NCBI GenBank assembly: GCA_943349945.1
Contig: CALQZS010000001.1
Coordinates: forward strand, 130,803 to 194,802
DNA: 64,000 bases
Direction of reading: 5' to 3'
Origin: Candidatus Nomurabacteria bacterium
Lineage (GTDB): Bacteria; Patescibacteriota; Minisyncoccia; Phycocordibacterales; SBAW01
Part shown: in pieces, positions 1-64,000 of the stretch
Numbering within the stretch: position 1 is the first letter of the stretch
How the letters are laid out: every line of letters begins with the position of its first letter
Notes under the pieces: generated by a model
What the model was told of the DNA's origin: nothing
What the model saw: the letters and a program-made list of their open reading frames with translations, nothing else
Database searches by the model: none
Position numbers and translations under genes: made by a program

Positions 1-483
1 CTTCCAGCTTACGGTCACCGTTACTGACTGCTCGTCCGTGTTGCTTGCTACAGAAGAAATAGTAACTTTGCGGGTAAAGATGGTTGGCTTAATCGTATCT
101 GTGGAGACCGTGGAGTCGTACGTGTACCAACTTTTTGTTTCGTTGTAGTTAAGTACAGGACACGTGCCGGTGCAAGCTACAATGGTATTTTCCCGAGAGT
201 CTACGCGGCAACCATCCGCCCCTGTGCATCCACCCATACCAGCCAAGTAGTCGAGATCTTTTAGTTTGTTAGTGTCGCGCACAAACCGCATATATTCCAC
301 TGCATCCTGCGCCAAGAAAAATGCGATGGTCTGGTCTTTAGCGATAAGTGCCGAGCTCATGGCCTTGGCCGCAATGGTCAAAGGCGCCGCCAAAGACACC
401 GCCAAAATAAGCACCGCGAGCAGTGTTTCAATAAGAGTGAATCCCCGTGCCGCACGCTCTGTATGTGTGTGATTAGAGATCAT
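1..483 (-). CDS. Prepilin-type minor pilin/pseudopilin; 3' end runs off the window
   Basis: Absent from the ORF track because there is no stop in the window. My reverse-complement translation from the ATG at 483..481 gives MISNHTHTERAARG|FTLIETLLAVLILAV... and stays open to position 1. The start overlaps the upstream stop by 11 nt. Confidence 0.8.
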   Translation of the reverse strand, partial: MISNHTHTERAARGFTLIETLLAVLILAVSLAAPLTIAAKAMSSALIAKDQTIAFFLAQDAVEYMRFVRDTNKLKDLDYLAGMGGCTGADGCRVDSRENTIVACTGTCPVLNYNETKSWYTYDSTVSTDTIKPTIFTRKVTISSVASNTDEQSVTVTVSWK

Positions 484-1078
484 AAATGCGTTGGGTCACA
501 CTTGTTTGTAAATTAAACCACGATCTTTGCGTCGACTTTATCACCACGTACGCCCGTACCAAAATAGTGACCTTGGGTTGCGTGGTGTCAGCCGACGCCG
601 CTTGCTTGGGCTCTGCACCGGTTACATAAAAGCTCAAGTTCTCGACCACAATGTCCGGAGCCGTCAGCGGCAAAAACACCGACGATGCACAGTTGGTACT
701 GAGCGACCCCGGAACACCTGCCTGTATCACTTGCCGCTTTATCGCCCCATCATCAAAACAGTAGGCAACCTTGGCACCATCTGCCGCAACAAACGCTATG
801 TAGGTACCCGGCGTGGTGCCGCTTGCCCCACCCGCACCACAGTCTTTGGGTGTCGCCAGGGTACCTCCGGTGGTGCAGTGGTAGTTAGTGCCGGTGCGCA
901 GTGCGCGCGACATACTGTCGAGCGCGAAGCTCACGTTGTTTATAGATGCATTCAGCAAGTCGGCTTTGCGATTTGCTTCAGAGAGCGAGAGTAGGGCGCC
1001 CAGTGCAATAACCATCACCACAGTAAACACTGCGGTCGACACCAAAAGTTCTATCAAAGTAAATCCGCGTTTTATCAT
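473..1078 (-). CDS. Prepilin-type N-terminal cleavage/methylation domain protein (minor pilin)
   Basis: N-terminus MIKRG|[18 protein letters not shown] is a class III signal peptide; the gene sits in the pilus operon. Confidence 0.85.
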   Translation of the reverse strand: MIKRGFTLIELLVSTAVFTVVMVIALGALLSLSEANRKADLLNASINNVSFALDSMSRALRTGTNYHCTTGGTLATPKDCGAGGASGTTPGTYIAFVAADGAKVAYCFDDGAIKRQVIQAGVPGSLSTNCASSVFLPLTAPDIVVENLSFYVTGAEPKQAASADTTQPKVTILVRAYVVIKSTQRSWFNLQTSVTQRIYDL

Positions 1079-1722
1079 ATAGGGTCGGTATTAGGCGCCA
1101 ACACACTCACCTGGCCTGTTGCATACACAAGTACGTTGCGGTAGGTGCCTTCATTGGAGCGTATCTGAATATATGCGCTTGCATACAACTCGCCAGGGAA
1201 TGCGCTTCCTCCTGCATTGAGCAGCAAAAACTGTGCATCAGGATTGGGACGTTTAAACAAAATCTGGAGCGACCCCACAGCACTGTCACCCGGCGAGCAG
1301 TGGTAGTTTGAGGCAAGTCGAGCGCACAACTTGCTGATGCGGTAGTTGTTGCCCAACGAAAATACTTTTATCTCTTCGCCCGCATCGTATCTGCCGTTTA
1401 CGGGAGCTTGGTCGGCAAACAGTGTGTAGTAGTCATTATCAGTTGCAGAAAAATGTACGCCGTATGCAGGGGCAAACGCGGTGTCGCTTGCGCCGGTACC
1501 CAGCACACTAGTGCCGTACACTTGCGCTTGCCGCACCGACAACGCGGTGCTGTAGGCCAAGCTGCGCAAAATGGTGGCACTATCAAACCGCGACTGCTGG
1601 AACAAAAACACCGCAGTCAAAATCATAATGATTGCCGCGACCACAAGCATCTCTATCAAGGTGAATCCGGCACAGACGGCGCGTTTACCAAAGAAGCGAG
1701 ATTGTTGAGAAGAAATTAACAT
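1075..1722 (-). CDS. Prepilin-type minor pilin; shortened from the 334-aa track ORF
   Basis: The internal start at 1722 gives MLISSQQSRFFGKRAVCAG|FTLIEMLVVAAIIM. The longer N-terminal extension overlaps pilD in another frame and is Cys/Arg-rich nonsense. Confidence 0.8.
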   Translation of the reverse strand: MLISSQQSRFFGKRAVCAGFTLIEMLVVAAIIMILTAVFLFQQSRFDSATILRSLAYSTALSVRQAQVYGTSVLGTGASDTAFAPAYGVHFSATDNDYYTLFADQAPVNGRYDAGEEIKVFSLGNNYRISKLCARLASNYHCSPGDSAVGSLQILFKRPNPDAQFLLLNAGGSAFPGELYASAYIQIRSNEGTYRNVLVYATGQVSVLAPNTDPI

Positions 1723-2503
1723 TGAAAAAATATACGAGCGCCGCACCAGCAGCCAAGAACGGTGCAAACGGTATCTCGCTCTTAATTGTAAGCTGCCCGC
1801 CAGGCAAATGAAAGGCTTTTTGTAGCCACACTGTGGAAGAGTGTTTGCTCTGTGCCAAACGCTGCAACGCCATGAGTAACAGTCCAGCAGCAGCCCCAAA
1901 CCACACCGCAAGCATGAGCGCAGTGAGCCCCATAGACAACCCAAGCAGCCAGCCCAAAGACAATTCAAACGCACTGTCCCCCCACCCCATCCACGTGCCG
2001 CGCGATACCAGCGAAAGCAGGAACAGGGGCAAAGCCAACAAAGGCCCGGCAAGCAGCGCCCACATGTCCGGCGCACCACCTACAAACAAAGACACGAACG
2101 CGACACCCATAAGCGTGAGCGAGAAGGTCCACGGTATTATGGTGTGCCGCAAATCATACACGCCAATAAACAGTATGGTGAGCCACGCAAACAAGAACAG
2201 CGTGTACAACCCTGGAGTCGGCGAGACGAAGTACACACCAACAGACAGTAGTGCGGCACACACTTCAACAAGCGGGTACTGAGGCGACAACTTTGCCCCG
2301 CAGTAGCGGCACTTGCCGCCAAGCCACACATACGAGAGCACCGGCACCAAGTCTTTGGCTGCAAGCGTATGCCCACAGCACATACACCGAGACCGTCCGC
2401 CCATGCCGCGGCCCGTGTTAAAGCGGAAAGACAGGGCGTTTAAAAAACTCCCCAGTATGGCGCCAAGTACCGCTGCCGCCACTACCAACAATGGGTCATG
2501 CAT
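1685..2503 (-). CDS. pilD: Prepilin peptidase (A24 family)
   Basis: Two Cys pairs (CMCCGH...CRYCG) lie near the N-terminus, followed by a polytopic membrane body typical of PilD. Confidence 0.9.
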   Translation of the reverse strand: MHDPLLVVAAAVLGAILGSFLNALSFRFNTGRGMGGRSRCMCCGHTLAAKDLVPVLSYVWLGGKCRYCGAKLSPQYPLVEVCAALLSVGVYFVSPTPGLYTLFLFAWLTILFIGVYDLRHTIIPWTFSLTLMGVAFVSLFVGGAPDMWALLAGPLLALPLFLLSLVSRGTWMGWGDSAFELSLGWLLGLSMGLTALMLAVWFGAAAGLLLMALQRLAQSKHSSTVWLQKAFHLPGGQLTIKSEIPFAPFLAAGAALVYFFNVNFFSTISLLW

Positions 2504-2511
2504 ACTAGTGG

Positions 2512-3114
2512 CTAGTTGGTTACGTCGTAGCAGGTCTCGGGATTAGTGGTGCCTGGTGCTGCTGCGCCCGCAGCACCCGAACACATCTTAGGCGTAGCGG
2601 TGTAGCTCAAGCCAGAAAAGTCGCTGTTTACGCTAGTCGAGCATTGCGAGTATGCAACACCGCCCACGGTTGGGTTTGCAGCCTGGTCGGCATCTTGCAG
2701 GAGACTCGCATTGTTAGACAACTCAAGCGAGGCGCCAAGGTGGTACCTGTCGGACAAAGAACAAGAGCCCCCCGCAGGAGAAAGCGCCGCATATATATAG
2801 CAACTTACTTGTGTACCGCTGGTACAAGCGGCACTACTGTTTGGGTCGCTAGGTACTGTAGCTAGATATACTGATGTTTTGTTGAGCGAGCCGTTGGCCG
2901 TGCCATATACGCTAGTTGGGTACGACAAGTTGTCGCTATAGTACGTCTCGAGCGCAAGCTGAATTGTTTTCACATCCACAATACGTCGCGCGTCGCGCGC
3001 CTTTTGTCGTGCAGTCACCAAAGACACCATCACCACCGAAGACAAGATGCCGATAATAGCAATTACCACCAGGAGCTCTATAAGAGTAAAACCTCTTTGC
3101 TTTTTTATACGCAT
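2512..3114 (-). CDS. Type IV pilin (PilA-like)
   Basis: The internal start gives MRIKKQRG|[20 protein letters not shown]; the C-terminal region is Cys-containing. Confidence 0.85.
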   Translation of the reverse strand: MRIKKQRGFTLIELLVVIAIIGILSSVVMVSLVTARQKARDARRIVDVKTIQLALETYYSDNLSYPTSVYGTANGSLNKTSVYLATVPSDPNSSAACTSGTQVSCYIYAALSPAGGSCSLSDRYHLGASLELSNNASLLQDADQAANPTVGGVAYSQCSTSVNSDFSGLSYTATPKMCSGAAGAAAPGTTNPETCYDVTN

Positions 3115-3195
3115 ATACATACCCACAAGTATACCCCCAAAATCAAAATCCCCACCGCAAGGGTGGGGATTTTGCATACACAAGAGTGCGAGTGC

Positions 3196-3723
3196 TTAGC
3201 AGCCAGCAACTACGCTGCCGCCAGTGCCGCTACTGACATGTACTGAGCCAAAAGTTGCTGCAGTACCTCCGTAAGTAACGTTACCTGCCTCTAGCACTGT
3301 GCAGATTTTGTAGTTTTGGGTTGTTGCACCTGCTGCAGGCGCTGCACCTACCGCTGTGTCTGTACCTATAACGTACTGACATGCTGCTGATGCAACTGCG
3401 CTACTTGCCGCTGGTGCACATGCTGTACCTGCTGTACCTACTGTTGGGTCTCCATATGCAGAGAAGCTTACAGGACTTGGGCCAGTACAGGTGTTTGCTT
3501 TTGCACTTGCGCCTGTGCAGGTTGCCAAGGCAACTGCGGGGTCAGTGTCGGCAAGCTGTATTGCCTTTGCCATTTCTTTAAGTGACGAGACGCGTTCTGC
3601 ATCACGTGCCTTGCCGCGAGCACTATTAAGAGAAACCAGCACAATAGATGCCAAGATACCGATGATGGCGATAACCACCAAGAGTTCTATAAGGGTGAAA
3701 CCTTTCGTAAACGTTTTGCGCAT
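3196..3723 (-). CDS. Type IV pilin (PilA-like)
   Basis: N-terminus MRKTFTKG|[22 protein letters not shown]; the C-terminal part is Ala/Gly/Thr-rich with Cys pairs. Confidence 0.85.
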
Positions 3724-3826
3724 AGAAATCTTCTATTTATTAATAATCTGCCATTAATAGTGACTCGCAGATATGCCGTAAGTATATCCTACCCCGCTTT
3801 GCCGCCAGGCCGCTTGTGTGGATAAG

Positions 3827-3872
3827 CCCACCCGCGGGTTAAACCCGCAGGTGGAATGTGTGGTGTAATATA
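3827..3872 (+). repeat. REP-like 46-nt repeat, copy 1 (hairpin plus AATGTGTGGTGTAATATA tail)
   Basis: Sequence cccacccgcgggttaaacccgcaggtggaatgtgtggtgtaatata. Hairpin CCACCCGCGGG/CCCGCAGGTGG. It matches the copy at 4572-4617 at 43/46 positions. Confidence 0.85.
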
Positions 3873-3875
3873 CTT

Positions 3876-4556
3876 ATGTCAAATCGGGCACCCATAGCCA
3901 CGGGCGAGTGGTACCATTGCTACACTCGCGGAGTGGACAAGCGTATCGTCTTTGAAACCCGATCTGACTATGAGCGTTTCTTGGCATACCTTTATATAGG
4001 AAACGGTACCAACCTGCTCCGTCTTTCAAACATACAAGACAAGCGTTTGGTGTCCGTACTCACCAATACACGTCTGCAGCGCGGAGAGCCCTTGGTCGAC
4101 ATAGGCGCATACACCCTTATGCCTAATCATGCGCATTTTATATTACGACAAACACACGACCAGGGCATCGCCACCTTTATGCAGCGAGTTTTTACTGGAT
4201 ATACACAATACTTCAACAACAAACACGAACGGACGGGAGCGCTCTTTTCAGGAACATACAAGTCGAAACACATACTGGACGACCGCTATCTAAAGCAAGT
4301 AACTGCCTATGTATTGCTAAACCCGGTGGAATTATTTGAACCCGCATGGAAAGAAGGAGTGGGCAACTTGAACCACATCGAAAAACAGGTTCGCACCTAT
4401 CCTTATTCTAGTCTCGTTGATTTTTATGGGTCACAGCGCCCAGAAAGCAGTATCACGACAAACACGCTGCACGCGTACTATGATCAGCGTCCTAGCCTTA
4501 CAGACATGCTTGCGGACGCGCAGGCATTTTATAGAGAACACGAGCCTAAAGCTTGA
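3876..4556 (+). mobile_element. IS200/IS605-like Y1 (HUH) transposase of the REP-associated (RAYT) type
   Basis: HUH motif LMPNHAHFIL and catalytic-Tyr region GALFSGTYKSK. Flanked by 46-nt direct repeats. The ATG at 3876 is preferred to the GTG at 3858, which lies inside the repeat. Confidence 0.8.
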
Positions 4557-4571
4557 AACACCGCCCGCTCC

Positions 4572-4617
4572 CCCACCTGCGGGTTAAACCAGCAGGTGAA
4601 ATGTGTGGTGTAATATA
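4572..4617 (+). repeat. REP-like 46-nt repeat, copy 2
   Basis: Sequence cccacctgcgggttaaaccagcaggtgaaatgtgtggtgtaatata, in the same orientation as copy 1. Confidence 0.85.
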
Positions 4618-4655
4618 TTTTGAGAAGTAAAAAGGGAGGGGTTGTTTGTGTTGTG

Positions 4656-5870
4656 CTAGATGCTGGTGGTGCTGCTGTAGATAGGGAGCAAGACTGCCGC
4701 CAACAAAAAGCCCACACCCACCGCAAGCGCCACAATAAGCACAGGTTCGATGAGCGACACCAAAGTGTCGACCGCTGCATTTACCTCGCGGTTATAGAAC
4801 TTGGCCATACGCTCCAAAATGTTGCCCAACTCGCCTGTTTCTTCACCGATCTGGAGCATCTGCACCATAATGGCTGGTATTTCGTCTGGATATTGCGCAA
4901 GCGTCTGCGACATAGGACTACCGGCCTTCACTCCTTCGAGCGCTTCGAGCAAAATGGTTTGGTAGACTGCGTTTTCTATAACTGACGAAGTGATTTCGAG
5001 TGAGCGTACTGCCGATATACCGGAAGACAACATCACATGCATGTTGTCTGCAAAGCGAGACAGGTAGAGTTTTTGGTAGAGTGTGCCCACGTACGGAATA
5101 GAGAGCTTTGCACGCGCCATACTAAGTCGTCCACGCGGCGTCTGGCTGTAGCGATACAAAAAGTATCCGCCGATAATAAGCGCCACGAACAAGAATATGC
5201 CATAGTCGGTCAAAAACGCACTAAAGCCAAGTATGACTTTGGTGTATACGGGCAACTCCTGCCCACTTTCCGACAAAATAGAACCTATTTTTGGAATAAC
5301 CACCGTAAGCATCAGCGTCATCACCGCAAAGAAAGTAAAGAGAATGAACGCCGGGTAGATGAGCGCATTGCGAGCCTTGGAAGTCAGCTCGTAGGAGCGG
5401 TCTATGTAGTCGGCCAAAAATTGGAAGGTCTGGTCGAGCTTGCCGGACTCCTCGCCTGCACGAACCATGTTGACATAAAAGTCAGAAAAAACTTTAGGGT
5501 GCTTTACCAGCGCTTTGGAGATGCTGTTACCCGCCTGCAAGTCGTCGCTTATTTCGGTAAGAACCGTGCGCAAGTAGGGCTTTTCTGCCTGCTCGGCCAA
5601 CAAACGGAAAATACGCAGTGCAGAAACTTGCGCCTCGAACAAGGTCGCCAACTGGCGAGAAAGGAGCACCACATCGCGGCCAGTTACGCCGCCAAAAAAT
5701 GGCAGCTGCACGGTCAAACCATGTAGTCCTTTTGGCGCATCGCTGGTGAGCGCCGTGATGGTAAATCCTTTGCGCTGCAGCGACTCAATAGCCGCGTCTT
5801 GTGTGGCAGCGTTTACTACACCGGCTTGTGCCTTTCCTGCTTGGTCGAGTGCTTCGTATTTAAATTCCAT
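4656..5870 (-). CDS. pilC: Type IV pilus platform protein (GspF/PilC family)
   Basis: 404-aa polytopic protein with the duplicated GspF-type architecture, next to the pilT/pilB ATPases. Confidence 0.9.
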   Translation of the reverse strand: MEFKYEALDQAGKAQAGVVNAATQDAAIESLQRKGFTITALTSDAPKGLHGLTVQLPFFGGVTGRDVVLLSRQLATLFEAQVSALRIFRLLAEQAEKPYLRTVLTEISDDLQAGNSISKALVKHPKVFSDFYVNMVRAGEESGKLDQTFQFLADYIDRSYELTSKARNALIYPAFILFTFFAVMTLMLTVVIPKIGSILSESGQELPVYTKVILGFSAFLTDYGIFLFVALIIGGYFLYRYSQTPRGRLSMARAKLSIPYVGTLYQKLYLSRFADNMHVMLSSGISAVRSLEITSSVIENAVYQTILLEALEGVKAGSPMSQTLAQYPDEIPAIMVQMLQIGEETGELGNILERMAKFYNREVNAAVDTLVSLIEPVLIVALAVGVGFLLAAVLLPIYSSTTSI

Positions 5871-5907
5871 AAATCTGTGCTAAGTGAGTGAAATAAACAT
5901 GCTTCGA

Positions 5908-6975
5908 TTATAACAGCCGCTCAAGGGTCTTTGGATTCCAACTAAGGTTGTATGCGCTCTCGACTGTTATCTCGCCTGCACGCACAAGTTCTGCAAGAGA
6001 GCGGTTCATGTCTATCATACCCTCTTCGGCACCGGTCTCTATCACCGTCTGGAGTTCGTGCGTGCGCTTTTCTCGGATAAGGTTGGCGACTGCGTTGTTG
6101 TTTATAAGCAGCTCGCACGCAGGCACCAGCCCGCCAGAAATGCGCGGCACCAAACGCTGCGAAAAGATACCTGCCAACGACCCCGCCAGCTGGATACGAA
6201 TTTGGTCTTGTTGCCCCGCGGGGAACGAGTCGATGATGCGGTCGATGGTTTGTGCTGCGTTGTTGGTGTGGAGTGTTGAAAACACCAAGTGCCCCGTCTC
6301 GGCGGCAGTTACGGCTGTGGCCATGGTCTCGGGCGTGCGCATCTCACCTATCATCAACACGTTTGCATCCTGACGAAACACCGAGCGCAGCGCCGAGTCA
6401 AAGTCGGCCGTGTCCACACGAACCTCGCGCTGGTCTATGAGTGACTTTTTATTTTCGAACAAGTATTCAATAGGGTCTTCTATGGTGACAATATGCTCGG
6501 TACGTTCGGTGTTTATCTTCTCGAGCAATGCAGCAAGTGTCGTAGTTTTACCCATACCCACCGGCCCCACCACCAAAAAGAACCCCTGTTTGCGTGACGC
6601 AAACGTCTCCAAAATTGGAGGCAACCCAAGCTCGCTGAGCGAGCGTATTACCTTGGGGATAAGACGCAGCGCCACGGCGACGTGCCCGCGCTCGACAAAC
6701 CCGTTGCCACGGAAGCGCGTTTTTTCTTGGTGCGAGTAGGAAAAGTCTATTTCTTGTGTCTCTAAAAAGCGTTTTTTGTGCTCGGGGCTCAACATCTCCG
6801 ATAACAGGCCGATAATTTCGTCGTTCGTTAAGACCGACTCAGACAAAATAGGTGTCAGCGCACCCGACACACGTATGATGGGTTGTGCACCCACAGACAA
6901 GTGCAAGTCCGAAGCACCTTGCGCGACCAACAAATCAACCAACTCTGCTACTTTCTTTTTAAAATCAGTTATCAT
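5908..6975 (-). CDS. pilT: Twitching motility retraction ATPase
   Basis: 355 aa with Walker A GPVGMGKTTT, and TIEDPIEY and STLHTN motifs typical of PilT. Confidence 0.9.
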   Translation of the reverse strand: MITDFKKKVAELVDLLVAQGASDLHLSVGAQPIIRVSGALTPILSESVLTNDEIIGLLSEMLSPEHKKRFLETQEIDFSYSHQEKTRFRGNGFVERGHVAVALRLIPKVIRSLSELGLPPILETFASRKQGFFLVVGPVGMGKTTTLAALLEKINTERTEHIVTIEDPIEYLFENKKSLIDQREVRVDTADFDSALRSVFRQDANVLMIGEMRTPETMATAVTAAETGHLVFSTLHTNNAAQTIDRIIDSFPAGQQDQIRIQLAGSLAGIFSQRLVPRISGGLVPACELLINNNAVANLIREKRTHELQTVIETGAEEGMIDMNRSLAELVRAGEITVESAYNLSWNPKTLERLL

Positions 6976-8846
6976 ACTTGGACTTCTTTTACATTTTCAT
7001 CAGGGATATCTTCTTCTCTTAGTGCTTCTGGCTTGGCGACAGGTTGTTCCAGTGGCGGAGCTTCATCTGCCAAGTCGTACTCGCCGCCGAGTGTGTTCAC
7101 TTCTTCAAACGGAATAACCCCTTTGGCTGATTTTATAATAGCATCTTCTTTCATTGTAAACATGCCACTTTTGCGCACTGTTGCGAACATCTCTTCTTCG
7201 GGTTTGTTGGCAAGTATGGCACGCTCAAGTTCTGGATTCATCTCAAATGCCTCAAACACCGCAATACGGCCCTTGGTACCCGTTGGGCAGTCGGCTGTAG
7301 GGTTTAGGCGATACACTTCGTCTAGTGGAGGAATATTTTTTTCGTATGCAGGAGGTAAGTCGGCAAACTCTTTTTTAAACATCTCTTGCATACTGGCATC
7401 GACCTTCATCTTTTTGCCACCGCCCGGGCACAAGGTGCGCACCAAACGCTGCGCCATGCCCAAAATAAGCACCGGAGGTATAAGGTAGGGCTCGATACCC
7501 ATGTCGAGCAAGCGAGGCACAATACCCACAGCGTTGTTGGTGTGGATGGTAGACAACACAAGGTGGCCGGTGAGCGCGGCTTGCACAGCCAAGTCTGCTG
7601 TCTCACTGTCGCGGATCTCGCCGACCATGATGATGTTTGGGTCTTGGCGGAGTGTAGTGCGGAGCCCTGTGGCAAACGTGTAGCCAATTTCGGGCCGCAC
7701 CTGACTTTGCGACACGCCGGGTATGGTGTATTCCACCGGGTCTTCAAGCGACAGCACGTTCTGCCTTTCTCGGTCTATCTCGTTCAAAATCGCATAGAGT
7801 GTGGTGGATTTACCCGAACCGGTTGGCCCCGACACCAGCACGAGCCCGTAGGGTTTTTTAATTGCTGCGCGTATAAGCGCCAAGTCGCGGTCAGAAAACC
7901 CAAGACTGTCCAACCGCAGGTCCTTTGCGGCCGAACCCAAAATACGCATCACCACCTTTTCGCCATAGTACGTGGGGAATGTGGATACACGGAAGTCTAC
8001 TTTGTTGCCGCCCACCCGGGCAGAAAAGCGGCCGTCTTGCGGTTTGCGTTTTTCGTCGAGTCGCATGTTGGAAAGCACCTTAATACGTGCCACCACCGAG
8101 CTGTGTACCTTGGACGGCAAGGTGATGTTGACTATGAGCACACCGTCGATACGAAACCGCACCCGTGTTTGGTCGACCATAGGCTCAATGTGGATGTCGG
8201 ACGCGCGCTGCTCGGCAGCATGGCGCAGCACCGTAGCCACAATCTTGGTTACCGGTGCGTCTTCGGTAATAGCGGCAGCTTCGGTGTCGGTTATCTGGTC
8301 TTCTTCGACCGATATGTTGCGTTTGTCATTCTTTCCCAGCTTCTTAGCGTCTACTCCTATTTCTGTCTCTAGCTCGCTCAGTGCTTTGCCCACTTCGCCC
8401 GAGAGACCTTTGTACTGTGTGAGCAGTTTTTCGAAGTCGGTTTCGTTTATCAAAAAAACTTTGTACGGCATGCCCACCTTGGCCGAAATAAAAGACAAGG
8501 CGTCCCGCGCCTCCAAGTTGTCTGGGTCGGTGACCCCAACCTCAAGCACGCCGTCGGCGAGCCCCAAAGGGGCGAGCCTGTAGTGCCGCGCCGACTCCTC
8601 GGGTATGTAGCCCAAAATATCAAACGGCACCGACCTGTCGCCCAACTCGCGCGTCGGCACACCAAAATAGTCTCCCTTGGCTTTAAGCAGCGCCGCCGGG
8701 GTAATACCCGCAGTTTCAAGCGCCAACTCTGTCTTAGCCGGAGAGTCCCCTGCCGCGGTTTTTGACTTACTTAAAGTGGCGCGCAGCTCGGTAGCCCGAG
8801 CTTTGTCCACGACGCCGCCTTCTTCCAAAACAGTTACCAGATCCAT
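6972..8846 (-). CDS. pilB: Type IV pilus assembly ATPase (GspE/PilB)
   Basis: 624 aa with Walker A GPTGSGKSTT, and SLEDPVEY and LSTIHTN motifs. Its stop overlaps the pilT start by 4 nt. Confidence 0.9.
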   Translation of the reverse strand: MDLVTVLEEGGVVDKARATELRATLSKSKTAAGDSPAKTELALETAGITPAALLKAKGDYFGVPTRELGDRSVPFDILGYIPEESARHYRLAPLGLADGVLEVGVTDPDNLEARDALSFISAKVGMPYKVFLINETDFEKLLTQYKGLSGEVGKALSELETEIGVDAKKLGKNDKRNISVEEDQITDTEAAAITEDAPVTKIVATVLRHAAEQRASDIHIEPMVDQTRVRFRIDGVLIVNITLPSKVHSSVVARIKVLSNMRLDEKRKPQDGRFSARVGGNKVDFRVSTFPTYYGEKVVMRILGSAAKDLRLDSLGFSDRDLALIRAAIKKPYGLVLVSGPTGSGKSTTLYAILNEIDRERQNVLSLEDPVEYTIPGVSQSQVRPEIGYTFATGLRTTLRQDPNIIMVGEIRDSETADLAVQAALTGHLVLSTIHTNNAVGIVPRLLDMGIEPYLIPPVLILGMAQRLVRTLCPGGGKKMKVDASMQEMFKKEFADLPPAYEKNIPPLDEVYRLNPTADCPTGTKGRIAVFEAFEMNPELERAILANKPEEEMFATVRKSGMFTMKEDAIIKSAKGVIPFEEVNTLGGEYDLADEAPPLEQPVAKPEALREEDIPDENVKEVQV

Positions 8847-8852
8847 AGGCGG

Positions 8853-9197
8853 CTAGTAGGCGTTAAGTGGCCGTATTGAAGAATTTGTTGGACCAACTGC
8901 CGTGTACGGCAAGAATGGATTTCGACGACCAATAGGCTCTTGCGGGATAACTACACCAAAGTCGCTCAAAGACATAAAGATTGGGTCTCTAAAAATGGCA
9001 TCATTGAGCTCTATAGAGCGCAAGTTCGACAGTGTAACCAGCAGCTCTTGCGTAACCGGTGATGCTCCGGTTACATCTGTCTCGGTCAAAAGCGAGTCTG
9101 TGCTGCTTGCGGCAAATACAAAGTAGTAGAGCAACACCCCAAGCCCCAGCACCGCTGCGCCTGAAAGTAGTTTGTTTTGTTTGATAAAATCAATCAT
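8853..9197 (-). CDS. Hypothetical single-TM protein in the pilus operon
   Basis: N-terminal TM segment (LLSGAAVLGLGVLLYYFVFAA). It sits between the pilO-like gene and pilB. I recognise no motif. Confidence 0.5.
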   Translation of the reverse strand: MIDFIKQNKLLSGAAVLGLGVLLYYFVFAASSTDSLLTETDVTGASPVTQELLVTLSNLRSIELNDAIFRDPIFMSLSDFGVVIPQEPIGRRNPFLPYTAVGPTNSSIRPLNAY

Positions 9198-9200
9198 ATA

Positions 9201-9752
9201 TTACTGTAGCCAATAGGTACGGATAGTAAATTCATAGCTATTGCGTATAGCGCTCTCTGCACTAAAGTTTACCTCTATCACATCCACGATGCGCAAACTG
9301 TGCTCGAGGTCTTGCAAAAATGCCAGGTAACCGTCGTAGTCTGCAAGCAAGGTAAAGCCCACTTCCACCGAGCCAATTGGATCCCCTGAAGATCCAACGG
9401 CGCCGTCTGCACGCGGTGCGCTGCGGTCTGATATCTCGCCAAGCGACACGTCGGTCAAGGTTAGGTTGTGTCGCACGGCAATGTTGTTGATGTCTATGAT
9501 GAGTCGGATGTTGTCGACGTTGTCGGGCAGCATGCGTTCAAGCTTGACCACATCGCTGTTGGCAAAGGCATTACGCTTTTGGAGCAAGGTGTCACGTACC
9601 GTCCGCAGCTCTTGCGCTTTGACCAGCGCGTCTTCATACGCGTCCGCCTGCACCGCCAAAGGCTGTGTGCTTTTGTACACCGGGTTGGTATACATCACAA
9701 AGAGGCCTATAGCGGCTATGACGAGTATGAGAGGTATAAAAAATCGTGCCAT
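9201..9752 (-). CDS. pilO: PilO-like pilus assembly protein
   Basis: N-terminal TM segment, then a coiled-coil and a C-terminal ferredoxin-like region. The call also rests on operon position after pilM and the pilN-like gene. Confidence 0.6.
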   Translation of the reverse strand: MARFFIPLILVIAAIGLFVMYTNPVYKSTQPLAVQADAYEDALVKAQELRTVRDTLLQKRNAFANSDVVKLERMLPDNVDNIRLIIDINNIAVRHNLTLTDVSLGEISDRSAPRADGAVGSSGDPIGSVEVGFTLLADYDGYLAFLQDLEHSLRIVDVIEVNFSAESAIRNSYEFTIRTYWLQ

Positions 9753-9758
9753 ATAATT

Positions 9759-10457
9759 TTATTGAAATGCTGATGATGTGGCCATGCTTGGGGTCGATGA
9801 CGAGACGGTAGTCTGTACTATTGGCGTCGTGGTTGCTTGTGGCTGCACCGCTGCCCCTGGCACCATATTAAGGTTTTTGCCGTAGTTAATAAGAGATGGG
9901 TCCACCGTTGCGGTTACGGTAAAGGTCACCTTGCCCTGTGGGTCGACGGCGATGTCTGAGAACACAATATCCTTGAGCGCTTTGCTTGCGGCAAACTGGT
10001 CGCTCTGTAGCGCCACAGTAGAAAAGCCCGCGGCAATACCCTCGAGCTCTACCTCAGCCGACCCGTCGTCTTGGAGTGCGTAGTTAAAGCTGGTGAATTG
10101 TAGGTTTTGGAGCGTCTGGAGCGAAAGGAAAGAGAATATAGCCGACGCTGCAACGTGGCGCTGCAACAAGGTACCCGCTTGTTTGATACGCAGGTCGATA
10201 CGCAGAAGGTTTTCTATAGCAGAGAGGTCGAAGGCTTCTTTTGTTTTTTGGAGTGAGGCGCTTTTGTCGGCGATAGATTTGACCAAGTATCCTTTGTAGG
10301 CAAAGGTAGCGCCCGCCGCAACGATGGATACTATAAATAGAAAGACACCGACCAAAAACAGTAAGCCTCCGAGCGCGCCGCTATTGCGCGCGCGAGCGCT
10401 AGTATCGAGCGACTTTTTTGGAATAAAAGATGCCGGCGTCTGCGGGTCCATGTACAC
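9759..10457 (-). CDS. PilN-like bitopic pilus assembly protein
   Basis: Short cytoplasmic N-terminus, a single TM segment (LGGLLFLVGVFLFIVSIVAAG) and a periplasmic domain; directly downstream of pilM. Confidence 0.5.
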   Translation of the reverse strand: MYMDPQTPASFIPKKSLDTSARARNSGALGGLLFLVGVFLFIVSIVAAGATFAYKGYLVKSIADKSASLQKTKEAFDLSAIENLLRIDLRIKQAGTLLQRHVAASAIFSFLSLQTLQNLQFTSFNYALQDDGSAEVELEGIAAGFSTVALQSDQFAASKALKDIVFSDIAVDPQGKVTFTVTATVDPSLINYGKNLNMVPGAAVQPQATTTPIVQTTVSSSTPSMATSSAFQ

Positions 10458-10528
10458 CTAGTATATACTCATTTTTTTGTCCACCAGTATAAAGTTGTGG
10501 CAGTGTGGGGACAAACTAAAAACAACAC

Positions 10529-11629
10529 TTACCCTATTTCTTGCAAACGACGGAGTGCCAAGCCCACTGCCACACAAAACTCTGGTCCTGCTTCTTTTAA
10601 AATCTCTTCCAAAAATGCGGGCGCCTCTGTTTTACCAAAAGGGTCTGCAAGACGGATTTCTGTTTGTATTTTGCCTTGTGCAAAAGCCTGCATACCTTTA
10701 AGCGTGGCGCCACCACCAGTCAAAATGAGCGCACTCAAAGACTGATTCATCCGCGCCTCGTATGCCGCCACCGTGCGCGAAATATCGGACAACAAAGGAG
10801 ACAGAGAAAGTTCGAGTGATTTTTGTAGCTCTGCCCAGCCGCCCGGGTCTGTAGCAGACCCACCACCAGTAAGCCCGAATTTGCGCTTGCGTTCTTCTGC
10901 TTCGGCAACAGAAATATTGAGCGCACGCGAAGCCGCAAGTGTAAGGTCTTGGCTGCCGTGGTTGATGATGTGACTCTCGTGTATAAGCCCGCGCTCGACG
11001 ACATAAAACTTGGTAGTGGCCGCACCCATGTCGACCACAGCCACCGGTGCTATGCCATGGTCGAGCGCGGCACGCACTGCACTAAAGACCTCTATCTCAA
11101 AAAATCCAGTAACCAACCCGGCGTCGCTAGATATAGTACGGAACTTGGCCAGTGTGTCGTTGTGTATAGCAACAAGCAAAACTTCTATTTTGTCGGATGG
11201 CTCGGCGCTTTTACCTCCGCCACCCACCACAAACCAGTCGAGCATTACCTCGTTAATAGGCACGGGGATGTATTTGCGCGCCTCAATAGGCACCACTTGC
11301 GCCAGCTGTTTTTCTACGGACGCAGGTAGGCGCAAAATTGAGATCAAGCTCGACGAGTATGGTATAGCGATGCCCGCGTCTGTGGTGGTTACGTTTGCCT
11401 CGCGTATGACGTCTTTAAGCGCCTCGGCGATTTTCTCAGCAGGAAGGGCAGTGGCGCGGCCAATTTCTATATCGGCATACGGCCCAAGCGCTATGGCGCC
11501 ATACGTCTCGAGTATCACCTTACCCCTATCGCGCCGCAGTTGTACAACCTTAATGGACGAGGTGCCAATGTCGACACCAAGTACACTTTTTTGCGGCTTA
11601 TTAAAGAATGTTGAAAAGGAAAATGCCAT
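10529..11629 (-). CDS. pilM: PilM actin-like ATPase of the type IV pilus
   Basis: The sequence VLGVDIGTSSIKVVQL is an actin/HSP70-fold phosphate-1 motif; 366 aa; first gene of the pilMNO block. Confidence 0.85.
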   Translation of the reverse strand: MAFSFSTFFNKPQKSVLGVDIGTSSIKVVQLRRDRGKVILETYGAIALGPYADIEIGRATALPAEKIAEALKDVIREANVTTTDAGIAIPYSSSLISILRLPASVEKQLAQVVPIEARKYIPVPINEVMLDWFVVGGGGKSAEPSDKIEVLLVAIHNDTLAKFRTISSDAGLVTGFFEIEVFSAVRAALDHGIAPVAVVDMGAATTKFYVVERGLIHESHIINHGSQDLTLAASRALNISVAEAEERKRKFGLTGGGSATDPGGWAELQKSLELSLSPLLSDISRTVAAYEARMNQSLSALILTGGGATLKGMQAFAQGKIQTEIRLADPFGKTEAPAFLEEILKEAGPEFCVAVGLALRRLQEIG

Positions 11630-11659
11630 ACTAGCTTACGTTTGTTACCATTATATACT

Positions 11660-12271
11660 ATGTGGGAATCTTTTTTATCTTCCCTACTCGACTACCTAGT
11701 ACTGCCGCGCAAAACAGACCAGATCGTGCGCACACTAACACTCGACGAGCTCTACTCGTTAGTGTTGCACTCTGAAGACCAGGGGCTGTTGCCCTACCAA
11801 GACGAGCGCGTGCGCGCCTTGGTGTGGGAGCTTAAATACTATGCAAATAAACACGCCGCAGCGCTTGCCGCCCTCGTCTTGCATGAAACCCTCATAACAA
11901 TAGCCTCAGAGGAGTTGGGCAAGCCACTACTTATCCCCGTCCCCATGCACAAGGCCCGCAGGCGCGCACGAGGCCATAACCAAACAGAGGTATTGTGTGA
12001 AGCGCTGCTCGCCCATGTGGGCGAGTTTTTTGTATACGCACCAGATGTGTTGGTGCGCCATATGCATACCGAGCAACAGCAGGGGCTGCAAAAAGATAGG
12101 CGGCTCAAAAATGTTGCGGGCTCTATGCACAGCAAGCCGCAGGTCCAAGGCCGCACGTGCGTGGTCGTAGACGACGTCACAACCACCGGTGCCACGTTTG
12201 CCGAGGCCACGCGCGCACTCAAAGAGGCCGGGGCACAGCGCGTGATATGCGTTGCTTTGGCAAAATCGTGA
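11660..12271 (+). CDS. comF: ComF-family phosphoribosyltransferase-domain protein
   Basis: C-terminal PRPP-binding motif VVVDDVTTTGATF. Divergent from pilM. The ATG at 11660 is preferred to the TTG at 11642. Confidence 0.75.
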   Translation: MWESFLSSLLDYLVLPRKTDQIVRTLTLDELYSLVLHSEDQGLLPYQDERVRALVWELKYYANKHAAALAALVLHETLITIASEELGKPLLIPVPMHKARRRARGHNQTEVLCEALLAHVGEFFVYAPDVLVRHMHTEQQQGLQKDRRLKNVAGSMHSKPQVQGRTCVVVDDVTTTGATFAEATRALKEAGAQRVICVALAKS

Positions 12272-12760
12272 CTAATTGGAAACTTGGAAGTATATATTCG
12301 ACCCGTTTGGTCCTGCAGCCGCGGCAGCAAATGCGCCTGTGCCGCCGCCCGGCGTAGGCGCGGTTATAGACAGCGTCGTAGGCGTCTCTGCTTTTTCTAA
12401 ATTGGTATAGAGCGCGCACGCGCTGCCCGACACCACATACCTGTAGTGCGTTTGCGTAGCGCTACCGATACTTGGGTCTTTGGGGACTTGTGCCAACTGT
12501 GCAGCATATTGTGGATATTTGGCCGCAAGTTCGGGCACCAAGTCTGCCAAGTCATAGTTGCCTGCACCCGCAACAGGCGTATAGCACGCCCCGGTGAGTA
12601 AACGCCCCATTTGCGACACTTCTGCTTTGCGGCGTGCATCACGTGCACCCTCGCGCGCACCACCAAGCGCCACAAACACAATCGAGGCCAAGATACCGAT
12701 AATAGCGATGACTACCAACAGCTCCACTAACGTGAATCCTTTATGAGAAATACGTTGCAT
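12272..12760 (-). CDS. Type IV pilin
   Basis: The internal start at 12760 gives MQRISHKG|[22 protein letters not shown]. The 41-aa upstream extension in the track ORF is implausible. Confidence 0.85.
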
Positions 12761-12865
12761 ATACATAACTATAGCTGCAAAATAGCATCTTCGTAAGAGA
12801 AGTTTGACACACACCACCCCATAGCGGACACTGGGCCTAGATGATCTTCGAAAGGAGACTTTATT

Positions 12866-13453
12866 ATGCCCAAAGGGGTACAAACAAGCCCACGCATAGA
12901 CTGGAACGACGACATTCTTGCCCGTCTGCGCCTACTATGGAGCCAAGGCCTGAGCACCGCAAAAATTGGCCGGCGCCTGGGAGTCAGCAAAAATGCCATA
13001 ATCGGCAAAGCTAAGCGGATCGGCCTGCCCGAACGCCAATCACCCATACGCCGCAGTAGCAATAAAGGAGCGCCCCGCACCCGCCAGACAAAAGCCCCCG
13101 CAACCCTGCCGCCACTGACAAGCTTGGCGCAGCCTGTCGTGCATCCAAAGCCCGCCCCCCTTGCGACAGAGCCCGAGGCGCCAGCGCCACCAGTGCTAAC
13201 GGCGGCGGAGATAGTACACGAAAATCCGCTACCTCCTCGCCCTATGTACGTGCCGCCCATCGAAAGTACACAGGCGGCCCACACCACTGAGCAACGCAGT
13301 TGTTGTTGGCCGCTGGGCGACGTGGGCACGCGGAGTTTCCGCTTTTGTGATGCACCAATAGCGACAAGGAAGCCGTATTGCAGCACACACGCCAAAGAAG
13401 CGTATGTAAAAGCACGTGACAGACGTGAGAACGCAGACGCTTTTATACAATAA
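12866..13453 (+). CDS. gcrA: GcrA-like cell-cycle regulator family protein
   Basis: N-terminal W-x-D...[34 protein letters not shown] HTH. C-terminal CCWPLGD...FC...PYCxxH block. AGGAG RBS 7 nt upstream. Confidence 0.8.
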
Positions 13454-13478
13454 GACCCCAACGGGTCTTATTTTTTTA
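13452..13478 (+). terminator. Rho-independent terminator after gcrA
   Basis: AAGACCC-caac-GGGTCTT followed by a T7 run. Confidence 0.8.
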
Positions 13479-13484
13479 TAGAAA

Positions 13485-14027
13485 TTAAACTTTTGAAGAC
13501 AAGAAATCTTTGAGTGCGGCGAAGGGTTTTATTTGCAAATATGTTTTTTCGTACTCAGCCTCGTTCATTTGCGCACGGGTTTGTGTGCAGCCGCTTGGAA
13601 TAAATATTTTGTCCCAGCCGTATCCTCCATCCCCCATTGGGGTTTGCGCTACCTCGCCGTCCATAGCACCTTCAAAAAGTTTGAGTGTCTCGCCGTCGTA
13701 ATATCCAAACACACACTTGGCCGTCGCTTTGCGGTTTTTGTCATTAAGCATCGAACAGATACTTTCAAACGAGAGGCGCTCGATAAAGAATTTTATAAAC
13801 GGCCCGGGCAAACCGCCCAACGCCTCAAACTCGAGCGACACGTCTTCGACAATAACGGGCGTCTTAATTTTCTCATACGCCTGCCGTACCTTGTGCCCCA
13901 CAATCTCTTTTAAATCCATCGATTGCAGCTCGTCCAAGTCGAGCTTTACATGGCTCACAGGCAACCCCAAATACCGGGCCAAGTAGTCGGCCTTTTTTTG
14001 GTTACCGGTGATGAAGGTGATTTGCAT
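13485..14027 (-). CDS. rdgB: Non-canonical purine NTP pyrophosphatase (HAM1/RdgB family)
   Basis: MQITFITGNQKK...VEDVSLEFEALGGLPGPFIKF matches HAM1 signatures. Confidence 0.85.
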   Translation of the reverse strand: MQITFITGNQKKADYLARYLGLPVSHVKLDLDELQSMDLKEIVGHKVRQAYEKIKTPVIVEDVSLEFEALGGLPGPFIKFFIERLSFESICSMLNDKNRKATAKCVFGYYDGETLKLFEGAMDGEVAQTPMGDGGYGWDKIFIPSGCTQTRAQMNEAEYEKTYLQIKPFAALKDFLSSKV

Positions 14028-14036
14028 TGTGGTAAA

Positions 14037-14474
14037 TTACATCTTCCTCGAGTCATACGCCCAATGCAACAGCGCTTGCCGCTGTTTTGGGCGACAAAAA
14101 ATATCTCCAGTTCTACAATTATTTTTGATTTGCATTATATGCCTACGCATAGCGAGCCACCTTTTTATTTGCTTCTCGTCATCATCGGTCCTACGACCCA
14201 TAAAATATCTGCAGTACCACTGAAACCACCCGCGCGGGTCTTGCGGATGTATCCAGCCTTTTGCCTGCCATACCGCAAGCGACTGACTCGCGTTTATGCC
14301 AAAGTAATTCAGCTCTTTGTGCCGCTTCCCATCGGGTGATAATTTTGCACTCTTCCACCAACCTTTTGGGAACTCCTTTGGCTTGTCAGAAAAATATAAT
14401 CCACCGAACACACCAAGCTCGAGCATCTCTTTTGGCGTCAGGTCCGGCGTAAAGCGCGGGTCGAATTTCGTCAT
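14037..14474 (-). CDS. Conserved-looking hypothetical protein
   Basis: 145-aa soluble Trp-rich ORF (GWWKSAKL, RGWFQWYCRYFMGRR); family not recognised. Confidence 0.5.
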   Translation of the reverse strand: MTKFDPRFTPDLTPKEMLELGVFGGLYFSDKPKEFPKGWWKSAKLSPDGKRHKELNYFGINASQSLAVWQAKGWIHPQDPRGWFQWYCRYFMGRRTDDDEKQIKRWLAMRRHIMQIKNNCRTGDIFCRPKQRQALLHWAYDSRKM

Positions 14475-14480
14475 AGTTTG

Positions 14481-15245
14481 TTATTTCCTCGGCAATGGGA
14501 TAAATATACTTGTTTTCCTTTTGTACTCTGCAAACTCAGGGTTCCCCTCCAGTTTCTTTTCAAGCATCGGAACGCCAGACACTTTCAAGATCAAAAAAGT
14601 TATAGTCATAGGCCCAACAATACCAAGCCAGGCGCCGGGTACAGAGAGAGCGATGAGCCACAGCCCCCACCACTGCACTACCTCGCCAAAATAATTTGGA
14701 TGACGAGTGTACGCCCACAACCCGCTTTGCATCAACTTTCCCTTGTTCTCTGGATTTTTAATAAACCGCGCAAGTTGTGCATCGCCCAAAGCTTCAAAAT
14801 AAAAACCAACAAGCCACACAGCTACGCCTAGAAAATCGAGCAGCACAAGACTCGGCCCAGCATTTTTGTTGATAAGCAGTACCGGCGAAACAATGAGGAA
14901 CAAAAACAGGCCTTGCAAAAGATACACTTGAAAATACGAACGGATATAAAACCACTTGCCCCATTCTTTCCTCCAAGCTAGATAGCGATAGTCCTCTGCT
15001 TTGCCTTTGTTGCGTCTGTGTATGTGCCACGCTAAACGCAAACCCCAAATACTTACCAACACTCCTACCAACATCCCTCGTATACCAGAATCACCGGAAA
15101 GAAAAAAGGATGCCCCTGTCATCAGTACAAACCCGAGCCCCCACGCCACATCGGCCACATCGTTTCTTTTCCTAATCAAAGAAACCACGAACCATAGGCT
15201 CATGTACACAAGCAGTATGGCGATAAGAGTTACAAAATAACTCAT
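14481..15245 (-). CDS. DUF1295 / steroid 5-alpha-reductase-like membrane protein
   Basis: Motifs ADVAWGLGF, YRYLAWRKEWG and GLWAYTRHPNYFGE. The start at 15245 (MSYFV) overlaps the upstream stop by 4 nt. Confidence 0.75.
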   Translation of the reverse strand: MSYFVTLIAILLVYMSLWFVVSLIRKRNDVADVAWGLGFVLMTGASFFLSGDSGIRGMLVGVLVSIWGLRLAWHIHRRNKGKAEDYRYLAWRKEWGKWFYIRSYFQVYLLQGLFLFLIVSPVLLINKNAGPSLVLLDFLGVAVWLVGFYFEALGDAQLARFIKNPENKGKLMQSGLWAYTRHPNYFGEVVQWWGLWLIALSVPGAWLGIVGPMTITFLILKVSGVPMLEKKLEGNPEFAEYKRKTSIFIPLPRK

Positions 15246-15640
15246 AAACCGATCTTGGTTGCGATGAAGTAGGTTACCGCAGAAACAGACGCCGCGAGCA
15301 CTGCACCCCACACTAAGTCAACGATGGTTACAAGAAGCGGCCAATCTTTGGTGACGGCAAGGTTAGTAAGGTCGTACGTTGCATAACAAACCAAACCAAA
15401 TAGCGCACCGAACAAAAGTGCGTGCGTCCATGAATTCTTCTCTATGGCCGGCATAATTACAAAAACCACAAGACCGACAACAAACAAAAGATAAAAGATA
15501 ATAGCCGCCGTCCAGTTTACATCTGGCTTTAGGAGCGGACCGATTTGTTTAGCGTAAAAACCCTTTGCAACGAGTCCAAGCCACACCATGTCGATGGCAA
15601 AGAAAACAGGGAGTGCTATTGCATAGAGTTTTATGAACAT
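15242..15640 (-). CDS. DUF2177-like small membrane protein
   Basis: 132 aa with four predicted TM segments, and AIDMVWLG and YATYDLTN motifs. Confidence 0.6.
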   Translation of the reverse strand: MFIKLYAIALPVFFAIDMVWLGLVAKGFYAKQIGPLLKPDVNWTAAIIFYLLFVVGLVVFVIMPAIEKNSWTHALLFGALFGLVCYATYDLTNLAVTKDWPLLVTIVDLVWGAVLAASVSAVTYFIATKIGL

Positions 15641-15651
15641 AAAAGATAGGA

Positions 15652-16302
15652 TTAATTAATAATTTCCACCAACACTTCATTGCGATACATCCACGGTGGA
15701 GTCCATGGTGCGCTGTATCCAGCGTATGCAGTGCTTCCCTTTGTCGCCACTCCATCACGGGCAAGTGCCGAAGCTAATTTTTCTTGCATGTCTTTTACCC
15801 GCGTATCCGAGCGATACCCCGAGAATTGCAGTACTGCATATTTCTTGGTAGGGATCATCACGATTTTCACTCTCGGATCATTTGGTGTCGGTAATGTTTC
15901 AAGGGTGTACGAGCGGGGCATACCAAAAGATATTATTTGCGAGTCACCATCAGTCGTCGCTACTACCGGTGCAGTCATAGCAATATTTTCTGATGTTTTT
16001 TCGCCTCCTACTTTTTGCGCGATGACTGGAACGGTCATCGCTATACTTTCTTTTTTTGTATTTCCGCCAAAGATATACCCAGCAACAATTCTAAAACCAT
16101 TATTCATAGATTCTCCATAAGAACCCTTTACCGTAGTCTGCGCTACGATATGTGCCGGATATTCTCGTATTTCATATCCATCTTTTATCTCAATGACAGT
16201 ATAGTCAGCTTGCTCAACACGCGAACCAAAAAATCCTGAGATAGACCAAAGCACCACAATAACAAGCAAAGCGATAAGTATAGTGCTCATATTTTTATTC
16301 AT
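15652..16302 (-). CDS. SOUL heme-binding family protein with N-terminal anchor
   Basis: YEIREYPAHIVAQT...FRIVAGYIFGGN...IAMTVPV...IAMTAPV pattern typical of SOUL/HBP. Confidence 0.75.
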   Translation of the reverse strand: MNKNMSTILIALLVIVVLWSISGFFGSRVEQADYTVIEIKDGYEIREYPAHIVAQTTVKGSYGESMNNGFRIVAGYIFGGNTKKESIAMTVPVIAQKVGGEKTSENIAMTAPVVATTDGDSQIISFGMPRSYTLETLPTPNDPRVKIVMIPTKKYAVLQFSGYRSDTRVKDMQEKLASALARDGVATKGSTAYAGYSAPWTPPWMYRNEVLVEIIN

Positions 16303-16393
16303 ATAGCTTTAGTATATAATAGTATATACTAAACTATAATAATATTAGTTTAGTATATGCATTAACAATATTTAATCAATTTAAAATAAATAT

Positions 16394-16795
16394 ATGCAAA
16401 ATATCGTAGAAACAGCTGTCGCAGCAGGATCATTTAAAACACTGGTCACTGCAGTGCAAGCGGCAGGATTAGTAGACACTCTATCTGGTGCAGGTCCCTT
16501 CACTGTATTTGCTCCAACTGATGAGGCTTTCGCCAAAATTCCAAAAGAGACTCTCGACGCAGTCCTTGCGGATAAAGCAAAGCTAACATCTATACTTACG
16601 TACCATGTGGTGGCAGGAAAAGTAATGGCTTCTGATGTAATGGGCCTGACTTCTGCAAAGACAGTACAAGGTGATGAAGTTAAAATAGAAACTGCAGATG
16701 GAGTTATGGTAAACGACGCCAAAGTAGTACAAACAGACATAGAATGCACAAACGGAGTAATCCATGTCATCGATTCAGTCTTGATGCCAAAATAA
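16394..16795 (+). CDS. Fasciclin (FAS1) domain protein
   Basis: Motifs [17 protein letters not shown] and [13 protein letters not shown]. Confidence 0.9.
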
Positions 16796-16813
16796 ATACA
16801 TCCGAAATAAAAA

Positions 16814-16850
16814 TAAAAAACTCTAACTTTTGTTAGAGTTTTTTATTTTT
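16814..16850. terminator. Bidirectional terminator between the convergent fasciclin and PCD genes
   Basis: A-run, then CTCTAAC-tttt-GTTAGAG, then a T-run. Confidence 0.8.
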
Positions 16851-16855
16851 ATTGA

Positions 16856-17245
16856 TTAGGCGTCTATTTTTGCCGCAAGAATAAAATCATTTTGAGAGAG
16901 TCCGTTAATTGCATGGGTGGACAGCGTGAGCTCTACAAATTTGTAGTTTTTCAGATATATGTCCGGATGATGCCCCTCTGATTCAGCCAAAACGCCAACC
17001 TTATTTACAAAAACAAGAGCTTCATTGAAGTCCTTAAAACTATATCGCTTGGCGATACTTTTAGCATCAAGCGAAATATCCCAGCCGGGAATTTGCTTGC
17101 ATAATATATCTGCCTCTATCTTTGAAAAAGGAATGACACCACCATCGCATGCCATGCATTTTTGTTGAGTCAGTGGCGAGTTAGTTTTAGGAGTAGGGGC
17201 CTGACTCTGTATAGTTGTATGTTCCATATGCTTGTAGTATAGCAA
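16856..17245 (-). CDS. Pterin-4-alpha-carbinolamine dehydratase (PCD/DCoH) with N-terminal extension
   Basis: The C-terminal ESEGHHPDIYLKNYKFVELTLSTH is the PCD signature. Confidence 0.8.
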   Translation of the reverse strand: MLYYKHMEHTTIQSQAPTPKTNSPLTQQKCMACDGGVIPFSKIEADILCKQIPGWDISLDAKSIAKRYSFKDFNEALVFVNKVGVLAESEGHHPDIYLKNYKFVELTLSTHAINGLSQNDFILAAKIDA

Positions 17246-17268
17246 AATTAAGAATGGCTACAAATTTT

Positions 17269-18939
17269 TTATTTCGTATCAATATGATTCCACGCAAAAC
17301 CCTTGTCTCCATACACTTTTTTACCTGGGTTTAAAATAGCAAGCGGGTCAAAAATATCTTTTGTCTTTTCAAAGAGACGTACGATCTCAGGGGTAAACAT
17401 CTGCGAAAGGTACGAGGTACGTAAAAGTCCGTCATTATGTTCTCCAGACATAGAACCTCCATACTGAAATACGAGAGTATAGACTTCATCCATGAGTGTA
17501 TGGAGAGTCTCAACTATTCCTTCTTTATGAATGTCAATAAGCGGAATAATATGAAAGTTTGCATCTCCCATATGTCCGGCCACAGTATAAATAAGATCAT
17601 ATTTCGAAAAAATAATTTCAAGTTTGGGAAGAAACTCCGGGAGATCTTTTGTGTGTACGACAATATCATCAATTGTGGGTGCCGTTCGATACCCTCGCAA
17701 CTTCTGGCGAAGCAGGTTGAAGCTTTCGCGCCTGAATGTCCAATACTTTTTTGCTTCTTGTTCCGAGTGCGTCAATGTAATAGGAAATCCGAATACCTTC
17801 ATCTCGTTATATGCTGACTGTACCTGCTCTGCAACTTCTTCTTCAGTATCCCCTGCAAATTCTGCCATGAGAATTATCTTTGGAACTCCGCCAGTGATTG
17901 CCATCCAAAACTCAGGCAAAAATTGGAACCCGAGCGTCAACATAGTACCCCCCATGCTTTTTGCAATTGAACCAAAGAATTTAATCGCTATTTTAAACGT
18001 ATGATCATCATAAGATTCGATGGTTTCAGGTGTATGTTTTAAAAGTCTTGGAATTATTTCTCCTAGTTGCGTTGTGGCTGGCAAAAACATAACGAGCATT
18101 CTGGAATGTTTTTTGGGGACAATTCCACTCAATGTCGCTTCAGTCACACAGGCAAGGGTTCCCTGACTGCCCACAACGAGCTTTGATAGGTCAAATACTC
18201 CTGATTCTTTATCGTAGACATTCCAAAGATAGTACCCTGAAGAATTTTTTGTTACTGTCGGTTTTGCTTGTTGCAGTACATCATAGTTGTCCTTTACAAG
18301 GGCAAATATCTCTCGATGAATGCGCCCGCTTTCAGTTTGTTCTTCGCATTTTGCGATAAGTTTCTCTGCATGAAGTGGTTCTAGAACATCTTCTTCTCCA
18401 TTTGCAAATACAACACGAAGCGAGCGAACATACTTTTCCGTCTTTCCATAGGTAAGTGTCTTTTCACCTCCTGAGTTATTAGAGACAATACCTCCAATCG
18501 CAGCCAAATCACGAGACGCCGGATAGCTTGGCAAAAGCCAGCCGTGCGCAAGAGTCTTTTTCTCAAAATCACTATAGTATACCCCCGGCTCTGTTATGGC
18601 TTCTGTGTCGGTGACAGAAAATACATGATTCATGTATCTCATTGTGTCTACGACGATGGATTCCGAAAGTGGGCCACCGGTCATACAGGTACCGGCGGCA
18701 CGCATGGTGAGGGATAACGGTACACCCTGATCTATATCTTTAGTTTTTTTTGCATGCACATAAGCAACAAGTTTTGCAATGTCTTCTTTACTTTTTGGGT
18801 AGACAACAATGCGGGGTTTTACATAAAAAAGGCTTGTGTCTCGCGCAGCTTTTTCTCGATCACTGTCTAAGATAGAAATATCTCCTTTGATTATTGTACG
18901 CAAATCACCAGCGACATCCGTATAAAAAATTTCATTCAT
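17269..18939 (-). CDS. FAD-linked oxidase (GlcD-like FAD-binding dehydrogenase)
   Basis: 556 aa with an N-terminal FAD-binding PCMH-type region (RAAGTCMTGG, IVSNNSGGEK). Confidence 0.75.
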   Translation of the reverse strand: MNEIFYTDVAGDLRTIIKGDISILDSDREKAARDTSLFYVKPRIVVYPKSKEDIAKLVAYVHAKKTKDIDQGVPLSLTMRAAGTCMTGGPLSESIVVDTMRYMNHVFSVTDTEAITEPGVYYSDFEKKTLAHGWLLPSYPASRDLAAIGGIVSNNSGGEKTLTYGKTEKYVRSLRVVFANGEEDVLEPLHAEKLIAKCEEQTESGRIHREIFALVKDNYDVLQQAKPTVTKNSSGYYLWNVYDKESGVFDLSKLVVGSQGTLACVTEATLSGIVPKKHSRMLVMFLPATTQLGEIIPRLLKHTPETIESYDDHTFKIAIKFFGSIAKSMGGTMLTLGFQFLPEFWMAITGGVPKIILMAEFAGDTEEEVAEQVQSAYNEMKVFGFPITLTHSEQEAKKYWTFRRESFNLLRQKLRGYRTAPTIDDIVVHTKDLPEFLPKLEIIFSKYDLIYTVAGHMGDANFHIIPLIDIHKEGIVETLHTLMDEVYTLVFQYGGSMSGEHNDGLLRTSYLSQMFTPEIVRLFEKTKDIFDPLAILNPGKKVYGDKGFAWNHIDTK

Positions 18940-18972
18940 ACATTTATTATAACATTATCGGACTCATTTTAC

Positions 18973-19445
18973 TTAGCGTTTGCTTCGAGTTTTTCTTCGC
19001 TGTATATACCAGTACACATAGAGAGAAAGTAGAAGGATTATATTCGGAATAAATATGATTGGTTGACCCCAGGATATTCCATTGATATGGAAGTCTGAAA
19101 TCGGCCACAAAAAAGGCGTTGGGAAAAAGGCAAAATCGTGTGTAGGTATATCAACTAAAATATGAAGTGGCCACGCGAGCGTAAGCTTGGCAAAATGCTT
19201 TTTGCCAAGAATAACGCATAAACGACCAAGCTATGAGTAATACCATAGACGGTGAAGACGTACGGCGGAATCGTTTCTAAGCTTGGCCGACCCATTGCGC
19301 CACCAGAAACTAGATTTATTATAAAAAGAGGCGCGAACGCCAAGAGGTCTGGCCCTATACCAAAGAGAAATGCAGTCACATAATCCCGCCTGCGCATGCG
19401 ACCAAATGCAACACCTCCATATAATCCGTGAGAGATAATGTCCAT
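18973..19445 (-). pseudogene. Membrane-bound metal-dependent hydrolase (DUF457/YdjM-like) split by a 1-nt frameshift
   Basis: The track ORF 19155..19445 stops at 19155. An adjacent frame continues open as ...KKHFAKLTLAWPLHILVDIPTHDFAFFPTPFLWP... to a stop at 18973-18975. The frames join at a homopolymer (T5 on plus, 19199-19203). Confidence 0.65.
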
Positions 19446-19473
19446 ACATTTATTATACTATTTGTATGTGAAA

Positions 19474-20934
19474 TTATTTTTTAGACAGATACTCCTTTGC
19501 AATTTTTAAATAATTTTCTTTTTTCTTTTTTTCCATCTTATCAAAAAGTCTCGGCATCATCGATAGTCGATGATTACTTGTGAAAAAGTCACGGTGACTA
19601 GCTATGAAATTCCAATACAGTGCAGTCCACTTCTCTTCCCAATCGCCACCAGTATAATCTGACATTTTTTTAATGTAATTGCTACCCGAGATATATGGTT
19701 TGGTAGCAAAAATACCACCATCAGCGAACTGACTCATCCCATATACATTTGGTACCATTACCCAATCATACGCATCAACATACATTGCCATAAACCATTG
19801 ATACACATAATCGGGATTAACCTGAGAAAGCAACATAAAGTTACCGATAACCATCAATCGTTCGATATGATGATTGTATCCATAGTGCAGAGCTTTCTTG
19901 ATAGCGCTGTCGACCGGAGCAATACCAGTATCTCCAGTCCAAAATCCTATTGGCAAGTTGCGGGAATGTTTCCAAAAATTCTTCGTGCGCATGACGGCAC
20001 CATCACACTCATAGGAAGCGCGCATAAACTCACGCCACCCAATGATCTGTCGTACAAAACCTTCGAGTGAATTTATAGGTATAGCGTGAGTATCTGCATA
20101 TACTATTGCACTATCGATTACCTGCCTTGGGTCGAGCAATCCAATATTTATGAGAGCTGACAATGTAGAATGAAAAAGCCGTACGCTTTTCGTAGAAAGC
20201 GCGTCCTCATACACACCAAAATCTGCAAAGCGGTCTTCTAAAAATACCTGCAAAAATTTTTTGGCATCCTTGTGTGTATATGGTAGCCAGCAGGCTATCT
20301 CTCCATATTTTTCAGCTTGTATTGTATCGAGCCACTTCTTCATTTTTGATACATCAAAATCATTTTCAAAAACAGTATCCTTGGGGAGAGTTGTATCTCG
20401 AGCAAGTTTTTTTCGATTGTCTGCATCAAAGCTCCACGCTCCCCATCTGGGCTTTCCATGTCCGTCCATCAAGATACCCAAGTCCACTCGAATTTTCTTG
20501 TAGAACATCGCCATATTTTTCTTTGAGCTTTTGTATCTTGCTATTGATTCCTCCTTTGGCAAAATAAAAAGTGGTGACTCATACCAAACCCGCTTTATCT
20601 TGGAAGCTGTTATAGCCCGCTCCAAATAGAAGTCAGTAGTATCGACAATATGAAGTTCTTGTATCCCTTCTTTTTTTAAATAATCAAAAATATCTTTCGT
20701 CTTCGGATACTGTTCAATCGTCAGGCATTTTACTTTGTACCCCTCTTTTTTCAAAAGCTCTGCATATGCGCCCATACTTAATTTGTGCAAAATTAGCTTT
20801 TGATAATGAATGGGGTTGTGCGACAGAATCAAGGGCTCTTCAATCAAAAAAATAATCCGTGCTTTTTGTATAGCCGGTGATTTTATAAAAAGTTGATGAG
20901 GATAGACCAATGTTGCTTCTTTCATAGTATTCAT
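19474..20934 (-). CDS. Cryptochrome/photolyase-family protein (photolyase-related, COG3046-like)
   Basis: 486 aa with an N-terminal LVYPHQLF start and a C-terminal W/Y-rich FAD-binding-like region. Confidence 0.7.
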   Translation of the reverse strand: MNTMKEATLVYPHQLFIKSPAIQKARIIFLIEEPLILSHNPIHYQKLILHKLSMGAYAELLKKEGYKVKCLTIEQYPKTKDIFDYLKKEGIQELHIVDTTDFYLERAITASKIKRVWYESPLFILPKEESIARYKSSKKNMAMFYKKIRVDLGILMDGHGKPRWGAWSFDADNRKKLARDTTLPKDTVFENDFDVSKMKKWLDTIQAEKYGEIACWLPYTHKDAKKFLQVFLEDRFADFGVYEDALSTKSVRLFHSTLSALINIGLLDPRQVIDSAIVYADTHAIPINSLEGFVRQIIGWREFMRASYECDGAVMRTKNFWKHSRNLPIGFWTGDTGIAPVDSAIKKALHYGYNHHIERLMVIGNFMLLSQVNPDYVYQWFMAMYVDAYDWVMVPNVYGMSQFADGGIFATKPYISGSNYIKKMSDYTGGDWEEKWTALYWNFIASHRDFFTSNHRLSMMPRLFDKMEKKKKENYLKIAKEYLSKK

Positions 20935-20937
20935 CTA

Positions 20938-21204
20938 TCAGGTTGATAGTATTAAAATCAAAATAGCGAAGTATACGATCAGATAAAAACGATAGAAATT
21001 AATCACCCGCAACTCTGCACTCTTCGTGCGCTGATGAAAGCCAAAAAGCACTTTGATCTCCTCCCAAAAAACGGGCTTTACATTAATCCACCAGCTATCA
21101 GTTTGATAGACCATCTTCCTAAATCGACTGCGAAACAATCCCAAAGGAAAACTCCAGATAAAAAACGCAACGATGGCAATCGTGTGTATGGTTATAGTAT
21201 CCAT
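20938..21204 (-). CDS. Hypothetical small membrane protein
   Basis: 88 aa with two hydrophobic segments. Its stop lies 3 nt upstream of the photolyase-like gene's start. Confidence 0.45.
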   Translation of the reverse strand: MDTITIHTIAIVAFFIWSFPLGLFRSRFRKMVYQTDSWWINVKPVFWEEIKVLFGFHQRTKSAELRVINFYRFYLIVYFAILILILST

Positions 21205-21325
21205 TTATGCCTCTTCAGTCCTTACTTCTATTATAAACTTTATTCTCTCAAGAGCTACCATTCCCTCCCCCTCCTTTTTGCGAACCTCGACCTTCAGGGG
21301 CAAAAGATACTTTGGCCATAAATTT

Positions 21326-22225
21326 TTACTCCACCGGACAGGTGTTTTTGCCCATCGCGGCGTAGAACCCACACCAGCTAAATATTGCTTCAAAGAATGC
21401 AAGGCCGGAGAAGAAGATGAGGATGGGGCTCCAGGTGGTGGTGATGGCCCATAGGAGCAATGCAATGCCAATGGCGAGGCGGACGAGTCGGTCGGACTTG
21501 CCGATATTTTTAGCAACTCCACGCACAGAGTTTTTAGCAACCTTTTTCAAAATCGCGCGGTAGACGAAGCCCACGATGAACGCAAGAATATATATAATGA
21601 CAATCAGTCCCCACCCAAAGGGCGAGAGGATAAAGCCGATTGGCGATTCGTTAAAAAAATCCTTTTTAATCTGCGGGATGAGCGTGAGTGCGTTTAAGCC
21701 TTCTTTGCCGTCAAACTTCTCTATCTCACCGATGGCGAGCGAGTACTTGCTGTCGTTGTTGGGGCTTGTCACACGGATCTCGTAGATGCCTACATCAGCA
21801 CGCGCTTTATACTCTGGTCCTTGCCAGTAGGTGTCGTAGCCAAATGGTTCAAAAAACTGTTTCCATGCAAATGTCGCGCCATCGAGCACGGCGATTTGCT
21901 TGCCGTCTTTTAGTACCACAGCGGAGACATCTTTCTTTTGCCCTGCAATGTCTGGCACCAAGACTCCGACATACAGATTAAACGCTTGCTTCGCATCTAT
22001 AGTATATACATCCGGCTCGCCCATGAGCTTGCCATAATATGCTTTGGAAACTTCGGGGTCAGTAACTGATGTAAGTCTATCCTCTGTAATTCGAGGCTGA
22101 TGTGCGGAAGCCAAGCTCGGAGTCAACGTAAATATAGAGACAAACAACGCAAGCAGCGTGAGTGATAGTAGTTTGGAATTTATGTTATATCCGAAAACGT
22201 TCAAGATGCACCTAGTATACAGCAC
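21326..22225 (-). CDS. Secreted/membrane protein with a C-terminal DUF2892 (YgaP-like) domain
   Basis: Signal peptide, an extracytoplasmic domain, TM segments, and a C-terminal ...RLAIGIALLLWAI...WCGFYAAMGKNTCP. Confidence 0.6.
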   Translation of the reverse strand: MLYTRCILNVFGYNINSKLLSLTLLALFVSIFTLTPSLASAHQPRITEDRLTSVTDPEVSKAYYGKLMGEPDVYTIDAKQAFNLYVGVLVPDIAGQKKDVSAVVLKDGKQIAVLDGATFAWKQFFEPFGYDTYWQGPEYKARADVGIYEIRVTSPNNDSKYSLAIGEIEKFDGKEGLNALTLIPQIKKDFFNESPIGFILSPFGWGLIVIIYILAFIVGFVYRAILKKVAKNSVRGVAKNIGKSDRLVRLAIGIALLLWAITTTWSPILIFFSGLAFFEAIFSWCGFYAAMGKNTCPVE

Positions 22226-22230
22226 CTAGT

Positions 22231-22599
22231 CTAGAAGTAAGGGATGAGTAAACTAAGTCCCTTCCCCATCAGAAAGCTGTATATCAGCAACCCAATGAAC
22301 GGTAGAGGCACCAGCCATAAAAACCATCTTGGATGGTCAGGTTTTTTTGAAAAAACCATGTACCAATTCAACGCAAATATAAGAGGTGTACAAATTGACA
22401 AGAGAGCACTTGTACCAAAACCGAGCAGTCCAAACACTTCCCCACTACTCCATACGAAAGAGTCGTCCTGCACAATAAACAAAAAGGCTACGCTCGACCA
22501 AACAACAGCTATTAGAAACACCTTTACTAAAAGCGCTTCGTAAATTCCAATAGCAGCCAAAACTATTTTTACAGGCGTGTTGATGGTGAATCTATGCAT
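22231..22599 (-). CDS. Hypothetical polytopic membrane protein
   Basis: The start at 22599 (MHRFTINTPVKIV...) was chosen because the longer track ORF would overlap a tRNA. Confidence 0.5.
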   Translation of the reverse strand: MHRFTINTPVKIVLAAIGIYEALLVKVFLIAVVWSSVAFLFIVQDDSFVWSSGEVFGLLGFGTSALLSICTPLIFALNWYMVFSKKPDHPRWFLWLVPLPFIGLLIYSFLMGKGLSLLIPYF

Positions 22600-22627
22600 G
22601 TAGGTAATTATATACCCATAACCGTTG

Positions 22628-22714
22628 CGGAGAGAGCGAGATTCGAACTCGCGGGCCCAATTAAGGGCCGACAGTTTAGTAAACTGTTGATTTAAACCAC
22701 TCATCCATCTCTCC
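22628..22714 (-). tRNA. Type II tRNA-Ser; anticodon reads ACU by hand folding
   Basis: Fold: GGAGAGA-TG-GAT-GAGTGGTTTAA-ATC-A-ACAGT-TTACTAA-ACTGT-C-GGCCC-TTAATT-GGGCC-C-GCGAG-TTCGAAT-CTCGC-TCTCTCC-G. It has a long variable arm and a G73 discriminator. Confidence 0.8.
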
Positions 22715-22926
22715 ATATATTCGCACTGCTCAAATGGAGCTGCTCGGCGCAGATCGATGGAATCGTGGTCGGCACATGGTGCCGGCTTGAGAAGAAGCAG
22801 TTCTTCTCTTCGCCCATCTCATCCATCTCTCCTTGCCCTTGAGGATACTACAGTATATAGAGGAGCTCAATTAAAGCCTTTTTGAGCGTGTAAAGTAGCC
22901 CCTATTATGGTACTGTGGCGTGTATT

Positions 22927-23011
22927 GGAGACGTGTCAGAGTGGTCGAATGTGCCTCCTTGCTAAGGAGGTAGGGCGCAAGCCCTCGTGGGTTCGAATCC
23001 CACCGTCTCCG
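22927..23011 (+). tRNA. tRNA-Ser (GCU)
   Basis: Acceptor GGAGACG...CGTCTCC, anticodon arm CCTCC-TTGCTAA-GGAGG, long variable arm, T arm GTGGG-TTCGAAT-CCCAC. Confidence 0.9.
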
Positions 23012-23298
23012 CAAAGCTAAATTTTGATATATTCTCCTATCTAAATTTTGCTTATGTGTGAACGGGAGAGGGATTCGAAGGACGGAAGAAAAGCTCTGGG
23101 AGAGCTTTTCTGAGTCGGGGTCGCGAGATTTTTCAGCAGAAAAATACTTGTGACCGAATCCCACTGTCCACAAATACTACGCGGCGTAGAATTGAGTCGA
23201 AGCCGAATCGTTTTAATCGTCTCCGCTTAGTTTTTTGTAGTGTTCTACTGTAGAGCATTTTATGTGGTATAAACAAGCCATATCATTAATTTTTTAAT

Positions 23299-23931
23299 AT
23301 GTCTCGACAAACGATATTAATATTAGTCCTTATTGTTTTGGTGGTTGGCGTAAGCGGGTATTGGTATTTTAGTCACCAAAGCAAGGTTACCGACGTACCT
23401 ACAGAGGTGGTTGCAACGACAAATACTACCCATGTAGAAGAAGTAAAGGTGGAAAATAATCGAAAAAGTGCCGTAACGTCTAATGGTTTGGAATTTGACC
23501 CGGCTAAGGTACAGCCCGGGGAAAAATTCGGTGCGTTTACAGTTATTGCTTCGAGCGCTTATACGATTGGCGATGAACACTCTTACTCAGTAAGTTTCAA
23601 AGGACCTGTAAATATCCAGGGTGTATTAAACAATTTTGAGCCTAGTATGTGTGGTGCAGTACTGGAGATTTCTACATCAACTTCCGAAACCTTGCCTAGA
23701 GTGAGCGGTGAAAAGGTGGGGAGCATGAATGTATACCTTGACCTAGATGGTTTGCCAGAGGCAGAGCGTGTTACTTATACGAGCGCCGGTTTTACAACCC
23801 CTTCCGGGCAACTACTCCAAGAGGGTGATGTGTTAGAAGTAACTGTTGATACGTTTTTGGCTTCGCACCAAGGGAAAGATTGTAGCGGCAAGAGGATACA
23901 GGTCACCTCATTTAAGAAGCTTTCTATCTAA
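23299..23931 (+). CDS. Hypothetical membrane-anchored extracytoplasmic protein
   Basis: N-terminal TM segment (ILILVLIVLVVGVSGYWYF); no motif recognised. Confidence 0.55.
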   Translation: MSRQTILILVLIVLVVGVSGYWYFSHQSKVTDVPTEVVATTNTTHVEEVKVENNRKSAVTSNGLEFDPAKVQPGEKFGAFTVIASSAYTIGDEHSYSVSFKGPVNIQGVLNNFEPSMCGAVLEISTSTSETLPRVSGEKVGSMNVYLDLDGLPEAERVTYTSAGFTTPSGQLLQEGDVLEVTVDTFLASHQGKDCSGKRIQVTSFKKLSI

Positions 23932-24075
23932 CTGCGCAGCAAAATAGAAAACTTCGCCTCAGTACATATTTGTGACCGAGTCTCACTCTCTCTCCGCCAT
24001 ACATATACAACTTTTTTAAGAGTTGATATCCGCATTGACAATATCAACTAAACAGTATAAACTGTTGACATTCAT

Positions 24076-25257
24076 ATGAGCAACATCAATAGACCAAAAA
24101 TAGGTCGCTACGTAGCCCAAAAAGAGGGGTTCAAATCCTTCACCCCTTATGACTTTCCACCCAAGGAAGGCTTTGTTATTAGTCCTAAATTGTATAAAAA
24201 ACTTGAGGATGCGATTCGACTAGTCGGCAAGCTTGACGGTATCACTCGCCTGCTACCCGACAAAGACTTCTTTCTTCTTATGTTCATCAAAAAGGACGCC
24301 GCCTATTCAAGTCAAATAGAAGGCACCAAAGCTACCCTACAGGATGCCGTGGCGGCACCAGTTACAGAAGAAAAATCACGTCGACATCCTGATGTAGATG
24401 ACATAGTCCATTATGTTGAGGCCGTAAACTATGGCATCAAACGAAGCGAGACACTCCCTATTTCTCTGCGGTTAGTACGAGAGATACACGAGAAGTTAAT
24501 GACAGGTGCACGCGCCACACAACATGCCTATCCTGGCGAATTTAGACGTTCCCAAAATTGGATTGGGGGTAAAATTCCTCAAGATGCCTCCTTTGTGCCA
24601 CCTGCGCCGCACGATATGGACAAATCACTGGATGATTTGGAAAAATTCATCCATGCAAAAGATGATTACCCCTCACTTATAAAAGCGGGTCTTTTGCATG
24701 CCCAATTCGAAACAATTCACCCATTTACAGACGGCAACGGACGTACAGGACGCATGCTTATTGCTATGTACATGCACCACACAAAACTTCTTGAATTACC
24801 TATATTGTATCTATCTAGTTACTTCAAAAAGTATCAAAAACTCTACTACCAAAAGCTTCAGAATTACCATGAGGAAGATTCCGATATAGAAGGTTGGCTA
24901 GAGTTCTTTCTTGAAGGTGTTGCTGAAATTGCTGAATCTTCAATCGAAACCTGTACTAATATCACAGCCCTTCGAGACCGAGACTTTGCGAAAATGCAAA
25001 AACTTGGCAAACAGTCTGCTGAATCAACACTCGAAGTGGTGCGCAAACTCTTCAGCCAACCAATAGTCGGGGTTGCAGAAATAATAAATTGGACTGGGTT
25101 TAGCCCACAAGGGGCGTACAACATGATTGAGCGACTTAAAGCTCTAGGAATTCTAGAGCCTCTTGGTGATGCAGAATATGGACAAAAATACATCTATGCA
25201 GACTACTACAGGCTCTTTGATGATACTTTTAATACAACAAAAGTAAGCAAAAAATAG
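24076..25257 (+). CDS. fic: Fic family AMPylase, class II (N-terminal inhibitory helix)
   Basis: Active-site HPFTDGNGRTGR and an N-terminal SSQIEG that fits the (S/T)xxxE(G/N) inhibitory motif; C-terminal wHTH-like tail. Confidence 0.9.
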   Translation: MSNINRPKIGRYVAQKEGFKSFTPYDFPPKEGFVISPKLYKKLEDAIRLVGKLDGITRLLPDKDFFLLMFIKKDAAYSSQIEGTKATLQDAVAAPVTEEKSRRHPDVDDIVHYVEAVNYGIKRSETLPISLRLVREIHEKLMTGARATQHAYPGEFRRSQNWIGGKIPQDASFVPPAPHDMDKSLDDLEKFIHAKDDYPSLIKAGLLHAQFETIHPFTDGNGRTGRMLIAMYMHHTKLLELPILYLSSYFKKYQKLYYQKLQNYHEEDSDIEGWLEFFLEGVAEIAESSIETCTNITALRDRDFAKMQKLGKQSAESTLEVVRKLFSQPIVGVAEIINWTGFSPQGAYNMIERLKALGILEPLGDAEYGQKYIYADYYRLFDDTFNTTKVSKK

Positions 25258-25258
25258 T

Positions 25259-25828
25259 ATGAAAAAACTCATCCTCGCTTCTACATCACCCCGACGCAAG
25301 GAGGTGCTCGAGAAAACAGGCCTATCGTTTGAGATTGTGCCAAGCGACTACGAAGAAGACATGACCCTCGACATGCCGCCCGAGGAGTTGGCCGAGTATC
25401 TTTCGGCTGGCAAGGCGCGGGCCGTTGCGGCCAAAAACCCAGGAGCCGTAGTTATTGCGGCCGACACCTTTGTAGTGCACGAGCATCATCGCCTGGGCAA
25501 GCCACACACCAACGAGCGCGCAAAAGAGATGCTAGAGATGCTCAGCGGCAAAGCACACTATATAGTAACCGGTGTGACTATTGTCGCTGGCGACCAAGTG
25601 TGCTCCTTCCACGAAAAGACTTCGGTGCACATGGCAGAGTTGTCGGAAGCGTTAATAGAGCAATATATAGCCACCGGCGAGCCACTCGACAAAGCTGGCG
25701 CCTATGCGCTGCAAGAGCTGGGCGCTATGCTTATAGAAAAAACAGAGGGTGACTTTTTTAATGCCATGGGCCTGCCGCTCCGCCGGCTTGTGCACGAGCT
25801 CCGGGCCTTTGGGGTGGAGGTTTTGTAA
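25259..25828 (+). CDS. maf: Maf-like nucleoside triphosphate pyrophosphatase
   Basis: The N-terminus LILASTSPRRKEVL and GAYALQELG are Maf signatures. Confidence 0.9.
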   Translation: MKKLILASTSPRRKEVLEKTGLSFEIVPSDYEEDMTLDMPPEELAEYLSAGKARAVAAKNPGAVVIAADTFVVHEHHRLGKPHTNERAKEMLEMLSGKAHYIVTGVTIVAGDQVCSFHEKTSVHMAELSEALIEQYIATGEPLDKAGAYALQELGAMLIEKTEGDFFNAMGLPLRRLVHELRAFGVEVL

Positions 25829-25927
25829 GACAGAACATAACCTCTTGCGGTACTTATAATGCATGGTACTGTATCGCCAGTAGCCGTGCGTATTCCATTA
25901 CCCACAAAAGTTGGAGAGGAACGATCC

Positions 25928-26149
25928 ATGAACAGCGCGCACATCTCCGGCTCGCAACACACTCCTACGACAGTAGGCGGGGGCACGCTCCACGACATCG
26001 CCGAGGACACGGTCTCATCTACCAACGACCCTTCCTTATTTCCTCGGTCTGTAACAGGCTCCACCTTCACCTGCGACCATGGAAATTGCGGGTGCATGGT
26101 GCAAATCGTGTTCAGGACGGTCACCCGAAACAACCCCTTCGACAACTGA
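25928..26149 (+). CDS. Hypothetical 73-aa protein
   Basis: GGAGAGG RBS 7-8 nt upstream of the ATG at 25928. The ORF ends just before the terminator at 26155-26187. C-terminal CDHGNCGC. Confidence 0.35.
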   Translation: MNSAHISGSQHTPTTVGGGTLHDIAEDTVSSTNDPSLFPRSVTGSTFTCDHGNCGCMVQIVFRTVTRNNPFDN

Positions 26150-26154
26150 CCCAC

Positions 26155-26187
26155 CGCCGGCCCACAAGCCGGCGTTTCTTTTTTTGT
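26155..26187 (+). terminator. Rho-independent terminator
   Basis: CGCCGGC-ccacaa-GCCGGCG followed by TTTCTTTTTTT. Confidence 0.8.
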
Positions 26188-26188
26188 A

Positions 26189-27643
26189 TTAAAACTCGAT
26201 CTTTCTATATTCAGGTTTAAACGCACACCCTGCACATGCCACGTCGGACACAGCAGCACCTTGCGCAATCGCCTCGCCCAACCAGCCGGTAAGCCGCGTC
26301 GTGTCTTCCGTATAGTCACTCGAGCGCAACACAATAACCGCCACTCTGTGTTTTTCTGGCCCGTTTGATACGGTAAATACCGACACCATGGTCTCGCCTG
26401 CCGCAGTCGTCTGCCCCACCTTGCCGCCCACAAAGCTTTTTTCGCCCGAAAAGATATTGAGGTTTTGGAGCGCATATACCGCGCCATCGTTTGCTTTAAT
26501 CGTCTTGGCCGGAGCGCGCGTAATATCCCACACAAACGACTTTTTATTTGCCAAGTACATAGCTAAACGAAACAGATCGTCGGGAGTTGATTTGTTGTAT
26601 GGCGACATGCCGCTTGGGTCGGCAAACTGGGTCGCAGTCATCCCCAGTGCCTCTGCGGTAGTATTCATCCATTCTACAAAACCCTTCGTACCATAAAAAC
26701 TGGCCAACATGTCGGCCACGTGGTTGTTAGACTCCATCAAAAGTGGGTACAGCAAGTCGCCGATAAAAAATCTTTTCTGCTCTGTACTGCTTGCAAGCGC
26801 GCGCGACAGCTCCCCTTCCCGCACGGGCACCTCCTTTTCAAAACTGATTATCTCGCTGGCCACCAGTGCGGTCATGAGCTTGGCTACAGACGCCACAGGC
26901 ATCTCTCGGTCTGCGTTGCGCTCGAGGTACACATCGCCGGAGTCTATGTCGGCCACCAAGTAGGCTTCGGCCGAAACAAGCGGCGCTTCCAACTGTGCCA
27001 ACACCCACGGCGTAGTAGACGCCGCCCCATGCGCATCATAGACAAACAATCCCGTACCCTTGTCGGCAAAAGCAAAAATCTCTTGTGCATCTTCGGTCGA
27101 GAGCCGTATGCACCCACCCGAGAATGTCGAGGCCACCGGCGTGCCGTCTGGATAGGTTGGCCACCCATGGATAAAGTAGTTGCCATAAAACTGCATGCTG
27201 TAGGGCATGTTGACGCTCCCTATGGTCGAGAAGTGATTCTCTTCTTTTGTTTGTACCGAATAAAATCCGCTTGGCGTCTCCCACGGCGTCCCCGGCTTGC
27301 CTTTGGTCAAAATGGGGTACGTGGCGGTGGTGGTGCCATTTTCATACAAAGACACCTGCATAGCATCCAGGTCGGCGACCACAAACTTGCCTGTGTGCGG
27401 CACCACCTGTGCAATAGACAGCGCGTTAATTACCCGCTTGGGTGTGCGCGGCGTTATTACGGGTGTGGACGTCGCAAGCGGCACTTCCGCAACAGTCGCC
27501 ACAGATTGTGTGTTTGGCCATGTTTGCAAGTACAGCAGCCCCGCACGCCCACCCAACCCCACCACAAGCACTAGCGCCACAAAAATACCCACAAAGTACA
27601 AACCTCGCTTGTCGACTGCATGCTCTATACCACCGTACTCCAT
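26189..27643 (-). CDS. Fusion of an L,D-transpeptidase (YkuD) domain and a serine D-Ala-D-Ala carboxypeptidase (S11) domain
   Basis: N-terminal TM segment. YkuD catalytic block FIHGWP...SGGCIRL. Then an S11-like VASVAKLMTALV (SxxK) domain and a C-terminal domain. Confidence 0.8.
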   Translation of the reverse strand: MEYGGIEHAVDKRGLYFVGIFVALVLVVGLGGRAGLLYLQTWPNTQSVATVAEVPLATSTPVITPRTPKRVINALSIAQVVPHTGKFVVADLDAMQVSLYENGTTTATYPILTKGKPGTPWETPSGFYSVQTKEENHFSTIGSVNMPYSMQFYGNYFIHGWPTYPDGTPVASTFSGGCIRLSTEDAQEIFAFADKGTGLFVYDAHGAASTTPWVLAQLEAPLVSAEAYLVADIDSGDVYLERNADREMPVASVAKLMTALVASEIISFEKEVPVREGELSRALASSTEQKRFFIGDLLYPLLMESNNHVADMLASFYGTKGFVEWMNTTAEALGMTATQFADPSGMSPYNKSTPDDLFRLAMYLANKKSFVWDITRAPAKTIKANDGAVYALQNLNIFSGEKSFVGGKVGQTTAAGETMVSVFTVSNGPEKHRVAVIVLRSSDYTEDTTRLTGWLGEAIAQGAAVSDVACAGCAFKPEYRKIEF

Positions 27644-27644
27644 A

Positions 27645-28472
27645 CTATATATGTGGCTGCAGCACAGGCACCAAAGCGCCCTCTGGGGTTATGTCGTAGG
27701 TGATGCCCAACGGGTCTTGCGGCAGCTCGCGCAACACACCCGCCCGCACCAAGTCTTCTAGAGTACTTGGGTACGCCCCCACAGCGCTGTGGTATTGCTC
27801 GACCGCCTGCTCCAGCATGCTGCGCAGCTCTATATGCAGCACATTATGTAGCGCCTGGGCGCGCACCACCTCGTCGGCAGAGTTTTCATAAATAGCTATC
27901 CAGATTTGTTTTGTCTCTTCTCGGATGTCACCCCGCAACCCATAGTTGTGCGCAGACAGTTTGATACCCTCGGGCACGCCCGGGGTGTTTGCAGCGATGT
28001 TCATATACAGTGCTGCATTTGTTGAGTCTTTGAGCGCCAGATGGTACGCAGTGGCTACGTAGTATGGTATGCGCCAGTCGCCCAAGTTTTGTGCGACTCC
28101 TTGCCGGCCAATGGCTATGGCGCGCTCTGTTGCCTCTTGGTCGTTGTGCGGCGCCATCAAAGTTACAAAAGCATACAGGTAGCTAAACTGCGGGTCCAGA
28201 GCCACCATGGCCGCTATGCGCATGGCCGCACTGTCGAGCGCCGCGCCGCCTGTGCCGCCTATGTCTTGTATGAGCCCGAGCCAAAGCAGCGACGCCATAG
28301 CCGAAGACAAACCCAGCGTAGCGCCACGCAACACCGGGGCCGGGAGTGGCTGGTGCGGTTGGTATGGCACCGACGTTTGGTATTTGTCGTGTACCAGCTG
28401 CACAGCAGCCACCGCACACAAGAGTGCCACCAGCACTGCGCCGCATATGGTTTGTATATGCCACTTTGCCAT
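27645..28472 (-). CDS. Hypothetical membrane-anchored helical-repeat protein
   Basis: N-terminal TM segment then an alpha-helical-looking body; 1-nt gap to the downstream gene. Confidence 0.5.
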   Translation of the reverse strand: MAKWHIQTICGAVLVALLCAVAAVQLVHDKYQTSVPYQPHQPLPAPVLRGATLGLSSAMASLLWLGLIQDIGGTGGAALDSAAMRIAAMVALDPQFSYLYAFVTLMAPHNDQEATERAIAIGRQGVAQNLGDWRIPYYVATAYHLALKDSTNAALYMNIAANTPGVPEGIKLSAHNYGLRGDIREETKQIWIAIYENSADEVVRAQALHNVLHIELRSMLEQAVEQYHSAVGAYPSTLEDLVRAGVLRELPQDPLGITYDITPEGALVPVLQPHI

Positions 28473-28475
28473 AGG

Positions 28476-29246
28476 CTATAGTTCGCGCTTACCCAGCAAA
28501 AGCGACGCGCCAAACAAAAGCACCCCCGCGTAGAGCACCGCGTAGGCAACAGTGGTGAGCATGTGCGCCGTGGTGGGCACCCCGCCGTACAGCACCAACT
28601 CGCGCACGTTAAACTTTTCGAGGTTGGGCAATATGTAGTAGAGGCTCGTCAGCACCGGCTGCAGCGCGGCAGGCGCCGACAGCGCCGGCAAGAGCGACAA
28701 AGAATGCCCGATGTATAAACAGACAATAGTGTAGACCGTGGACGCAAGCGGCCGCGCAAAGGTAGAAAAAAATATAGCCAACGCGATGATGAGCCCTAGC
28801 TCCAACAATTCGTACCCCACGGCAAACATAGCCCCCGTATCTACCCCGCCGCCGCCGTACCACACCAGCCCCAGGTATACCGCGAGCATCCCCGCCACCG
28901 ACACCGCCACGCTGGCAAGCAGGCCACTAAACTTGCCCACCACCATTTGCCAACGGCTCACCGGCTTGGACAAAATAAAGTATGCGGTTTTTCTTTCGAG
29001 CTCTTTAAACACCAAGGACGTCGCCAAAAAGATGGTGATGAGCAAGCCAAAGAGATACATCCCCGCCAACCCCAAACTCCGCACTATGTGCAAGTTTTCG
29101 CCCAGCGATATCGAACCCAAAAACAGCGTAAAGGTGCTAAAGATAAACGCAAAAATCCAGATGCCGTACAGCACCTTGTCGCGCACATTTTCTATAAACG
29201 TGCTCTGCATCAATACAAACAGGGTATGTGCTATGCGGGATATCAT
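28476..29246 (-). CDS. ABC-2 type transporter permease
   Basis: 256 aa with about 6 TM segments; overlaps the ATPase gene by 4 nt. Confidence 0.75.
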   Translation of the reverse strand: MISRIAHTLFVLMQSTFIENVRDKVLYGIWIFAFIFSTFTLFLGSISLGENLHIVRSLGLAGMYLFGLLITIFLATSLVFKELERKTAYFILSKPVSRWQMVVGKFSGLLASVAVSVAGMLAVYLGLVWYGGGGVDTGAMFAVGYELLELGLIIALAIFFSTFARPLASTVYTIVCLYIGHSLSLLPALSAPAALQPVLTSLYYILPNLEKFNVRELVLYGGVPTTAHMLTTVAYAVLYAGVLLFGASLLLGKREL

Positions 29247-29953
29247 GCTGTTTTGGTTATGGCGGTAATGGTGTCTACAAACTGCTCTTCGAGCGAGCGT
29301 CCGTGGGTAAACGCGTCGACCGCCCCCGCATACACCAGTGAACCCCGGTGCAAGATGCCTATCTGGTCGCAGATTTCTTCCATATCAAACAAAATATGCG
29401 AGTTAAAGAAAACTGTTTTGCCTTGTGCCTTGAGGTCGAGGATTATTTTTTTTAATTCCAAGCGGCCAATAGGGTCCAAGCCGTCGAGCGGCTCATCCAA
29501 AAAGATATAGTCGGGGTCGTTGACTATTGCTTGGGCAAACCCCAGGCGCTGCTTCATACCTTTGGAGTAGTCGGCTATGGTGAGGTCGCGCGCCTCGTAT
29601 ATCCCCACCCGCTCTAACAACTCGCCGCAGGCCTGTTTTGTTTTAGGGTAGCGAAAGAGGTGCGAACAAAAACACAAAAACTCTAGACCCGTCAGGTGGC
29701 CATAGTAGTGCGGCGTCTCGGGCATAAAGCCGATGCGCTCGCGCACCGAGCGGTGCGTCGGCGCCACTTTGTCTATCAAAATAGAGCCTGCATTTGGCTG
29801 GTTGAGCCCCACCAGCATTTTGATGGTGGTGGTTTTGCCCGCGCCGTTTTGCCCCAAAAAACCAAACACCGTGCCTTGCGGCACGGTAAACGAAACGTTA
29901 TCGATCACAACTCGACCAAGGATTTTTTTGTGTATACCCTGCACTTCTAGCAT
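29243..29953 (-). CDS. ABC transporter ATP-binding protein
   Basis: Walker A GQNGAGKTTT, signature YSKGMKQR, Walker B IFLDEP. Confidence 0.9.
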   Translation of the reverse strand: MLEVQGIHKKILGRVVIDNVSFTVPQGTVFGFLGQNGAGKTTTIKMLVGLNQPNAGSILIDKVAPTHRSVRERIGFMPETPHYYGHLTGLEFLCFCSHLFRYPKTKQACGELLERVGIYEARDLTIADYSKGMKQRLGFAQAIVNDPDYIFLDEPLDGLDPIGRLELKKIILDLKAQGKTVFFNSHILFDMEEICDQIGILHRGSLVYAGAVDAFTHGRSLEEQFVDTITAITKTA

Positions 29954-29985
29954 AGAGCTATTATACGCAGTGCAGGTGCCCCGTG

Positions 29986-31104
29986 CTAGTCATTGTCTGG
30001 CAGCAAATCAATATCGCCCACGCGTGGCAGCGCGCCATCAAAGCGTCGCTCCGCCTTGAGGTACGTCTCGAGTTCTACAGCGCTCTGCAGCGCAGTATCA
30101 AACTGCACCACCGCCGTGTCATAGTCGGCTGCACCAAAGGCAGTGTCGCCCGCACTCATCAGCACGCTGGTCGAAGCAAGCACGGTTTGGACATACTCTG
30201 CCAATTTTTCATCTTTTAGAGAAAGAGCGTGGATACGCCCAAGCACCAAACGCGTACGCGCCTTCAATTGTGCTGCAACAGCTTGGCCACTAAGCGACCC
30301 TTCGTCTGGCGCCGGCGCAGCCACCTGCGGCACTGGCTCGCTGGTTGTTGCCGCTATGGACATCACTTTGGCTGCTTTTGCAGCCACTGCCACAGGCTCG
30401 CTCCGGCGCTCCAAGACCACACGCTTACTTTCTTTGACAGGCTTGTTTGCCTCTGCTGCTGCGGTGGCGTGCATCCGCACCCGTACCGCAAACTTTCGCG
30501 ATGTGTTTTTTGTTTCTTCGTCGGGACTTTGTTCGCCCAAGTGGCTCAACACTGCATCGTTGACCGCCAAGGACGACGCGAGTTGCGTGCTAATTTGTGC
30601 TGCGGCACCTGGGTCCTCTATCTCGAGCACCTCTGTCAAAGACTGCGCTGCCGCCACATGCTCGTCGAGCTGCAGCTGCAGCTGCTCTGCCACGGTGGTC
30701 GTAAACTTGCCCTGCGAGGCAAGATCTTGTGCCTCTTCTACGCGACGCTCGGCCAATACTGCTTGCGCCTCGGCTTTGGCGGTGGGCGTTGTGGCAAGTG
30801 CTATTTCTACAAACTCGTTTACGTGGATCTTCACCGCGTACAGCAAGTCGCCAGGCAATGCGGTTTGTGCCGCGTAGCTGGTGCCGCCGCCGCTACCCGC
30901 TACAAACACAAACAATATGAGTGCCGCGAAGGTACGCTGCAATACTACATGGTTGAATATAAAAAAGTGATACGGACTTTGCACCAAGGGAGACGCGGGG
31001 TTAAGCGCCATGCGCTCGCTCAGGCGGGCACGCAAAGTAGCCTTCTCTTGTACAGTAAGGCGGACACGCAAACCTTCGTTTTTAAATTCTTCGGTAAATT
31101 TCAT
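29986..31104 (-). CDS. DUF5667-like membrane protein (putative anti-sigma partner)
   Basis: Single TM segment, then a PGDLLYAVK motif and a long Ala-rich helical region. Overlaps the ECF sigma gene by 4 nt. Confidence 0.65.
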   Translation of the reverse strand: MKFTEEFKNEGLRVRLTVQEKATLRARLSERMALNPASPLVQSPYHFFIFNHVVLQRTFAALILFVFVAGSGGGTSYAAQTALPGDLLYAVKIHVNEFVEIALATTPTAKAEAQAVLAERRVEEAQDLASQGKFTTTVAEQLQLQLDEHVAAAQSLTEVLEIEDPGAAAQISTQLASSLAVNDAVLSHLGEQSPDEETKNTSRKFAVRVRMHATAAAEANKPVKESKRVVLERRSEPVAVAAKAAKVMSIAATTSEPVPQVAAPAPDEGSLSGQAVAAQLKARTRLVLGRIHALSLKDEKLAEYVQTVLASTSVLMSAGDTAFGAADYDTAVVQFDTALQSAVELETYLKAERRFDGALPRVGDIDLLPDND

Positions 31105-31637
31105 GATTGTGCTTCTGGTTCCATGAGCGTACGGAGCTTTTTGAGCCCGCGGTGTATCCGCACCGATACCACATTTTCGCTCTCTTCTATCGACTCTGCA
31201 ATCTCTTTTGGACTAAAGCCCTCTATATAGCGCAGCGCCAACACCTCGCGGTATGGGTCGGCCAACTTGGCCAGCGCCGCGAGCGCGCGCTTGCCGTCGA
31301 AGCGGTCCATAGCAGCTTCGAGCGCGTTTGTCTCGTCGGCAGGTAAAAGGGACTCCACCGTCTCGCCGCCCTCGCCGCTTTCGACCATCTGTTCGAGCGA
31401 TGTGGTTTTGTGCTTGCGGTACTCGTCGACAATAAGGTTATGTAGCGTGCGGTAAAAGAAGGGACGGTAGTCGTGGATTTCTTCGCCGCGCGAGACATAG
31501 GCCCACGCACGCAGAAAAGTCTCTTGCGTCAAGTCGAGCGCCCGCTCCCTGTCGGAGAGCCTGAGTGTCGCATGCCGGAAAAGCTCGTCGGCATACCGCT
31601 CAAAGGCAGCAGTAAATTGTTTTTCTGTGTCTACCAT
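31101..31637 (-). CDS. ECF-type sigma-70 family RNA polymerase sigma factor
   Basis: Region 2 (DLTQETFLRAW) and region 4 (SPKEIAESIEESENVVSVRIHRGLKKL). Confidence 0.9.
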   Translation of the reverse strand: MVDTEKQFTAAFERYADELFRHATLRLSDRERALDLTQETFLRAWAYVSRGEEIHDYRPFFYRTLHNLIVDEYRKHKTTSLEQMVESGEGGETVESLLPADETNALEAAMDRFDGKRALAALAKLADPYREVLALRYIEGFSPKEIAESIEESENVVSVRIHRGLKKLRTLMEPEAQS

Positions 31638-31712
31638 ATATAGAGACGGATGAGAGCCTCTACTCTTTCATCGCCTACCTATTCTACCCTATACAACCCG
31701 TACACTAGACGC

Positions 31713-31745
31713 AAAAACACCACCCCTAAACAGGGTGGTGTTTTT
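31713..31745 (-). terminator. Terminator (bidirectional shape) closing the orphan minus-strand unit
   Basis: On minus: AAAAA-CACCACCC-tgtttag-GGGTGGTG-TTTTT. Confidence 0.8.
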
Positions 31746-31865
31746 AAACATCCATAGGGCCACGAGCCATGCACAGTGGTTAGAGGAGAGAGTTTTTTGC
31801 TCCGTCTTGGCTAGTGCAATTTGGAGCTTCTCACACAGCGTGACTCATGACCCTATAGAGATTTT

Positions 31866-31920
31866 TACCTTTTCGTCCTTTTGGACTCATCAGCCCGGGC
31901 ACACACCCGAGGAAAGTCGG
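31866..31920 (-). ncRNA. Type III hammerhead self-cleaving ribozyme motif
   Basis: Minus strand: CCGACUUUC^CUCGGG-UGUGUG-CCCGGG-CUGAUGA-GUCC-AAAA-GGAC-GAAA-AGGUA. The full conserved core is present, and helices I, II and III are all formable. Confidence 0.8.
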
Positions 31921-32009
31921 ACGACACGCAGCGTTGTTGCGCCGTGTCGCCCGTTAGCCCCGGACTAGCCGGGGCGGCCGGGGATGATTTTGCGGTAATC
32001 ATCCTGTTG

Positions 32010-32402
32010 TTAGGTGCCGCATATAGCGGCCACGAACTGCTTCGCAAGTTCTTGGCGATTCAGTTCTGACGCCCGATCGTCGCTGGGGACGCACGGGGAC
32101 TTAGTTAACCCGTACGCCAAAGAAGCGTAACTCACCGCCATCGACGGATTGTAACCGCCCCAAAAGCGAGCGGCCTCAGCCGCTGCCAGAACGGCGAACT
32201 TCTTCGCCGCCTGTGAGTCCTCAATGGACACATCGAATGGTCGGTCAGCGTGACCGAAAACCCCAAAAAGGGCCCTTTCGATTTCATAGAGTACCCGCTC
32301 TGAAATCTCTCCACCCACTATCATCCATTGGACGACCTGTGGGTTGGGCATCCACAGCCCAGCGACAACAAGCGCTGCCATTCGCGCATGTACTATTGTC
32401 AT
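32010..32402 (-). CDS. Hypothetical 130-aa protein (orphan)
   Basis: GGAG RBS 7 nt upstream of the ATG; no recognisable motif. Sits between the structured leader and the hammerhead. Confidence 0.55.
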   Translation of the reverse strand: MTIVHARMAALVVAGLWMPNPQVVQWMIVGGEISERVLYEIERALFGVFGHADRPFDVSIEDSQAAKKFAVLAAAEAARFWGGYNPSMAVSYASLAYGLTKSPCVPSDDRASELNRQELAKQFVAAICGT

Positions 32403-32767
32403 TTTACTCTCCGTTTTTTTGAGCGTTGGATTTTGCCAACGCTCGGGTTTAGAACATCAGGGTGCAATTTCTTGCGATCCCTCTTGCCGCACCGAGCATT
32501 AGAGTGCATCCATCTGCACTAGGCAGACAGGCTCATGACTCGGTAAGGCGAAGAGGAACAACAAAGGTGATCTTTCGATCGTTTGTTATTTCCCGACGCC
32601 AATATTTGGGTCGGGATCCCGACTTTGCGGGATCTATTCGCTATTCTTTTGTCAAAGAATGTCTCTCTTTCGAGAGAAGTCGGATGGCAAAATGGGCCAA
32701 ATATAAAAGATGTGCCTTTTGCCGTCCGGCTTCTCCCTACGACTCTCTCCTCTAAGAGGTAATCGTT
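32403..32767 (-). ncRNA. Unclassified, highly structured leader RNA of about 365 nt
   Basis: At least seven hand-verified hairpins, for example 32662-32677, 32643-32660, 32615-32634, 32682-32727, 32479-32556, 32561-32586 and 32421-32444. No credible ORF. Confidence 0.5.
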
Positions 32768-32773
32768 AAACCC

Positions 32774-32802
32774 ATTATACCCCCTTATTCCGAGTTTGTC
32801 AA
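32774..32802 (-). promoter_or_regulatory. Consensus sigma-70 promoter TTGACA-17 nt-TATAAT
   Basis: Minus strand ttgacaaactcggaataagggggtataat; both hexamers are perfect and the spacer is 17 nt. Confidence 0.75.
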
Positions 32803-32889
32803 GTAGTTCGAGGCGCTCATAACCAAACAGGCAAAATAGCCCTATACATAAGGCTTTTTAGGCACTCTAGAGCCTGCCTTGCTTTGTAG

Positions 32890-34056
32890 CTACCGCACAG
32901 CCTTTGCAACCGCCTCCATGACCCCTTTGTCGAAGGGCCCAGGGATTATTTTGTCTGCCGTAGGCTTTTTGACCAGCGCAGCCAAGTTGTGGGCGGCAGC
33001 CAACTTCATCTTGTCGGTGATTTTGGTGACCTTGTGGTCGAGCGCTCCGCGGAAGATGCCGGGGAATGCTAGCGAATTGTTGATTTGGTTTGGGAAGTCG
33101 CTCCGCCCTGTGGCCACCACAGCTGCCCCTCCCCGCATAGCATCGCCCGGCATAATTTCGGGAGTCGGGTTGGCAAGCCCAAAAACAATCGCACGCGGTG
33201 CCATCATTTGCACGTGCCGCGCCTGCATCAGCCCCGGGCCAGAAACCCCCACCACAGCGTCCGCCCCCGCAAGCGCATCTTCTAAACCTCCCTGTATCTT
33301 GCGTGGGTTTGTGTGTTTGGCCAGCGCCTGCTTGTGCGGCTCGTTACTATTCACCGTGATGATTCCTTTACTGTCGAGGACGATTACATCTTTAACACCC
33401 GCCAAGAGCAGCAGCTTGGTTACGGCGGTGCCTGCAGCACCCGCGCCAGCCACTACTACTTTTAATTTCTTTAGATCTTTCTTTACCACCTTTGCTGCGT
33501 TAATGAGCGCTGCGAGCACCACAATTGCTGTGCCGTGCTGGTCGTCGTGCATCACGGGGATGTTGAGCGCCGCCTTTACCCTGTCTTCTATCTCAAAACA
33601 ATTGGGCGCAGTAAAGTCTTCGAGGTTGATGCCACCGAATGCGGGCGCAATGCGCACAATAGTCTCGACAATCTCGTCGACGTTTTGTGTATCGAGCACA
33701 ATCGGGAATGCGTCTACGTCTGCAAACGACTTAAACAGCGCAGCCTTACCCTCCATAACCGGCAGCGCACCATAGGGCCCGATGTTGCCCAACCCCAACA
33801 CTGCCGAGCCGTCGGAGATAACCGCGACCATGCGTTTTTTTATTGTGTATTCTTTTGCGAGCGTCTCTTGTTTTTTTGTTGGGTGGAGTTTGCCTTTAGT
33901 GCCCGCGACAAGTGTCGACACCGCCGCCACGCCCGGCGTGTATACCAAACTCAAGTCGTCTCTGTTTGTAACGGGCGCTGCTGCCTGGATGCGAATTTTA
34001 CCCCCGAGTTTTTTGTGTAATGCAATTGCCTTTGCTGCGGTGTCGTTTTTTGCCAT
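32890..34056 (-). CDS. NAD(P)-dependent malic enzyme (short form)
   Basis: VYTPGVA, VISDGSAVLGLGNIG and GAGAAG Rossmann motifs. The start at 34056 avoids overlap with recG. Confidence 0.85.
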   Translation of the reverse strand: MAKNDTAAKAIALHKKLGGKIRIQAAAPVTNRDDLSLVYTPGVAAVSTLVAGTKGKLHPTKKQETLAKEYTIKKRMVAVISDGSAVLGLGNIGPYGALPVMEGKAALFKSFADVDAFPIVLDTQNVDEIVETIVRIAPAFGGINLEDFTAPNCFEIEDRVKAALNIPVMHDDQHGTAIVVLAALINAAKVVKKDLKKLKVVVAGAGAAGTAVTKLLLLAGVKDVIVLDSKGIITVNSNEPHKQALAKHTNPRKIQGGLEDALAGADAVVGVSGPGLMQARHVQMMAPRAIVFGLANPTPEIMPGDAMRGGAAVVATGRSDFPNQINNSLAFPGIFRGALDHKVTKITDKMKLAAAHNLAALVKKPTADKIIPGPFDKGVMEAVAKAVR

Positions 34057-34116
34057 GCGGTTGGTCAGATAAATGGATATGCCTTTATTGTAGCAAGCTT
34101 TTGGTATGATTGTTGC

Positions 34117-36378
34117 ATGGAGCTTGCCGACCTGCTTACCCAACACTTCCGCCTGAGCGAGCCACACAGGCAAGCGCTGCACAAGCTCGGCATACACAGC
34201 ATTGGCGACCTTGTGCACCACTTCCCCTCTCGCTATGAGGCGCCAGGCAATGAGTCGGCCATTGCGGGGCTCACTCTTGGCATGGACGCAGCCGTTACCG
34301 GGGTACTAGAAAAATTGGAGACAAAAAAGTCGTGGAAGCGGCGCATCCCCGTGTCGGAAGGATATTTGCGTGACAGCAGCGGACACATCAAGCTGATGTG
34401 GTTTAACCAGCCATACATAGCCAAGATGTATATGGACGGCACGACGGTGCGTGCCACGGGCAAAGTGTCGGGCTCGGCCGGAAAACTCTACCTCGCCAAC
34501 CCGCAGCTGGAAAAAGTTTCTGCTACAGAAGACGAATTGTTTACGGAGCAGCAGCATCCTGAAGAAAATGGTCTGGCCTCGCTTGCCCGACGTCCCGGCT
34601 CGCCGGGACTTGCGGGCGACGAGGAGAACCGAGGACCTTTTCGGAAGGATGCTGCTGCGAAGTTGTTCGCCGTCTATCCCGAAAGCCGCGGGGTTACATC
34701 GCTGTGGCTACGGCACGCAATACAAAAAATACTCTCCCACTCTGTACAAGGGTTACCCTTGGTAGAGCAGGTGCAAGACCCCATCCCGCCCGAGATTTTA
34801 AAACGCTACAACCTCCCCACCCTTAAAGCCGCTTTGGTGTGGATCCACACCCCCGAAAAACAAAAAGACGCCGACGCGGCGCGCAAGCGCTTTGCCTTTG
34901 AAGAAGTTTTTTTGATCCAGCTCGAGCGCAGGCAAGAGCGCATGCGCGCACTGCACGAGCAAAGCTTTGCGGTGGATGCACCGCCCCAGGCAATTGCCGA
35001 GTTTATGCAGACCTTCCCCTTTGCGGCAACGGGTGCGCAGCAGCGCGCGGTCGAACATATATTGACCGACATGCGCTCCGGCCAACCTATGTCGCGCCTG
35101 CTCGAGGGCGACGTAGGCAGCGGCAAAACTGCAGTAGCCGCCACCGCCGCATACGCGGCGGTACGCACACGCCCCACAAACCAAAACTTCGGCACACTCC
35201 AAGTAGCCTACATGGCGCCCACCGAGATTTTGGCCAAGCAACATTTCGAGTCGTTTATAAAATATTTTGTCCCCTTCCCCATAAACATCGGACTCATCAC
35301 CGGCTCGGGCTGTTTTAAATTCCCCTCTAAAGCGAGGCGAGGCGAAGCCACCACCATCTCGCGCACGCAACTGCTCAAGTGGGTGGCGGGGGGCGAAATT
35401 CCAATTTTAATTGGCACGCATGCACTTATTGAAAAGGCAGTGCAGTTTAAACACCTGAGTCTGGTGGTGATAGACGAGCAGCATCGCTTTGGCACCAACC
35501 AGCGCAAAAAGCTTGCCCGCAAAAACGGCGACGCGCGGATCCCCCACCTTCTTTCTATGACCGCCACCCCAATACCCCGCACCTTGGCGCTGACCGCCTA
35601 CGGCGACCTAGACCTGACGCTACTCGACGAGATGCCCGCAGGCCGCAAACCAATTATTACGGAAATTGTAAAACCCACAGAGCGTTCGCGAGCGTACGCA
35701 AAAATGCACGAGCAGCTGGCGGAAGGTCGCCAAGCGTATGTGATTTGCCCGCGCATAGACGAACCAGACCCAGAAAAAGCATTCGCTCTTCAAGCCAAGT
35801 CTGTCACCGCCGAGGCCAAGCGACTTAAAAAAGAGGTCTTCCAACAATATGAACTTGCGATATTACACAGCAAGATGACCCCAAAAGAAAAAGACGAGGT
35901 TATGGCGCGCTTTGCCCGGCACGAGATAGACATCCTGGTGGCCACGTCTGTGGTCGAGGTGGGGGTCAACGTGCCCAACGCGACTATGATCTTTATCGAA
36001 GGTGCCGAGCGTTTTGGCCTAGCCCAGCTGCACCAGCTGCGCGGGCGCGTGGTACGCTCCAACCACCAGGCATACTGTTTTGTCTGCCCCGAAAGCCGCG
36101 GAGAACATACACTCGCAAGACTCAAAGCCTTGGTAACGGCAAAAAATGGGTTCGAGTTGGCCGAGCAGGACTTGATGCAGCGCGGCCCCGGCGAACTTTC
36201 GGGCCGCAAACAATGGGGCATCTCGGACATCGGCATGGAAGCGCTTAAAAATATAAAACTGGTAGAAGCGGCACGCACTGAAGCGCTCAACATAATAGAA
36301 ACAGATGCCGAGCTTGGGCACTACCCACTCCTTAAAGAGGCACTTGCCCTAAGGGCCAAGGCACTACATTTCGAGTGA
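34117..36378 (+). CDS. recG: ATP-dependent DNA helicase RecG
   Basis: Wedge domain plus SF2 motifs (GDVGSGKT, DEQHRFG, TATPIPR, QLHQLRGRVVR). Confidence 0.9.
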   Translation: MELADLLTQHFRLSEPHRQALHKLGIHSIGDLVHHFPSRYEAPGNESAIAGLTLGMDAAVTGVLEKLETKKSWKRRIPVSEGYLRDSSGHIKLMWFNQPYIAKMYMDGTTVRATGKVSGSAGKLYLANPQLEKVSATEDELFTEQQHPEENGLASLARRPGSPGLAGDEENRGPFRKDAAAKLFAVYPESRGVTSLWLRHAIQKILSHSVQGLPLVEQVQDPIPPEILKRYNLPTLKAALVWIHTPEKQKDADAARKRFAFEEVFLIQLERRQERMRALHEQSFAVDAPPQAIAEFMQTFPFAATGAQQRAVEHILTDMRSGQPMSRLLEGDVGSGKTAVAATAAYAAVRTRPTNQNFGTLQVAYMAPTEILAKQHFESFIKYFVPFPINIGLITGSGCFKFPSKARRGEATTISRTQLLKWVAGGEIPILIGTHALIEKAVQFKHLSLVVIDEQHRFGTNQRKKLARKNGDARIPHLLSMTATPIPRTLALTAYGDLDLTLLDEMPAGRKPIITEIVKPTERSRAYAKMHEQLAEGRQAYVICPRIDEPDPEKAFALQAKSVTAEAKRLKKEVFQQYELAILHSKMTPKEKDEVMARFARHEIDILVATSVVEVGVNVPNATMIFIEGAERFGLAQLHQLRGRVVRSNHQAYCFVCPESRGEHTLARLKALVTAKNGFELAEQDLMQRGPGELSGRKQWGISDIGMEALKNIKLVEAARTEALNIIETDAELGHYPLLKEALALRAKALHFE
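34548..34658. repeat. 111-nt imperfect palindrome embedded in-frame in recG
   Basis: A perfect 13-bp outer stem (34548-34560 with 34646-34658) plus inner stems centred on CCCGGCtcGCCGGG. It encodes E144-A181. Confidence 0.75.
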
Positions 36379-36531
36379 CAAGAAGAAAGGGATTTCCCCT
36401 TACAGGGGCAGTACAGGTCTCGTATCGCACTTCATAAACTTTATGCGATATACTCGACCTTTTCAATCCCTGCACATACAGTGCATAGGCACTGTATTCG
36501 CGCCAATACTCGCTATGCTCGTTCTATTGTG

Positions 36532-36603
36532 TGGGCGCGGCAGGGATTGAACCTGCGACCAGTCGTGTATAAGACGACCGCTCTACCACTGAGCTACGCG
36601 CCC
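36532..36603 (-). tRNA. tRNA-Ile with UAU anticodon
   Basis: Fold: GGGCGCG-TA-GCTC-AGTGGTA-GAGC-G-GTCGT-CTTATAC-ACGAC-TGGTC-GCAGG-TTCAATC-CCTGC-CGCGCCC-A. Confidence 0.85.
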
Positions 36604-36681
36604 GTGCTTCATACTCTATCTCAAACTAGGTCTTCATGCTATCCTGCCGGAGGTATCAACAGTACACAAGGAGGACTACCC

Positions 36682-37599
36682 ATGAAAGCTCCAAAAAGGC
36701 GTCTCCAGCACGTCCTCGAAGCGCAGCAGTTCGGGAATGACCCAGAGTTGCTGGGCGAAGTCTTCAAGTTGGCCCAATTCTTCCAAAAAGGAGGAGAGAG
36801 CGACTGCATGCGGGGTAGAATACTCGCGTCGCTCTTTTATGAGCCCAGCACGCGGACAAGACTCTCTTTCGAATCTGCTGCACTCAGACTGGGCGGCGGT
36901 GTCATCGGCACAGAAAGTGCCGAGCAATTCTCCTCGGTCGTCAAAGGCGAATCGCTACCTGACACTATCCGCATTATAAGTGCGTATGCGGATGTTATCG
37001 CACTGCGACACAAAGACAACAACGCCGCAGAAGATGCCGCTCGGGTAGCCACCGTACCCATCATCAACGCCGGCTCCGGTGCACACCAACACCCGACCCA
37101 AGCCCTGCTCGACTTGTACACCATCGAGCAGGAATGCGGTACGTTTGAAGGACTCACCGTAGCCTTTGTGGGCGACCTCAAACACGGTCGCACAGTGCGG
37201 TCGCTGGCGTACTTGCTGGGCAAGTTCCCGCAAAGAAAAATCGTCTTCTCTTCACCTGTGGACTTGCGTATTGGCAAAGACATCAAAGACTATCTCGACG
37301 AGAGAGGCGTCCAGTATGTCGAGACGGACATACTGGGTACCGAAGTACTACAAGCAGACGTGGTCTACATGACCCGCATGCAGACAGAGCGGCACGCCAG
37401 CACACACAACAGAGACTACAGCCAGTTCCATTTGACTGGCCGGGTAGCTCGGTCTGTGCGAGGCGCCATACTGCACCCGCTGCCGCGCAATAGCGAACTC
37501 GACCCGGTGATAGACACTCGCCCGAATGCAGCGTACTTTCGCCAAGCGCGAAACGGACTCTACGTCCGGATGGCGCTACTGCACATCCTCTTCGCCTAA
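36682..37599 (+). CDS. pyrB: Aspartate carbamoyltransferase catalytic subunit
   Basis: STRTRLSFE and HPTQALLD motifs. AAGGAGGA RBS before the ATG at 36682. The upstream part of the track ORF covers the tRNA. Confidence 0.9.
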   Translation: MKAPKRRLQHVLEAQQFGNDPELLGEVFKLAQFFQKGGESDCMRGRILASLFYEPSTRTRLSFESAALRLGGGVIGTESAEQFSSVVKGESLPDTIRIISAYADVIALRHKDNNAAEDAARVATVPIINAGSGAHQHPTQALLDLYTIEQECGTFEGLTVAFVGDLKHGRTVRSLAYLLGKFPQRKIVFSSPVDLRIGKDIKDYLDERGVQYVETDILGTEVLQADVVYMTRMQTERHASTHNRDYSQFHLTGRVARSVRGAILHPLPRNSELDPVIDTRPNAAYFRQARNGLYVRMALLHILFA

Positions 37600-37619
37600 A
37601 CTGTGGCCTTGTGCCACAA

Positions 37620-37650
37620 CCCGCCTCACAATGAGGCGGGTATTTTTTAT
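37620..37650 (+). terminator. Terminator after pyrB
   Basis: CCCGCCTCA-caa-TGAGGCGGG followed by TATTTTTTAT. Confidence 0.8.
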
Positions 37651-37709
37651 CGCACAATATTTTTTGCTATGGTAGGCTTTTGGGCAGACGAACAACCCAG
37701 GAGCAGAAC

Positions 37710-38714
37710 ATGATACTGCGCAACATCGACTTTGGCCCCTGCTTGGATGCAGCCGGCACGAGGGGATTTTTTGGCCGGGGATATCCAGCGCATCGGATCC
37801 CGGTCTTAGGACCTTGGCTGTGGAACTTTACCGGCTCGACCTTTGTGGCGAAGACCACGACCACGCCCATACAGTACGGCAATATGCCGCTCAGGGGCAG
37901 CGAGTATGACTTCGAGCCCGAAGGTTGGTTCCCTCAGTGCATTTGGTCAGACATGCAGGACCAAATAGCACTAAACGCGGTCGGCCTCTCGGGCCCAGGC
38001 GCGTACCAACTGATGGCGCAGCAAAAATGGCAAAAGCATAAAGAGCCATTTATGGTGTCGTGGGCGCCCGTGGGGCCAGAAAAGGAGTGGGAGGCTCAAG
38101 CGCGGAAGTTTGCATACAACTGGGACATATACATGTCCGGGCAAAAGCTACAGGTCGGGCTGCAGGTCAACATAAGCTGCCCCAACACAGGCACAGACCT
38201 TGCAAGACTTGTGCAACAAACACACGTGCTGCTCGATATCTTGCGCAAACTCTGCATACCACTTGTCGTCAAGCTGAATTTGCTTGTCGACCCTGCCCGC
38301 GCAGTCGAGATCTCAGAGCACCCTGCGTGCGACGCTCTGTGTGTCTCGAACACCATACCCTTTGGGGAGTTGCCCAATGAGATAGATTGGGATCAATTCT
38401 TCCCTATCGGCTCGCCGCTCGTACGACGCAACCCCGCCTTTGGTAACGGTGGACTCTCGGGCAAGCCGTTGTTGCCGTTGGTTATCGAGTGGCTGCGGCA
38501 CGCTTTTGACGCCGGGCTCAAAAAGCCAGTCAACGCCGGCGGCGGCATACTCGAAGCCAACGACGTCGACTTTTTGGTCGAAAACGCATCTCTTCGACCA
38601 GGCATCGACTCGATATTTATTGGGTCGATAGCAATACTCAACCCGCTGGGCATCCGCTCGACCATACGCCGTGCACACAAACTGCTTGGATCACAAAAAC
38701 CCGCCTCAACATGA
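37710..38714 (+). CDS. pyrD: Dihydroorotate dehydrogenase-family protein
   Basis: NISCPNTG and GGLSGKPL motifs; AGGAG RBS before the ATG at 37710. Confidence 0.7.
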   Translation: MILRNIDFGPCLDAAGTRGFFGRGYPAHRIPVLGPWLWNFTGSTFVAKTTTTPIQYGNMPLRGSEYDFEPEGWFPQCIWSDMQDQIALNAVGLSGPGAYQLMAQQKWQKHKEPFMVSWAPVGPEKEWEAQARKFAYNWDIYMSGQKLQVGLQVNISCPNTGTDLARLVQQTHVLLDILRKLCIPLVVKLNLLVDPARAVEISEHPACDALCVSNTIPFGELPNEIDWDQFFPIGSPLVRRNPAFGNGGLSGKPLLPLVIEWLRHAFDAGLKKPVNAGGGILEANDVDFLVENASLRPGIDSIFIGSIAILNPLGIRSTIRRAHKLLGSQKPAST

Positions 38715-38733
38715 GGCGGGTAATTTTTTATAT
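38700..38733 (+). terminator. Terminator after the pyrD-like gene (same hairpin module as 37620)
   Basis: CCCGCCTCA-aca-TGAGGCGGG followed by TAATTTTTTAT; the stop codon lies inside the hairpin. Confidence 0.8.
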
Positions 38734-38747
38734 ATTGAGAGAAAGGT

Positions 38748-40727
38748 TTAGAAATCGACCACCACCGGCTTTGGTTCTATGTCTTGCTTCTTTTTTGGGG
38801 TGATGCCGTGGGCTATGAGTATAGTCTCAAACTCCTCGCGCTCGAGCGTCTCTACTTCTACCAAGCGCTCGGCTATAGCATCCAGTACTTTGCGCTGGTG
38901 GGTAATGATGTCGTGCGCTTTTTTGTATGCACCGTCTATGATGTGCTTGACCTCTGCATCAATCTCGCCCGACACCTTTTCGGAATACTCGCGGCCATCC
39001 ACCCCCGCACCAAACATAGCGCGGCCGCCGTCGCCCACCAACGCAATAGTGCCCACTTTGTCGGACATACCCCAACGGGTCACCATGTTGCGTGCCAAGT
39101 TGGTAAGCACCTGTATGTCGTTTGAAGGGCCAGTGGTGACGTCGCCAAAGACCTCTTTTTCGGCAACATAGCCACCAAGCGACATCGCGATATCATCCAA
39201 AAACTCTTTTTTGCTCTGCATGCGCTTGTCTTCGAATGGGAGCTTGAGGGTGTAGCCCGCTGCGCGGCCACGAGAGATGATGGAGATTTTGTGCACAGGG
39301 TCGGCGTAGGGCAACACGGACGCAACGAGCGCGTGCCCTGCTTCGTGGTATGCGGTTATCTCTTTCTCGCGGGCGTTCATCACGTTGGTCTTGCGCTCGG
39401 GGCCAAGCATCACCTTTTCTATAGAGCGGATGAGGTCGAACTGTGCGACGGTTTTGCGGTTTTCGCGTGCTGCAAGGATGGCAGCCTCGTTCATCAGGTT
39501 GGCCAAGTCGGCGCCACTAAACCCAGGCGTGCGCTCGGCTATGACGGCCAAGTTTACATCTTCGGCCAGTGGCTTTTTGCGCGCATGGATGTGCAAAATC
39601 TCGACGCGGTCTTGGCGGTCGGGCAGGTCTATCATCACGCGACGGTCAAAGCGGCCCGGGCGCACCAGCGCTGGGTCCAAAACGTCGGGGCGGTTGGTTG
39701 CAGCCATCACAATTACCTTTTCGTTTGGCTCAAAGCCGTCCATCTCGACCAGTATTTGGTTGAGTGTCTGCTCGCGTTCGTCGTTGCCCCCGCCTACACC
39801 CGTGCCGCGCACGCGGCCCACGGCATCAATTTCGTCGACAAAGATAATAGCGGGTGCTGCGCGCTTGGCTGTCAAAAAGAGGTCGCGCACACGACTTGCG
39901 CCCACACCCACAAACATCTCGACGAACTCCGAACCCGAGATAGAGAAGAAGGGCACCCCCGCCTCGCCCGCCACCGCGCGCGCAAGCAAGGTCTTGCCTG
40001 TGCCGGCTGAGCCCATCAACAAAATACCCTTGGGGATGCGTGCACCAATGTCCAGAAACTTCTTTGGGTTTTTAAGAAAGTCGACAATCTCCAAAAGCTC
40101 TATCTTTGCTTCTTTGGCGCCTGCAACATCTTTAAAGGTTACGCGCGAGCCCTTGTCGTTGGGGTCGGTTACTTTGGGGCGGCTTTGCCCAAACGAGAAT
40201 GCCTGCATCCCCGCCCCCTTTACTTGGCGCGAGAGATACCAGACAAAAAACGCAATCAAAAGTAGCGGCACCAAAAACGGCGCAAGCGCGGTGAGCCAAA
40301 ACTGCCACGAGCTTTGGCGCTTGATAGTAACCTCTACTTTGTCGAGTGCCTCTTTAGAGACGCTGTAGTTGGTGAGTGTTTGCGACAGCGCGGCGTCTGG
40401 CTCTTTTTTGGATACCTTTTCTATTGCCTCGGCGCCCTCGGATTCGGGGACATAAGTGATGGTGAGGTCGTTACCGTCGACAAGCACCTTGGACACAGTG
40501 CCTGCTTGGATGTCGGCCGCCAATTGCGAGATAGGTATGTCGACGGGCTTTTTTTCATCGCTAACAAAGTAGGTGTACGCACCCGCCAAGAGCATCAGCA
40601 CCAACACGCTGCTGGCCAAGTTGACCCAAAACGAATCACCCTGGGGCATCTGCGGCATAGGCATGCGCGGTCCACCCTTTTTTTGCTGAGGAGATTTTTG
40701 TTCGGCCATTGCTTTACATACTAGCAT
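38748..40727 (-). CDS. ftsH: ATP-dependent zinc metalloprotease FtsH
   Basis: AAA+ Walker [12 protein letters not shown] region, HEAGH zinc motif. The start could instead be 40709. Confidence 0.95.
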
Positions 40728-40777
40728 CTACCCTGCGGTGGAGCAAAAAGAATTTCTAATCGTGGTATATTCAGCTC

Positions 40778-41239
40778 GTGAGCCTTATAGAAAGTAAAAA
40801 AGCCCGGCTAAACTATGACATCCTCGAGGAATTTGAGGCGGGGTTGGAATTGGTGGGTAGCGAGGTAAAGAGTGTCCGCGCCGGCCACGGCAAGCTCGAC
40901 GGTGCACATATTATTGTGCGCCCCACCGCGCGCGCAGGGGGCCTAGAGGCATACGTGGTGGGCATGTCTGTGCCTCCATACCAAGCCACCAACACCCCCG
41001 CCGACTACGAACCCGAGCGCACACGCAAACTCCTGCTGACTAAAAAAGAATTGCAAACGTTGGCCGGGTTTGAAAAGCAGAGCGGCTTGACAATAGTGCC
41101 ACTTTCGGTGTATAATAAAGGGAGAGTACTGAAGCTGCGTTTGGCGGTAGCCCGCGGCCGTAAGAAATACGACAAGCGCGCCGTCTTAAAGGAAAGAGAC
41201 ACCAAGCGCGACATACAAAGGCTAAAACGACAATTATGA
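40778..41239 (+). CDS. smpB: SsrA-binding protein SmpB (GTG start)
   Basis: EAGLELVGSEVKS and the C-terminal KKYDKR...DIQR tail. Confidence 0.9.
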   Translation: MSLIESKKARLNYDILEEFEAGLELVGSEVKSVRAGHGKLDGAHIIVRPTARAGGLEAYVVGMSVPPYQATNTPADYEPERTRKLLLTKKELQTLAGFEKQSGLTIVPLSVYNKGRVLKLRLAVARGRKKYDKRAVLKERDTKRDIQRLKRQL

Positions 41240-41325
41240 AATTTGTCGTTCGCCCGACAAATAGCTATGCTATTTGTTTAGGGACTTTGAAAAAAGAATA
41301 AACAGACCTGGCCGTCGCCTAAAAT

Positions 41326-41586
41326 ATGTCTTGGACTGTATATATCCTATATAGCTTAAAAGATAAGAGGTTGTATGTAGGCTGTACTTCTGATCTTGAG
41401 AAAAGGATTGGGAGGCACAGCAAAGGATATGTATTAGCCACTTCTCATCGAAGACCTTTGGTTTTGATTCATTCAGAATTATTCAAACAAAAAGGAGAAG
41501 CTTTTCAACGAGAGAGATTTTTGAAAAGCCTTTGGGGAGCACGAGAAAAGAAAAAGATTCTAAAAAAGTACTTAGAATCAGAATGA
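41326..41586 (+). CDS. Small GIY-YIG nuclease-family protein
   Basis: VYILYS...LYVGCTSDLEKRIGRH is a GIY-YIG motif variant; 86 aa. Confidence 0.8.
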   Translation: MSWTVYILYSLKDKRLYVGCTSDLEKRIGRHSKGYVLATSHRRPLVLIHSELFKQKGEAFQRERFLKSLWGAREKKKILKKYLESE

Positions 41587-41652
41587 ATTGGGCTAAAACG
41601 ATTACCATGCAATCGTTCGCCCGAACAAATCTTGGCACAAGATTTGTTTTAG

Positions 41653-42018
41653 GGGGATGCCAGGCCTAGACAATGAAGACGCCTGTTGAATGCGCGCAGT
41701 AGAAGTCTGGACCTTCTTAAAAATCCGGAAACAATAACTGCAAAAAACAGTGTTTCGCCGTATTTCGCGGCGAACGACTTCCAGTTCGCGTTCGCGCGAG
41801 CGTAAGTCGCATCTACCCTTCCTCTCTCTTGCGGGTTGGGATAGGTGTTATATAGCAAGAGTATAGTTGCAAGAGCCGCTCTGACTTGCATCCGAACATA
41901 AGAGCTGCAGGAAGTTATGATTTCGTTTGCTTTGCCCATAACAGCCTAAAGAAACAACAAGCGAACTACACTACGTAGAAGCTTCAGCAGCACTTCATTG
42001 CACGGCGGTTCAATTCCG
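41653..42018 (+). ncRNA. ssrA: tmRNA
   Basis: The 5' GGGGATG pairs with the 3' CATCTCC, including G3:U. T arm GGCGG-TTCAATT-CCGCC. Internal tag ORF GCA AAA AAC ... GCG TAA. Downstream of smpB. Confidence 0.85.
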
Positions 42019-42032
42019 CCCATCTCCACATA

Positions 42033-42060
42033 AAAATAAAACGCGCCCATAGTTGGGTGC
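42033..42060 (+). terminator. Terminator after ssrA
   Basis: GCGCCCA-tagt-TGGGTGC followed by TTTTTATTTT. Confidence 0.75.
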
Positions 42061-42319
42061 TTTTTATTTTCCCTGTCACCTCTGCCCCACTCGGCGAGTT
42101 GTCATAAGTGTCTAGCAATAAAACAAACACACCATGGAACACTTGAGTTAAGCCGAGGAGGCTGCCACCCCAAGGGGACGCGGCCTCCTCGGCGCACATG
42201 GTGCGTTTTGCACCCCTGTTTTTTGCATATGCACACAGATGGTGGTATGTTCAAAAAACGTACAGCGTTTGTTTGTTACGTACTGCACGTCCTAACTCAA
42301 GACTATTTGGGGAAAGCCG

Positions 42320-42496
42320 TTGAAAATCATACTAGCAAAGGGTGTAGCGGCAGGTATTGCCCTGCTACTCATACCCACAAGTACATCCAAAGCTGGCCAA
42401 GTGTGGCCAAGCCAAACACCCCTGATCCTTGCAGGCGGGGTGCTGTTGATCTTTCTATTGACGATATTACTAGGCCACCGGCGCAACAAGCGCTAG
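42320..42496 (+). CDS. Possible 58-aa membrane/secreted peptide (TTG start)
   Basis: My translation: (M)KIILAKGVAAGIALLLIPTSTSKAGQVWPSQTPLILAGGVLLIFLLTILLGHRRNKR. Followed by the hairpin AATCCCCCTA...TAGGGGGATT plus a T-run at 42503-42535. Confidence 0.3.
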   Translation: MKIILAKGVAAGIALLLIPTSTSKAGQVWPSQTPLILAGGVLLIFLLTILLGHRRNKR

Positions 42497-42532
42497 CGAC
42501 CAATCCCCCTACCGCTGCAGTAGGGGGATTTT

Positions 42533-43039
42533 TTATAACTCCCCTTTTATCTTTTCTATCAAAGGCCCCGGCTCCAAGCGGATAATAAGCCCGCTGGGCA
42601 GTGTGATGTCGTGCGTGGTGTGGTGCGGGCGCTCCACGTGGACAAGCTGCTCGCCCCCTTTCTGTAGCAAGTCCACCAACATGTCGTACGTAGTAGGCGC
42701 CACAGGGTAGAGTTCGAGGTGGTCCAGCCCGCTGCTTTGGCTGCCATCTGGCTTTTGGTCTGAAAGTTCGACAAACCACACATCCCCCAAACCGGTTGGC
42801 AATGGGGCCGCCAACTTTACATAGGCAATGCGCCGGCCCGATATAGTTGCCTGGTGCATATATGCAGCACCTTTCTCTAATATGGCACGCACTTCTTCAA
42901 ACTCCTTGGCCGAGCCGCACTTGTAGCACACATGGTCTGCCAAAGCCAAACCGCCAAGCCCGTGTTTTTTAAAAAAGAGGTCAAAGTGCTCGGTGGCCTC
43001 TTTTGCCTGCGCATAAAAGCTCAATAGGTCGTCTACCAT
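42533..43039 (-). CDS. YecM/VOC-superfamily-like protein
   Basis: 168 aa with ADHVCYKC...HLELY...HHTTHDITL metal-ligand-like histidines; the assignment is tentative. Confidence 0.5.
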   Translation of the reverse strand: MVDDLLSFYAQAKEATEHFDLFFKKHGLGGLALADHVCYKCGSAKEFEEVRAILEKGAAYMHQATISGRRIAYVKLAAPLPTGLGDVWFVELSDQKPDGSQSSGLDHLELYPVAPTTYDMLVDLLQKGGEQLVHVERPHHTTHDITLPSGLIIRLEPGPLIEKIKGEL

Positions 43040-43083
43040 ACATATATTGTATCACCTACACAAAAAGTCGATACTCTGGTATA

Positions 43084-43614
43084 GTGTTGGCAACCGCTTT
43101 GGATACCACCCGCATTAATCACCAGATCCGCGCAACAGAAGTGCGCGTCATAGGCCCCGAGGGGGAGAATTTTGGCGTTTTAGCCGTATCTGAGGCTATT
43201 GCCAAGGCAGAGGAGCTGGGGTTCGACCTTATTGAAATATCCCCTGGCGCCGTCCCACCAGTTGCAAAAATAATGGAATATGGTAAATTCCAATACGAGC
43301 AGGAGAAGAAACGCCGAGAAATAAAGGCCAAATCCCACACTACGGAGACCAAAAGTGTCCAGGTAAAGATAGGCACCGGCGAAAACGACCTTAATTTGAA
43401 GGCAAAAAGGGCGGCAGCGTGGCTCAAAGAGGGGCACCGGGTCAAAATAGACCTTTTTCTGTGGGGGCGATACAAGTACATGGAGTTTGGCTTCCTAAAA
43501 GAGCGTTTGGAGCGATTTTTGAAACTTATCCCCGAGGAATACAAGATAGGCGACCCTATAGCCAAAAGCCCCAAAGGCCTGACCACCGTTATCGAGCGCG
43601 CAGCTAAAAAGTAA
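43084..43614 (+). CDS. infC: Translation initiation factor IF-3
   Basis: INHQIRATEVRVIGPEGE...VAKIMEYGKFQYE. The start codon is uncertain (GTG at 43084 chosen; the longer track ORF overlaps the divergent gene). Confidence 0.85.
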   Translation: MLATALDTTRINHQIRATEVRVIGPEGENFGVLAVSEAIAKAEELGFDLIEISPGAVPPVAKIMEYGKFQYEQEKKRREIKAKSHTTETKSVQVKIGTGENDLNLKAKRAAAWLKEGHRVKIDLFLWGRYKYMEFGFLKERLERFLKLIPEEYKIGDPIAKSPKGLTTVIERAAKK

Positions 43615-43623
43615 GAAATTACC

Positions 43624-43824
43624 GTGAAAACAAATAAATCATTTACGAAACGTCTCAAACTTACCCGCAACGGCAAGGTTATTGCGCGCAAGCCAGGACA
43701 GAACCATTTCAACGCAAAGGAGGACCGCTCGGGCCAGATGAGCACACGCCGCACCCAGCTCCTCACCCTCACCAAAAAGGTCTCTCAACGTTTTATCAAG
43801 ACAGTAACGCCCTCAAAGCGCTAA
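43624..43824 (+). CDS. rpmI: 50S ribosomal protein L35
   Basis: 66-aa basic protein between infC and rplT. Confidence 0.85.
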   Translation: MKTNKSFTKRLKLTRNGKVIARKPGQNHFNAKEDRSGQMSTRRTQLLTLTKKVSQRFIKTVTPSKR

Positions 43825-43847
43825 CTTAATCGACTTATCACACCACT

Positions 43848-44216
43848 ATGGCACGCGTAAAAGGAGGAACAACCGCGCTCAAGCGCCGCAAAAACATCTT
43901 GGCGATGACCAAGGGCTACCGCTTTGGCCGCTCGACCAAGACCAAGCAAGCTAAAGAGGCTATATTCCACGCAGGTAAGTACGCCTTTGCACACCGCAAA
44001 GACAAAAAGAACGACTTCCGCCGCCTGTGGAATGTACGCATCAACGCAGGTCTCGACACCTCGGGCGCACTCGCCTCAACAGGCAAGCCACTTTCGTACA
44101 GCCGCCTTATAAACGCGCTCAAAACAGCAAACATCACCCTCAACCGCAAAATGCTCGCAACGCTTGCCGAGCAGTCCCCCGCAACGTTTGATCGTATTGT
44201 TAAAAAAGTATCATAG
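43848..44216 (+). CDS. rplT: 50S ribosomal protein L20
   Basis: MARVKGGTTALKRRKNIL...GYRFGRS. Confidence 0.95.
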   Translation: MARVKGGTTALKRRKNILAMTKGYRFGRSTKTKQAKEAIFHAGKYAFAHRKDKKNDFRRLWNVRINAGLDTSGALASTGKPLSYSRLINALKTANITLNRKMLATLAEQSPATFDRIVKKVS

Positions 44217-44274
44217 TTAATCCCGACGTTTCAGTCGGGACCCCGACCAAAGCGTCGGGGAAAGGTCTCCTAAC

Positions 44275-44304
44275 AAAAAACTCCCTACGGGGAGTTTTTT
44301 GTTT
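44275..44304. terminator. Bidirectional terminator
   Basis: AAAAAA-CTCCC-tacg-GGGAG-TTTTTTGTTTT between convergent genes. Confidence 0.8.
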
Positions 44305-44306
44305 TA

Positions 44307-44969
44307 CTACTCTGTGGGCTGCACAAACCGGAATGACGCCCGGTTTATTTTGTCTTTTTGTACCAGCTCTATCACCCGCTCTACCAGTGCCTTTGGGTCC
44401 GAGTCGAACACGATACGGTCGTTGGGGCGATGGCCACTTTTGAGTATCCCTTTAATGACCTCGTCCGTCTCCCAATCTGCCTCTAAAATGCCAATAGGCT
44501 TTTTGTCTTCAAACGCGATAGTAAATTCGTGTATGGTCCCTATGCGTCCGCAGCCAAAAAGCAGCGCGTCAGACGACCGGGTAAAAATCAGGTCCCGCCC
44601 AGGGAAGCCAAACCCCGTGTACACAATAACGTCCATGTATTCCACCGGTAGGTTATACATCTCGATGTGCTCTTTTTCTGAGTTAGCAGGAGAAAACCCA
44701 ACGGACACCCCGCCCAATTCCTTGGCGCCCATAGCCGACCACAAGGGGAAGCCCGTAGTCGCCCCCGTTACAAGCACCGCGCCGTGGCGTGCCACTTCGC
44801 GGCCCAGCTCCAAACCTTTGTCGTACGCATCAATGCCGCAGTGGCCTGTTTCTGCCGCGCCCGAGACACCCAACTTTATCTGCAGATGCGGATGATTAGG
44901 CGACATAGGCTGCACAGTACCTGCTTCTTTTGTCTCTGGAGCAGGCGCAGTAGTAGTGGTCATATGCAC
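44307..44969 (-). CDS. LOG/TIGR00725-like Rossmann-fold protein
   Basis: LVTGATTGFP and GCGRIGTIHEF resemble the LOG-family PGGxGTxxE region. Confidence 0.6.
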   Translation of the reverse strand: MHMTTTTAPAPETKEAGTVQPMSPNHPHLQIKLGVSGAAETGHCGIDAYDKGLELGREVARHGAVLVTGATTGFPLWSAMGAKELGGVSVGFSPANSEKEHIEMYNLPVEYMDVIVYTGFGFPGRDLIFTRSSDALLFGCGRIGTIHEFTIAFEDKKPIGILEADWETDEVIKGILKSGHRPNDRIVFDSDPKALVERVIELVQKDKINRASFRFVQPTE

Positions 44970-44979
44970 TATTCTAGCA

Positions 44980-46371
44980 TTAGAAATTAATTATCGCGCT
45001 GTCCCCAGCTTCGGGTGCGGTGGCTTTTACCCCCAAGTAGTCGCGCACCCGCTGCACCAAAAACCCCGACGCTGCTGGCTCCCCCATCACCACAAACGCC
45101 TGCTCAAGCACGCCGCCTCCTTGCGGTGGGTTGGCCACACTGTTTACAAACTCAAGCAGCTGTTCGCTGTCCATGTGTGCCGAATAGCCATACATAGCAG
45201 CTACGGTGCAGCGCACCGCCACTTCCTCGCCCCGGATTTCTACTTTTTTTGCACCCTCGATGAGCTTGCGGCCCAAACTCCCCGCAGACTGGTAGCCCAC
45301 AATAAGCAGCGTCGAGTGCTCGTCGGGCAAGAGCGCCGCCTCGTGCGCCACAACCCGGCCGCCGTTGCTCATACCCGAGCCTGCCAAAATAATCTTCGGC
45401 CCCGGTTTGTTACGCATGTTTTCCGACTCGGCAGCACCTTCGACAAACTGCAACTCAGGAAAGTCGAAAATATGCTCGCCTCCTGCAATGCGCTTTTGCA
45501 TCTCGTCGCTAAAGTATTGGGGATGTGCCAGGTAGGCAGCGGTGATTTTTTGTGCCAAGGGTGAGTCCAGATACACCGGCATAGACGGCACGCGTTTTTC
45601 TAAAAAGAGCGAGCGGATTTCAAACAGCAAGTCTTGCGTACGCTCGGTCGAAAACGCAGGGATAAGCAGCGTGCCGCCTTTTGCAGCCACGTTTTCTATA
45701 TGGTTTTCCAATATATCACGCCTGTGTGCATCCTCTTGCCGCACACGGTCTCCGTACACACTCTCGACCACCAGGTGGGCTATGTCCCCCGGGACCTCTG
45801 TCTTGGCCAACAGCGGCGAGTTACCCCCGCCCAAGTCGCCCGTAAAGGCCACCTTGCTGCTGTCTGGCTGCGCCTTGCGGCTGAGCACCGCTATGGCCGA
45901 GCCCAAGATGTGCCCCGCATCAAACAGCTCCAAGGTTACCCCGCCGCCCACATCCTCGAGCTGGTGGTAGGGTATCCCCTTCCATTGCCGCATAGCCTGT
46001 GCGATATCTTTTTCTGTATACAAAGGCTCTTTGCCCAAGCGCTCTGCAGTGCGCGCAGCAAGCTCCATAGCGTCCAGCAAGAGCGGCTCCGCGAGCGCGC
46101 GGGTAGCCTCGGTGGATATAATGGGCCCCCGGAAACCGTCTTTTACTAGTTTGGGGATACGGCCAATATGGTCGATGTGTGCGTGCGTGTTTATAAGCAC
46201 CGACACTTCTGCCGGGTTATACGGAAAAGGGTCCCAGTTGGTGTTTTCGAAAGAGTGCTTGCCCTGGAAGAGCCCACAGTCGACGGCAATTTTGACCTCT
46301 CCTGTATCGAGCAAAAAGTTAGACCCCGTTACCGACCCTGCCCCGCCGTAAAAGTATATGGTTGATTGCAT
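44980..46371 (-). CDS. MBL-fold beta-CASP ribonuclease
   Basis: HAHIDHIG metallo-beta-lactamase motif near the N-terminus; 463 aa with beta-CASP-like layout. Confidence 0.75.
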   Translation of the reverse strand: MQSTIYFYGGAGSVTGSNFLLDTGEVKIAVDCGLFQGKHSFENTNWDPFPYNPAEVSVLINTHAHIDHIGRIPKLVKDGFRGPIISTEATRALAEPLLLDAMELAARTAERLGKEPLYTEKDIAQAMRQWKGIPYHQLEDVGGGVTLELFDAGHILGSAIAVLSRKAQPDSSKVAFTGDLGGGNSPLLAKTEVPGDIAHLVVESVYGDRVRQEDAHRRDILENHIENVAAKGGTLLIPAFSTERTQDLLFEIRSLFLEKRVPSMPVYLDSPLAQKITAAYLAHPQYFSDEMQKRIAGGEHIFDFPELQFVEGAAESENMRNKPGPKIILAGSGMSNGGRVVAHEAALLPDEHSTLLIVGYQSAGSLGRKLIEGAKKVEIRGEEVAVRCTVAAMYGYSAHMDSEQLLEFVNSVANPPQGGGVLEQAFVVMGEPAASGFLVQRVRDYLGVKATAPEAGDSAIINF

Positions 46372-46418
46372 CAGTGCATTATACGTTTTTTACTACCCTT
46401 CGACTATTCTTTAGGCAC

Positions 46419-46578
46419 AAAAAAACCCGCACCAGGAGCCCGGTGCGGACTTTTTTCGGACTCCGGAAGCAAGTGTCTACCGTGTATTAGGTGGGTGCTC
46501 TAAGCGGTACACCACGGTGCCCCGCCACAGCGAGCTCCCGGTAGATTCACTTAAGGACATTTGCCTCCGGGGTCCTGC
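46419..46578 (-). ncRNA. Candidate long-hairpin ncRNA of about 160 nt, unclassified
   Basis: An extended -10 (TGaTACAAT, 46583-46591 on minus). A closing helix 46563-46575 with 46458-46470 (12/13 pairs) plus inner helices. Terminator CCGCACC...GGTGCGG followed by T7. Confidence 0.5.
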
Positions 46579-46620
46579 CGCTATTGTATCAAATTTTTAC
46601 TACAATCCCCCACCCCTTCT

Positions 46621-46645
46621 AACCCACAAGTCTGACTTGTGGGTT
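46621..46645. repeat. 25-nt palindromic REP, copy 1 (central T)
   Basis: aacccacaagtcTgacttgtgggtt. Confidence 0.9.
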
Positions 46646-46675
46646 TAGGTTTTACCCGAGCTATAATCTATAGAC

Positions 46676-47539
46676 TTATTTTGTCACAGCAGCCTTTCGC
46701 ATATATACAGAGACGTCTCCATATACGCCCCCAAGCAATGCTCCATCTTTTCCTGATGCCACCAGAAGTTCTATGTTTTTATCTTTAAGGGCAGCAAGAA
46801 TTGCATCGCCACGCACATCTCCCAGTGTGGCGTACATGCGACGAAATGCCTCAAAATCTTTAATAAAACAATCGCCCCCAGCCCCACGTCCTCCACTATG
46901 TACAGGGTTAGTGTGGCTAGCACCGACACGAGGGTCATGCACCAACGCATCGCGCACTCCTTCCCAGTCTCCTCCTTTCGCTTGCACCAGGTCATAGAGC
47001 AAGTTAGTAAACATGACTTTGGTGTATAAAAAACAATTGCCTGCATATTTGACCAACTCTGCATCACAGGCCAAAAGTATACGCGCGTACGGCGCCTCAG
47101 GCAGCACACTAAGCACTGCGCGGGCTTTTTCTTGGTACACAGCAGAGTCTACGGGGATTCCTACAATATTACGATGAGGGTGCGCTGCATCATGCGCCGC
47201 CGTAGCCTCGGTCAAAAACTCAGGGCTGTGTAGCACAAAAATGTCAGGGTATATTTGCTGAAACATCTCTGTCGTGCCTGGCAGTATGGTTGACTTAATG
47301 ACCGCCACTTTTCCTTTGCCCACAAGAGGCAGTACGCGCGCAATAATGGAGCTGTCGAACCCCTCTGGAGTGGTAGGGGTTGGCACCGCAATAAACACAA
47401 TGTCGCACCGGGCTATACGATCTTTGTTTGCTCGATATGGCTCTTCAAGCGCGTAACGTACAACCGTATAGCCACGGTTTTCAAAATCATCTGCATAATG
47501 TCTGCCGATCCACCCCTGCCCAATAAATCCTATGTGCAT
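46676..47539 (-). CDS. UDP-glucose/GDP-mannose dehydrogenase-family protein (short)
   Basis: N-terminal GFIGQGWIG Rossmann motif and GGDCFIKD catalytic-Cys motif. Confidence 0.6.
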   Translation of the reverse strand: MHIGFIGQGWIGRHYADDFENRGYTVVRYALEEPYRANKDRIARCDIVFIAVPTPTTPEGFDSSIIARVLPLVGKGKVAVIKSTILPGTTEMFQQIYPDIFVLHSPEFLTEATAAHDAAHPHRNIVGIPVDSAVYQEKARAVLSVLPEAPYARILLACDAELVKYAGNCFLYTKVMFTNLLYDLVQAKGGDWEGVRDALVHDPRVGASHTNPVHSGGRGAGGDCFIKDFEAFRRMYATLGDVRGDAILAALKDKNIELLVASGKDGALLGGVYGDVSVYMRKAAVTK

Positions 47540-47596
47540 TCCCTAGTAACTCGACGACTGAACACAAAGTTACTCGTCGACACCAAACCAGTGTCC

Positions 47597-47621
47597 AACC
47601 CACAAGTCAGACTTGTGGGTT
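47597..47621. repeat. 25-nt palindromic REP, copy 2 (central A)
   Basis: aacccacaagtcAgacttgtgggtt, 1 nt from the RAYT stop. Confidence 0.9.
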
Positions 47622-47622
47622 A

Positions 47623-48321
47623 TTATTCCAGAATCGCCAAACTGCTCAATTCTGGCACACGTCCCAAGATTAAATCTTGAGCATTCGTACGAAAATCTGC
47701 CGGTGAACAAAATATTTCTGCGAGAATATCCTTTTCAACAACTGCCGCATATATAGAGTTTTCTCCAGCATACTCTTTTAAGCTCGAAAAAGGATACGTA
47801 TCGACAGCCCACTTCCACGCCTCATTAAAATTTTTTGCAGCAGTCACATATCCCCCTGGATATAATTCGAACACATTTTTTACTACTATATACGGGACCA
47901 CGTAACGCAAATGTCGGTCTGTCTCAACTGTACGACTACGATATGCACCTTGGAAAATACTACCTCGCTCACTATATTTTTCGTTAAAATATCGGGACAT
48001 ACTGCCACAAACACTTTGCATAAATCGCGCCACCCCTCTTTCTTGAGTTTCTTTAAGCAAAAGGTGGAAATGGTTCGGCATCAACGTCCAAGCAAGTACC
48101 TTTACTAATGGTCGACGTTCTGGCCAAACAGCAGGGCGTTCAAACATTCCCAGATCACAAATATCTCTCTCCCAAAAATCGGAGCGATGTTCGTCGTTTA
48201 AATAATAAAGGAGTTTTACAAAACGCCGCTTATCAGCCTCATCACGAGTGATAGGCATGCCGCGCGCTCCGCGTTTAACAACATGAACAAAAGAACCCAC
48301 TTCATGAGGTTCCACTCTCAT
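47623..48321 (-). mobile_element. IS200/IS605-like Y1 (HUH) transposase of the RAYT type, second copy
   Basis: LMPNHFHLLL HUH motif and GSIFQGAYRSR Tyr motif; bracketed by palindrome copies 2 and 3. Confidence 0.8.
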
Positions 48322-48346
48322 ACCCTTATAGTAGCCCCAAAATCTA

Positions 48347-48370
48347 AACCCACAAGTCAGACTTGTGGGT
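48347..48370. repeat. Palindromic REP, copy 3 (central A)
   Basis: aacccacaagtcAgacttgtgggt. Confidence 0.9.
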
Positions 48371-48377
48371 GCAAAAA

Positions 48378-48977
48378 CTACTCGTCGATGCCGAAGCGCT
48401 TGTACTTGAAGATGGTTTGTTTACCAAACCAGTGCTCGATTTCGTGCTTTGCTTCCTCTGGAGTCTCAGACGCATGGACCAAGTTGTAGACTGCGCGTTT
48501 TTCGATGTTTGCAGAAATAGCAGAGTCTGCCGAGTAGTCGCCGCGGATGGTGCCCATCTCTGCCAAGTACGGCATAGTAGGCCCCACGATTTTGCGCACC
48601 ATGTCCACCGCGTGCACGCCCTGCACCACCATCTTGACCATAGGGGCCGAGATCATAAAGTCGATAAGCCAGCCGCGTACCACTTTACCAATTTTAAGAA
48701 GGTCGTCGGTACCAAAGTCTTTTTTCACATCATGTCCGTACTTTTGGTAGGTGCCGGTTGTCTTTTCGCCAATGCGCTTGAGCCACGCCTCGTCTTTGGG
48801 ATAGTGTTTGTCCATCTCGGCCTTAGACGGCTGGAACATCTCTAGAGCTACGACTTTGAGGTCGCGCTGCTCCATGCGTTTAATGATCTCGCCCGTGAGC
48901 CCTTTGCGTACGCCGTCGGGCTTTATGAGCACAAAAGTTTTTTCCTCCTTGGGATGTTGCATGCGAGCACTATACAA
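48378..48977 (-). CDS. ndk: Nucleoside diphosphate kinase (with an internal insertion)
   Basis: FVLIKPDGV and NLVHASE motifs. Confidence 0.8.
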   Translation of the reverse strand: MYSARMQHPKEEKTFVLIKPDGVRKGLTGEIIKRMEQRDLKVVALEMFQPSKAEMDKHYPKDEAWLKRIGEKTTGTYQKYGHDVKKDFGTDDLLKIGKVVRGWLIDFMISAPMVKMVVQGVHAVDMVRKIVGPTMPYLAEMGTIRGDYSADSAISANIEKRAVYNLVHASETPEEAKHEIEHWFGKQTIFKYKRFGIDE

Positions 48978-48999
48978 TAGTATGTAAGATTTTGCAATA

Positions 49000-49764
49000 T
49001 CAAAACGGCGTCAACACCTCGCACCCGTCTTTTGTCACCATCAGCGTTTGCTCAAACTCAGTACTGCGCAAACCGTCGCGCGTGTGGTAGGTCCACTCGT
49101 CTTTTGCCAAGGTGATGTGCGGCTTACCCTCGCAAAAAATAGGCTCTATGGCGATGATTAACCCTTCTTTAAGAATCTCCCCCGTGCCCGCCTCCCCTTC
49201 GTTTGGTATGTAGGGTTTTTCGTGCGGGACTTTACCCAGCGCGTGGCCCCCTAGGTCTTTTGCAATAGTAAAGTTGTATTTGCGGGCAACACGCTCGATA
49301 GCCGCACCGATGTCGCCCACATGCGCACCCGCTTTGACCACCTTGAGCGCCTCGGCAAGCGCCTCGCGCGAGGCATTAAGGAGCTTCATCCCCTCTGCAT
49401 CTACCGCGCCCACCGGCACCGTCAGCGCTGCGTCGGCAAAAAAGCCATTGTAAGAAACCCCAAGGTCGAGCATCACCAAGTCGCCGTCTTTGACTACCTT
49501 GTCTTCTGTGGGGATGCCGTGCACCACTTCGTCGTTTATAGAAACACACAGCACGGCAGGAAACGGGTACGCAGCCCCGCTTGGTTTGTAGTTTAAAAAC
49601 GCGGGCTTGCCACCCTGCTCTTGTATGATGCGCTCGGCAGCCAAGTCGAGCTCCGCAGCAGTGACCCCAGGCACCACCAGCTTTGCCGTCTCGGTGAGCG
49701 CATGCGCCAAGATGCTGCCTGCTTTGCGCAAATTATCTATGTCTGACTGGGCGGTTGCTATCAT
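49000..49764 (-). CDS. map: Methionine aminopeptidase type I
   Basis: Metal-ligand pattern VHGIP...DLGV...GHALG...IAIEP. Confidence 0.9.
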   Translation of the reverse strand: MIATAQSDIDNLRKAGSILAHALTETAKLVVPGVTAAELDLAAERIIQEQGGKPAFLNYKPSGAAYPFPAVLCVSINDEVVHGIPTEDKVVKDGDLVMLDLGVSYNGFFADAALTVPVGAVDAEGMKLLNASREALAEALKVVKAGAHVGDIGAAIERVARKYNFTIAKDLGGHALGKVPHEKPYIPNEGEAGTGEILKEGLIIAIEPIFCEGKPHITLAKDEWTYHTRDGLRSTEFEQTLMVTKDGCEVLTPF

Positions 49765-49767
49765 AGT

Positions 49768-50367
49768 CTACGCGAGCCCTAGTTTGGCCAAAATGTCGGC
49801 GTGGATTGCTTCGACAGTGCGCTCGCCGTCTATGTCGACCACACGGTACAGTGGGTTTGCACGGAACCACTCGATGTTAGGCATCGTATCTTTGCGCGAC
49901 CAAGCAAGCCGTTTGCGGATACTCTCTTCGGTGTCGTCATGGCGGCCGCGCTTAAGCAGCCGGGCAACTGCCTCGTCGTCCGAAATGTTGATGCACACCA
50001 CCGTAGGCATGTCGCGTTTATAAAACTCCACCAAGGCCGAGTCCAGCGTAGGCACCTGTGTGGCCGTGCGCGGAAAGCCGTCGATGATCAAATCCTCCTC
50101 TCCGGTGTGCATAGTGTCCATCAGATATTGTGCAAACAAACTTGCACTTATGGCGTACGGTATCAAACCACCCTGCTGCAATATTTCATTCGTTAGCCGC
50201 CCCGTGTAGTCGTCTTTTGTAGCAAGCTCGCGCAGCTGTTTGCCCATCTCGAAGTGGACTATTTTGCGCGTCGCATCTTGCGCCACCATTGCCTCTTTAA
50301 GCAGCTGTATTTGCGTCCCCTTGCCCGAGCCTTGTGGCCCTAAAAAAATTGCAGTGAGTTTGTTCAT
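49768..50367 (-). CDS. adk: Adenylate kinase
   Basis: GPQGSGKGTQ P-loop; no Zn lid; overlaps gmk by 4 nt. Confidence 0.9.
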   Translation of the reverse strand: MNKLTAIFLGPQGSGKGTQIQLLKEAMVAQDATRKIVHFEMGKQLRELATKDDYTGRLTNEILQQGGLIPYAISASLFAQYLMDTMHTGEEDLIIDGFPRTATQVPTLDSALVEFYKRDMPTVVCINISDDEAVARLLKRGRHDDTEESIRKRLAWSRKDTMPNIEWFRANPLYRVVDIDGERTVEAIHADILAKLGLA

Positions 50368-50966
50368 GCGTGTATATTGTACCCTTCTTTTTCAAGAATA
50401 GAGATCGTTGCCAGGACGGCATCTTCTAATTTACCGTTTGCGTTTACGACCTCATAATCATAAAAAGATCGCTCATCGCGCACCTCACTCACTGCATTTT
50501 CGTATCTTTTTGCGATTTCCTCCTCCGACATTTCTGGATTGCGGGCACGAAGCCGTGCTGGCAACTCATTTAAATCACCTGGCAAAATAAAAATGGTAGT
50601 TGCGTTGTAGCGCTCTTTATAAAACTTCGCCCCTACAATATCAGGGTTCACTAGGACAATGTTTCCTTTTGCTAATTTATCTGCCAAATCTGGCCCATAG
50701 GCGCCGTAGTACGTATCTCGATTTTCAATATACGTTACTTCAAGTATCTCTCCTGCTTGCTGTTTTTGTAAAAAATCTTCTTTGCTAAAAAAATAGTAGT
50801 CTTTACCATGTTCTTCTCCGGCGCGAGGAGTGCGCGTGGTTGCCGTAACTAGTCGGGCAGCATTTGGGCATCTATCGATTATCGCTTTTGTGATAGTGCT
50901 CTCGCCGCTCCCGGTCGGCCCTGCTATCACCGCAATCTGTTTTGGTTTAGCAGTAGGAATAGTCAT
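50364..50966 (-). CDS. gmk: Guanylate kinase-like protein
   Basis: GPTGSGEST P-loop and TTRTPRAGEEHGKDYYF. Confidence 0.8.
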   Translation of the reverse strand: MTIPTAKPKQIAVIAGPTGSGESTITKAIIDRCPNAARLVTATTRTPRAGEEHGKDYYFFSKEDFLQKQQAGEILEVTYIENRDTYYGAYGPDLADKLAKGNIVLVNPDIVGAKFYKERYNATTIFILPGDLNELPARLRARNPEMSEEEIAKRYENAVSEVRDERSFYDYEVVNANGKLEDAVLATISILEKEGYNIHA

Positions 50967-50976
50967 GACAATAGTG

Positions 50977-52248
50977 TTAGTACTCCCGGATGGAGATTTG
51001 CGCGTCGATACGACGCGAGAGGTCGAGCACCACCGACACTACGATGAGCAGCGCGGTACCGCCCAAGGTAAGCGACTGGATGCCTGTGAGTGACTGCATA
51101 GCGATTGGCAAGACAGCGATAAGACCCAAGAAGAATGCTCCTACGAAGGTGATGCGGGTGATGACTTTGCTCAAGTGGTCGACCGTCGAGCTGCCTGGTC
51201 GGACACCTGGCACAAAGGCGCCGTTTTTCTGCAAGTTTTCTGCTATTTGGTGCGGGTCGAAGGTTACTGCGGTGTAGAAGTACGTAAAGAAGAACACCAA
51301 GGTAAAGTATAGGAGTCCGTAGATGCCTAGGTGCTGCAAGGCTTGAAGTACAAAATTGGCAGCCTGCGCCACCCACACCAAAGATGAGGTAGCAAAAAAG
51401 GTAGCCACCATTTGCGGCACCAACAAAAGCGACAAGGCGAAGATGATTGGGATAACGCCAGCCTGGTTAAGGCGCAGTGGCAAGTAAGTTGCAGAGCCGC
51501 CAAAAGTCTTCATCCCGCGTACCTGCTTGGCGTACGTAACAGGGACAGGACGCTCTGCTTCGGTAACCACCACCACAGCGGCCACCACGGCCACTGCAGC
51601 CGCTATAAACGCCAAGTATATAGGCAGCTGTGACGGTACAAAAGAGAACAGCGCTTGGCTCACGGTACTTGGCAAGCTTGCGACGATGCCGCCGAAGATA
51701 ATAACCGAGACACCATTGCCCAACCCAAATTCAGAAATAAGCTCGCCCAGCCACATTAGGAACATCGACCCTGCCACCACCACCAAGAGGTTAACCCCAA
51801 ATTGGAAGGCGCTGAGGTCTGGCAACACGCCTTGGCGCTCCAAAATAAGCAAAAAGCTGATGCCTTGCAGCACCGCGAGCGGCAACGACAGCATGCGTGT
51901 GTATTGGCTAAAGCGTTGGCGTCCTGCCTCACCCTCTTCTTGATAGAGCTGTTTGAGGCGCGGCACCATGATGGTCGACACCTGCATGATGATGGACGCG
52001 GTGATGTATGGCCCAACGCCAAGCAGCACTATAGACAAGTTGGCGAGCCCACCGCCAGAGAATAGGTTAAGTAGGCCAAAAAATTGGTTGCTTGCAAAAA
52101 AAGCTTGGAGCTGCAGTGTGTCTATACCTGGCACTGGCATTGCCGCCAACAGACGAAACACGGCGAGTACTCCCACCACAAACAGCAATCGGTTGCGGAG
52201 TGACCGGTCTGCAAACAAGAGTTTGAGTTTTTGACTAAAAGTACCCAT
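50977..52248 (-). CDS. secY: Preprotein translocase SecY
   Basis: 423-aa 10-TM protein in the canonical position after rplO. Confidence 0.95.
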   Translation of the reverse strand: MGTFSQKLKLLFADRSLRNRLLFVVGVLAVFRLLAAMPVPGIDTLQLQAFFASNQFFGLLNLFSGGGLANLSIVLLGVGPYITASIIMQVSTIMVPRLKQLYQEEGEAGRQRFSQYTRMLSLPLAVLQGISFLLILERQGVLPDLSAFQFGVNLLVVVAGSMFLMWLGELISEFGLGNGVSVIIFGGIVASLPSTVSQALFSFVPSQLPIYLAFIAAAVAVVAAVVVVTEAERPVPVTYAKQVRGMKTFGGSATYLPLRLNQAGVIPIIFALSLLLVPQMVATFFATSSLVWVAQAANFVLQALQHLGIYGLLYFTLVFFFTYFYTAVTFDPHQIAENLQKNGAFVPGVRPGSSTVDHLSKVITRITFVGAFFLGLIAVLPIAMQSLTGIQSLTLGGTALLIVVSVVLDLSRRIDAQISIREY

Positions 52249-52277
52249 TAGATATTGGTGGGGCCAGTGACCCCGAA

Positions 52278-52718
52278 CTATGCTACCGAACCGCCCGCTG
52301 CTTCTATCTTTGTCTTTGCACTTGCCGACACCACACAGCCCGAGATGTTTAGTTTTTTGGCAAGCTCGCCATCGCCCAAGATCTTAACGACTGGTGCAGA
52401 TTTTTTCGGCGTACGCACCAACCCACGTTCTACCAAAACACTAGGAGTTATAGTATCACCTGCAGCGAATGCTGCATTAAGAGCCGCCACGTTTACTACC
52501 AATGGCTTGTTTTGGATACTTATCAAACCTTGGATACCACGACCACGGAGTTTAGGAATCTTCTTGAGCTGCTCGCGGATGTCTGGGCGGATAGAGTGGC
52601 CTGCGCGCGCCTTCTGACCCTTGGTGCCGCGACCCGAAGTCTTACCACGCCCACCACCGCGGCCCACGCGCTTTGCGGTTTTGTTTGGGGTTGCTCGTTT
52701 AAGTTCGTGAAGTTGCAT
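52278..52718 (-). CDS. rplO: 50S ribosomal protein L15
   Basis: KRVGRGGGRGKTSGRGTKGQ. Confidence 0.95.
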   Translation of the reverse strand: MQLHELKRATPNKTAKRVGRGGGRGKTSGRGTKGQKARAGHSIRPDIREQLKKIPKLRGRGIQGLISIQNKPLVVNVAALNAAFAAGDTITPSVLVERGLVRTPKKSAPVVKILGDGELAKKLNISGCVVSASAKTKIEAAGGSVA

Positions 52719-52727
52719 ATAAATTTT

Positions 52728-53360
52728 TTACGCCTTGAGTTTTTTAAGCGCCTCAATTGCTGCACGCGCGTTGTTGAGTCCGTTTTTACTGCCCGAGTGG
52801 ACTTTCGCAACCACGTTGGTTACACCCGCAAGCTCAAGCACTGGACGCACCGACGAACCTGCCACCAAACCGCGACCATGCGCTGGCATCATAGAGATGC
52901 GTGCGGCGCAGTACTTTGCCTCGGTTTCGTGTGTGATTGAGTTGTCCTTGGTAAGCGCCACAGTGATCATGTGCTTTTTTGCATCACGCACTGCTTTGTC
53001 TATAGCCAAGGTAGTGTCCCCTGCTTTGCCAAGACCCACACCTACTTTGCCTTTTTTGTTGCCGATAATAATCGCAACCGAGAAAGAGAAGCGGCGACCG
53101 CCGGCGACCACACGCGACACGCGACGGATGGTGATCATCTTTTGGTCAAACTCGCTGCGCGCACGTGGAGGGCGAGACGAGGCACGGTTTGGACGGCCAC
53201 CACGCTCGCCGCCGCGGCCACGCAAAGGGCGGTTTGCACCACGGCGGTCTTCTGGGGCTGCAGGTGCTGCAGGCACAGCCGCAGCCTCTGCCACAGCAGC
53301 AGGCTCCGCGGCAAGCGGTGCAGTCTCTTCGATTATGTCTTTTTCTGTTTCCATATGCAT
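52728..53360 (-). CDS. rpsE: 30S ribosomal protein S5 (Ala/Pro/Arg-rich N-terminal extension)
   Basis: RRVSRVVAGGRRFSF...GVGLGKA core. Confidence 0.95.
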   Translation of the reverse strand: MHMETEKDIIEETAPLAAEPAAVAEAAAVPAAPAAPEDRRGANRPLRGRGGERGGRPNRASSRPPRARSEFDQKMITIRRVSRVVAGGRRFSFSVAIIIGNKKGKVGVGLGKAGDTTLAIDKAVRDAKKHMITVALTKDNSITHETEAKYCAARISMMPAHGRGLVAGSSVRPVLELAGVTNVVAKVHSGSKNGLNNARAAIEALKKLKA

Positions 53361-53719
53361 TAAAATTTCAACCCGCCCTCTCGTGCTGCCTCTGCTACTG
53401 CTGCAACTCGGCCAGTATAGCGGAAACCGCCTCGGTCGAACACCACCGACTCAATACCTGCAGCTTTTGCCTTTTTGGCCAACTCCGCACCAAGCGCTTT
53501 TGCAGCTTCGCCTTTTTTTGCGGCCACCTTTGCACCTACCTCTTTGGTGCTGCCTGCTACCAAGGTTTTGCCTGCAGCGTCGTCGATAATTTGCGCATGA
53601 ACGTAGCGGTTAGACTTGTATACCGCCAAACGTGGGCGCGCTGCCGTACCCACCACGCTCTTGCGGATGCGGTTGTGTCGACGCTCTCGTCCTAATTGTT
53701 TTTTGCTTGCGGTATTCAT
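53360..53719 (-). CDS. rplR: 50S ribosomal protein L18
   Basis: [17 protein letters not shown]...[12 protein letters not shown]. Confidence 0.95.
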
Positions 53720-53725
53720 ACTAGT

Positions 53726-54259
53726 TTATGCGGTCTTTTTACCTTGTTTGCGGCGGATAACCTCGCCATCATAGCGGATGCCTTTACCTTTGTACGGCTC
53801 TGGTTTTTTGAGTGCGCGCACATTTGCAGCAAACTGCCCGACCATCTCTTTGTCAAAGCCCGAAATAGTAAGTGCGTTCTTCTCGGCAACCACGGTCAAT
53901 CCTTCTGGGATTGCCATAGTTACGGGGTGAGAAAACCCAAGAGACAAATTAAGTGTCTTGCCCGACACATCCCACTTAAAGCCCACACCTTCGACAATGA
54001 GCTTTTTTGCAAAACCCTCTGTAACCCCGTGCAACATGTTGCGCACGTGTGATGCGTAGGTGCCCAAGGCTGCACGCGCTTCGATAGAGGTGCCTTTAGG
54101 GCTCACCTGCACGCCTTCTGGAGTCACCTCGATAGCAATAAGGCGGTGACCACGCTTCTCTAGCGTGCCTTTAGGGCCTTTGACGCGGATGTCCCCTTCC
54201 GAAACGGTAATTTCGGCTTGTTTGGGAATTGCGATTGGTCGTTTTGCTAAGCGTGACAT
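53726..54259 (-). CDS. rplF: 50S ribosomal protein L6
   Basis: The start at 54259 gives MSRLAKRPIAIP; PEPYKGKGIRY motif. Confidence 0.95.
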   Translation of the reverse strand: MSRLAKRPIAIPKQAEITVSEGDIRVKGPKGTLEKRGHRLIAIEVTPEGVQVSPKGTSIEARAALGTYASHVRNMLHGVTEGFAKKLIVEGVGFKWDVSGKTLNLSLGFSHPVTMAIPEGLTVVAEKNALTISGFDKEMVGQFAANVRALKKPEPYKGKGIRYDGEVIRRKQGKKTA

Positions 54260-54266
54260 ATATTTT

Positions 54267-54656
54267 TTACCAAATTTCAAACAGGGCTTCTCCGCCAACG
54301 CGCTTTATCTGCGCCTCTTTGCCTGTGGCTATACCCGCTGGAGTCGAGAGCACCAACAGACCGTGGCCGCGCTTGACTGGGCGCACATCGCGCACACCCA
54401 TGTAGATGCGGCGAGATGGCTTGGAGATGCGCTTTACGCCTTGGATAGTTGGCTTGCCGTCTTTGTAGGCAAGGACCACAGACAACACGCCACCTTTTTT
54501 AGACTTTTTGTCGACCGAAGCGATGTAGCCTTCGCGCTCCAAGATTTCGGCTATCGCAAACTTCATTTGAGAAAACGGCAAAGAAACAGTCTCTTTGCCC
54601 GCGCGAGACGCGTTTTGGAGGCGGATTATAAAGTCTGAAATTGAGTCAGTTACCAT
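54267..54656 (-). CDS. rpsH: 30S ribosomal protein S8
   Basis: [13 protein letters not shown]...GGEALFEIW. Confidence 0.95.
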
Positions 54657-54835
54657 GATGATTTACGGACGCCCGGGATAAGCCCTTCGTTGGCTGCCTC
54701 GCGGAAGCAGGCGCGGCACATACCGAAGTCGCGCATAAAGGCGCGCTTACGGCCGCAGCGGAAACAACGACGAACAACACGCGAAGCGAACTTCGGTGTT
54801 TTGTTAGAGCGAGCTATAGTGGATTTTTTGGCCAT
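54650..54835 (-). CDS. rpsN: 30S ribosomal protein S14, Zn-ribbon type
   Basis: The start at 54835 gives [10 protein letters not shown]; CFRCGR...CRAC zinc ribbon. Confidence 0.9.
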
Positions 54836-55007
54836 TATTGAATGGTTACTCCCCATGCCTTGGGAGTTACGATTCTGTCGGTTTGCCTCGCCTTGCGACT
54901 AAGCGGCACCTAACAGAAAAAAGGAGCCCTATGGGGCTAGAGGGATACTAGCACAGCCCCCCTTGGGGTGCAAGCAAAGGGCCAAAAACGCCTAGCTTAG
55001 GAGGATA

Positions 55008-55035
55008 ATTGACAAAGCTGTGCGTAATGCTATAA
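55008..55035 (+). promoter_or_regulatory. Near-consensus promoter TTGACA-16 nt-TATAAT for the rlpA-like gene
   Basis: ttgacaaagctgtgcgtaatgctataat. Confidence 0.65.
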
Positions 55036-55101
55036 TTAATAAAAGAGGAGGCGTGCGGCGAAATACTCGCATCTTCCCCACCACTGCAAGGACGTCGGTT
55101 A

Positions 55102-55521
55102 ATGAAGTCTGTACTAGTACTTATCGCTTTTGCACTGGCCACGCTACCCAGCCTCGCTAGGGCAGCATGTCCACTACAAGAGGGAGTACTGGTTGCGCGT
55201 GCAACCTACTACAACCTGCCGGGCAAACAGATGGCCAATGGCCGCAAGTTTGACCCAAAAAACAGTGCCATGGCAGCAACTCCAAAGAATTTCTTTCCTT
55301 TGGGGACAGTGCTGCTTGTCACCAACCCGTCGACCAGCAAATCTATCATTGTCCGCGTGACTGATAGGATGCCAAAAATACAGAGGTGGCGCATGCCCCC
55401 AAAAGCACAGCACATTACAACCAAGCAACGTCTAGACTTAACGCCACGCGGCGCGGACATCTTAGGGTTTTACCCGACCCAAGGTGTCGCCTGCGTCGAA
55501 GTCCGACCCCTTAGGGGGTAA
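55102..55521 (+). CDS. rlpA: RlpA-like (DPBB) secreted protein
   Basis: Signal peptide MKSVLVLIAFALATLPSLARAAC, then ATYYNLPGKQMANGRKF...VVRVTDR DPBB motifs. Confidence 0.8.
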   Translation: MKSVLVLIAFALATLPSLARAACPLQEGVLVARATYYNLPGKQMANGRKFDPKNSAMAATPKNFFPLGTVLLVTNPSTSKSIIVRVTDRMPKIQRWRMPPKAQHITTKQRLDLTPRGADILGFYPTQGVACVEVRPLRG

Positions 55522-55523
55522 TT

Positions 55524-55556
55524 AAAAAGCCGTCGCAATTGCGACGGCTTTTCCCT
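55524..55556. terminator. Bidirectional terminator
   Basis: AAAAA-GCCGTCGCAATTGCGACGGC-TTTT, a perfect 20-nt palindrome. Confidence 0.85.
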
Positions 55557-55582
55557 TTAAATACATAGGCCGGGCCTATGTA

Positions 55583-56122
55583 TTATTTTTTGAATGGGAG
55601 CCCCAAGTGCGCCAAGTAGGCGTGCGCTTGTTTTTTGCCTTTTGCAGTAGTAACGATAGTTACCGCCATGCCGAATACGTCCTTAAGCTCTTCGTCTGCA
55701 GTCTCGGGGAACACTGAGTGCTCGCGGATACCTAGGGTGTAGTTGCCCATCTCGTCGATTGCGGTTGCAGAGATGCCTTTAAAGTCTTTGGTGCGAGGAA
55801 GTGCCACGTGTATGAGGCGGTTAAGGAAGTCTTGTGCGCGTTTACCGCGGAGTGTTACTTGGTAGCCTACGCGGTCGCCGATACGTGTCTTGTAGGTAGC
55901 GATGGACTTCTTTGCACCGCGAGTCACCGGCTTTTGGCCAGTAATGGTTGCAAGACGCTTTGCCACCAGCTCGACTTTTTGCTTGTCCTTTGCCATCTTA
56001 CCCACACCCACAGAGACAACCACCTTGGCTACCTTAGGTACTTGCATGACGTTCTTCCACCCAAAGTCGGCTTTGAGCGCATCAAATGTTGTTTTTTGCT
56101 GTTCTTGTAAAAGGTTTGCCAT
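55583..56122 (-). CDS. rplE: 50S ribosomal protein L5
   Basis: Canonical L5 sequence and position. Confidence 0.95.
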   Translation of the reverse strand: MANLLQEQQKTTFDALKADFGWKNVMQVPKVAKVVVSVGVGKMAKDKQKVELVAKRLATITGQKPVTRGAKKSIATYKTRIGDRVGYQVTLRGKRAQDFLNRLIHVALPRTKDFKGISATAIDEMGNYTLGIREHSVFPETADEELKDVFGMAVTIVTTAKGKKQAHAYLAHLGLPFKK

Positions 56123-56125
56123 ATA

Positions 56126-56410
56126 CTATTTTGTCTTAGCCGCTTTCTTACTGCCTGCCTGCGCAGACAGGCGCTCTTTGTGTGCTGCTGCGAGCATGAC
56201 CTTGCTTGCGCTGATAGGGTGCTGCTTGTCTATCACTTGGCCCTGCTGTCCTTCGCGACGAGGCTTTTGGTGCTTTTTGCGCATCCCTACCCCCTCCACA
56301 AGCACCATGCCAGTTTTTGGAAATACTTCCGTAACCTTGCCGGTCTTGCCCTTTTCGTTGCCCGAAAGGACGACCACCGCATCACCTTTTTTAATGTGTA
56401 GAGTATTCAT
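56126..56410 (-). CDS. rplX: 50S ribosomal protein L24
   Basis: IKKGDAVVVLSGNEKGKTGKV KOW motif. Confidence 0.95.
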   Translation of the reverse strand: MNTLHIKKGDAVVVLSGNEKGKTGKVTEVFPKTGMVLVEGVGMRKKHQKPRREGQQGQVIDKQHPISASKVMLAAAHKERLSAQAGSKKAAKTK

Positions 56411-56421
56411 ATTGGTATGCG

Positions 56422-56802
56422 TTACACGACTTCTGGTGCGCGAGAGATAATAGTCTGGTAACCAAGCTCTTGCAGCTCGCGAGGTATTGGGCCAAAGATG
56501 CGACCTGCCTTTGGCTCTTTAGGACCCTTGCCGGTACCTTCGATAATAACCACGGCATTGTCGTCGAAGCGCAAGTACGAACCGTCTTTGCGACGAAATG
56601 GCTTGCGCTGGCGCACCACCACAGCCTTAAGCACGTCTTTTTTCTTGACCGCTTTGCGAGGCTCTGCAGTCTGCACAGACAACACCACTATCTCGCCTAT
56701 CTCTGCGTAGCGTTTCTTAGAACTTCCGGGAATCTTGAAAATGCGTCCAATCTTGGCGCCTGAGTTATCTGTAACTACAACGAGTGAGCGATCTTGAATC
56801 AT
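56422..56802 (-). CDS. rplN: 50S ribosomal protein L14
   Basis: MIQDRSLVVVTDNSGAK. Confidence 0.95.
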   Translation of the reverse strand: MIQDRSLVVVTDNSGAKIGRIFKIPGSSKKRYAEIGEIVVLSVQTAEPRKAVKKKDVLKAVVVRQRKPFRRKDGSYLRFDDNAVVIIEGTGKGPKEPKAGRIFGPIPRELQELGYQTIISRAPEVV

Positions 56803-56808
56803 ATAATT

Positions 56809-57054
56809 TTATGCAAACACAATTTCAAACGACTTACGCTTGGACAGCGGGCGGCACGAGCGGATGGTCACCTTCTCCCCTTCCTTGGCACGGTTGCCCG
56901 GGTTGTGCGCGTGGTATCGCTTGGTCTGGCGCATGTACTTTTTGTACTTAGGGTGCTTCACATAGCGCATCACCGACACCACAGCAGTATCCTGCATCTT
57001 GTCAGATACCACAGTGCCTTGGAGTGTTTTTTTGTTTGGGGTAGTTTTTTCCAT
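56809..57054 (-). CDS. rpsQ: 30S ribosomal protein S17
   Basis: LQGTVVSDKMQDTAVV...HPKYKKY. Confidence 0.95.
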   Translation of the reverse strand: MEKTTPNKKTLQGTVVSDKMQDTAVVSVMRYVKHPKYKKYMRQTKRYHAHNPGNRAKEGEKVTIRSCRPLSKRKSFEIVFA

Positions 57055-57055
57055 A

Positions 57056-57256
57056 TTACTTTGTGTCGACTGGGCGCAGCTGCAGCTCGGTCAAGCCTCG
57101 CGCAATGGTTTTGCGGAGAGTCCGAGCAAGCTTCACATTGCGATTTTTACTCCCTGCGACGGAAAAACGCAAGGTGCGCAGTTCTTCACGCTTGGCAGCA
57201 ACCAAGGTTTGTATGTCTTGTGGAGTATGCTTTTTGAGTGTTGTTTTTTTAGTCAT
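57056..57256 (-). CDS. rpmC: 50S ribosomal protein L29
   Basis: The start at 57256 gives MTKKTTLKKHTPQDIQTLVAAKREELRTLRF. Confidence 0.9.
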   Translation of the reverse strand: MTKKTTLKKHTPQDIQTLVAAKREELRTLRFSVAGSKNRNVKLARTLRKTIARGLTELQLRPVDTK

Positions 57257-57263
57257 GATGGTA

Positions 57264-57689
57264 TTAGTGGCCCGAGCGAGAAACAACTTTAGCCTTAAGT
57301 GGCAGCTTTTTAGCCGCACCTACAAGCGCTTTGGTAGCCACCGCGTCAGATACGCCGTCCACCTCGAACAAAACGCGGCCTGGCCAAATGTCTACCTCGT
57401 AGCCCACTGGGTCGCCCTTGCCTTTGCCGAGCTTAACCTCTGGAGGCTTCTGGGTAAAGGGCTTGTCTGGGAAGATGCGCACCCATGACTTGCCGGTTTT
57501 GCCCAAGTTGCGGGCAATAACCTTGCGGGCGCTCTCTATCTGGTTAGACCGCAAACGTGCGTGTGTTACCGCCTTGAGCGCATGGCTACCGAAGGCCACC
57601 GTAATACCACGAGACGCCACCATGTCTCGCTTGGGGTTGCGGCGCATAGTGTGCCATTTTCTAAATTTTACTTTTTTGGGGAATAACAT
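57264..57689 (-). CDS. rplP: 50S ribosomal protein L16
   Basis: MLFPKKVKFRKWH. Confidence 0.95.
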   Translation of the reverse strand: MLFPKKVKFRKWHTMRRNPKRDMVASRGITVAFGSHALKAVTHARLRSNQIESARKVIARNLGKTGKSWVRIFPDKPFTQKPPEVKLGKGKGDPVGYEVDIWPGRVLFEVDGVSDAVATKALVGAAKKLPLKAKVVSRSGH

Positions 57690-57706
57690 ACGGTTTTATA
57701 GATCGC

Positions 57707-58375
57707 TTACTCGTCCTTGCTGCCGGCAGCAAATACCTCGCCGCGGTAGATCCACACCTTGATGCCTATAACACCAAGCGGTAGGTTTGCGCGCTCGCGA
57801 GCATAGTCGATGTCTGAGCGGAAGGTTTGTAGCGGGATGCGGCCTTTCTTGAGCTCTTCTTTGCGTGACATAGAGCCGCCGCCGAGCATACCGCCCAAAG
57901 AGATACGCACACCCTTAACGTCGCGGTTTGCCATCACTTTTTCGATAGTCTGCTTGAGCACGCGGCGGAAAGGCATACGCTTTTCAAGCCCTTCGGCCAC
58001 CATGTAGGCCACAATAGCGGCGTTACTCTCGGGCGAGCGGATCTCTTCGATATCAAGCTTGATTTCCGGAGTTGGAAGTTTGCGTTTTGTAAGAAAAGAG
58101 ACGATTTTGTTTTTGAGCTTGAGTGAGCCCTCGCCTGAGCGGCCGATGATGAGGCCCGGGCGAGAGGTTTGTATCATGATGCGGAGTGTTTTTTCATTGC
58201 GCTCTATCTCGATGCCGCCAATGTGCATACCGCGAAGGTCTTTTTGCAAAAATTCACGGAGCAGGATGTCTGCTTTGAGATTCTGTTGGTACTTCTCGCC
58301 CACCGCAAACCAGCGATGACGCCAGTCACGCAAAATTCCTAAACGGTGTGCAAATGGGTGTACGATTTTAGACAT
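57707..58375 (-). CDS. rpsC: 30S ribosomal protein S3
   Basis: KH domain and C-terminal S3 core. Confidence 0.95.
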   Translation of the reverse strand: MSKIVHPFAHRLGILRDWRHRWFAVGEKYQQNLKADILLREFLQKDLRGMHIGGIEIERNEKTLRIMIQTSRPGLIIGRSGEGSLKLKNKIVSFLTKRKLPTPEIKLDIEEIRSPESNAAIVAYMVAEGLEKRMPFRRVLKQTIEKVMANRDVKGVRISLGGMLGGGSMSRKEELKKGRIPLQTFRSDIDYARERANLPLGVIGIKVWIYRGEVFAAGSKDE

Positions 58376-58379
58376 AATA

Positions 58380-58760
58380 TTATTTATCCTCCTCTGGCTG
58401 TGCCACAGAGGTTTTTGCTGCTTTTTTAGGCGCCTTTGGCCCTACGGTCAAAGTGATTTTGCTGCTCTTTTTGCGGATAGCCGATGCGCGACCGCGTGCG
58501 CGAGGCATCGAACGACGAAACACTACCCCACTGTTTACCTCGATAGTGGAGATAACCAGGTTTCGTGCGCCGCCCTCTATCCCAGCGTTTGCAACTGCAG
58601 ACTGGATGAGTTTTGCCATAGGCTCTGCGGCGCGCTTGGGCAAAGCAGAAAGCAGCGCGAGTGCGTGCTCCGCAGTTTTACCACGAACCAAGTCAGCAAC
58701 CAAGCGCACCTTGCGGGGCGACTGACGGTAGTTTTGAAGTGATGCGGTTGCGGTTGCCAT
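58380..58760 (-). CDS. rplV: 50S ribosomal protein L22
   Basis: YRQSPRKVRLVADLVRGK. Confidence 0.95.
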   Translation of the reverse strand: MATATASLQNYRQSPRKVRLVADLVRGKTAEHALALLSALPKRAAEPMAKLIQSAVANAGIEGGARNLVISTIEVNSGVVFRRSMPRARGRASAIRKKSSKITLTVGPKAPKKAAKTSVAQPEEDK

Positions 58761-58763
58761 AAA

Positions 58764-59120
58764 TTATTTCTTCTTTGCAGCGTCCTTGGTGCTTGCGGCA
58801 GCCTTGGCAGCCTGGGCTGAAGCAATTTCAGACTCCTTGGCCTTTTGCTCCATCTCTTTCTGCATTTTACCGCCGTGACGTACGAACTTCTTGGTAGGAG
58901 AAAATTCGCCCAAACGGTGGCCTACCATGTCTTCCGATACCAAGACCTCGACGTGTACGCGGCCGTTGTAGACCCCAAATTTAAAGCCAACCATCTCTGG
59001 GGCAATCTGGGAGCGGCGTGCCCACGTCTTAATAACCGCTGCGGTTTGCGGCTTTTGCCCCTCAAGCTTTTTGAGGAGTTTTTCATCTACGTATGGGCCT
59101 TTTTTGAGACTGCGTGCCAT
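58764..59120 (-). CDS. rpsS: 30S ribosomal protein S19 (Lys/Ala-rich C-terminal tail)
   Basis: The start at 59120 gives [18 protein letters not shown]. Confidence 0.9.
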
Positions 59121-59226
59121 GTTTTCGAAAATAAAACCCGCCAAGCGGGATTGGTGAGATAGTACAGGAAAGGGATTGAAGAGTCAACTAAAATGCAAAA
59201 CCCGGCTTTTTGCCGGGTTTTGTTTG

Positions 59227-60075
59227 TTACTGCTTCTTGCTTCGTTTGCCAACTTTGCGACGAGAGACGATAAGGTAGTTTGAATATTTCTTTGGAGAAC
59301 GGGTTTTTTGGCCCTTGCCCGATGGCTTACCCCAAAGGGTCTTTGCCCGGCGGAGACCGCGGCCCTGGCGGCCTTCACCGCCGCCGTGTGGGTGGTCTAC
59401 AGGGTTCATAGCGGTACCGCGCACAGTAGGGCGGATGCCCTTCCAGCGCGAGCGTCCTGCCTTGCCGAGTGTCACCAAGTGATGCTCGTCGTTGGACACC
59501 TCGCCCACTGTTGCCCAGCAAGTCTCCAACACTTTGCGTACCTCGCTGGATGGCATTTTGAGGTCTACATAGCCATTGTCGCGGGCAATAACCTCGATGT
59601 GTGTACCTGCCGAACGGCCAAGCTTGCCGCCGTTGCCGGGCTTGAGCTCGACGTTGTAGACAAAGCCACCGATAGGGATATTTTTAAGCTGTGTGCGGTT
59701 GCCGGGTGCAATTGGCGCATCCTCTGCAGTCACAATAGTGCTGCCGGCAATAACGGTGCCCGGGAGCAGTGCGTAGCGGCGCTCGCCGTCTTTGTAGAGC
59801 AAGAGGCCGATAAAGCCCGAGCGGTTTGGATCGTATTCGACAGTCTCCACAACTGCTGGGACGAGTTTTTTGTATGTAAAGTCTACCGCACGGTAGAGGC
59901 GTTTGTGTCCGCCGCCTTTGTGGCGCACGGTGATGCGGCCCGCGTTGTTGCGGCCCATGTAGCGTTTGCCGCCCTGGGTAAGGGCTTTGTGCGGCTCTGA
60001 CGCAGTCAGCTTGTCTTTAAAGCTGATGGTCGTCATGTGCCGACGTGATTTTGTGTATGGTTTGTATTTTTTCAT
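59227..60075 (-). CDS. rplB: 50S ribosomal protein L2
   Basis: GRNNAGRITVRHKGGGHKR...HPHGGGEG. Confidence 0.95.
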   Translation of the reverse strand: MKKYKPYTKSRRHMTTISFKDKLTASEPHKALTQGGKRYMGRNNAGRITVRHKGGGHKRLYRAVDFTYKKLVPAVVETVEYDPNRSGFIGLLLYKDGERRYALLPGTVIAGSTIVTAEDAPIAPGNRTQLKNIPIGGFVYNVELKPGNGGKLGRSAGTHIEVIARDNGYVDLKMPSSEVRKVLETCWATVGEVSNDEHHLVTLGKAGRSRWKGIRPTVRGTAMNPVDHPHGGGEGRQGRGLRRAKTLWGKPSGKGQKTRSPKKYSNYLIVSRRKVGKRSKKQ

Positions 60076-60082
60076 ACGATTA

Positions 60083-60370
60083 TTACACTACTTCAATAGT
60101 CTCTCCTTTTTTGAGGTAGACGTAGGCTTTTTTGCCACCAGCAGTTTGCCCCATGCGGTTACTCCCGCGTGCGCGCACCTGTTTGCGAGGCAAAGTAACC
60201 ATGCGCACCAGACGAGGCATCACCTTGTACAGTTCATGTACTGCTGCAGCCACCTCAAACTTGTTTGCGCCAGGAGCTACGTTAAATACGTACGCACCTT
60301 GTGCAGACAGGTAGGCACCCTTTTCGGTAATGCGTGGCGAGAGGATAATTTTTCCAGTGTGTTTTTGCAT
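60083..60370 (-). CDS. rplW: 50S ribosomal protein L23
   Basis: Position and a typical L23 sequence. Confidence 0.9.
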   Translation of the reverse strand: MQKHTGKIILSPRITEKGAYLSAQGAYVFNVAPGANKFEVAAAVHELYKVMPRLVRMVTLPRKQVRARGSNRMGQTAGGKKAYVYLKKGETIEVV

Positions 60371-60374
60371 AGTA

Positions 60375-61088
60375 TTATTGCGCCTTTACTATCTTTTTCT
60401 TCGACAGCGTCTCAAACGCAGCCTCAGGGTTGGCGATGATGAGGTACTTGGTGGAAAGGACGCTGAGTGGGTTTAGGTTACGCACCTCTTCCACCACTAC
60501 GTTACCGATGTTACCAAAGCTCTTCATGGTTGGGATATGTGCTACTGGCAAGGCCAGCAATGCTGCGTTGCGCTTTTTGTCGAGCGCAAACCCTGCCTTA
60601 GACAAGCCATGCATGATGTTTTTTGCCTGTGCAGTCTTTGGCACCTCAAGTTCGAGAGAGTCAACAAAAATAATCTCTCCGTCTTTTGCTTTGCGCGACA
60701 ACACCACGAGCAATGCCTTTTGGCGTGCCTGGCGGTTTATCTTTTGTGCGTAAATCTTTTCGTTGCGAGGACCGTGTGTCATACCGCCGCCCTTCCAAAT
60801 TGGAGAACGTGATGAACCATGGCGGGCACGGCCGGTGCCTTTTTGCTTCCAAGGCTTTTTGCCGCCGCCTTGCACCTCGCCACGGTCTTTGGTGTGCGCA
60901 ATAGGGCCGCGTGCATTTGCCTGCATCGCAGTGGTGGTCAAGTGCACCAAGTCAGCATTCCAAGGAAGGCCGAAGATGCTCTCGGGCAAGTCCACTGTCC
61001 CCTTCTGTACACCAGCACTGGTGTACAGTGGCGCTTGAAGCGCACCTGTAGGCATTTTTTCTTTTTTTGTTTTAGTAGTCTTTTCCAT
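60375..61088 (-). CDS. rplD: 50S ribosomal protein L4
   Basis: GGGKKPWKQKGTGRARHGS. Confidence 0.95.
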   Translation of the reverse strand: MEKTTKTKKEKMPTGALQAPLYTSAGVQKGTVDLPESIFGLPWNADLVHLTTTAMQANARGPIAHTKDRGEVQGGGKKPWKQKGTGRARHGSSRSPIWKGGGMTHGPRNEKIYAQKINRQARQKALLVVLSRKAKDGEIIFVDSLELEVPKTAQAKNIMHGLSKAGFALDKKRNAALLALPVAHIPTMKSFGNIGNVVVEEVRNLNPLSVLSTKYLIIANPEAAFETLSKKKIVKAQ

Positions 61089-61102
61089 AAAAATATTCTG
61101 GT

Positions 61103-61729
61103 CTAGCCACGCACTTCGACAAGCGTGCCTGGGCGACCAGGTATTGCCCCCGCTATCACCAGCTCGTTTGTGCCAGGATGCACCTGCAGCACACGCAAAT
61201 TGCGCACTGTTACTTTGTCGCTACCCATGCGGCCTGCCATGCGCATACCCTTGGCCACACGACCGCCGGCACGACCACCGCCGCCGCCGATAGAACCAGG
61301 CGAGCGCTCGGAGTGCTTTTGACCGTGGGAGCGTGGGCCGCCGTGGAATCCATGGCGCTTTATAACACCTTGGAAGCCTTTACCTTTGGAGGTTGCCGAC
61401 ACCGTAACGGTGTCCCCTTCTGCAAAAGCCGACACATCGACTGTTGCACCTGCTTCAACGCCTGCAGGCAGTTGACCGTCGCGCTGGCGCATTTCTTTAA
61501 AGTGTTTGAGCGCTTTGCCCTTAGCGTGGCCAAGCTGTGCTTTGTTGACACGGACGTCTTTTGTTTCGACTGCGCCAATTTGCACCGCGTTGTAGCCGTC
61601 TTTTTCGACTGTTTTGACTTGAGTCACCAAAACGGGTGCTGCCACCACCACGGTTGCAGCAAAAGCCCGGCCGTCTTCTGTAAAGACGGTCGTCATTTTA
61701 CCTTTTGTGCCAAGTATAAATTTAACCAT
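61103..61729 (-). CDS. rplC: 50S ribosomal protein L3
   Basis: The start at 61729 gives MVKFILGTKGKMTTVF; FQGVIKRHGF motif. Confidence 0.9.
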   Translation of the reverse strand: MVKFILGTKGKMTTVFTEDGRAFAATVVVAAPVLVTQVKTVEKDGYNAVQIGAVETKDVRVNKAQLGHAKGKALKHFKEMRQRDGQLPAGVEAGATVDVSAFAEGDTVTVSATSKGKGFQGVIKRHGFHGGPRSHGQKHSERSPGSIGGGGGRAGGRVAKGMRMAGRMGSDKVTVRNLRVLQVHPGTNELVIAGAIPGRPGTLVEVRG

Positions 61730-61845
61730 GTTGTCTATTGGTCCCTTCTGGGCAAGCGCCCGGGACATGGATCAACTCTATGTGAGAGTCCAAGAGACTA
61801 TACACCAGGGCAATTTAGTATGCAAGGCCACGGGGCACACACAAC

Positions 61846-61874
61846 AAAACCCACCAAAATGGTGGGTTTTGTTG
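61846..61874 (-). terminator. Intrinsic terminator/attenuator hairpin inside the leader upstream of rplC
   Basis: CCCACC-n5-GGTGGG flanked by an A-run and a T-run; on minus it is followed by TTTTGTTG. Confidence 0.65.
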
Positions 61875-62038
61875 TAGAAATTTCTTTTATTGGTACTCGA
61901 TGCCACGACGTCCACCTTGGAAACCCTAAGAAAGACGTACCCTCGGGCTGTTTGAGACCCAATAAAAAAATCCGAGACATTCTCTCAGACGAAATTCTGA
62001 CTTGCTCGTGATCACGAACTAATGAGCAACTTTTATTG

Positions 62039-62066
62039 AGTATACAGCAAACCATACATGTTGCAA
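62039..62066 (-). promoter_or_regulatory. Candidate promoter TTGCAA-16 nt-TATACT for the rplC operon
   Basis: Minus strand ttgcaacatgtatggtttgctgtatact. Confidence 0.55.
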
Positions 62067-62067
62067 A

Positions 62068-62097
62068 CAAAAAACTCCGCCAAAGCGGAGTTTTTTG
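62068..62097. terminator. Terminator after rpsJ (bidirectional shape)
   Basis: AAAAAA-CTCCGC-caaa-GCGGAG-TTTTTT. Confidence 0.8.
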
Positions 62098-62111
62098 TGG
62101 ATAGAGGTTAC

Positions 62112-62483
62112 TTAGACCATTTTGACATCAATCGTCACACCCGATGGGAGCGACAAGTTTGTCAGCGCTTCAATAACTTTTGGCGCTGGGTCTAGGATGT
62201 CTATCAATCGTTTATGAATGCGCATCTCAAACTGCTCGCGTGCGTCTTTGTAGACGAAGGTTGAGCGGTTTACGGTGTACTTTTTTATCTCTGTAGGAAG
62301 CGGTATCGGGCCTGCAATTTTGGCATCATAGCGGAGCGCCGTGTCCATGATTTGGCGCACTGACGTATCAAGCACCTTGTGCTCGTAGGCACGTACTTTG
62401 ATGCGCAGACGCTGTACTTGGGCAGGAGCTGCTGCCTTGCGAGGCCGCTTTACGGGAGTCTTTTTTGTTTCTTCGGTAGCCAT
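62112..62483 (-). CDS. rpsJ: 30S ribosomal protein S10 (N-terminal extension)
   Basis: RLRIKVRAYEHKVLD...PLPTEIKKYTV. Confidence 0.95.
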   Translation of the reverse strand: MATEETKKTPVKRPRKAAAPAQVQRLRIKVRAYEHKVLDTSVRQIMDTALRYDAKIAGPIPLPTEIKKYTVNRSTFVYKDAREQFEMRIHKRLIDILDPAPKVIEALTNLSLPSGVTIDVKMV

Positions 62484-62588
62484 ATTTTTTATTGAGTCTA
62501 GTTCTCTCCGACCTTGCGGAGTAACCTATACCCGGTTAGCTTACTCACTAATAACAGTACGCAACTTCTATTTAATTTAAAATAGTCG

Positions 62589-63788
<1,200 letters not shown>

Positions 63789-64000
63789 ATACTAACTACT
63801 TCTAAATCGATTAATAAGTGCCGAGATTAAACCCTTCGTTTGCCATACATCCGCCCCAAGGGAGCTAGATTTCTGAACAAACAAACAGGGCAAACAAAGG
63901 AAAACCACGCACGGATGCGTTCTCGCCATGATAGCAAACCCACACAAAGAGTCAATGCGCCCACCCCTATCCGGGAGTAGGCGCATCGCGCTTTTTAGAG

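Follow-up and report, generated by a model that had tools for sequence, protein, structure and literature searches.

A probable composite flexible region beside a tRNA-Ser pair in a Patescibacteria chromosome

The AT-rich trough in this window (the whole 64-kb stretch of DNA that was analysed) is probably a flexible, composite region located at a pair of tRNA-Ser genes, in which a gene cluster has been remodelled by cassettes from mostly lower-GC Patescibacteria and to which an h210 cassette and a Fic gene have been added. It is an element of a known kind, whose cargo and host were previously undescribed; genomic islands and chiefly intra-phylum transfer have been documented in Patescibacteria (PMC12455944). 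The host belongs to the Patescibacteria (Paceibacteria, Adlerbacteria-like), with a chromosome of ~53% G+C. Homologs with names belong to Patescibacteria, Paceibacterota and Ca. Adlerbacteria, on which grounds an alphaproteobacterial host was rejected. The relatives used for comparison (L-numbered) are metagenome contigs whose phylogenetic distance is uncertain. Features are listed in Table 1.

Table 1. Features in and beside the AT-rich region, in window coordinates.
Feature	Position	Strand	Basis
gcrA terminator hairpin, left edge of trough	13449..13481	+	inverted repeat I12; ML breakpoint 13440
HAM1/RdgB-type XTP/dITP pyrophosphatase	13485..14027	-	Pfam Ham1p_like 2e-34
hyp145, conserved last cluster gene	14037..14474	-	homologs in five relatives
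DUF1295 membrane protein (steroid-reductase/ICMT/PEMT-like)	14481..15245	-	Pfam 3.9e-76
DUF2177 membrane protein	15242..15640	-	Pfam 5.5e-48
SOUL heme/tetrapyrrole-binding protein	15652..16302	-	Pfam 1.1e-47
Fasciclin-domain protein, divergent from SOUL	16394..16795	+	Pfam 1.9e-43
Inverted repeat I1, 54-nt arms (bidirectional terminator), cassette breakpoint	16774..16885	.	repeat search
Pterin-4a-carbinolamine dehydratase (PCD)	16856..17227	-	Pfam 2e-27, NCBIfam 4.7e-28
FAD-linked oxidase (GlcD / D-2-hydroxyacid dehydrogenase-like)	17269..18939	-	Pfam, NCBIfam
Promoter/start motif AATGTTATAATAAATGTATG, 20 nt, copy 1	18937..18956	-	zero matches in 100 shuffles
20-nt promoter/start motif, copy 2	19443..19462	-	second match to same motif
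ydjM-like membrane hydrolase pseudogene (frameshift)	18979..19445	-	two-frame alignment to L032 protein
Prokaryotic (6-4) photolyase family protein (DPRP)	19474..20934	-	Pfam DPRP 1.3e-37
h88, small protein	20938..21204	-	always upstream of photolyase
YgaP-like_TM (formerly DUF2892) membrane protein	21326..22225	-	Pfam 1.2e-15, C-terminal part only
h122, four-helix membrane protein	22231..22599	-	translation
tRNA-Ser(ACU)	22627..22714	-	ARAGORN; Rfam 55.8 bits
15-nt exact duplicate of tRNA-Ser(ACU) 5' end	22818..22832	-	E 0.004
tRNA-Ser(GCU)	22927..23012	+	ARAGORN, Rfam
Conserved 155-nt element	23013..23170	+	92-96% identical in L023, L026
h210, membrane-anchored protein, small cassette	23299..23931	+	flanked by direct repeats
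Degenerate tRNA-Ser(ACU) 3'-end copy, att-like scar	23966..23999	+	repeat comparison
SoFic-like Fic AMPylase cassette, promoter + ORF 24076-25257	24012..25257	+	PADLOC SoFic
maf, core right flank outside island	25259..25828	+	Pfam 8.1e-61

Composition and extent

The original prediction described an AT-rich stretch with abrupt steps at the gcrA terminator and at the 1-nt Fic/maf junction, using hand counts of G+C in seven lines, all of which were exact (18, 24, 21 and 24 inside; 32, 39 and 41 outside). Sliding G+C and a two-breakpoint fit agree with it. The G+C content of 13480-25258 is 0.425 vs 0.527 for the rest of the window, 1-kb windows within the trough are all ≤0.478 (outside mean 0.527, sd 0.029), and a maximum-likelihood two-change-point fit places the best breakpoints at 13440 and 25280, improving on a single composition by 205 nats. 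Both edges lie where they were claimed to be, with the Fic stop at 25257 and the maf start at 25259 on the right, and on the left a terminator-like site (13449-13472) with a T-run behind it. The left edge appears sharper than it really is, owing to the high G+C of gcrA (0.587).

The trough is non-uniform, with a G+C content of 0.465 in 13480-15640, 0.398 in 15641-21325 and 0.457 in 21326-22626, and of 0.489, 0.426 and 0.418 in the tRNA module, the h210 cassette and the Fic cassette. The k-mer and codon-usage checks proposed with the prediction upheld an atypical signature from ~15.6 kb onwards, but the left 2.2 kb (13.5-15.6 kb) is native: there the GC-normalised tetranucleotide signature has z = 0, and the correlation falls only from about 15.5 kb, the foreign signature beginning at about 15.6 kb with z ranging from -5 to -8.6. 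GC3 z is -2.5 to -3.4 for SOUL, fasciclin, PCD, FAD oxidase, photolyase and Fic, whereas YgaP and the genes from HAM1 to DUF2177 have values of 0 to -1.3 (Mann-Whitney P = 3e-6). The compositionally foreign stretch is about 15.65 to 25.26 kb.

The genes HAM1-hyp145-DUF1295-DUF2177 are native by GC3 (0.48-0.58 vs a core mean of 0.58) as well as by tetranucleotides. HAM1 (GC3 0.58, z = 0.0) is core flank and not foreign; its orthologs in L024 (81% aa) and L119 (79% aa) also lie close to the cluster. Homologs of hyp145 follow DUF1295 or DUF2177 in L024, L031, L032, L037 and L119, with 66-88% aa identity for the scored copies (that of L037 was matched by blastn only, at 78% nt); the protein had no match in Pfam, NCBIfam or PADLOC, and its AF2 model was unusable (pLDDT 53). 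DUF1295 shares 94% aa and ~95% nt with L023, core genes sharing 70-82% nt, and is absent from L024. The native k-mer signature ends with DUF2177, and beside this gene, at 15641-15651, both synteny and composition break. It abuts tRNA-Ser(GCU) in L024, where the order is HAM1-x-hyp145-DUF2177-tRNA pair-maf.

Synteny, tRNA genes and mosaic identity

The synteny check of the original prediction was borne out in part, as most of the region is missing at the same site in L024 and L026, two of the three closest relatives, but HAM1-hyp145-DUF2177 is retained in L024. At this site L023 has other cargo, and L026 has the tRNA pair, 26 nt and maf. The adjacency of gcrA and maf that this check asked about was never seen in relatives, because gcrA itself is absent there. 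The maf gene (GC3 0.63) shares 83-87% aa with those of L023, L024 and L026, and always adjoins the tRNA-Ser pair region. ARAGORN and Rfam recovered the two predicted tRNA-Ser genes, yet these are core genes and not island cargo, as the pair is kept in L023, L024 and L026 (inverted in L024). The 3' end of tRNA-Ser(ACU) faces the cluster; this tRNA is identical in L023 and L024, and 96.7% identical in L119, which has a serine recombinase after it. The 15-nt duplicate of its 5' end also occurs in L023 and L024.

In other genomes the cluster runs in the order YgaP-like, h88 and Fe-S-less (6-4) photolyase, FAD oxidase and PCD, fasciclin/SOUL, DUF2177/DUF1295 and hyp145, with ydjM, tspO or flavodoxin as optional members between photolyase and FAD oxidase. 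In 5/5 cases (the window, L023, L031, L037 and L119) the 3' end of a tRNA shortly precedes the YgaP end of the cluster, with either nothing between the two or a recombinase and HTH, h122 or other small cassettes. A large serine recombinase with an HTH gene stands at the tRNA end in L031 and L119 (the two recombinases being 58% identical), a site occupied in the window by h122, which shares 96.7% aa with L023; a longer 161-aa ORF for h122 was not credible, as it overlaps the tRNA. As predicted, a Pfam search of the region gave no integrase or recombinase, and no recombinase remnant was found in the window. An AT-rich trough coincides with the cluster in three other genomes with core flanks of 50-62% GC: L031 (flanks 0.50-0.53 G+C, cluster 0.35-0.46), L119 (about 0.50 and 0.32-0.47) and L037 (GC3 of 0.77-0.87 in the core and 0.51-0.64 in the cluster).

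Against four relatives, identity jumps at gene boundaries between levels of 66-82% and 92-98%, core genes being at 70-82%. The closest relative changes along the region: L023 at 14.6-15.5 kb (94-96%), L032 at 15.8-16.9 kb (88-94%), L119 at 16855-18956 (98.3%) and L032 again at 18.9-21.2 kb (93-97%). The switch from L032-like to L031/L119-like DNA falls at 16855-16861, within inverted repeat I1. Beyond it, FAD oxidase and PCD, the latter always coming after the former (L031, L119), share 98.3% nt with L119 and 92.5% with L031, vs 73-82% for their neighbours. The 20-nt motif brackets the next cassette, the "broken hydrolase" of the prediction, which is the frameshifted ydjM-like gene (residues 1-81 of the 163-aa L032 protein align to 19445-19203, and 71-162 to 19254-18979). 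This cassette is missing from L119 precisely between both motif copies, leaving a single copy before FAD oxidase; in L032 the motif precedes ydjM and also tspO. These steps at gene boundaries argue for an exchange of cassettes, and the region outside the native left part and the core tRNAs reads as a mosaic whose pieces, at least five in number, were exchanged separately, although the steps could partly be due to gene-specific constraint.

On the opposite side of the tRNA pair, the 155-nt element holds tRNA-3'-end-like fragments in both orientations, at ~23060-23085 (-) and 23144-23168 (+), the latter matching the tRNA-Ser(ACU) 3' end exactly over 19 nt in L023. Direct repeat D7 (23144-23168 and 23966-23990, 84%) surrounds h210, which is absent in L026 and L024 and has an unrelated 206-aa gene in its place in L023, where an exact 23-nt tRNA-3' repeat flanks a 2.4-kb cassette. 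The Fic protein matches PADLOC SoFic at full length (5.3e-107), with motifs HPFTDGNGRTGR and SSQIEG and a predicted promoter, TTGACA-17-TAAACT, at 24035-24063. Conservation of Fic loci begins 55-65 nt upstream of the ATG, and a tRNA lies ≤800 nt upstream in 9/57 of them (rough binomial P = 5e-6, assuming 45 tRNAs per 0.8 Mb). Fic is a SoFic-like single-gene cassette, probably encoding an abortive-infection (anti-phage-type) AMPylase.

Origin of the region

The cluster at 14.0-22.6 kb most likely entered as, or descends from, a tRNA-targeted integrative island, whose recombinase would have been lost in the window's lineage before cassettes were exchanged by recombination with homologous clusters from other Patescibacteria, mostly of lower GC. 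The donor-like GC3 of 0.31-0.38 at 15.65-21.3 kb would then arise because those pieces were replaced most recently, and HAM1-DUF2177 and YgaP would look native because they are older. Across the tRNA pair, h210 and the SoFic-type Fic gene would have accreted at the tRNA-3'-end-like scars. No genome examined has a distal att repeat at the hyp145 end, so integration can be read from the architecture only. The locus is old and its content in flux, because L119, a more distant genome, is collinear from tRNA-Ser(ACU) to HAM1.

That collinearity, shared in part by L024, points to possible vertical inheritance of part of the locus, and also favours a wholly ancestral locus, AT-rich through local mutational or selective bias and lost by relatives without it, as does a cluster more AT-rich than the host in every genome showing core flanks. 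Such an origin is nevertheless unlikely, given the identity steps, the contrast between FAD oxidase and PCD (98.3% nt to L119) and HAM1 (73%), the recombinases of two genomes, and the fact that the cluster has unrelated chromosomal surroundings and lies beside other tRNAs elsewhere, a Gln tRNA in L031 and a Ser-GGA tRNA in L037. Furthermore, the L032 locus is low in GC3 throughout (0.27-0.51) and its orthologs equal the window copies in GC3, and 90%-identity clusters hold 17-69 members for island proteins (31 for FAD oxidase, 69 for photolyase) vs 1-3 for flanking core proteins. Polynucleobacter and Arenimonas are the names of two cluster members, which may be mis-binned.

A single recent insertion of the whole 11.8 kb between gcrA and maf, as originally read, would agree with the two G+C breakpoints, the accessory content and the missing integrase, which all stand; as one unit it is improbable, with the left 2.2 kb native and syntenic in L024, a core tRNA pair inside, native GC3 in YgaP, a closest relative that differs segment by segment, and Fic homologs (70-87% aa) without the rest in about 65 metagenome contigs of unrelated context. 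Atypical composition, adjoining tRNA genes and a Fic gene, a type frequent on mobile elements, would also suit a remnant of a prophage, plasmid or conjugative element, a very improbable source since Pfam gave no structural, replication or transfer genes, the GcrA protein (the only query used there) matched none of 50,697 phage records, the 9.6-kb DNA matched none of 72,556 plasmids and Fic had no match in IMG/VR. Same-species metagenome contigs often end at ~14.1-14.4, 19.1-19.6, 21.2 and 22.5-22.7 kb, as might be expected had a low-GC organism's DNA been joined into the contig by chimeric assembly or mis-binning; this is scarcely credible, as independent, mutually overlapping assemblies from other samples (L033, L001, L004, L019 and L034-36) reproduce the whole region, its two edges included, at 99.8-99.99%, L033 covering the left edge (window 5652-19602, 99.99%) and L001 the right (19136-35828, 99.8%).

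Predicted functions of the cluster

The gene names of the original prediction were recovered by Pfam, and functional assignments rest on Pfam and PDB matches. SOUL is the first gene with strong AT bias (GC3 0.36, z = -2.8), shares 90% aa with L032 and L119 and has the same 11-nt gap to DUF2177 there; the fasciclin protein (GC3 0.31) shares 92-96% aa with both. The photolyase (93.6% aa to L032) matches PhrB (4DJA/5KCM) at about 2e-77 but lacks its four Fe-S cluster cysteines, placing it in a subtype without the cluster. The h88 protein shares 99% aa with L032 and 90% with L037, a remnant being present in L119, and the YgaP-like protein (GC3 0.56) shares 66-78% aa with L023, L031, L037 and L119.

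The cluster most probably defends against light-driven (photo-oxidative) damage; it would do so by repairing 6-4 photoproducts, dealing with tetrapyrrole photosensitisers and modifying membrane lipids. Singlet oxygen co-induces SOUL, fasciclin, DUF2177, DUF1295 and MsrA families in Chlamydomonas (PMC4067076), and genes for SOUL, photolyase, DUF2177 and DUF1295 recur beside those for heliorhodopsin, in Patescibacteria among others (bioRxiv 10.1101/2021.02.16.431466). FAD oxidase and PCD may instead serve ordinary metabolism.

Composition and edges of the AT-rich trough

The AT-rich step is borne out, with a G+C content of 0.425 in 13480–25258 and 0.527 elsewhere, and the seven 60-nt hand counts of G+C that accompanied the original prediction were all exact on recount. 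A maximum-likelihood search of the whole window placed two change points at 13440 and 25280, improving on a one-composition model by 205 nats, and the richest 1-kb window inside the trough (0.478) still lies below the outside mean (sd 0.029). Both edges are where they had been put, the left at a terminator 3′ of gcrA and the right at the single nucleotide between Fic and maf; the left edge looks sharper because the adjoining gcrA, outside the trough, is G+C-rich. Every gene name proposed by eye was reproduced by Pfam, ARAGORN and Rfam agree on the two tRNA-Ser genes, and the supposed broken hydrolase proves to be ydjM-like, its reading frame interrupted by a frameshift in 19.1–19.6 kb. The reported absence of an integrase also holds, as none was found by Pfam and tblastn returned no recombinase remnant in the window. 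In the island, Rfam gave the two tRNAs as the only non-coding RNAs, its sub-threshold matches there being terminator hairpin or antisense tRNA.

The region had been read as a single foreign island of about 11.8 kb. That reading is supported in part: the atypical composition stands, but the single foreign island does not, since 13.48–15.64 kb is native by GC3 and k-mers. Against 50 genes outside the trough (mean GC3 0.583, sd 0.080), HAM1 (0.58), hyp145 (0.54; a protein without a family name, like h88, h122 and h210), DUF1295 (0.49), DUF2177 (0.48) and YgaP (0.56) deviate from the mean by no more than 1.3 sd. SOUL, fasciclin, pterin-4a-carbinolamine dehydratase (PCD), FAD oxidase, photolyase, h210 and Fic have GC3 values of 0.31–0.40 (z −2.3 to −3.4). 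The tetranucleotide profile, normalised for base composition, gives z = 0.0 at 12.5–15.5 kb and −5 to −8.6 in the windows from 15.5 to 25 kb. Composition deviates from that of the host in 15.65–25.26 kb and not in 13.48–15.64 kb, and the foreign-looking part therefore starts at the junction of DUF2177 and SOUL, not at 13.48 kb. This is a caution for genome scans, in that a clean two-breakpoint G+C step can mask native genes, core tRNAs and several independent acquisitions.

Low GC3 was also observed outside the island, in a transposase, a guanylate kinase and a UDP-glucose dehydrogenase-like gene, and small low-GC imports seem to be present elsewhere in the window too. The G+C dip at 41–42 kb is due to a one-piece tmRNA with the tag AKNSVSPYFAANDFQFAFARA. 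The window also holds a tRNA-Ile(UAU) gene.

Table. Positions of features in the window, with segment composition and closest relatives (L numbers are contigs used for comparison; nt, nucleotide identity)
Feature	Position	Strand	Detail
Pilin-like gene	~12272-12883		upstream of gcrA
GcrA-family gene	12866-13453	+	G+C 0.587, above background
Terminator	13449-13472		hairpin and T-run
HAM1 to DUF2177			G+C 0.465
SOUL to h88			G+C 0.398
YgaP and h122			G+C 0.457
tRNA module			G+C 0.489
h210			G+C 0.426
Fic			G+C 0.418
Identity segment	14.6-15.5 kb		closest L023, 94-96% nt
DUF2177/SOUL junction	15641-15651
Identity segment	15.8-16.9 kb		closest L032, 88-94% nt
Identity segment	16855-18956		closest L119, 98.3% nt (L031: 92.5%)
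Identity segment	18.9-21.2 kb		closest L032, 93-97% nt
Promoter/start motif	18937-18956		before FAD oxidase
Promoter/start motif	19443-19462		before ydjM
YgaP-like gene	21326-22225	-	66-81% nt to any relative
Identity segment	22.1-23.2 kb		closest L023, 88-95% nt
161-aa reading frame	22231-22716		rejected
Cluster start	22599
tRNA-Ser(ACU)	22627-22714	-	3′ end at 22627
155-nt element	23013-23170		downstream of tRNA-Ser(GCU)
tRNA-3′-end-like fragment	~23060-23085	-
tRNA-3′-end-like fragment	23144-23168	+
tRNA-3′-end-like fragment	23966-23999	+
Fic stop	25257
maf start	25259
ECF sigma and DUF5667 pair	29986-31637
tRNA-Ile(UAU)	36531-36603	-
tmRNA	41653-42031	+
UDP-glucose dehydrogenase-like gene	46676-47539	-	GC3 0.44
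IS200-like Y1 transposase	47623-48321	-	GC3 0.33
Guanylate kinase	50364-50966	-	GC3 0.38

The tRNA-Ser site and the cluster in other genomes

Gene order was compared at the same site through orthologs of the YkuD-peptidase S11 fusion that are 76–79% identical to that of the window. In L024, counterparts of window 15652–22620 and 23166–25257 are missing, as is gcrA, whose slot is filled by a methyltransferase and GlmS; the gene order there therefore marks the framework from HAM1 to DUF2177 and the tRNA pair as ancestral neighbours of maf. The tRNA module of L024 is inverted relative to the others. L026 is without h210 and without Fic at this site. The cargo is thus absent from two of the closest relatives (L024, L026), replaced by other cargo in the third (L023) and fixed within the window's own species, and the tRNA-Ser site is a hot spot at which cargo differs by lineage. 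No gene order is common with distant orthologs of the fusion (L027–L030, 56–57% identity). Other samples also yielded contigs of this species (L033, L001 and others) that match the window at 99.8–99.99% across both edges, and the region is therefore no assembly artefact and is fixed in the species. Beside the island, the pilin-like gene upstream of gcrA differs between L019/L020 and L021/L022 of this species, a strain-level variation between a 151-aa form without a Pfam match and a 164-aa form with N_methyl.

Four further genomes (L031, L032, L037 and L119) were reached via homologs of the FAD oxidase and photolyase. Five genomes (window, L023, L031, L037 and L119) show the YgaP end, and in each of them it comes shortly after a tRNA 3′ end, separated from it by small cassettes at most; in L031 and L119 a large serine recombinase stands at the tRNA/YgaP junction, the two being 58% identical. 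The AT-rich trough is seen again in L037 (core GC3 0.77–0.87, cluster 0.51–0.64) and in L031 and L119 (flanks ~0.50–0.53, cluster 0.32–0.47). GC3 is low throughout L032, and the SOUL, fasciclin, photolyase and h88 genes of the window have GC3 nearly equal to that of their L032 orthologs. A 161-aa reading frame at this end of the window's cluster was rejected, as it overlaps tRNA-Ser(ACU); the 122-aa form (h122) matches L023.

Table. Gene orders in relatives; those of L119 and L031 start from the tRNA side
Contig	Order
L024 (window orientation)	PilM, phosphoribosyltransferase, pilin, GlmS, methyltransferase, HAM1, 162 aa, hyp145 homolog, DUF2177, tRNA-Ser(GCU), tRNA-Ser(ACU), maf, YkuD-S11
L026	tRNA pair and 155 nt, 26 nt, maf
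L023	DUF1295, DUF2177, TspO, YgaP, h122, histidine phosphatase, (SLFN-type helicase/GIY-YIG/S24 and MazG-like), tRNA pair, 206 aa, maf
L119 (Ca. Adlerbacteria, GCA_026397405.1, 495-kb contig)	GroEL; tRNA-Ser(GGA), tRNA-Ser(ACU); large serine recombinase, HTH, YgaP, (h88 remnant), different Fic, FAD oxidase, PCD, DAO-like, fasciclin, DUF378, SOUL, DUF2177, DUF1295, hyp145; ... HAM1
L031	tRNA-Gln(CUG) overlapping serine recombinase end, HTH, YgaP, methylase, GmrSD, TspO, FAD oxidase, PCD, ..., CPD photolyase, DPRP, DAO-like, fasciclin, DUF2177, DUF1295, NmrA, hyp145
L037	tRNA-Ser(GGA), YgaP, h88, photolyase, TspO, flavodoxin, DUF2177, DUF1295, hyp145
L032	MsrB, MsrA, h88, photolyase, ydjM, TspO ... 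flavodoxin, fasciclin, SOUL, DUF2177, DUF1295 ... hyp145

Nucleotide identity between the window and its relatives changes stepwise at gene boundaries, whilst core genes in the same comparisons lie at 70–82%. The 90%-identity clusters of island proteins number 17 (Fic), 23 (SOUL), 31 (FAD oxidase) and 69 (photolyase) members, against 1 for GcrA, 3 for maf and 3 for the YkuD-S11 fusion in the flanks. Part of this contrast could come from differing constraint on each gene, the comparison being one of overall nucleotide identity, but a step from 73% (HAM1) to 98% within one genome pair, the window and L119, is hard to explain by constraint. An alphaproteobacterial origin of the contig, at which the GcrA-family gene (Pfam 5e-27) might hint, is countered by the named homologs, which are of Patescibacteria: the YkuD-S11 fusion matches proteins of Patescibacteria, Paceibacterota and Parcubacteria, and the 90%-identity clusters of island proteins include those of Ca. 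Paceibacterota and Ca. Adlerbacteria. The best matches to GcrA in a GTDB genome scan were distant alphaproteobacterial genes only (29–57%), and gcrA may itself be an inter-phylum acquisition.

Piecemeal exchange is also consistent with the sequences found at the junctions. A 20-nt motif, AATGTTATAATAAATGTATG, consisting of a −10 box, six bases and ATG, has two copies in the window and 0 in shuffles. L119 has a single copy (9989–10003) and lacks exactly the ydjM cassette that lies between the two copies of the window, and L032 carries the motif before ydjM and before tspO (2952–2966 and 3477–3491). The shared promoter/leaderless-start motif, TATAATAAATGTATG, is thus found ahead of differing cassette genes (ydjM, FAD oxidase, tspO) across the three, and short common promoter/start sequences fall on cassette boundaries. 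The motif may have a dual role, defining a regulon by co-regulation and acting as a recombination junction.

Between the tRNA pair and maf lie three tRNA-3′-end-like fragments, and degenerate tRNA-3′-like repeats, the second and third of these, bracket h210; searches for tRNA 3′-end copies, exact or with 3 mismatches, recovered only the tRNAs themselves. In L023, a 2.4-kb cassette (13279–15667 in locus coordinates) directly follows tRNA-Ser(ACU) between exact 23-nt tRNA 3′-end repeats. It encodes a MazG-like protein and a 667-aa SLFN-type helicase/GIY-YIG/S24 protein, with no integrase; its ends are cleanly att-like, and it may be a defence cassette. The same contig has an exact 19-nt copy of the tRNA-Ser(ACU) 3′ end, in opposite orientation, after tRNA-Ser(GCU). 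At the hyp145 end of the cluster, neither the window nor L031, L037 or L119 yielded a distal att repeat, which is compatible with putative integration by a serine recombinase. The 155-nt element is 92–96% identical in L023 and L026, compared with 70–82% for coding genes; it contains two perfect hairpins and two tRNA-3′-end-like fragments in opposite orientation, and may represent a small RNA or the scar of a recombination event.

The putative light-damage genes and the Fic cassette

The photolyase has a DPRP N-terminal domain (Pfam PF04244, 1.3e-37) and an FAD domain, the architecture of the prokaryotic (6-4) photolyases PhrB of Agrobacterium and CryB of Rhodobacter, and aligns to PhrB over residues 44–470 (5KCM/4DJA ~2e-77), with 3ZXS matched at 7e-72. 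Unlike in PhrB, all four 4Fe-4S cysteines are gone, C350 being replaced by Pro and C438, C441 and C454 falling within a 10-residue deletion. The label FeS-BCP, strictly taken, therefore does not apply and was dropped; the protein matches the Fe-S-less subgroup M of prokaryotic (6-4) photolyases, which includes PromaPL of Prochlorococcus (PMC9178010).

Similar gene sets have been described elsewhere. In Chlamydomonas, singlet oxygen jointly induces a SAK1-dependent set that includes genes for SOUL, fasciclin, DUF2177, DUF1295 and methionine sulfoxide reductase (PMC4067076). SOUL, photolyase, DUF2177 and DUF1295 recur beside heliorhodopsin genes, Patescibacteria included (bioRxiv 10.1101/2021.02.16.431466), and the core singlet-oxygen regulon of Rhodobacter sphaeroides (sigmaE-ChrR) consists of a photolyase together with functionally uncharacterised genes (PMC3546557). 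As in these sets, the photolyase, SOUL, fasciclin, DUF2177 and DUF1295 families occur together in the window (Pfam), and MsrA and MsrB are present in the L032 version of the cluster. Unlike these sets, the window has no ChrR-type anti-sigma factor, cyclopropane-fatty-acid synthase or DUF1365, its photolyase falls in the prokaryotic 6-4 group, and the host is non-photosynthetic and ultra-small. A sigmaE/ChrR-type control pair was not found, there being no ChrR-like gene in the island; the ECF sigma and DUF5667 pair at 30–31 kb is core and syntenic in relatives, and a candidate regulatory trait of the cluster is the shared 20-nt motif. Tight spacing suggests four operons, all on the minus strand (SOUL-DUF2177-DUF1295-hyp145-HAM1, FAD oxidase-PCD, h88-photolyase and h122-YgaP). 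From the families encoded, we infer that the cluster would serve in defence against light-driven damage through DNA photorepair, photosensitiser binding and membrane-lipid modification. The FAD oxidase and PCD fit photoprotection least well and may be ordinary metabolism riding along.

The Fic protein matches the PADLOC SoFic profile at 5.3e-107 over positions 5–359 of 361 and solved SoFic chains in the PDB at ~1e-27 (~98–110 bits), and scores below the NCBIfam SoFic equivalog cut-off (144.5 vs 550 bits). The catalytic HxFx(D/E)GNGRxxR motif is present as HPFTDGNGRTGR and the intramolecular inhibitory (S/T)xxxE(G/N) motif as SSQIEG. SoFic is a single-gene anti-phage defence, with a small downstream antitoxin in E. 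coli Sofic (PMC12249575). Like SoFic of Shewanella oneidensis, the window protein combines Fic_N, Fic and a C-terminal domain, has both motifs intact and is a single gene with its own promoter. Unlike E. coli Sofic, it has no small downstream antitoxin gene (AS1), maf starting 1 nt past the stop. Unlike other SoFic, this type is unusually well conserved, with homologs of 70–87% amino acid identity on ~65 contigs of a metagenome scan in hosts of 28–56% G+C; none of these contigs carries other window genes. Conservation runs from 55–65 nt upstream of the ATG to the stop codon, which makes the Fic unit a promoter-plus-gene cassette. Of the 57 loci with enough upstream sequence, 9 have a tRNA, not always the same one, at most 800 nt upstream on the same strand (rough binomial P = 5e-6, assuming 45 tRNAs per 0.8 Mb).

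Comparison with tRNA-associated islands and further observations

The region is a tRNA-linked flexible genomic island, a kind already known, Patescibacteria included. In groundwater Patescibacteria, the island cargo described consists of restriction or translation genes and most transfers are intra-phylum (PMC12455944). The atypical composition, the position downstream of a tRNA 3′ end, the patchy presence among close relatives, the recombinase that two related genomes carry at the tRNA-proximal end and donors of the same phylum all agree with tRNA-associated integrative islands. In contrast to these, both a recombinase and a clear att pair are missing from the copy in the window, the relatives carry a large serine recombinase in place of the usual tyrosine integrase, and the content appears to be replaced piece by piece through recombination at gene boundaries. 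Searches of mobile-element collections gave no match for GcrA among phage records, for the 9.6-kb DNA among plasmids or for Fic among viral contigs. Particular to this region are its cargo, a putative light-damage cluster unlike that of the Patescibacteria islands described so far, a serine recombinase in relatives that is lost from the window, an apparent gene-by-gene renewal from lower-GC relatives, and an AT-rich signature that persists across hosts of 50–62% G+C.

A wider reading, which we put forward tentatively and with the balance somewhat against it, is that a self-contained photoprotection island circulates in Patescibacteria, brought to tRNA 3′ ends by the serine recombinase, with promoter-plus-gene cassettes swapped between lineages at promoter/start repeats and a low-GC signature kept in hosts of 40 to 62% G+C. 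If true, the island would be a mobile element of adaptive, non-defence type that enables ultra-small, metabolically minimal bacteria to inhabit sunlit oxic water. The genomes of Patescibacteria are tiny, and how some members manage to live in oxygenated, sunlit water is poorly understood; here a light- and oxidative-damage gene set behaves as an exchangeable, shared module at tRNA genes in hosts of widely different G+C. No description of this cluster in Patescibacteria was found in the literature searched, which is not proof of absence, and a paper on freshwater CPR (PMC9166423) mentions neither photolyases nor the cluster. The recombinase/tRNA pair, the Fe-S-less 6-4 photolyase with its fixed small partner gene, the 20-nt promoter/start motif and the highly conserved SoFic-like gene are testable objects.

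In the YgaP-like protein (formerly DUF2892), His is the first residue after the predicted signal peptide (..ASA/HQPRITEDR..) and the C-terminal membrane helices contain Cys residues, a pattern that may hint at metal binding. Single-sequence AlphaFold models of this protein and hyp145 (pLDDT 46 and 53) were too poor for structure searches.

Serine tRNAs with A34 are unusual in bacteria. The tRNA-Ser(ACU) of the window combines a long variable arm with a canonical loop of 7 nt (UUACUAA) and is also present in L023, L024, L026 and L119, with no sequence difference in L023 or L024 and 96.7% identity in the Ca. Adlerbacteria genome. It always adjoins a second tRNA-Ser (GCU or GGA). AGT makes up about one third of the AGY codons in core genes (39/121).

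Follow-up and report, generated by a model that had tools for sequence, protein, structure and literature searches.

Hammerheads are chemically the best-understood ribozymes. Hundreds are found in bacteria, and for these a 2019 review considers the processing of mRNAs, 3′ UTRs or polycistronic transcripts to be a suggested, unproven role (PMC6765202). Bacterial tandem hammerheads flanking single genes have been described, with polycistronic RNAs that were cleaved in vitro (Perreault et al. 2011, PMC3088659). The window analysed here, a stretch of 64,000 nucleotides from a Candidatus Nomurabacteria bacterium, carries on its minus strand an RNA motif with the same 13-nt core, three-way junction, open helix III, C at position 17 (H17 = C) and intergenic location as the type III hammerheads of RF00008 and of that study (PMC3088659). 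It differs from RF00008 in the very small size of its loops, which are GUGU-type in helix I and AAAA in helix II, and in its score (31 vs 48.5 bits), and from RF00008 members and the earlier bacterial examples in not lying beside phage or integrase genes and in belonging to a subclass found mostly in Patescibacteria MAGs. The prophage clusters in Figure 3 of Perreault et al. (2011) resemble the present family in having the ribozyme between cistrons, as seen in locus L025 (four copies) and in locus L037 (between two ORF cassettes), but the window has a single copy, followed by a structured RNA and a terminator and by no gene. The hammerhead class itself is known; new are the window member and evidence of a compact candidate-phyla subclass missed by the Rfam threshold, together with the context, namely a ribozyme fused to a conserved small RNA, with exchangeable upstream genes and with a structured element as its positional substitute.

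A discontinuous hammerhead, split by a long insert, which Martick et al. are said to have described in 2008 in mammalian Clec2 3′ UTRs, reportedly lowers expression. It likewise lies in the 3′ UTR of a protein-coding mRNA and removes the normal 3′ end, but it is eukaryotic and split, whereas the window ribozyme is contiguous and bacterial and has a hairpin, a putative protector, before the cut. Twister reporters placed in bacterial 3′ UTRs show down-regulation of the upstream gene. In enterobacteria, RNase E releases 3′-UTR-derived small RNAs such as CpxQ and SroC, and RNase III sites in the early mRNA of phage T7 provide intercistronic processing that yields hairpin-capped mRNAs. The window would share with these systems a terminator-ended structured RNA freed from an mRNA 3′ end and a hairpin-capped mRNA, but its cut is predicted to be made by RNA and to leave 5′-OH and 2′,3′-cyclic phosphate ends instead of 5′-P and 3′-OH ends. 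RiboJ, an engineered 5′-UTR insulator derived from plant satellite RNA, also combines a hammerhead with an adjacent hairpin, which uncouple RNA segments from variable sequence upstream; the window has a natural counterpart placed 3′ of a gene, the upstream cassette varying between strains and the downstream RNA remaining constant.

We propose that the motif is probably a functional type III hammerhead in one transcription unit, whose cleavage would separate a hairpin-capped mRNA from a 5′-OH small RNA. Its parts are the following.

31867 to 31917, minus strand: type III hammerhead ribozyme motif, both helix III strands included (sequence; descriptor; RF00008, 31.0 bits; covariance model R1, 71.1 bits)
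31911 to 31912, minus strand: predicted scissile bond, 3′ of C17 (31912) and 5′ of C1.1 (31911), placed relative to the core
31913 to 31917, minus strand: helix III 5′ strand ACUUU (16.5 to 16.1), with its partner AAGGU at 31871-31867 (sequence)
31894 to 31911, minus strand: helix I hairpin CUCGGG(U)-GUGU-(G)CCCGGG (sequence)
31887 to 31893, minus strand: core strand C3 to A9, CUGAUGA (sequence; unchanged in six orthologous loci)
31875 to 31886, minus strand: helix II GUCC-AAAA-GGAC (sequence)
31867 to 31874, minus strand: core G12 A13 A14 (31874-31872) and helix III 3′ strand A15.1 to U15.5 (31871-31867) (sequence)

All invariant hammerhead core nucleotides are present at 31867-31917 on the minus strand, which confirmed every position of the core assignment made in the original prediction (C3 U4 G5 A6 U7 G8 A9, G12 to A14, the A15.1:U16.1 pair at 31871/31913, and C17). 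Helix I pairs C31911-G31906 with C31899-G31894 over 6 bp, one of them a U·G, and reaches 7 bp if the outer U·G of the loop UGUGUG also pairs, leaving a GUGU tetraloop. Helix II consists of 4 bp with an AAAA loop. Helix III has 5 bp including one G·U and is open-ended, helices I and II being closed by loops, in keeping with the type III topology; our reading of the sequence agreed with the prediction on all three helices and on the topology. Placement of the core likewise returned the predicted cleavage position, between 31912 and 31911. The motif begins 92 nt past the stop of ORF 32010-32402, a distance given beforehand as about 90 nt, and upstream of the terminator hairpin at 31745-31713, also as predicted. 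The 5-bp helix III is not formed by MFE folding of the region. A deliberately loose type III descriptor (CUGANGA, GAA, A15.1-U16.1, H17, and helices of 4 bp or more) matched 31867-31917 and nothing else within the 64-kb window; when the window was shuffled 1000 times by a first-order Markov model, just 2 of the shuffles had any match at all.

Searched against Rfam at gathering, the whole window returned only one tmRNA and three tRNAs, without a hammerhead. The best Rfam match in 31700-32050 was RF00008 (Hammerhead_3), at full length with 31.0 bits (E=6.5e-5 for 351 nt), which does not reach the gathering score of 48.5 bits, a curation cut-off and no biochemical feature. An RF00008 match above gathering had been set beforehand as a check on the prediction, and taken literally this check failed (31.0 vs 48.5 bits). 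Because 19 hammerheads of the same build, at 18 other loci, also miss gathering for any hammerhead model, the sub-gathering score is uninformative here; Rfam annotation at gathering misses the entire compact Patescibacteria subclass.

Hammerheads of this build were retrieved with the pattern CTGATGAGTCC-N(4-30)-GGACGAAAAGG from one genome per species, covering 185,579 species. This strict scan gave 27 loci, against a chance expectation of about 2 (our own arithmetic, uniform base composition). Full type III architecture is not demanded by the retrieval pattern, and the 27 loci contained 25 complete type III hammerheads, 24 of them pattern-matched and one a second copy in L025; one pattern-matched hammerhead was of type I. 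Eighteen of the 27 loci were labelled as Patescibacteria lineages (Saccharibacteria, Patescibacteria, Magasanikbacteria, Adlerbacteria, Peribacteria or Paceibacterota) and the remainder were two Bacillota or Negativicutes, one Acidobacteriota and a small number of MAGs labelled as Gammaproteobacteria. The hammerhead pattern had no match in viral contigs, nor did 30000-34000 match phage genomes by megablast, and so there is no sign of a phage element.

In the members of the family, a helix I hairpin of 5-7 bp adjoins the core on its 5′ side, AAGG has a complementary 5′ strand, and position 17 is C, A or U in 25 of 25. Of the 25 independent members, 11 share the loop I sequence (U)GUGU(R) and 13 have AAAA as loop II, while helix I varies freely in sequence with its pairing kept. 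In the alignment of the 25 independent hammerheads (A3), from which the window and its relatives were excluded, 97% of cells are paired and nine pairs show double compensatory changes, corresponding to six of the seven helix I pairs and three of the five helix III pairs, helix II being invariant by design, with its sequence fixed by the retrieval pattern. None of 500 shuffles was as good, and sliding the 3′ partners lowered the paired fraction to 34-53%. The covariance model built from this alignment (R1) had a single match in the window, at 31865-31919 on the minus strand (71.1 bits, E=2e-17), a score in which 22 nt match by construction, since retrieval used the motif's helix II, core and helix III sequence, and in which only helix I, loop I, N17 and the helix III 5′ strand carry independent information. 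From these alignments the family appears to be a compact hammerhead subclass common in Patescibacteria, defined by a helix I of 6-7 bp with (U)GUGU(R), GUCC/GGAC with an A-rich loop, and an open CCUU/AAGG helix. A literature search for hammerheads together with Patescibacteria, the candidate phyla radiation or Saccharibacteria returned nothing relevant within its incomplete coverage, and unpublished or subscription-only collections may have the subclass.

The surroundings of these hammerheads are also alike. About 18 of the 25 independent members have a stable hairpin whose end lies 0-2 nt upstream of the hammerhead, and in most members a same-strand upstream ORF ends 24-155 nt before the ribozyme; several have a terminator within 20-40 nt on the 3′ side, or a ribosome-binding site directly after. 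In L025, four hammerhead copies spaced 1.2-1.4 kb apart flank single genes. This family context of upstream ORFs, abutting hairpins and tandem copies fits the intercistronic or 3′-end processing role suggested for bacterial hammerheads (PMC3088659, PMC6765202). For ten other family members, Pfam and PHROG searches with the upstream genes gave almost no matches, the exceptions being one EamA transporter and one PHROG of unknown function, and no common gene theme was apparent.

Orthologous loci were anchored on homologues of the 130-aa ORF upstream of the motif and of the neighbouring 275-aa protein. The syntenic loci share RecG, a malic enzyme, a variable region, an ECF sigma gene with a DUF5667 anti-sigma, and an ABC transporter. 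Sought beside the ORF homologues in these related genomes, as had been suggested, the motif was present in six loci with no core substitution: the hammerhead is kept in L001, L002/L003, L014, L037/L039 and L040/L041 (six versions), and the 13 core nucleotides and the GUGU loop are identical throughout. In the stems we counted six substitutions, five of them pair-preserving and all changes one-sided. Helix III has U16.3 changed to C (G·U to G-C) and A16.5 changed to G (U-A to U·G), and helix I has G2.2 changed to A (U·G to U-A) and the loop-closing G changed to A (U·G to U-A); the sole pair-breaking substitution gives helix I of L040 a G·A mismatch. On a larger scale the orthologous hammerheads differ only by a 16-nt insertion in loop II of L001, L002, L014 and L040 (28 vs 12 nt between the core and GAA), which has its own covarying CCGC/GCGG hairpin and retains the AA beside GGAC. 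The two A residues kept despite this insertion, together with the recurrent loop I and loop II sequences of the family, hint at a possible tertiary contact between loops I and II, the kind of contact that gives hammerheads fast cleavage at physiological Mg2+.

Relative to L001 and L002, p-distances were 0.04-0.08 for the hammerhead and 0.035-0.096 for the downstream RNA, against a pS of 0.26-0.32 for the ORF. The non-coding divergence is far below the ORF pS, which indicates that the hammerhead and the downstream RNA are under purifying selection; invariance of the core alone has little power, because the orthologues are close (4-10%) and non-hammerhead flanks are equally conserved. The core and helices of the motif, its 71.1-bit match to the family model, covariation and purifying selection all speak for a complete type III hammerhead. 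In L004 and L043 the hammerhead is absent from the orthologous locus, and it is therefore dispensable.

Around the motif, the minus strand is organized as what we infer, from sequence, to be one co-transcribed unit running from 32802 to 31713, with promoter, leader, gene, three hairpins, hammerhead, structured RNA and terminator.

32774 to 32802, minus strand: sigma-70 consensus promoter TTGACA-17-TATAAT, 12/12 (sequence scan)
32403 to 32770, minus strand: structured 5′ leader of 368 nt (MFE z-score -8.8)
32407 to 32444, minus strand: hairpin GAGCGUUGG/CCAACGCUC, A-run and GGAGAG ribosome-binding site (conserved in all loci)
32010 to 32402, minus strand: 130-aa lineage-restricted ORF (four homologue clusters, dN/dS)
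31958 to 32004, minus strand: two 3′-UTR hairpins, GGAUGAUU/AAUCAUCC and CCCCGG/CCGGGG (folding)
31919 to 31952, minus strand: stable hairpin GGGCGACACG...CGUGUCGUCC, ending 1 nt before helix III (folding)
31751 to 31866, minus strand: conserved structured RNA of about 115 nt, directly 3′ of the hammerhead (folding, conservation)
31713 to 31745, minus strand: intrinsic terminator hairpin AAAAACACCACCC-UGUUUA-GGGGUGGUGUUUUU, followed by a U-run (sequence, folding)

No promoter-like site other than that at 32802-32774 was found in 31500-33000. The leader (32403-32770) has no Rfam family and is conserved as the first part of the array in L001, L002, L004, L037, L040 and L043. The hairpin at its 3′ end (32407-32444) shows a compensatory C-G to U-A change in L004, and the module that it forms with the ribosome-binding site also precedes several cassette ORFs in related loci. 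The 130-aa ORF has homologues in four 90%-identity clusters, 61-100% identical, and its dN/dS of 0.13-0.61 indicates a real protein gene. The protein matched neither Pfam nor PHROG, and its AlphaFold2 model from a 4-sequence alignment was all-helical with a pLDDT of 51 and unusable. Given that dN/dS, the small number of homologues and the lack of Pfam and PHROG assignments, the description of the motif as lying in the 3′ UTR of an orphan gene was a fair one. Folding of the region is modular, with the ribozyme flanked by hairpins, of which the one at 31919-31952 is G+C-rich and has 10 bp.

The structured RNA downstream consists of a G·U-rich helix of about 19 bp, GGGUCAUGAGUCACGC / GCAUGGCUCGUGGCCC, around an exposed AAAAAACUCUCUCCUCUAACCAC. 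The helix contains four G·U pairs and would for this reason be stable on the minus strand only; together with the terminator, the RNA folds with z = -6.5. Copies of this RNA without the hammerhead occur in L004, L038, L043 and L037b (a second copy in L037), and their homology begins exactly 3′ of helix III. A metagenome scan with a CU-rich 20-mer found a single locus, L035, with a related small RNA and no hammerhead, and a CU-rich 18-mer had one match in viral contigs, unrelated and coding (L036).

In the mechanism that we propose, the ribozyme would fold as the RNA is transcribed or shortly thereafter. The hairpin ending 1 nt upstream would probably stack with the short open helix III and may help it to form. 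The RNA would be cut after C31912. The upstream product would be the ORF mRNA, ending in the hairpin 31952-31919 followed by GACUUUC with a 2′,3′-cyclic phosphate, and the downstream product a 5′-OH RNA of about 200 nt containing the ribozyme body, the structured RNA and the terminator. Dissociation of the 5-bp helix III would then allow independent fates for the two RNAs, and in related genomes with several cassettes per unit the hammerhead would serve as an intercistronic processing site. The original prediction that self-cleavage detaches the 3′ tail and terminator is plausible as far as it goes but incomplete, the tail being a conserved RNA of about 115 nt that elsewhere also occurs without a hammerhead. 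With a strong hairpin 1 nt before helix III on one side and this conserved RNA on the other, the formation of two defined RNAs is likelier than simple tail loss. The unit is well delimited, so that mRNA 3′-end formation with release of a small RNA sharply predicts the product sizes and the end chemistry at 31911/31912.

The same geometry would also serve an active hammerhead that down-regulates the gene, possibly conditionally, by removing the terminator and the 3′ RNA and leaving the ORF mRNA open to 3′ exonucleases. Reporter work cited in the 2019 review, in which 3′-UTR ribozymes affect expression (PMC6765202), is in line with this, as is the lack of the hammerhead at the locus in some genomes, which would make its effect modulatory. 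However, the 10-bp hairpin 1 nt before helix III, with an equivalent in about 18 of 25 family members, looks like a 3′ protector, and in the folds no element that might bind a ligand or pair alternatively was seen to compete with the ribozyme; we consider this explanation unlikely.

In relatives the organization of the locus is variable: an array of one to five small ORFs has a palindromic element repeated between the ORFs and a ParE-type toxin pair nearby. The window has the minimal version, with one cassette. L014 and L002 have flanks 96-99% identical, with the ORF swapped for an unrelated 108-aa ORF, and the breakpoints lie just 3′ of the ribosome-binding site and precisely where the hammerhead begins on its 5′ side. 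In L037, whose ORF is 97% identical to that of the window, an extra 103-aa ORF cassette is inserted between ...AAAAATCTCTAT and AGGGTCATGAG, just 3′ of the hammerhead, which places the L037 hammerhead between two cistrons. In L004, a window-type ORF is followed by a palindromic element of about 110 nt in place of the hairpins and the hammerhead. Natural controls are provided by near-identical genomes in which the upstream gene differs, a cassette has been inserted, or the ribozyme is replaced by an unrelated structured element. Across these loci, the promoter-driven array is variable, and its cassettes can end 3′ in either of two interchangeable modules, one of them the hammerhead.

The palindromic element is present in two to four copies per locus, between small ORFs, in L002, L004, L037, L040 and L043. 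It is composed, in order, of a hairpin with a large conserved loop, CCCUUUUAAGCRC...UGGWGRAUUUAAAAGGG, and a GGGGAAUGUUCCCC hairpin. Its middle hairpin, CCCUUUUAAGCAC...GGUGGAUUUAAAAGGG, has 10 bp, a 2x2 CA/GA internal loop, a further 6-7 bp and a variable apex, and the element folds 4-15 kcal/mol better in the sense than in the antisense orientation. Rfam has no family that matches it; a suspected twister-like similarity was dropped after a 146-nt query, read out to E-values of 10, had returned no ribozyme family either. Twister, pistol and hatchet were found by guilt-by-association logic, and by the same logic the element that replaces the hammerhead is a candidate for self-cleavage. In a broader scheme, which we regard as quite unlikely, a single strong promoter would drive exchangeable orphan-gene cassettes ending in a conserved small RNA, and self-processing RNA modules would bound the cassettes. 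Besides the hammerhead, the palindromic element would in this scheme process RNA in a manner not yet described, and could represent a new class of self-cleaving ribozymes or a site for a dedicated RNase. The hammerhead cut would mature a 5′-OH small RNA directed by its CU-rich loop CUCUCUCCUCU against the cassettes' GGAGAG ribosome-binding sites.

The array could alternatively be integron-like, with the hammerhead as a cassette-end module for mobility, RNA circularisation or recombination. The variable arrays with a nearby ParE-type toxin pair and a repeated palindromic element, the ORF replacement between L014 and L002 with a breakpoint exactly at the hammerhead 5′ edge, and the cassette of L037, inserted just 3′ of the hammerhead after ...TCTCTAT and before AGGGTCATGAG, would all suit such a role. 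The adjacent genes examined (malic enzyme, RecG, toxin-antitoxin pair, ECF sigma operon) include neither an integrase nor a reverse transcriptase, though, and by inspection the attC R''/R' cores RYYYAAC / GTTRRRY are absent from the palindromic element CCCUUUUAAGC...UUUAAAAGGG, so that at this locus and among these genes a tyrosine-recombinase integrase with attI and attC sites, the marks of an integron-like array, were not found. Moreover, one hammerhead per unit cannot excise a circle, the hammerhead has differing partners on both sides and is missing from most cassette junctions, and there was no viral-contig match. We judge a role in cassette mobility to be very unlikely. Least credible of all, to the point of being nearly negligible, is a chance or decayed motif without a catalytic role whose conservation is that of the surrounding RNA/DNA region, as the sub-gathering Rfam score (31.0 bits) and the equal conservation of non-hammerhead neighbour sequence might suggest, but against which stand the occurrence of any descriptor match in only 2 of 1000 shuffles, the 71.1 bits to the independent family model R1, the location of ortholog substitutions and indel at hammerhead-tolerant places with the 13 core positions intact, and the intact hammerheads of L014 and L037, in which the flanks change.

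A reading of the structured RNA as leader of the ECF sigma operon was rejected as the main one, because a terminator closes the RNA, a separate ECF-type promoter motif precedes the sigma gene, and L002/L014 keep the RNA without the sigma gene; the structured RNA is the end of the upstream unit and not obviously a sigma leader. The ECF sigma gene 3′ of the unit has its TGAAAG-N16-CGTCT motif directly before the ATG, a motif that we take to resemble Bacillus-type ECF promoters.

Transcription of the unit that carries the hammerhead appears to be served by a perfect sigma-70 consensus promoter (32802-32774, minus strand, within 32403-32802), 3' of which lies a leader of 368 nt (MFE z-score -8.8) that is kept at the head of the array of small-ORF cassettes in all related loci. 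Within the array, near-identical genomes differ by replacement of a gene cassette (L014 7309-7710 versus L002 4995-5444) and by insertion of one (L037 2899-3546). The junctions immediately follow the ribosome-binding site, coincide with the 5' edge of the hammerhead, or fall at a repeated ...TCTCTAT/NGNG.CA.GAGTCA sequence. The array looks integron-like, but neither an integrase adjoining it nor any attC core motif was found.

In five of these related loci an element of about 110 nt is repeated between cassettes; the window has no copy.

L004 3560-3643, 4850-4945, 5395-5490, 6040-6145: inter-cassette element
L040 ~440-560, 940-1060, 1910-2030, 2820-2945: inter-cassette element
L043 ~1090-1200, 1740-1860, 2230-2350: inter-cassette element
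L037 ~2170-2290, 3420-3545: inter-cassette element
L002 ~4550-4670: inter-cassette element

The element, whose sense strand folds better than the antisense, comprises, in this order, a hairpin whose large loop is conserved, a long hairpin (CCCUUUUAAGCRC...UGGWGRAUUUAAAAGGG) interrupted by a 2x2 internal loop that does not vary, and GGGGAAUGUUCCCC. Because in L004 it sits where the window has the hammerhead, we regard it as a candidate processing or self-cleaving element.

Directly 3' of the window hammerhead lies a conserved RNA.

31751-31866, minus strand: conserved structured RNA, ~115 nt
31713-31745, minus strand: its terminator

It combines a G.U-rich helix of ~19 bp with an exposed CU-rich stretch, AAAAAACUCUCUCCUCUAACCAC, to which GGAGAG ribosome-binding sites are complementary. 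In L004, L038 and L043 it occurs with no hammerhead, and in the metagenome locus L035 (1165-1300) a more distant relative follows a tRNA-like sequence. No Rfam family matched the ~115-nt RNA, the 368-nt leader (within window 32403-32802, minus strand) or the ~110-nt element.

Several hammerheads of the same compact build in other genomes place the helix III 3' strand (AAAGG) in the Shine-Dalgarno position, 5-13 nt upstream of an ORF start.

L008 2183-2195: region with the helix III 3' strand placed as Shine-Dalgarno
L031 3880-3888: the same
L020 1280-1292: the same
L015 6455-6472: the same

Predicted cleavage followed by helix III dissociation could therefore unmask the ribosome-binding site in these four loci. 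A Gammaproteobacteria-labelled MAG (L025) carries four hammerheads of the same subclass, 1.2-1.4 kb apart (1147-1201, 2378-2432, 3659-3713, 5097-5151), each with a similar hairpin 5' and a conserved GTTCGTTGAAAAT..TAATAG motif 3'; two have core U4 changed to C and may be inactive. The same locus contains a DUF805b RNA (RF02914) at 5265-5299. The hammerhead-bearing L010 contig, from a Saccharibacteria MAG, also has a group I intron match (1501-1725, minus strand, 66.4 bits) among tRNA genes.

Elsewhere in the window, TGAAAG-N16-CGTCT (31638-31680, minus strand) resembles an ECF-type promoter, and its position only ~8 nt 5' of the ECF sigma factor gene ATG (31637) suggests an autoregulated, nearly leaderless mRNA. 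Further RNA genes are as follows.

41653-42031, plus strand: tmRNA, predicted tag AKNSVSPYFAANDFQFAFARA
36531-36603, minus strand: tRNA-Ile(UAU)
22627-22714, minus strand, and 22927-23012, plus strand: two divergently placed tRNA-Ser genes

Follow-up and report, generated by a model that had tools for sequence, protein, structure and literature searches.

In a 64,000-nt stretch of DNA from a Candidatus Nomurabacteria bacterium (contig CALQZS010000001.1, positions 130,803 to 194,802), referred to as "the window" in this study, a perfect sigma-70 promoter (TTGACA-17-TATAAT, 12 of 12 matches) is followed directly on its 3' side by a fold-rich stretch. A preliminary description placed this stretch at 32403-32767 and took it for a 5' leader RNA of unknown class, possibly a riboswitch, a large noncoding RNA or a ribozyme. 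The question raised by this locus is what kind of RNA the promoter produces, and whether that RNA belongs to the gene behind it.

Layout of the transcript

The transcription start is predicted near 32767. From there, the leader is followed by one or more variable gene cassettes, then by a type III hammerhead or a hairpin unit, and finally by the conserved trailer and a terminator. The features assigned are as follows (window coordinates):

32838-32855: intrinsic terminator of the upstream malic-enzyme gene
32774-32802, minus strand: sigma-70 promoter, kept in relatives
32459-32768, minus strand: leader proper, a non-coding RNA of ~310 nt, kept in ten distinct sequences
32739-32766, minus strand: 5' hairpin H1, ACGAUU/AGUCGU plus CUCU/AGAG, apical UAGAGG
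32742-32755, minus strand: GA-rich, Shine-Dalgarno-like 14-mer UUAGAGGAGAGAGU, within H1
32672-32737, minus strand: long irregular hairpin H2, GGGAGAAG/CUUCUCUC, CGGA/UCCG and GGCAAAA/UUUUGCC, with the conserved apical loop GGCACAU..UAUAUUUGG
32662-32677, minus strand: hairpin UCUCUC-GAAA-GAGAGA, kept in 9 of 9 aligned leaders with changed loops
32647-32657, minus strand: conserved sequence CUUUGACAAAA, within 32643-32660
32592-32634, minus strand: variable insert with two hairpins, unique to this genome
32561-32586, minus strand: hairpin H3a, AACAAA..UUUGUU with GAUC-GAAA-GAUC; relatives have a hairpin of other sequence there
32479-32563, minus strand: invariant pyrimidine tract UGUUGUUCCUC, followed by the Y domain, which has the base stem UCCUCUU-C-GCC/GGC-AAGAGGG, a further stem ACCGAG/CUCGGU and, at the apex, the hairpin CUGUCUGC/GCAGAUGG
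32464-32475, minus strand: small closing hairpin GCAA-GAAA-UUGC, with the cassette junction 3' of it
32459/32458, minus strand: leader/cassette junction, ..CCC/UGAUG
32403-32458, minus strand: 5' UTR of the 130-aa gene cassette, containing the hairpin 32421-32444, a run of A and, at 32407-32412, the RBS GGAGAG
32010-32402, minus strand: cassette gene for a 130-aa protein, four homologue clusters, no family match
31920-31952, minus strand: GC-rich hairpin 5' of the hammerhead
31865-31919, minus strand: type III hammerhead ribozyme with full catalytic core, predicted cleavage between 31912 and 31911
31712-31864, minus strand: conserved structured trailer, ~150 nt, ending in an intrinsic terminator (31713-31745)
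31780-31793, minus strand: trailer element ACUCUCUCCUCUAA, complement of the leader 14-mer

The stretch first proposed as leader is thus correct for ~32459-32768 but not for 32403-32458. The latter (~56 nt) travels with the 130-aa gene in other genomes and is that cassette's own 5' UTR; it shows one compensatory change, C-G to U-A, in L004. A terminator search of the window's leader yielded none that was convincing, with one weak 6-bp candidate flagged, and no convincing terminator or platform that sequesters the RBS is linked to the leader in the window, the RBS being located in the separate cassette UTR. An internal TTGACA (within CUUUGACAAAA) was considered as a promoter -35 box and rejected, as no -10 element lies 3' of it.

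Among the relatives, a single promoter drives arrays of up to ~5 kb that are rich in strong GC hairpins, some with U-rich tails; in L004, there is only one promoter to an array. We infer from these sequences that the ~310-nt leader is the first module of one long single-promoter transcript with interchangeable small genes. The gene that comes first after the leader belongs to the 130-aa family in the window and L001, encodes a 149-aa nuclease-like protein in L002, L006 and L031, a protein of 116 aa in L004 and proteins of 43, 63 and 40 aa in L025, L028 and L030, and encodes an unrelated protein of 129 aa in L033. The same leader thus stands before at least seven unrelated first genes, none of which has an annotation, and does not depend on which gene comes next. 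A leader specific to its gene in the riboswitch sense, one of the initial suggestions, does not agree with this, nor with the lack of a convincing linked expression platform in this genome.

Pfam, PHROGs and PADLOC gave no significant match for eight cassette proteins; a PDB sequence search with the 130-aa family gave no match; and no relatives were found in viral contigs. The AlphaFold model of the 130-aa protein was unusable (pLDDT 51). The possibility that the whole 1.07 kb is one ncRNA with a spurious 130-aa ORF was considered and rejected. The RNA of this ORF is itself structured (z = -5.8), and the ORF is coding, as third codon positions differ about twice as often as the first two and blocks of the protein are conserved.

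Structure and conservation of the leader

The minimum free energy of 32403-32770 on the minus strand was -141.4 kcal/mol, compared to -95.0 +/- 5.3 for 100 dinucleotide shuffles (z = -8.8, 0 of 100 as good), and the leader of one relative also folded better than its shuffles (z = -6.1). The shuffled-sequence control therefore leaves the claim of a structured RNA standing. The reverse strand folds equally well (z = -8.8). It is the promoter that settles the strand, together with the direction of the genes and the G.U pairs that are conserved; energy does not.

All eight helices listed in the preliminary description were found when they were read on the minus-strand transcript and their pairs were checked by script. 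Helix 32717-32727/32682-32692 forms 10 of 11 pairs, with one C.A mismatch, and every pair is formed in 32672-32677/32662-32667 (6 of 6, GAAA loop), 32654-32660/32643-32649 (7 of 7), 32628-32634/32615-32621 (7 of 7), 32610-32615/32592-32597 (6 of 6) and 32436-32444/32421-32429 (9 of 9); 32561-32586 holds the nested GAUC-GAAA-GAUC, and for 32479-32556 the fold is a long hairpin with branches, at -37.6 kcal/mol.

Homologous leaders were found in ten distinct sequences at one common site, which has RecG/malic enzyme on one side and an ECF sigma operon on the other, and another relative, L040, has an empty, cassette-free site with neither leader nor trailer. The motif order is the same in every array: loop, CUUUGACAAAA, UGUUGUUCCUC, then trailer. 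An exact-pattern scan for the 5' block of the leader added one locus among genome contigs (L006), and its matches at 13 metagenome-contig loci and one viral-contig locus all proved on inspection to be unrelated chance matches. Within the reach of these scans, the leader is narrowly distributed, in a small group of ultra-small Patescibacteria. Leader sequences are 75-85% identical and trailers 86-93%, compared to 59-70% at third codon positions of the flanking genes; both are conserved beyond the synonymous sites of their neighbours.

In several helices, substitutions among the relatives preserve the pairing. The inner stem of H1 appears as C-G, A-U or G.U; the compensatory changes in H2 include G-C to U-A and A-U to C-G exchanges; the hairpin 32662-32677 has a U-A to C-G change in L028; and at H3a the outer stem alternates between GCAG/CUGC and GCGU/ACGC, with the inner hairpins swapped. 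RNAalifold gave double changes in 5 of 19 and 6 of 19 pairs, although these counts reflect few independent substitution events, as the ten sequences come from two or three clades. The Y domain had a covariation score of 0.259 versus 0.108 in shuffles (0 of 500 as high), the score lying above all 500 shuffles and all slid controls for structures that were derived from those very sequences. Strand-specific G.U pairs are conserved as well: 9 of 9 sequences have a U.G pair in the base stem of the Y domain, and H2b keeps a G.U pair.

Some of the helices described earlier hold only in part. Within the Y domain, the base stem and the CCGAG/CUCGG stem stand, but the third arm, AGUGCA/UGCACU, is lost in relatives, and the alternative CUGUCUGC/GCAGAUGG (32510-32530) fills their hairpin-forming columns. 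Similarly, the AUUCUUU/AAAGAAU hairpin at 32643-32660 pairs fully in this genome but has support only from close relatives; elsewhere, only the sequence CUUUGACAAAA is kept. The 5' arm of the hairpin 32662-32677 overlaps the 3' arm of H2, so that these two pairings are mutually exclusive.

The leader structure is real and under selection, and it fits no described RNA family. With Rfam 15, the whole window gave only tmRNA and three tRNAs at the gathering threshold, and a search of 32300-32900 at E <= 10 gave only chance-level sRNA/miRNA matches of 17-20 bits. None of its families matches the leader, including T-box, cobalamin, twister and pistol (for which the preliminary description had likewise seen no resemblance), hatchet, OLE, ROOL, GOLLD, raiA and put/EAR. 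As in OLE, ROOL, GOLLD, raiA and HEARO, there are several hundred nucleotides, many helices and GNRA loops. Unlike those RNAs, the leader has no covariance-model match, it is joined as a 5' leader to coding sequence instead of forming a free-standing gene, and it is represented by about ten sequences from one narrow lineage. The original view of a functional structured RNA of no known class is thus borne out, and homologous regions do carry the compensatory changes whose lack would have spoken against it.

The hammerhead, the hairpin units and the trailer

The earlier expectation that a ribozyme might accompany the leader agrees with the type III hammerhead ~490 nt beyond the 3' end of the stretch first described. 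It matched RF00008 with 31 bits and E = 7.8e-5 in a 421-nt search, which is below the gathering score of 48.5, and the alignment has every core position (CUGAUGA ... GAA, the A15.1-U16.1 pair and the cleavage-site C17); stem III has 5 pairs only. In the window, stem I reads CUCGG/CCGGG; L001 has CUCGG/CCGAG instead and L033 has CUCAAA/UUUGAG, and stem II is longer in L001, L002 and L031. By these alignments (L001, L002, L031 and L033), the three helices are maintained through compatible changes, and the element is a type III hammerhead for which self-cleavage is predicted.

Relatives L021-L024 carry three to four hammerheads in a row, and in L004 a hairpin unit sits where the hammerhead stands in the window. 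Such units carry the conserved sequence CUUUUNAAGCNCUUCA and are near-identical repeats within one genome; the cassette content of close relatives differs exactly at their boundaries. Rfam searches at gathering and at permissive thresholds, which covered leader and trailer as well as related loci and one hairpin unit of 126 nt, gave no match other than sub-threshold hammerheads. A ribozyme-like internal loop in the units was also considered and rejected, as its 'AAG' pairs with 'UUU' to give a continuous 11-bp stem.

The trailer contains a perfect 14-nt complement to the leader element UUAGAGGAGAGAGU, for which the chance expectation is 0.01. This complementarity is present in all A-type loci, extends over 13 nt in L033, and has a core, UUAGAGG/CCUCUAA, in every array checked. 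The duplex between the 5' hairpin and the trailer was calculated at about -25 kcal/mol versus -17 +/- 3 when the trailers were shuffled. For three B-type loci, RNAduplex gave no better result than with shuffled trailers, so that the long-range pairing is statistically supported only in the A-type loci and L033; as UUAGAGG and CCUCUAA never vary, the 5'-3' interaction has no support from covariation. GA-rich and CU-rich tracts are of low complexity and pair promiscuously.

B-type leaders have an intrinsic terminator inserted directly after the 5' hairpin and upstream of most of the leader structure; L025, L028, L030 and L033 carry a leader terminator, whereas neither the window nor any other A-type leader has one. 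Pairing of the 5' hairpin with the terminator arm amounts to -16 to -22 kcal/mol, and the terminator hairpins alone to -13 to -19 kcal/mol.

Possible functions of the leader

Our first choice, advanced tentatively, is that the leader may work in cis as the 5' module of a polycistronic RNA that undergoes processing, and that this module governs 5'-3' closure as well as read-through and stability. Read from sequence, the steps would be that: the leader acts in cis, on the very transcript that carries it; the 5' hairpin may serve as a pairing hub, either folding locally or pairing with CU-rich partners; in this genome the partner would be the trailer, closing the RNA 5' to 3'; in B-type relatives it would be the 5' arm of the terminator that follows the hairpin, giving a read-through switch; the long hairpins 3' of the hub may protect the 5' end from decay; the Y hairpin, which shares its base stem with the inter-cassette hairpin units and is located at the leader/cassette junction, is a putative site at which the leader is separated from the coding part; and hammerhead cleavage between 31912 and 31911 would remove the trailer from the mRNA, covalently uncoupling the 5'-3' lock. 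As the window's leader has no internal terminator, attenuator logic cannot apply to the window.

Several parts of this cis-acting module have counterparts in other systems. The early RNA of phage T7 has intercistronic hairpins processed by RNase III, and rRNA operons have leader-trailer processing stems. Here too, long irregular hairpins stand between cistrons of one transcript and the two ends of the unit pair. However, the 5'-3' duplex is only 14 bp, cleavage is putative, and the conserved CUUUUNAAGCNCUUCA of the units goes beyond the needs of a generic double-stranded substrate. In hok mRNA of type I toxin-antitoxin systems, the 5' end pairs with the 3' end (the tac/fbi fold-back), and the 3' partner is trimmed exonucleolytically. 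The 5' end would similarly be freed here by removal of its 3' partner, via hammerhead cleavage, although no antisense promoter or RNA gene and no toxin-like (small hydrophobic) ORF was identified, the ORFs are variable and the leader is far larger. STAB-SD elements are 5' mRNA stabilisers of Gram-positive bacteria, for example of cryIIIA. The leader resembles them in the invariant Shine-Dalgarno-like AGGAG within UAGAGGAGAG, ~25 nt from the predicted 5' end, with no start codon after AGGAG in most leaders; it differs in that the element is part of a hairpin and that conserved partners complementary to it lie in the same transcript, ribosome binding being hypothetical.

Clustered hammerheads that flank variable genes have been described before, and processing of long transcripts was proposed for them (Perreault et al. 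2011, PMC3088659). As in those prophage-type clusters, type III hammerheads are found here between or behind small genes of inconstant identity in one long transcript, which in the published case would be cut into gene-length RNAs (PMC3088659). In contrast to them, neither phage genes nor an integrase were seen at the present loci, there is only one hammerhead in the window, and some arrays have a long hairpin that is not ribozyme-like in the ribozyme position; a mutually complementary ~310-nt leader and ~150-nt trailer framing the array are not described in PMC3088659. A literature search on hammerheads with Patescibacteria/CPR found nothing relevant.

A possible but unlikely alternative to the cis-acting module is that leader and trailer are halves of a stand-alone ncRNA, or two pairing RNAs, freed by the hammerhead and by putative cleavage at the Y and unit hairpins, and acting in trans or as a protein-binding scaffold, with the genes as passengers within an ncRNA gene. 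This is consistent with the constancy of both halves while the genes between them change, with their conservation above that of the ORF and their 14-nt complementarity, and with the positions of the hammerhead, exactly between ORF and trailer, and of a structured unit, exactly between leader and first cassette. However, no locus was found in which the leader is directly joined to the trailer, as L040, the only cassette-free relative, lacks both; cleavage at the 3' end of the leader is putative; and a housekeeping ncRNA would hardly be distributed so narrowly.

That the leader is a riboswitch, or another ligand- or protein-sensing element setting expression of the whole array, seems very unlikely. 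Its size would suit such an element, and so would its architecture of many helices, its GNRA loops and the unpaired stretches that do not vary, for example CUUUGACAAAA and UGUUGUUCCUC, as would the mutually exclusive pairings of CUUCUCUC and, in B-type relatives, the terminator with a possible antiterminator. Against these points, no Rfam riboswitch matched; the downstream genes, rather than being functionally coherent, are mutually unrelated and without metabolic annotation; the B-type terminator precedes most of the structure; and in the window the leader offers neither a convincing terminator nor a platform that sequesters the RBS. The combination that defines an attenuator, a leader terminator with a mutually exclusive upstream pairing, is likewise absent from the window, the terminator being present in L025, L028, L030 and L033.

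Processive antitermination RNAs, such as put of phage HK022 and the EAR element, offer another model, in which RNA polymerase would be modified to read through the hairpins of the array. One promoter serving arrays of up to ~5 kb full of strong GC hairpins, some with U-rich tails, a promoter-proximal leader independent of gene content, and a genuine terminator in B-type leaders that needs read-through all speak for it. Nevertheless, we find it quite improbable, as there is no Rfam similarity to put or EAR, few convincing sense-strand terminators are found inside the arrays, and the window's array is a single gene with little to read through.

Finally, it is highly improbable that the 14-bp inverted repeats and hairpin units are recombination sites of a cassette-exchange or inversion system (compare integron attI/attC or an invertible segment), with RNA structure as a by-product, since, despite the exact switching of cassette content at unit boundaries in close relatives, the near-identical units within one genome, the empty site in L040, the equal folding of the reverse strand and the TTAGAGG/CCTCTAAC inverted repeat, no recombinase gene and in particular no tyrosine recombinase (IntI) was called beside the arrays in the loci fetched and examined, by inspection the units are not flanked by integron core sites and lack paired attC core sites (RYYYAAC/GTTRRRY), all loci have one orientation, the conserved G.U pairs are strand-specific, and the hammerhead and the promoter/terminator frame point to an RNA function.

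Beyond the cis-acting module, which we prefer, lies a wider scheme that we consider decidedly unlikely: an undescribed RNA-level cassette array in Patescibacteria, in which the leader and its complementary trailer would form a bipartite structured frame holding gene cassettes, each bounded by a hammerhead or by a unit of a conserved P1 hairpin and a long hairpin; the unit would either cleave itself, as a new motif of that kind, or provide a dedicated site for a nuclease, and the leader would license expression or processing of the cassettes.

If these findings hold, the leader would represent a new family of large, conserved and structured RNAs from the Candidate Phyla Radiation, whose RNA biology has hardly been studied by experiment. 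What role hammerheads play in bacterial DNA genomes has been an open question since 2011; as one syntenic site presents the same frame with differing genes, with a hammerhead or a hairpin unit, and with an empty site in relatives, that question becomes directly testable here. If the 5'-3' pairing and the ribozyme-triggered release are real, they would provide a compact, protein-independent gate for a whole operon.

Leader fold and extent

The RNA under study is a structured leader on the minus strand, with a transcription start predicted from sequence near 32767.

Features of the locus (window coordinates)
32802-32774, minus strand: sigma-70 promoter TTGACA-17-TATAAT, a perfect match, after the intrinsic terminator of the upstream malic-enzyme gene
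32459-32768, minus strand: leader
32010-32402, minus strand: 130-aa ORF, RBS GGAGAG
31865-31919, minus strand: type III hammerhead, complete catalytic core (RF00008, 31 bits, E = 7.8e-5, under the gathering score)
after the hammerhead, minus strand: conserved trailer
31713-31745, minus strand: strong terminator

No conserved ORF lies between the predicted start (~32767) and the ATG at 32402. The minimum free energy of 32403-32770(-) was -141.4 kcal/mol, compared with -95.0 +/- 5.3 kcal/mol for dinucleotide shuffles (z = -8.8), so that the shuffling control proposed in the preliminary description left the real fold far stronger. As the reverse strand of this region folds equally well (z = -8.8), the orientation rests on the promoter, gene direction, the terminal terminator and strand-specific G.U pairs. 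All eight helices listed in the preliminary description were recovered in place. Of its elements, helix 32643-32660 is unsupported outside A-type leaders (one of two leader kinds, A and B), the AGUGCA/UGCACU arm of the Y domain is not supported, and the helices at 32592-32634 are present in this genome only. Rfam 15 gave nothing for the leader region at the gathering threshold or at E <= 10, in agreement with the earlier failure to assign a class. The feature is genuine, and its RNA family has not been described before.

The first gene after the leader belongs to the 130-aa family in the window and in one related locus, L001, and encodes a 149-aa protein in L002, L006 and L031, a 116-aa protein in L004 and an unrelated 129-aa protein in L033; the first ORFs in L025, L028 and L030 (43, 63 and 40 aa, respectively) are unrelated. 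The leader is not tied to any one gene. The homologue of the 130-aa ORF in L002 and L004 comes 2-3 genes later in the array, and the sequence in front of it is exactly the final ~56 nt of the interval first described (UGAUGUUCUAAACC, a hairpin, an A-run and the RBS). Therefore, 32403-32458 is part of the cassette, the interchangeable gene with its own 5' UTR, and the leader proper ends at 32459; the single leader originally drawn at 32403-32767 holds from 32459 upward only. Family searches with the 130-aa ORF found no match. It is coding: among four homologues, third codon positions differ about twice as often as the first two, and blocks of the protein are conserved. The RNA downstream of it is still highly structured (z = -7.9).

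Related loci, selection and covariation

Related loci were reached via homologues of the 130-aa ORF, a second cassette protein and the neighboring ECF sigma factor. Each of them has RecG/(malic enzyme) on one side and an ECF-sigma/DUF5667 operon on the other; by their source names, the sigma-factor and cassette-protein homologues point to Patescibacteria (Paceibacterota, Adlerbacteria, Kaiserbacteria), and L006 is labelled Saccharibacteria. Ten distinct leaders were recovered, A-type in the window, L001, L002 (identical to L003), L006, L031 and L004, and B-type in L025, L028 (identical to L029), L030 and L033. In every locus with a complete array the order is 5' loop, CUUUGACAAAA, UGUUGUUCCUC, cassettes and trailer CCUCUAA, each once; nine leaders carry CCUCUAAC, and L033 has CCUCUAAG instead. 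When genome, metagenome and viral collections were scanned for exact patterns, L006 was the one addition, the remaining matches being chance. The distribution of the family is narrow. In the related genome L040 (4234-5040), a single reverse-strand gene separates malic enzyme from the ECF sigma operon, and leader, cassettes and trailer are all missing; this empty site marks the array as an accessory island. In L001 (3032-3563) and L004 (1239-1770), the stretch between malic enzyme and array promoter holds a ParE-like toxin gene and its small upstream partner, a pair absent from the window. The window also carries an ordinary tmRNA gene and three tRNA genes (Rfam; 41653-42031(+), 36532-36603(-), 22628-22714(-) and 22927-23011(+)).

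Compared with three relatives, the window shows 59-70% identity at the third codon positions of malic enzyme and sigma, 75-85% in the leader (even with a swapped middle segment), 86-93% in the trailer and 92% in the hammerhead region. Compensatory changes, whose absence from homologous regions the preliminary description had set as counting against it, were seen in several helices.

Changes in leader helices
H2a: GAGAAG/CUUCUC to or from GAGAAU/AUUCUC; GAGAGU/ACUCUC in L033
H2b: CGGA/UCCG, CGGG/UCCG, CGGC/GCCG
Y base stem: U-A to or from G-C, and G-C to or from U-A
Pb: three double changes
H3a outer: GCAG/CUGC to or from GCGU/ACGC
Several apical hairpins: swapped for different hairpins

RNAalifold gave double changes in 5/19 and 6/19 pairs. 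The covariation scores, 0.259 and 0.253, exceeded shuffles (0.108 and 0.168; 0/500 as high) and all slid controls, for a set of 10 sequences from two or three clades and structures derived from the same data. A chance origin is ruled out by shuffles, conservation and covariation.

Potential pairing partners of the 5' hairpin

The leader segment UUAGAGGAGAGAGU (32742-32755), within the 5' hairpin, has a perfect 14-nt complement in the trailer, ACUCUCUCCUCUAA (31780-31793; chance expectation 0.01). The apical U(U)AGAGG of the hairpin is invariant, and the inner stem varies among C-G, A-U and G.U; the complement of the apical sequence, CCUCUAA, is invariant in all trailers and lies within a hairpin loop in B-type loci. 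The 7-nt core UUAGAGG/CCUCUAA is unchanged in every related array; A-type loci have a full 14 nt of complementarity, and L033 has 13 nt. The duplex is worth about -25 kcal/mol, compared with -17 +/- 3 kcal/mol for shuffled trailers; in L025, L028 and L030 it is no better than shuffles. In B-type leaders the 5' hairpin is immediately followed by an intrinsic terminator (L025 4433-4470; L028 5257-5295; L030 5437-5475; L033 2365-2400), which is absent from the window. In all four, the same GA-rich arm of the 5' hairpin has a second possible partner, the 5' arm and loop of this terminator (-16 to -22 kcal/mol versus -13 to -19 for the terminator hairpins); the topology is that of the classic 1:2 / 2:3 / 3:4 attenuator. 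Neither partner of these long-range pairings varies, so they allow no covariation test.

Cassette arrays, ribozymes and interpretation

In multi-gene arrays, repeated structured units, each comprising a GC hairpin, a long hairpin and a small hairpin, separate the cassettes.

Inter-cassette units (locus coordinates)
L004: 2556-2668, 3864-3948, 4400-4500, 5045-5148
L002: 3552-3668, 3872-3948
L031: 1751-1872
L025: 6333-6450, 6485-6566
L028: 7925-8022
L030: 7090-7172

The long hairpin combines an 11-bp stem (UCCCUUUUAAG/UUUAAAAGGGG) with a 2x2 loop and a distal stem that varies; it contains the conserved sequence CUUUUNAAGCNCUUCA and shows double changes in 6/16 pairs (12 copies). Rfam gave no family for the unit, even when a 126-nt stretch was searched at E <= 10. 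The leader's Y domain, at the leader-cassette junction, has a similar base stem (CCUCUU../..AAGAGGG), after which comes the small hairpin found in the units. The whole 3.4-kb array of L004 has one consensus promoter only. On the opposite strand, small unit-closing hairpins followed by a T-run (L004 3929-3944, 5130-5142 and 2645-2658) resemble terminators of antisense transcription.

The preliminary description noted that ribozymes often co-occur, and a full-core hammerhead does lie downstream of the 130-aa ORF; its cleavage site is predicted between 31912 and 31911. Its homologues in L001, L002 and L031 have a longer stem II. At the end of the L004 array, a unit occupies the exact place of the window's hammerhead, directly before the conserved trailer (..UCUCUAUAGGGUCAUGAGUCA..); ribozyme and hairpin unit are positional equivalents. 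After its main array, L033 has a second mini-unit (6370-6960) with its own TTGACA promoter, a short leader, a 105-aa gene, a GC hairpin and hammerhead, and a terminator; the hammerhead core at 6830-6885 is nearly identical to the window's. The more distant Kaiserbacteria loci (L021, L022, L023, L024) lack the leader and have non-coding arrays of 3-4 type III hammerheads (in L023, 6700-6790, 7590-7680, 8070-8160 and 8380-8470), each with a GGGGCGG..CCGCC hairpin before and AGUUCUUU after, and copy number varies between near-identical contigs. These arrays agree with the clustered hammerheads that flank variable genes, which have been suggested to cut long transcripts into gene-length RNAs (PMC3088659).

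Taken together, the comparisons demonstrate a structured RNA close to the promoter that is conserved and under selection whatever genes follow it, and that is framed with a complementary trailer and a hammerhead. We tentatively read the leader as a cis-acting 5' module. The 5' hairpin would be a hub closing the transcript onto the trailer, or, in B-type relatives, gating the early terminator instead; the long hairpins might shield the 5' end, the terminal Y hairpin could mark a processing boundary to the first cassette, and hammerhead cleavage would uncouple the trailer. A bipartite stand-alone non-coding RNA, with the genes as passengers, is a less likely account of the leader and its partner. 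It is improbable that the leader is a riboswitch or other sensor, and just as improbable that it is a processive antitermination RNA. That the conserved features are DNA-level recombination sites is more doubtful still.

The feature is best classed as a ribozyme-punctuated polycistronic RNA architecture, in a new variant with a dedicated leader-trailer frame.
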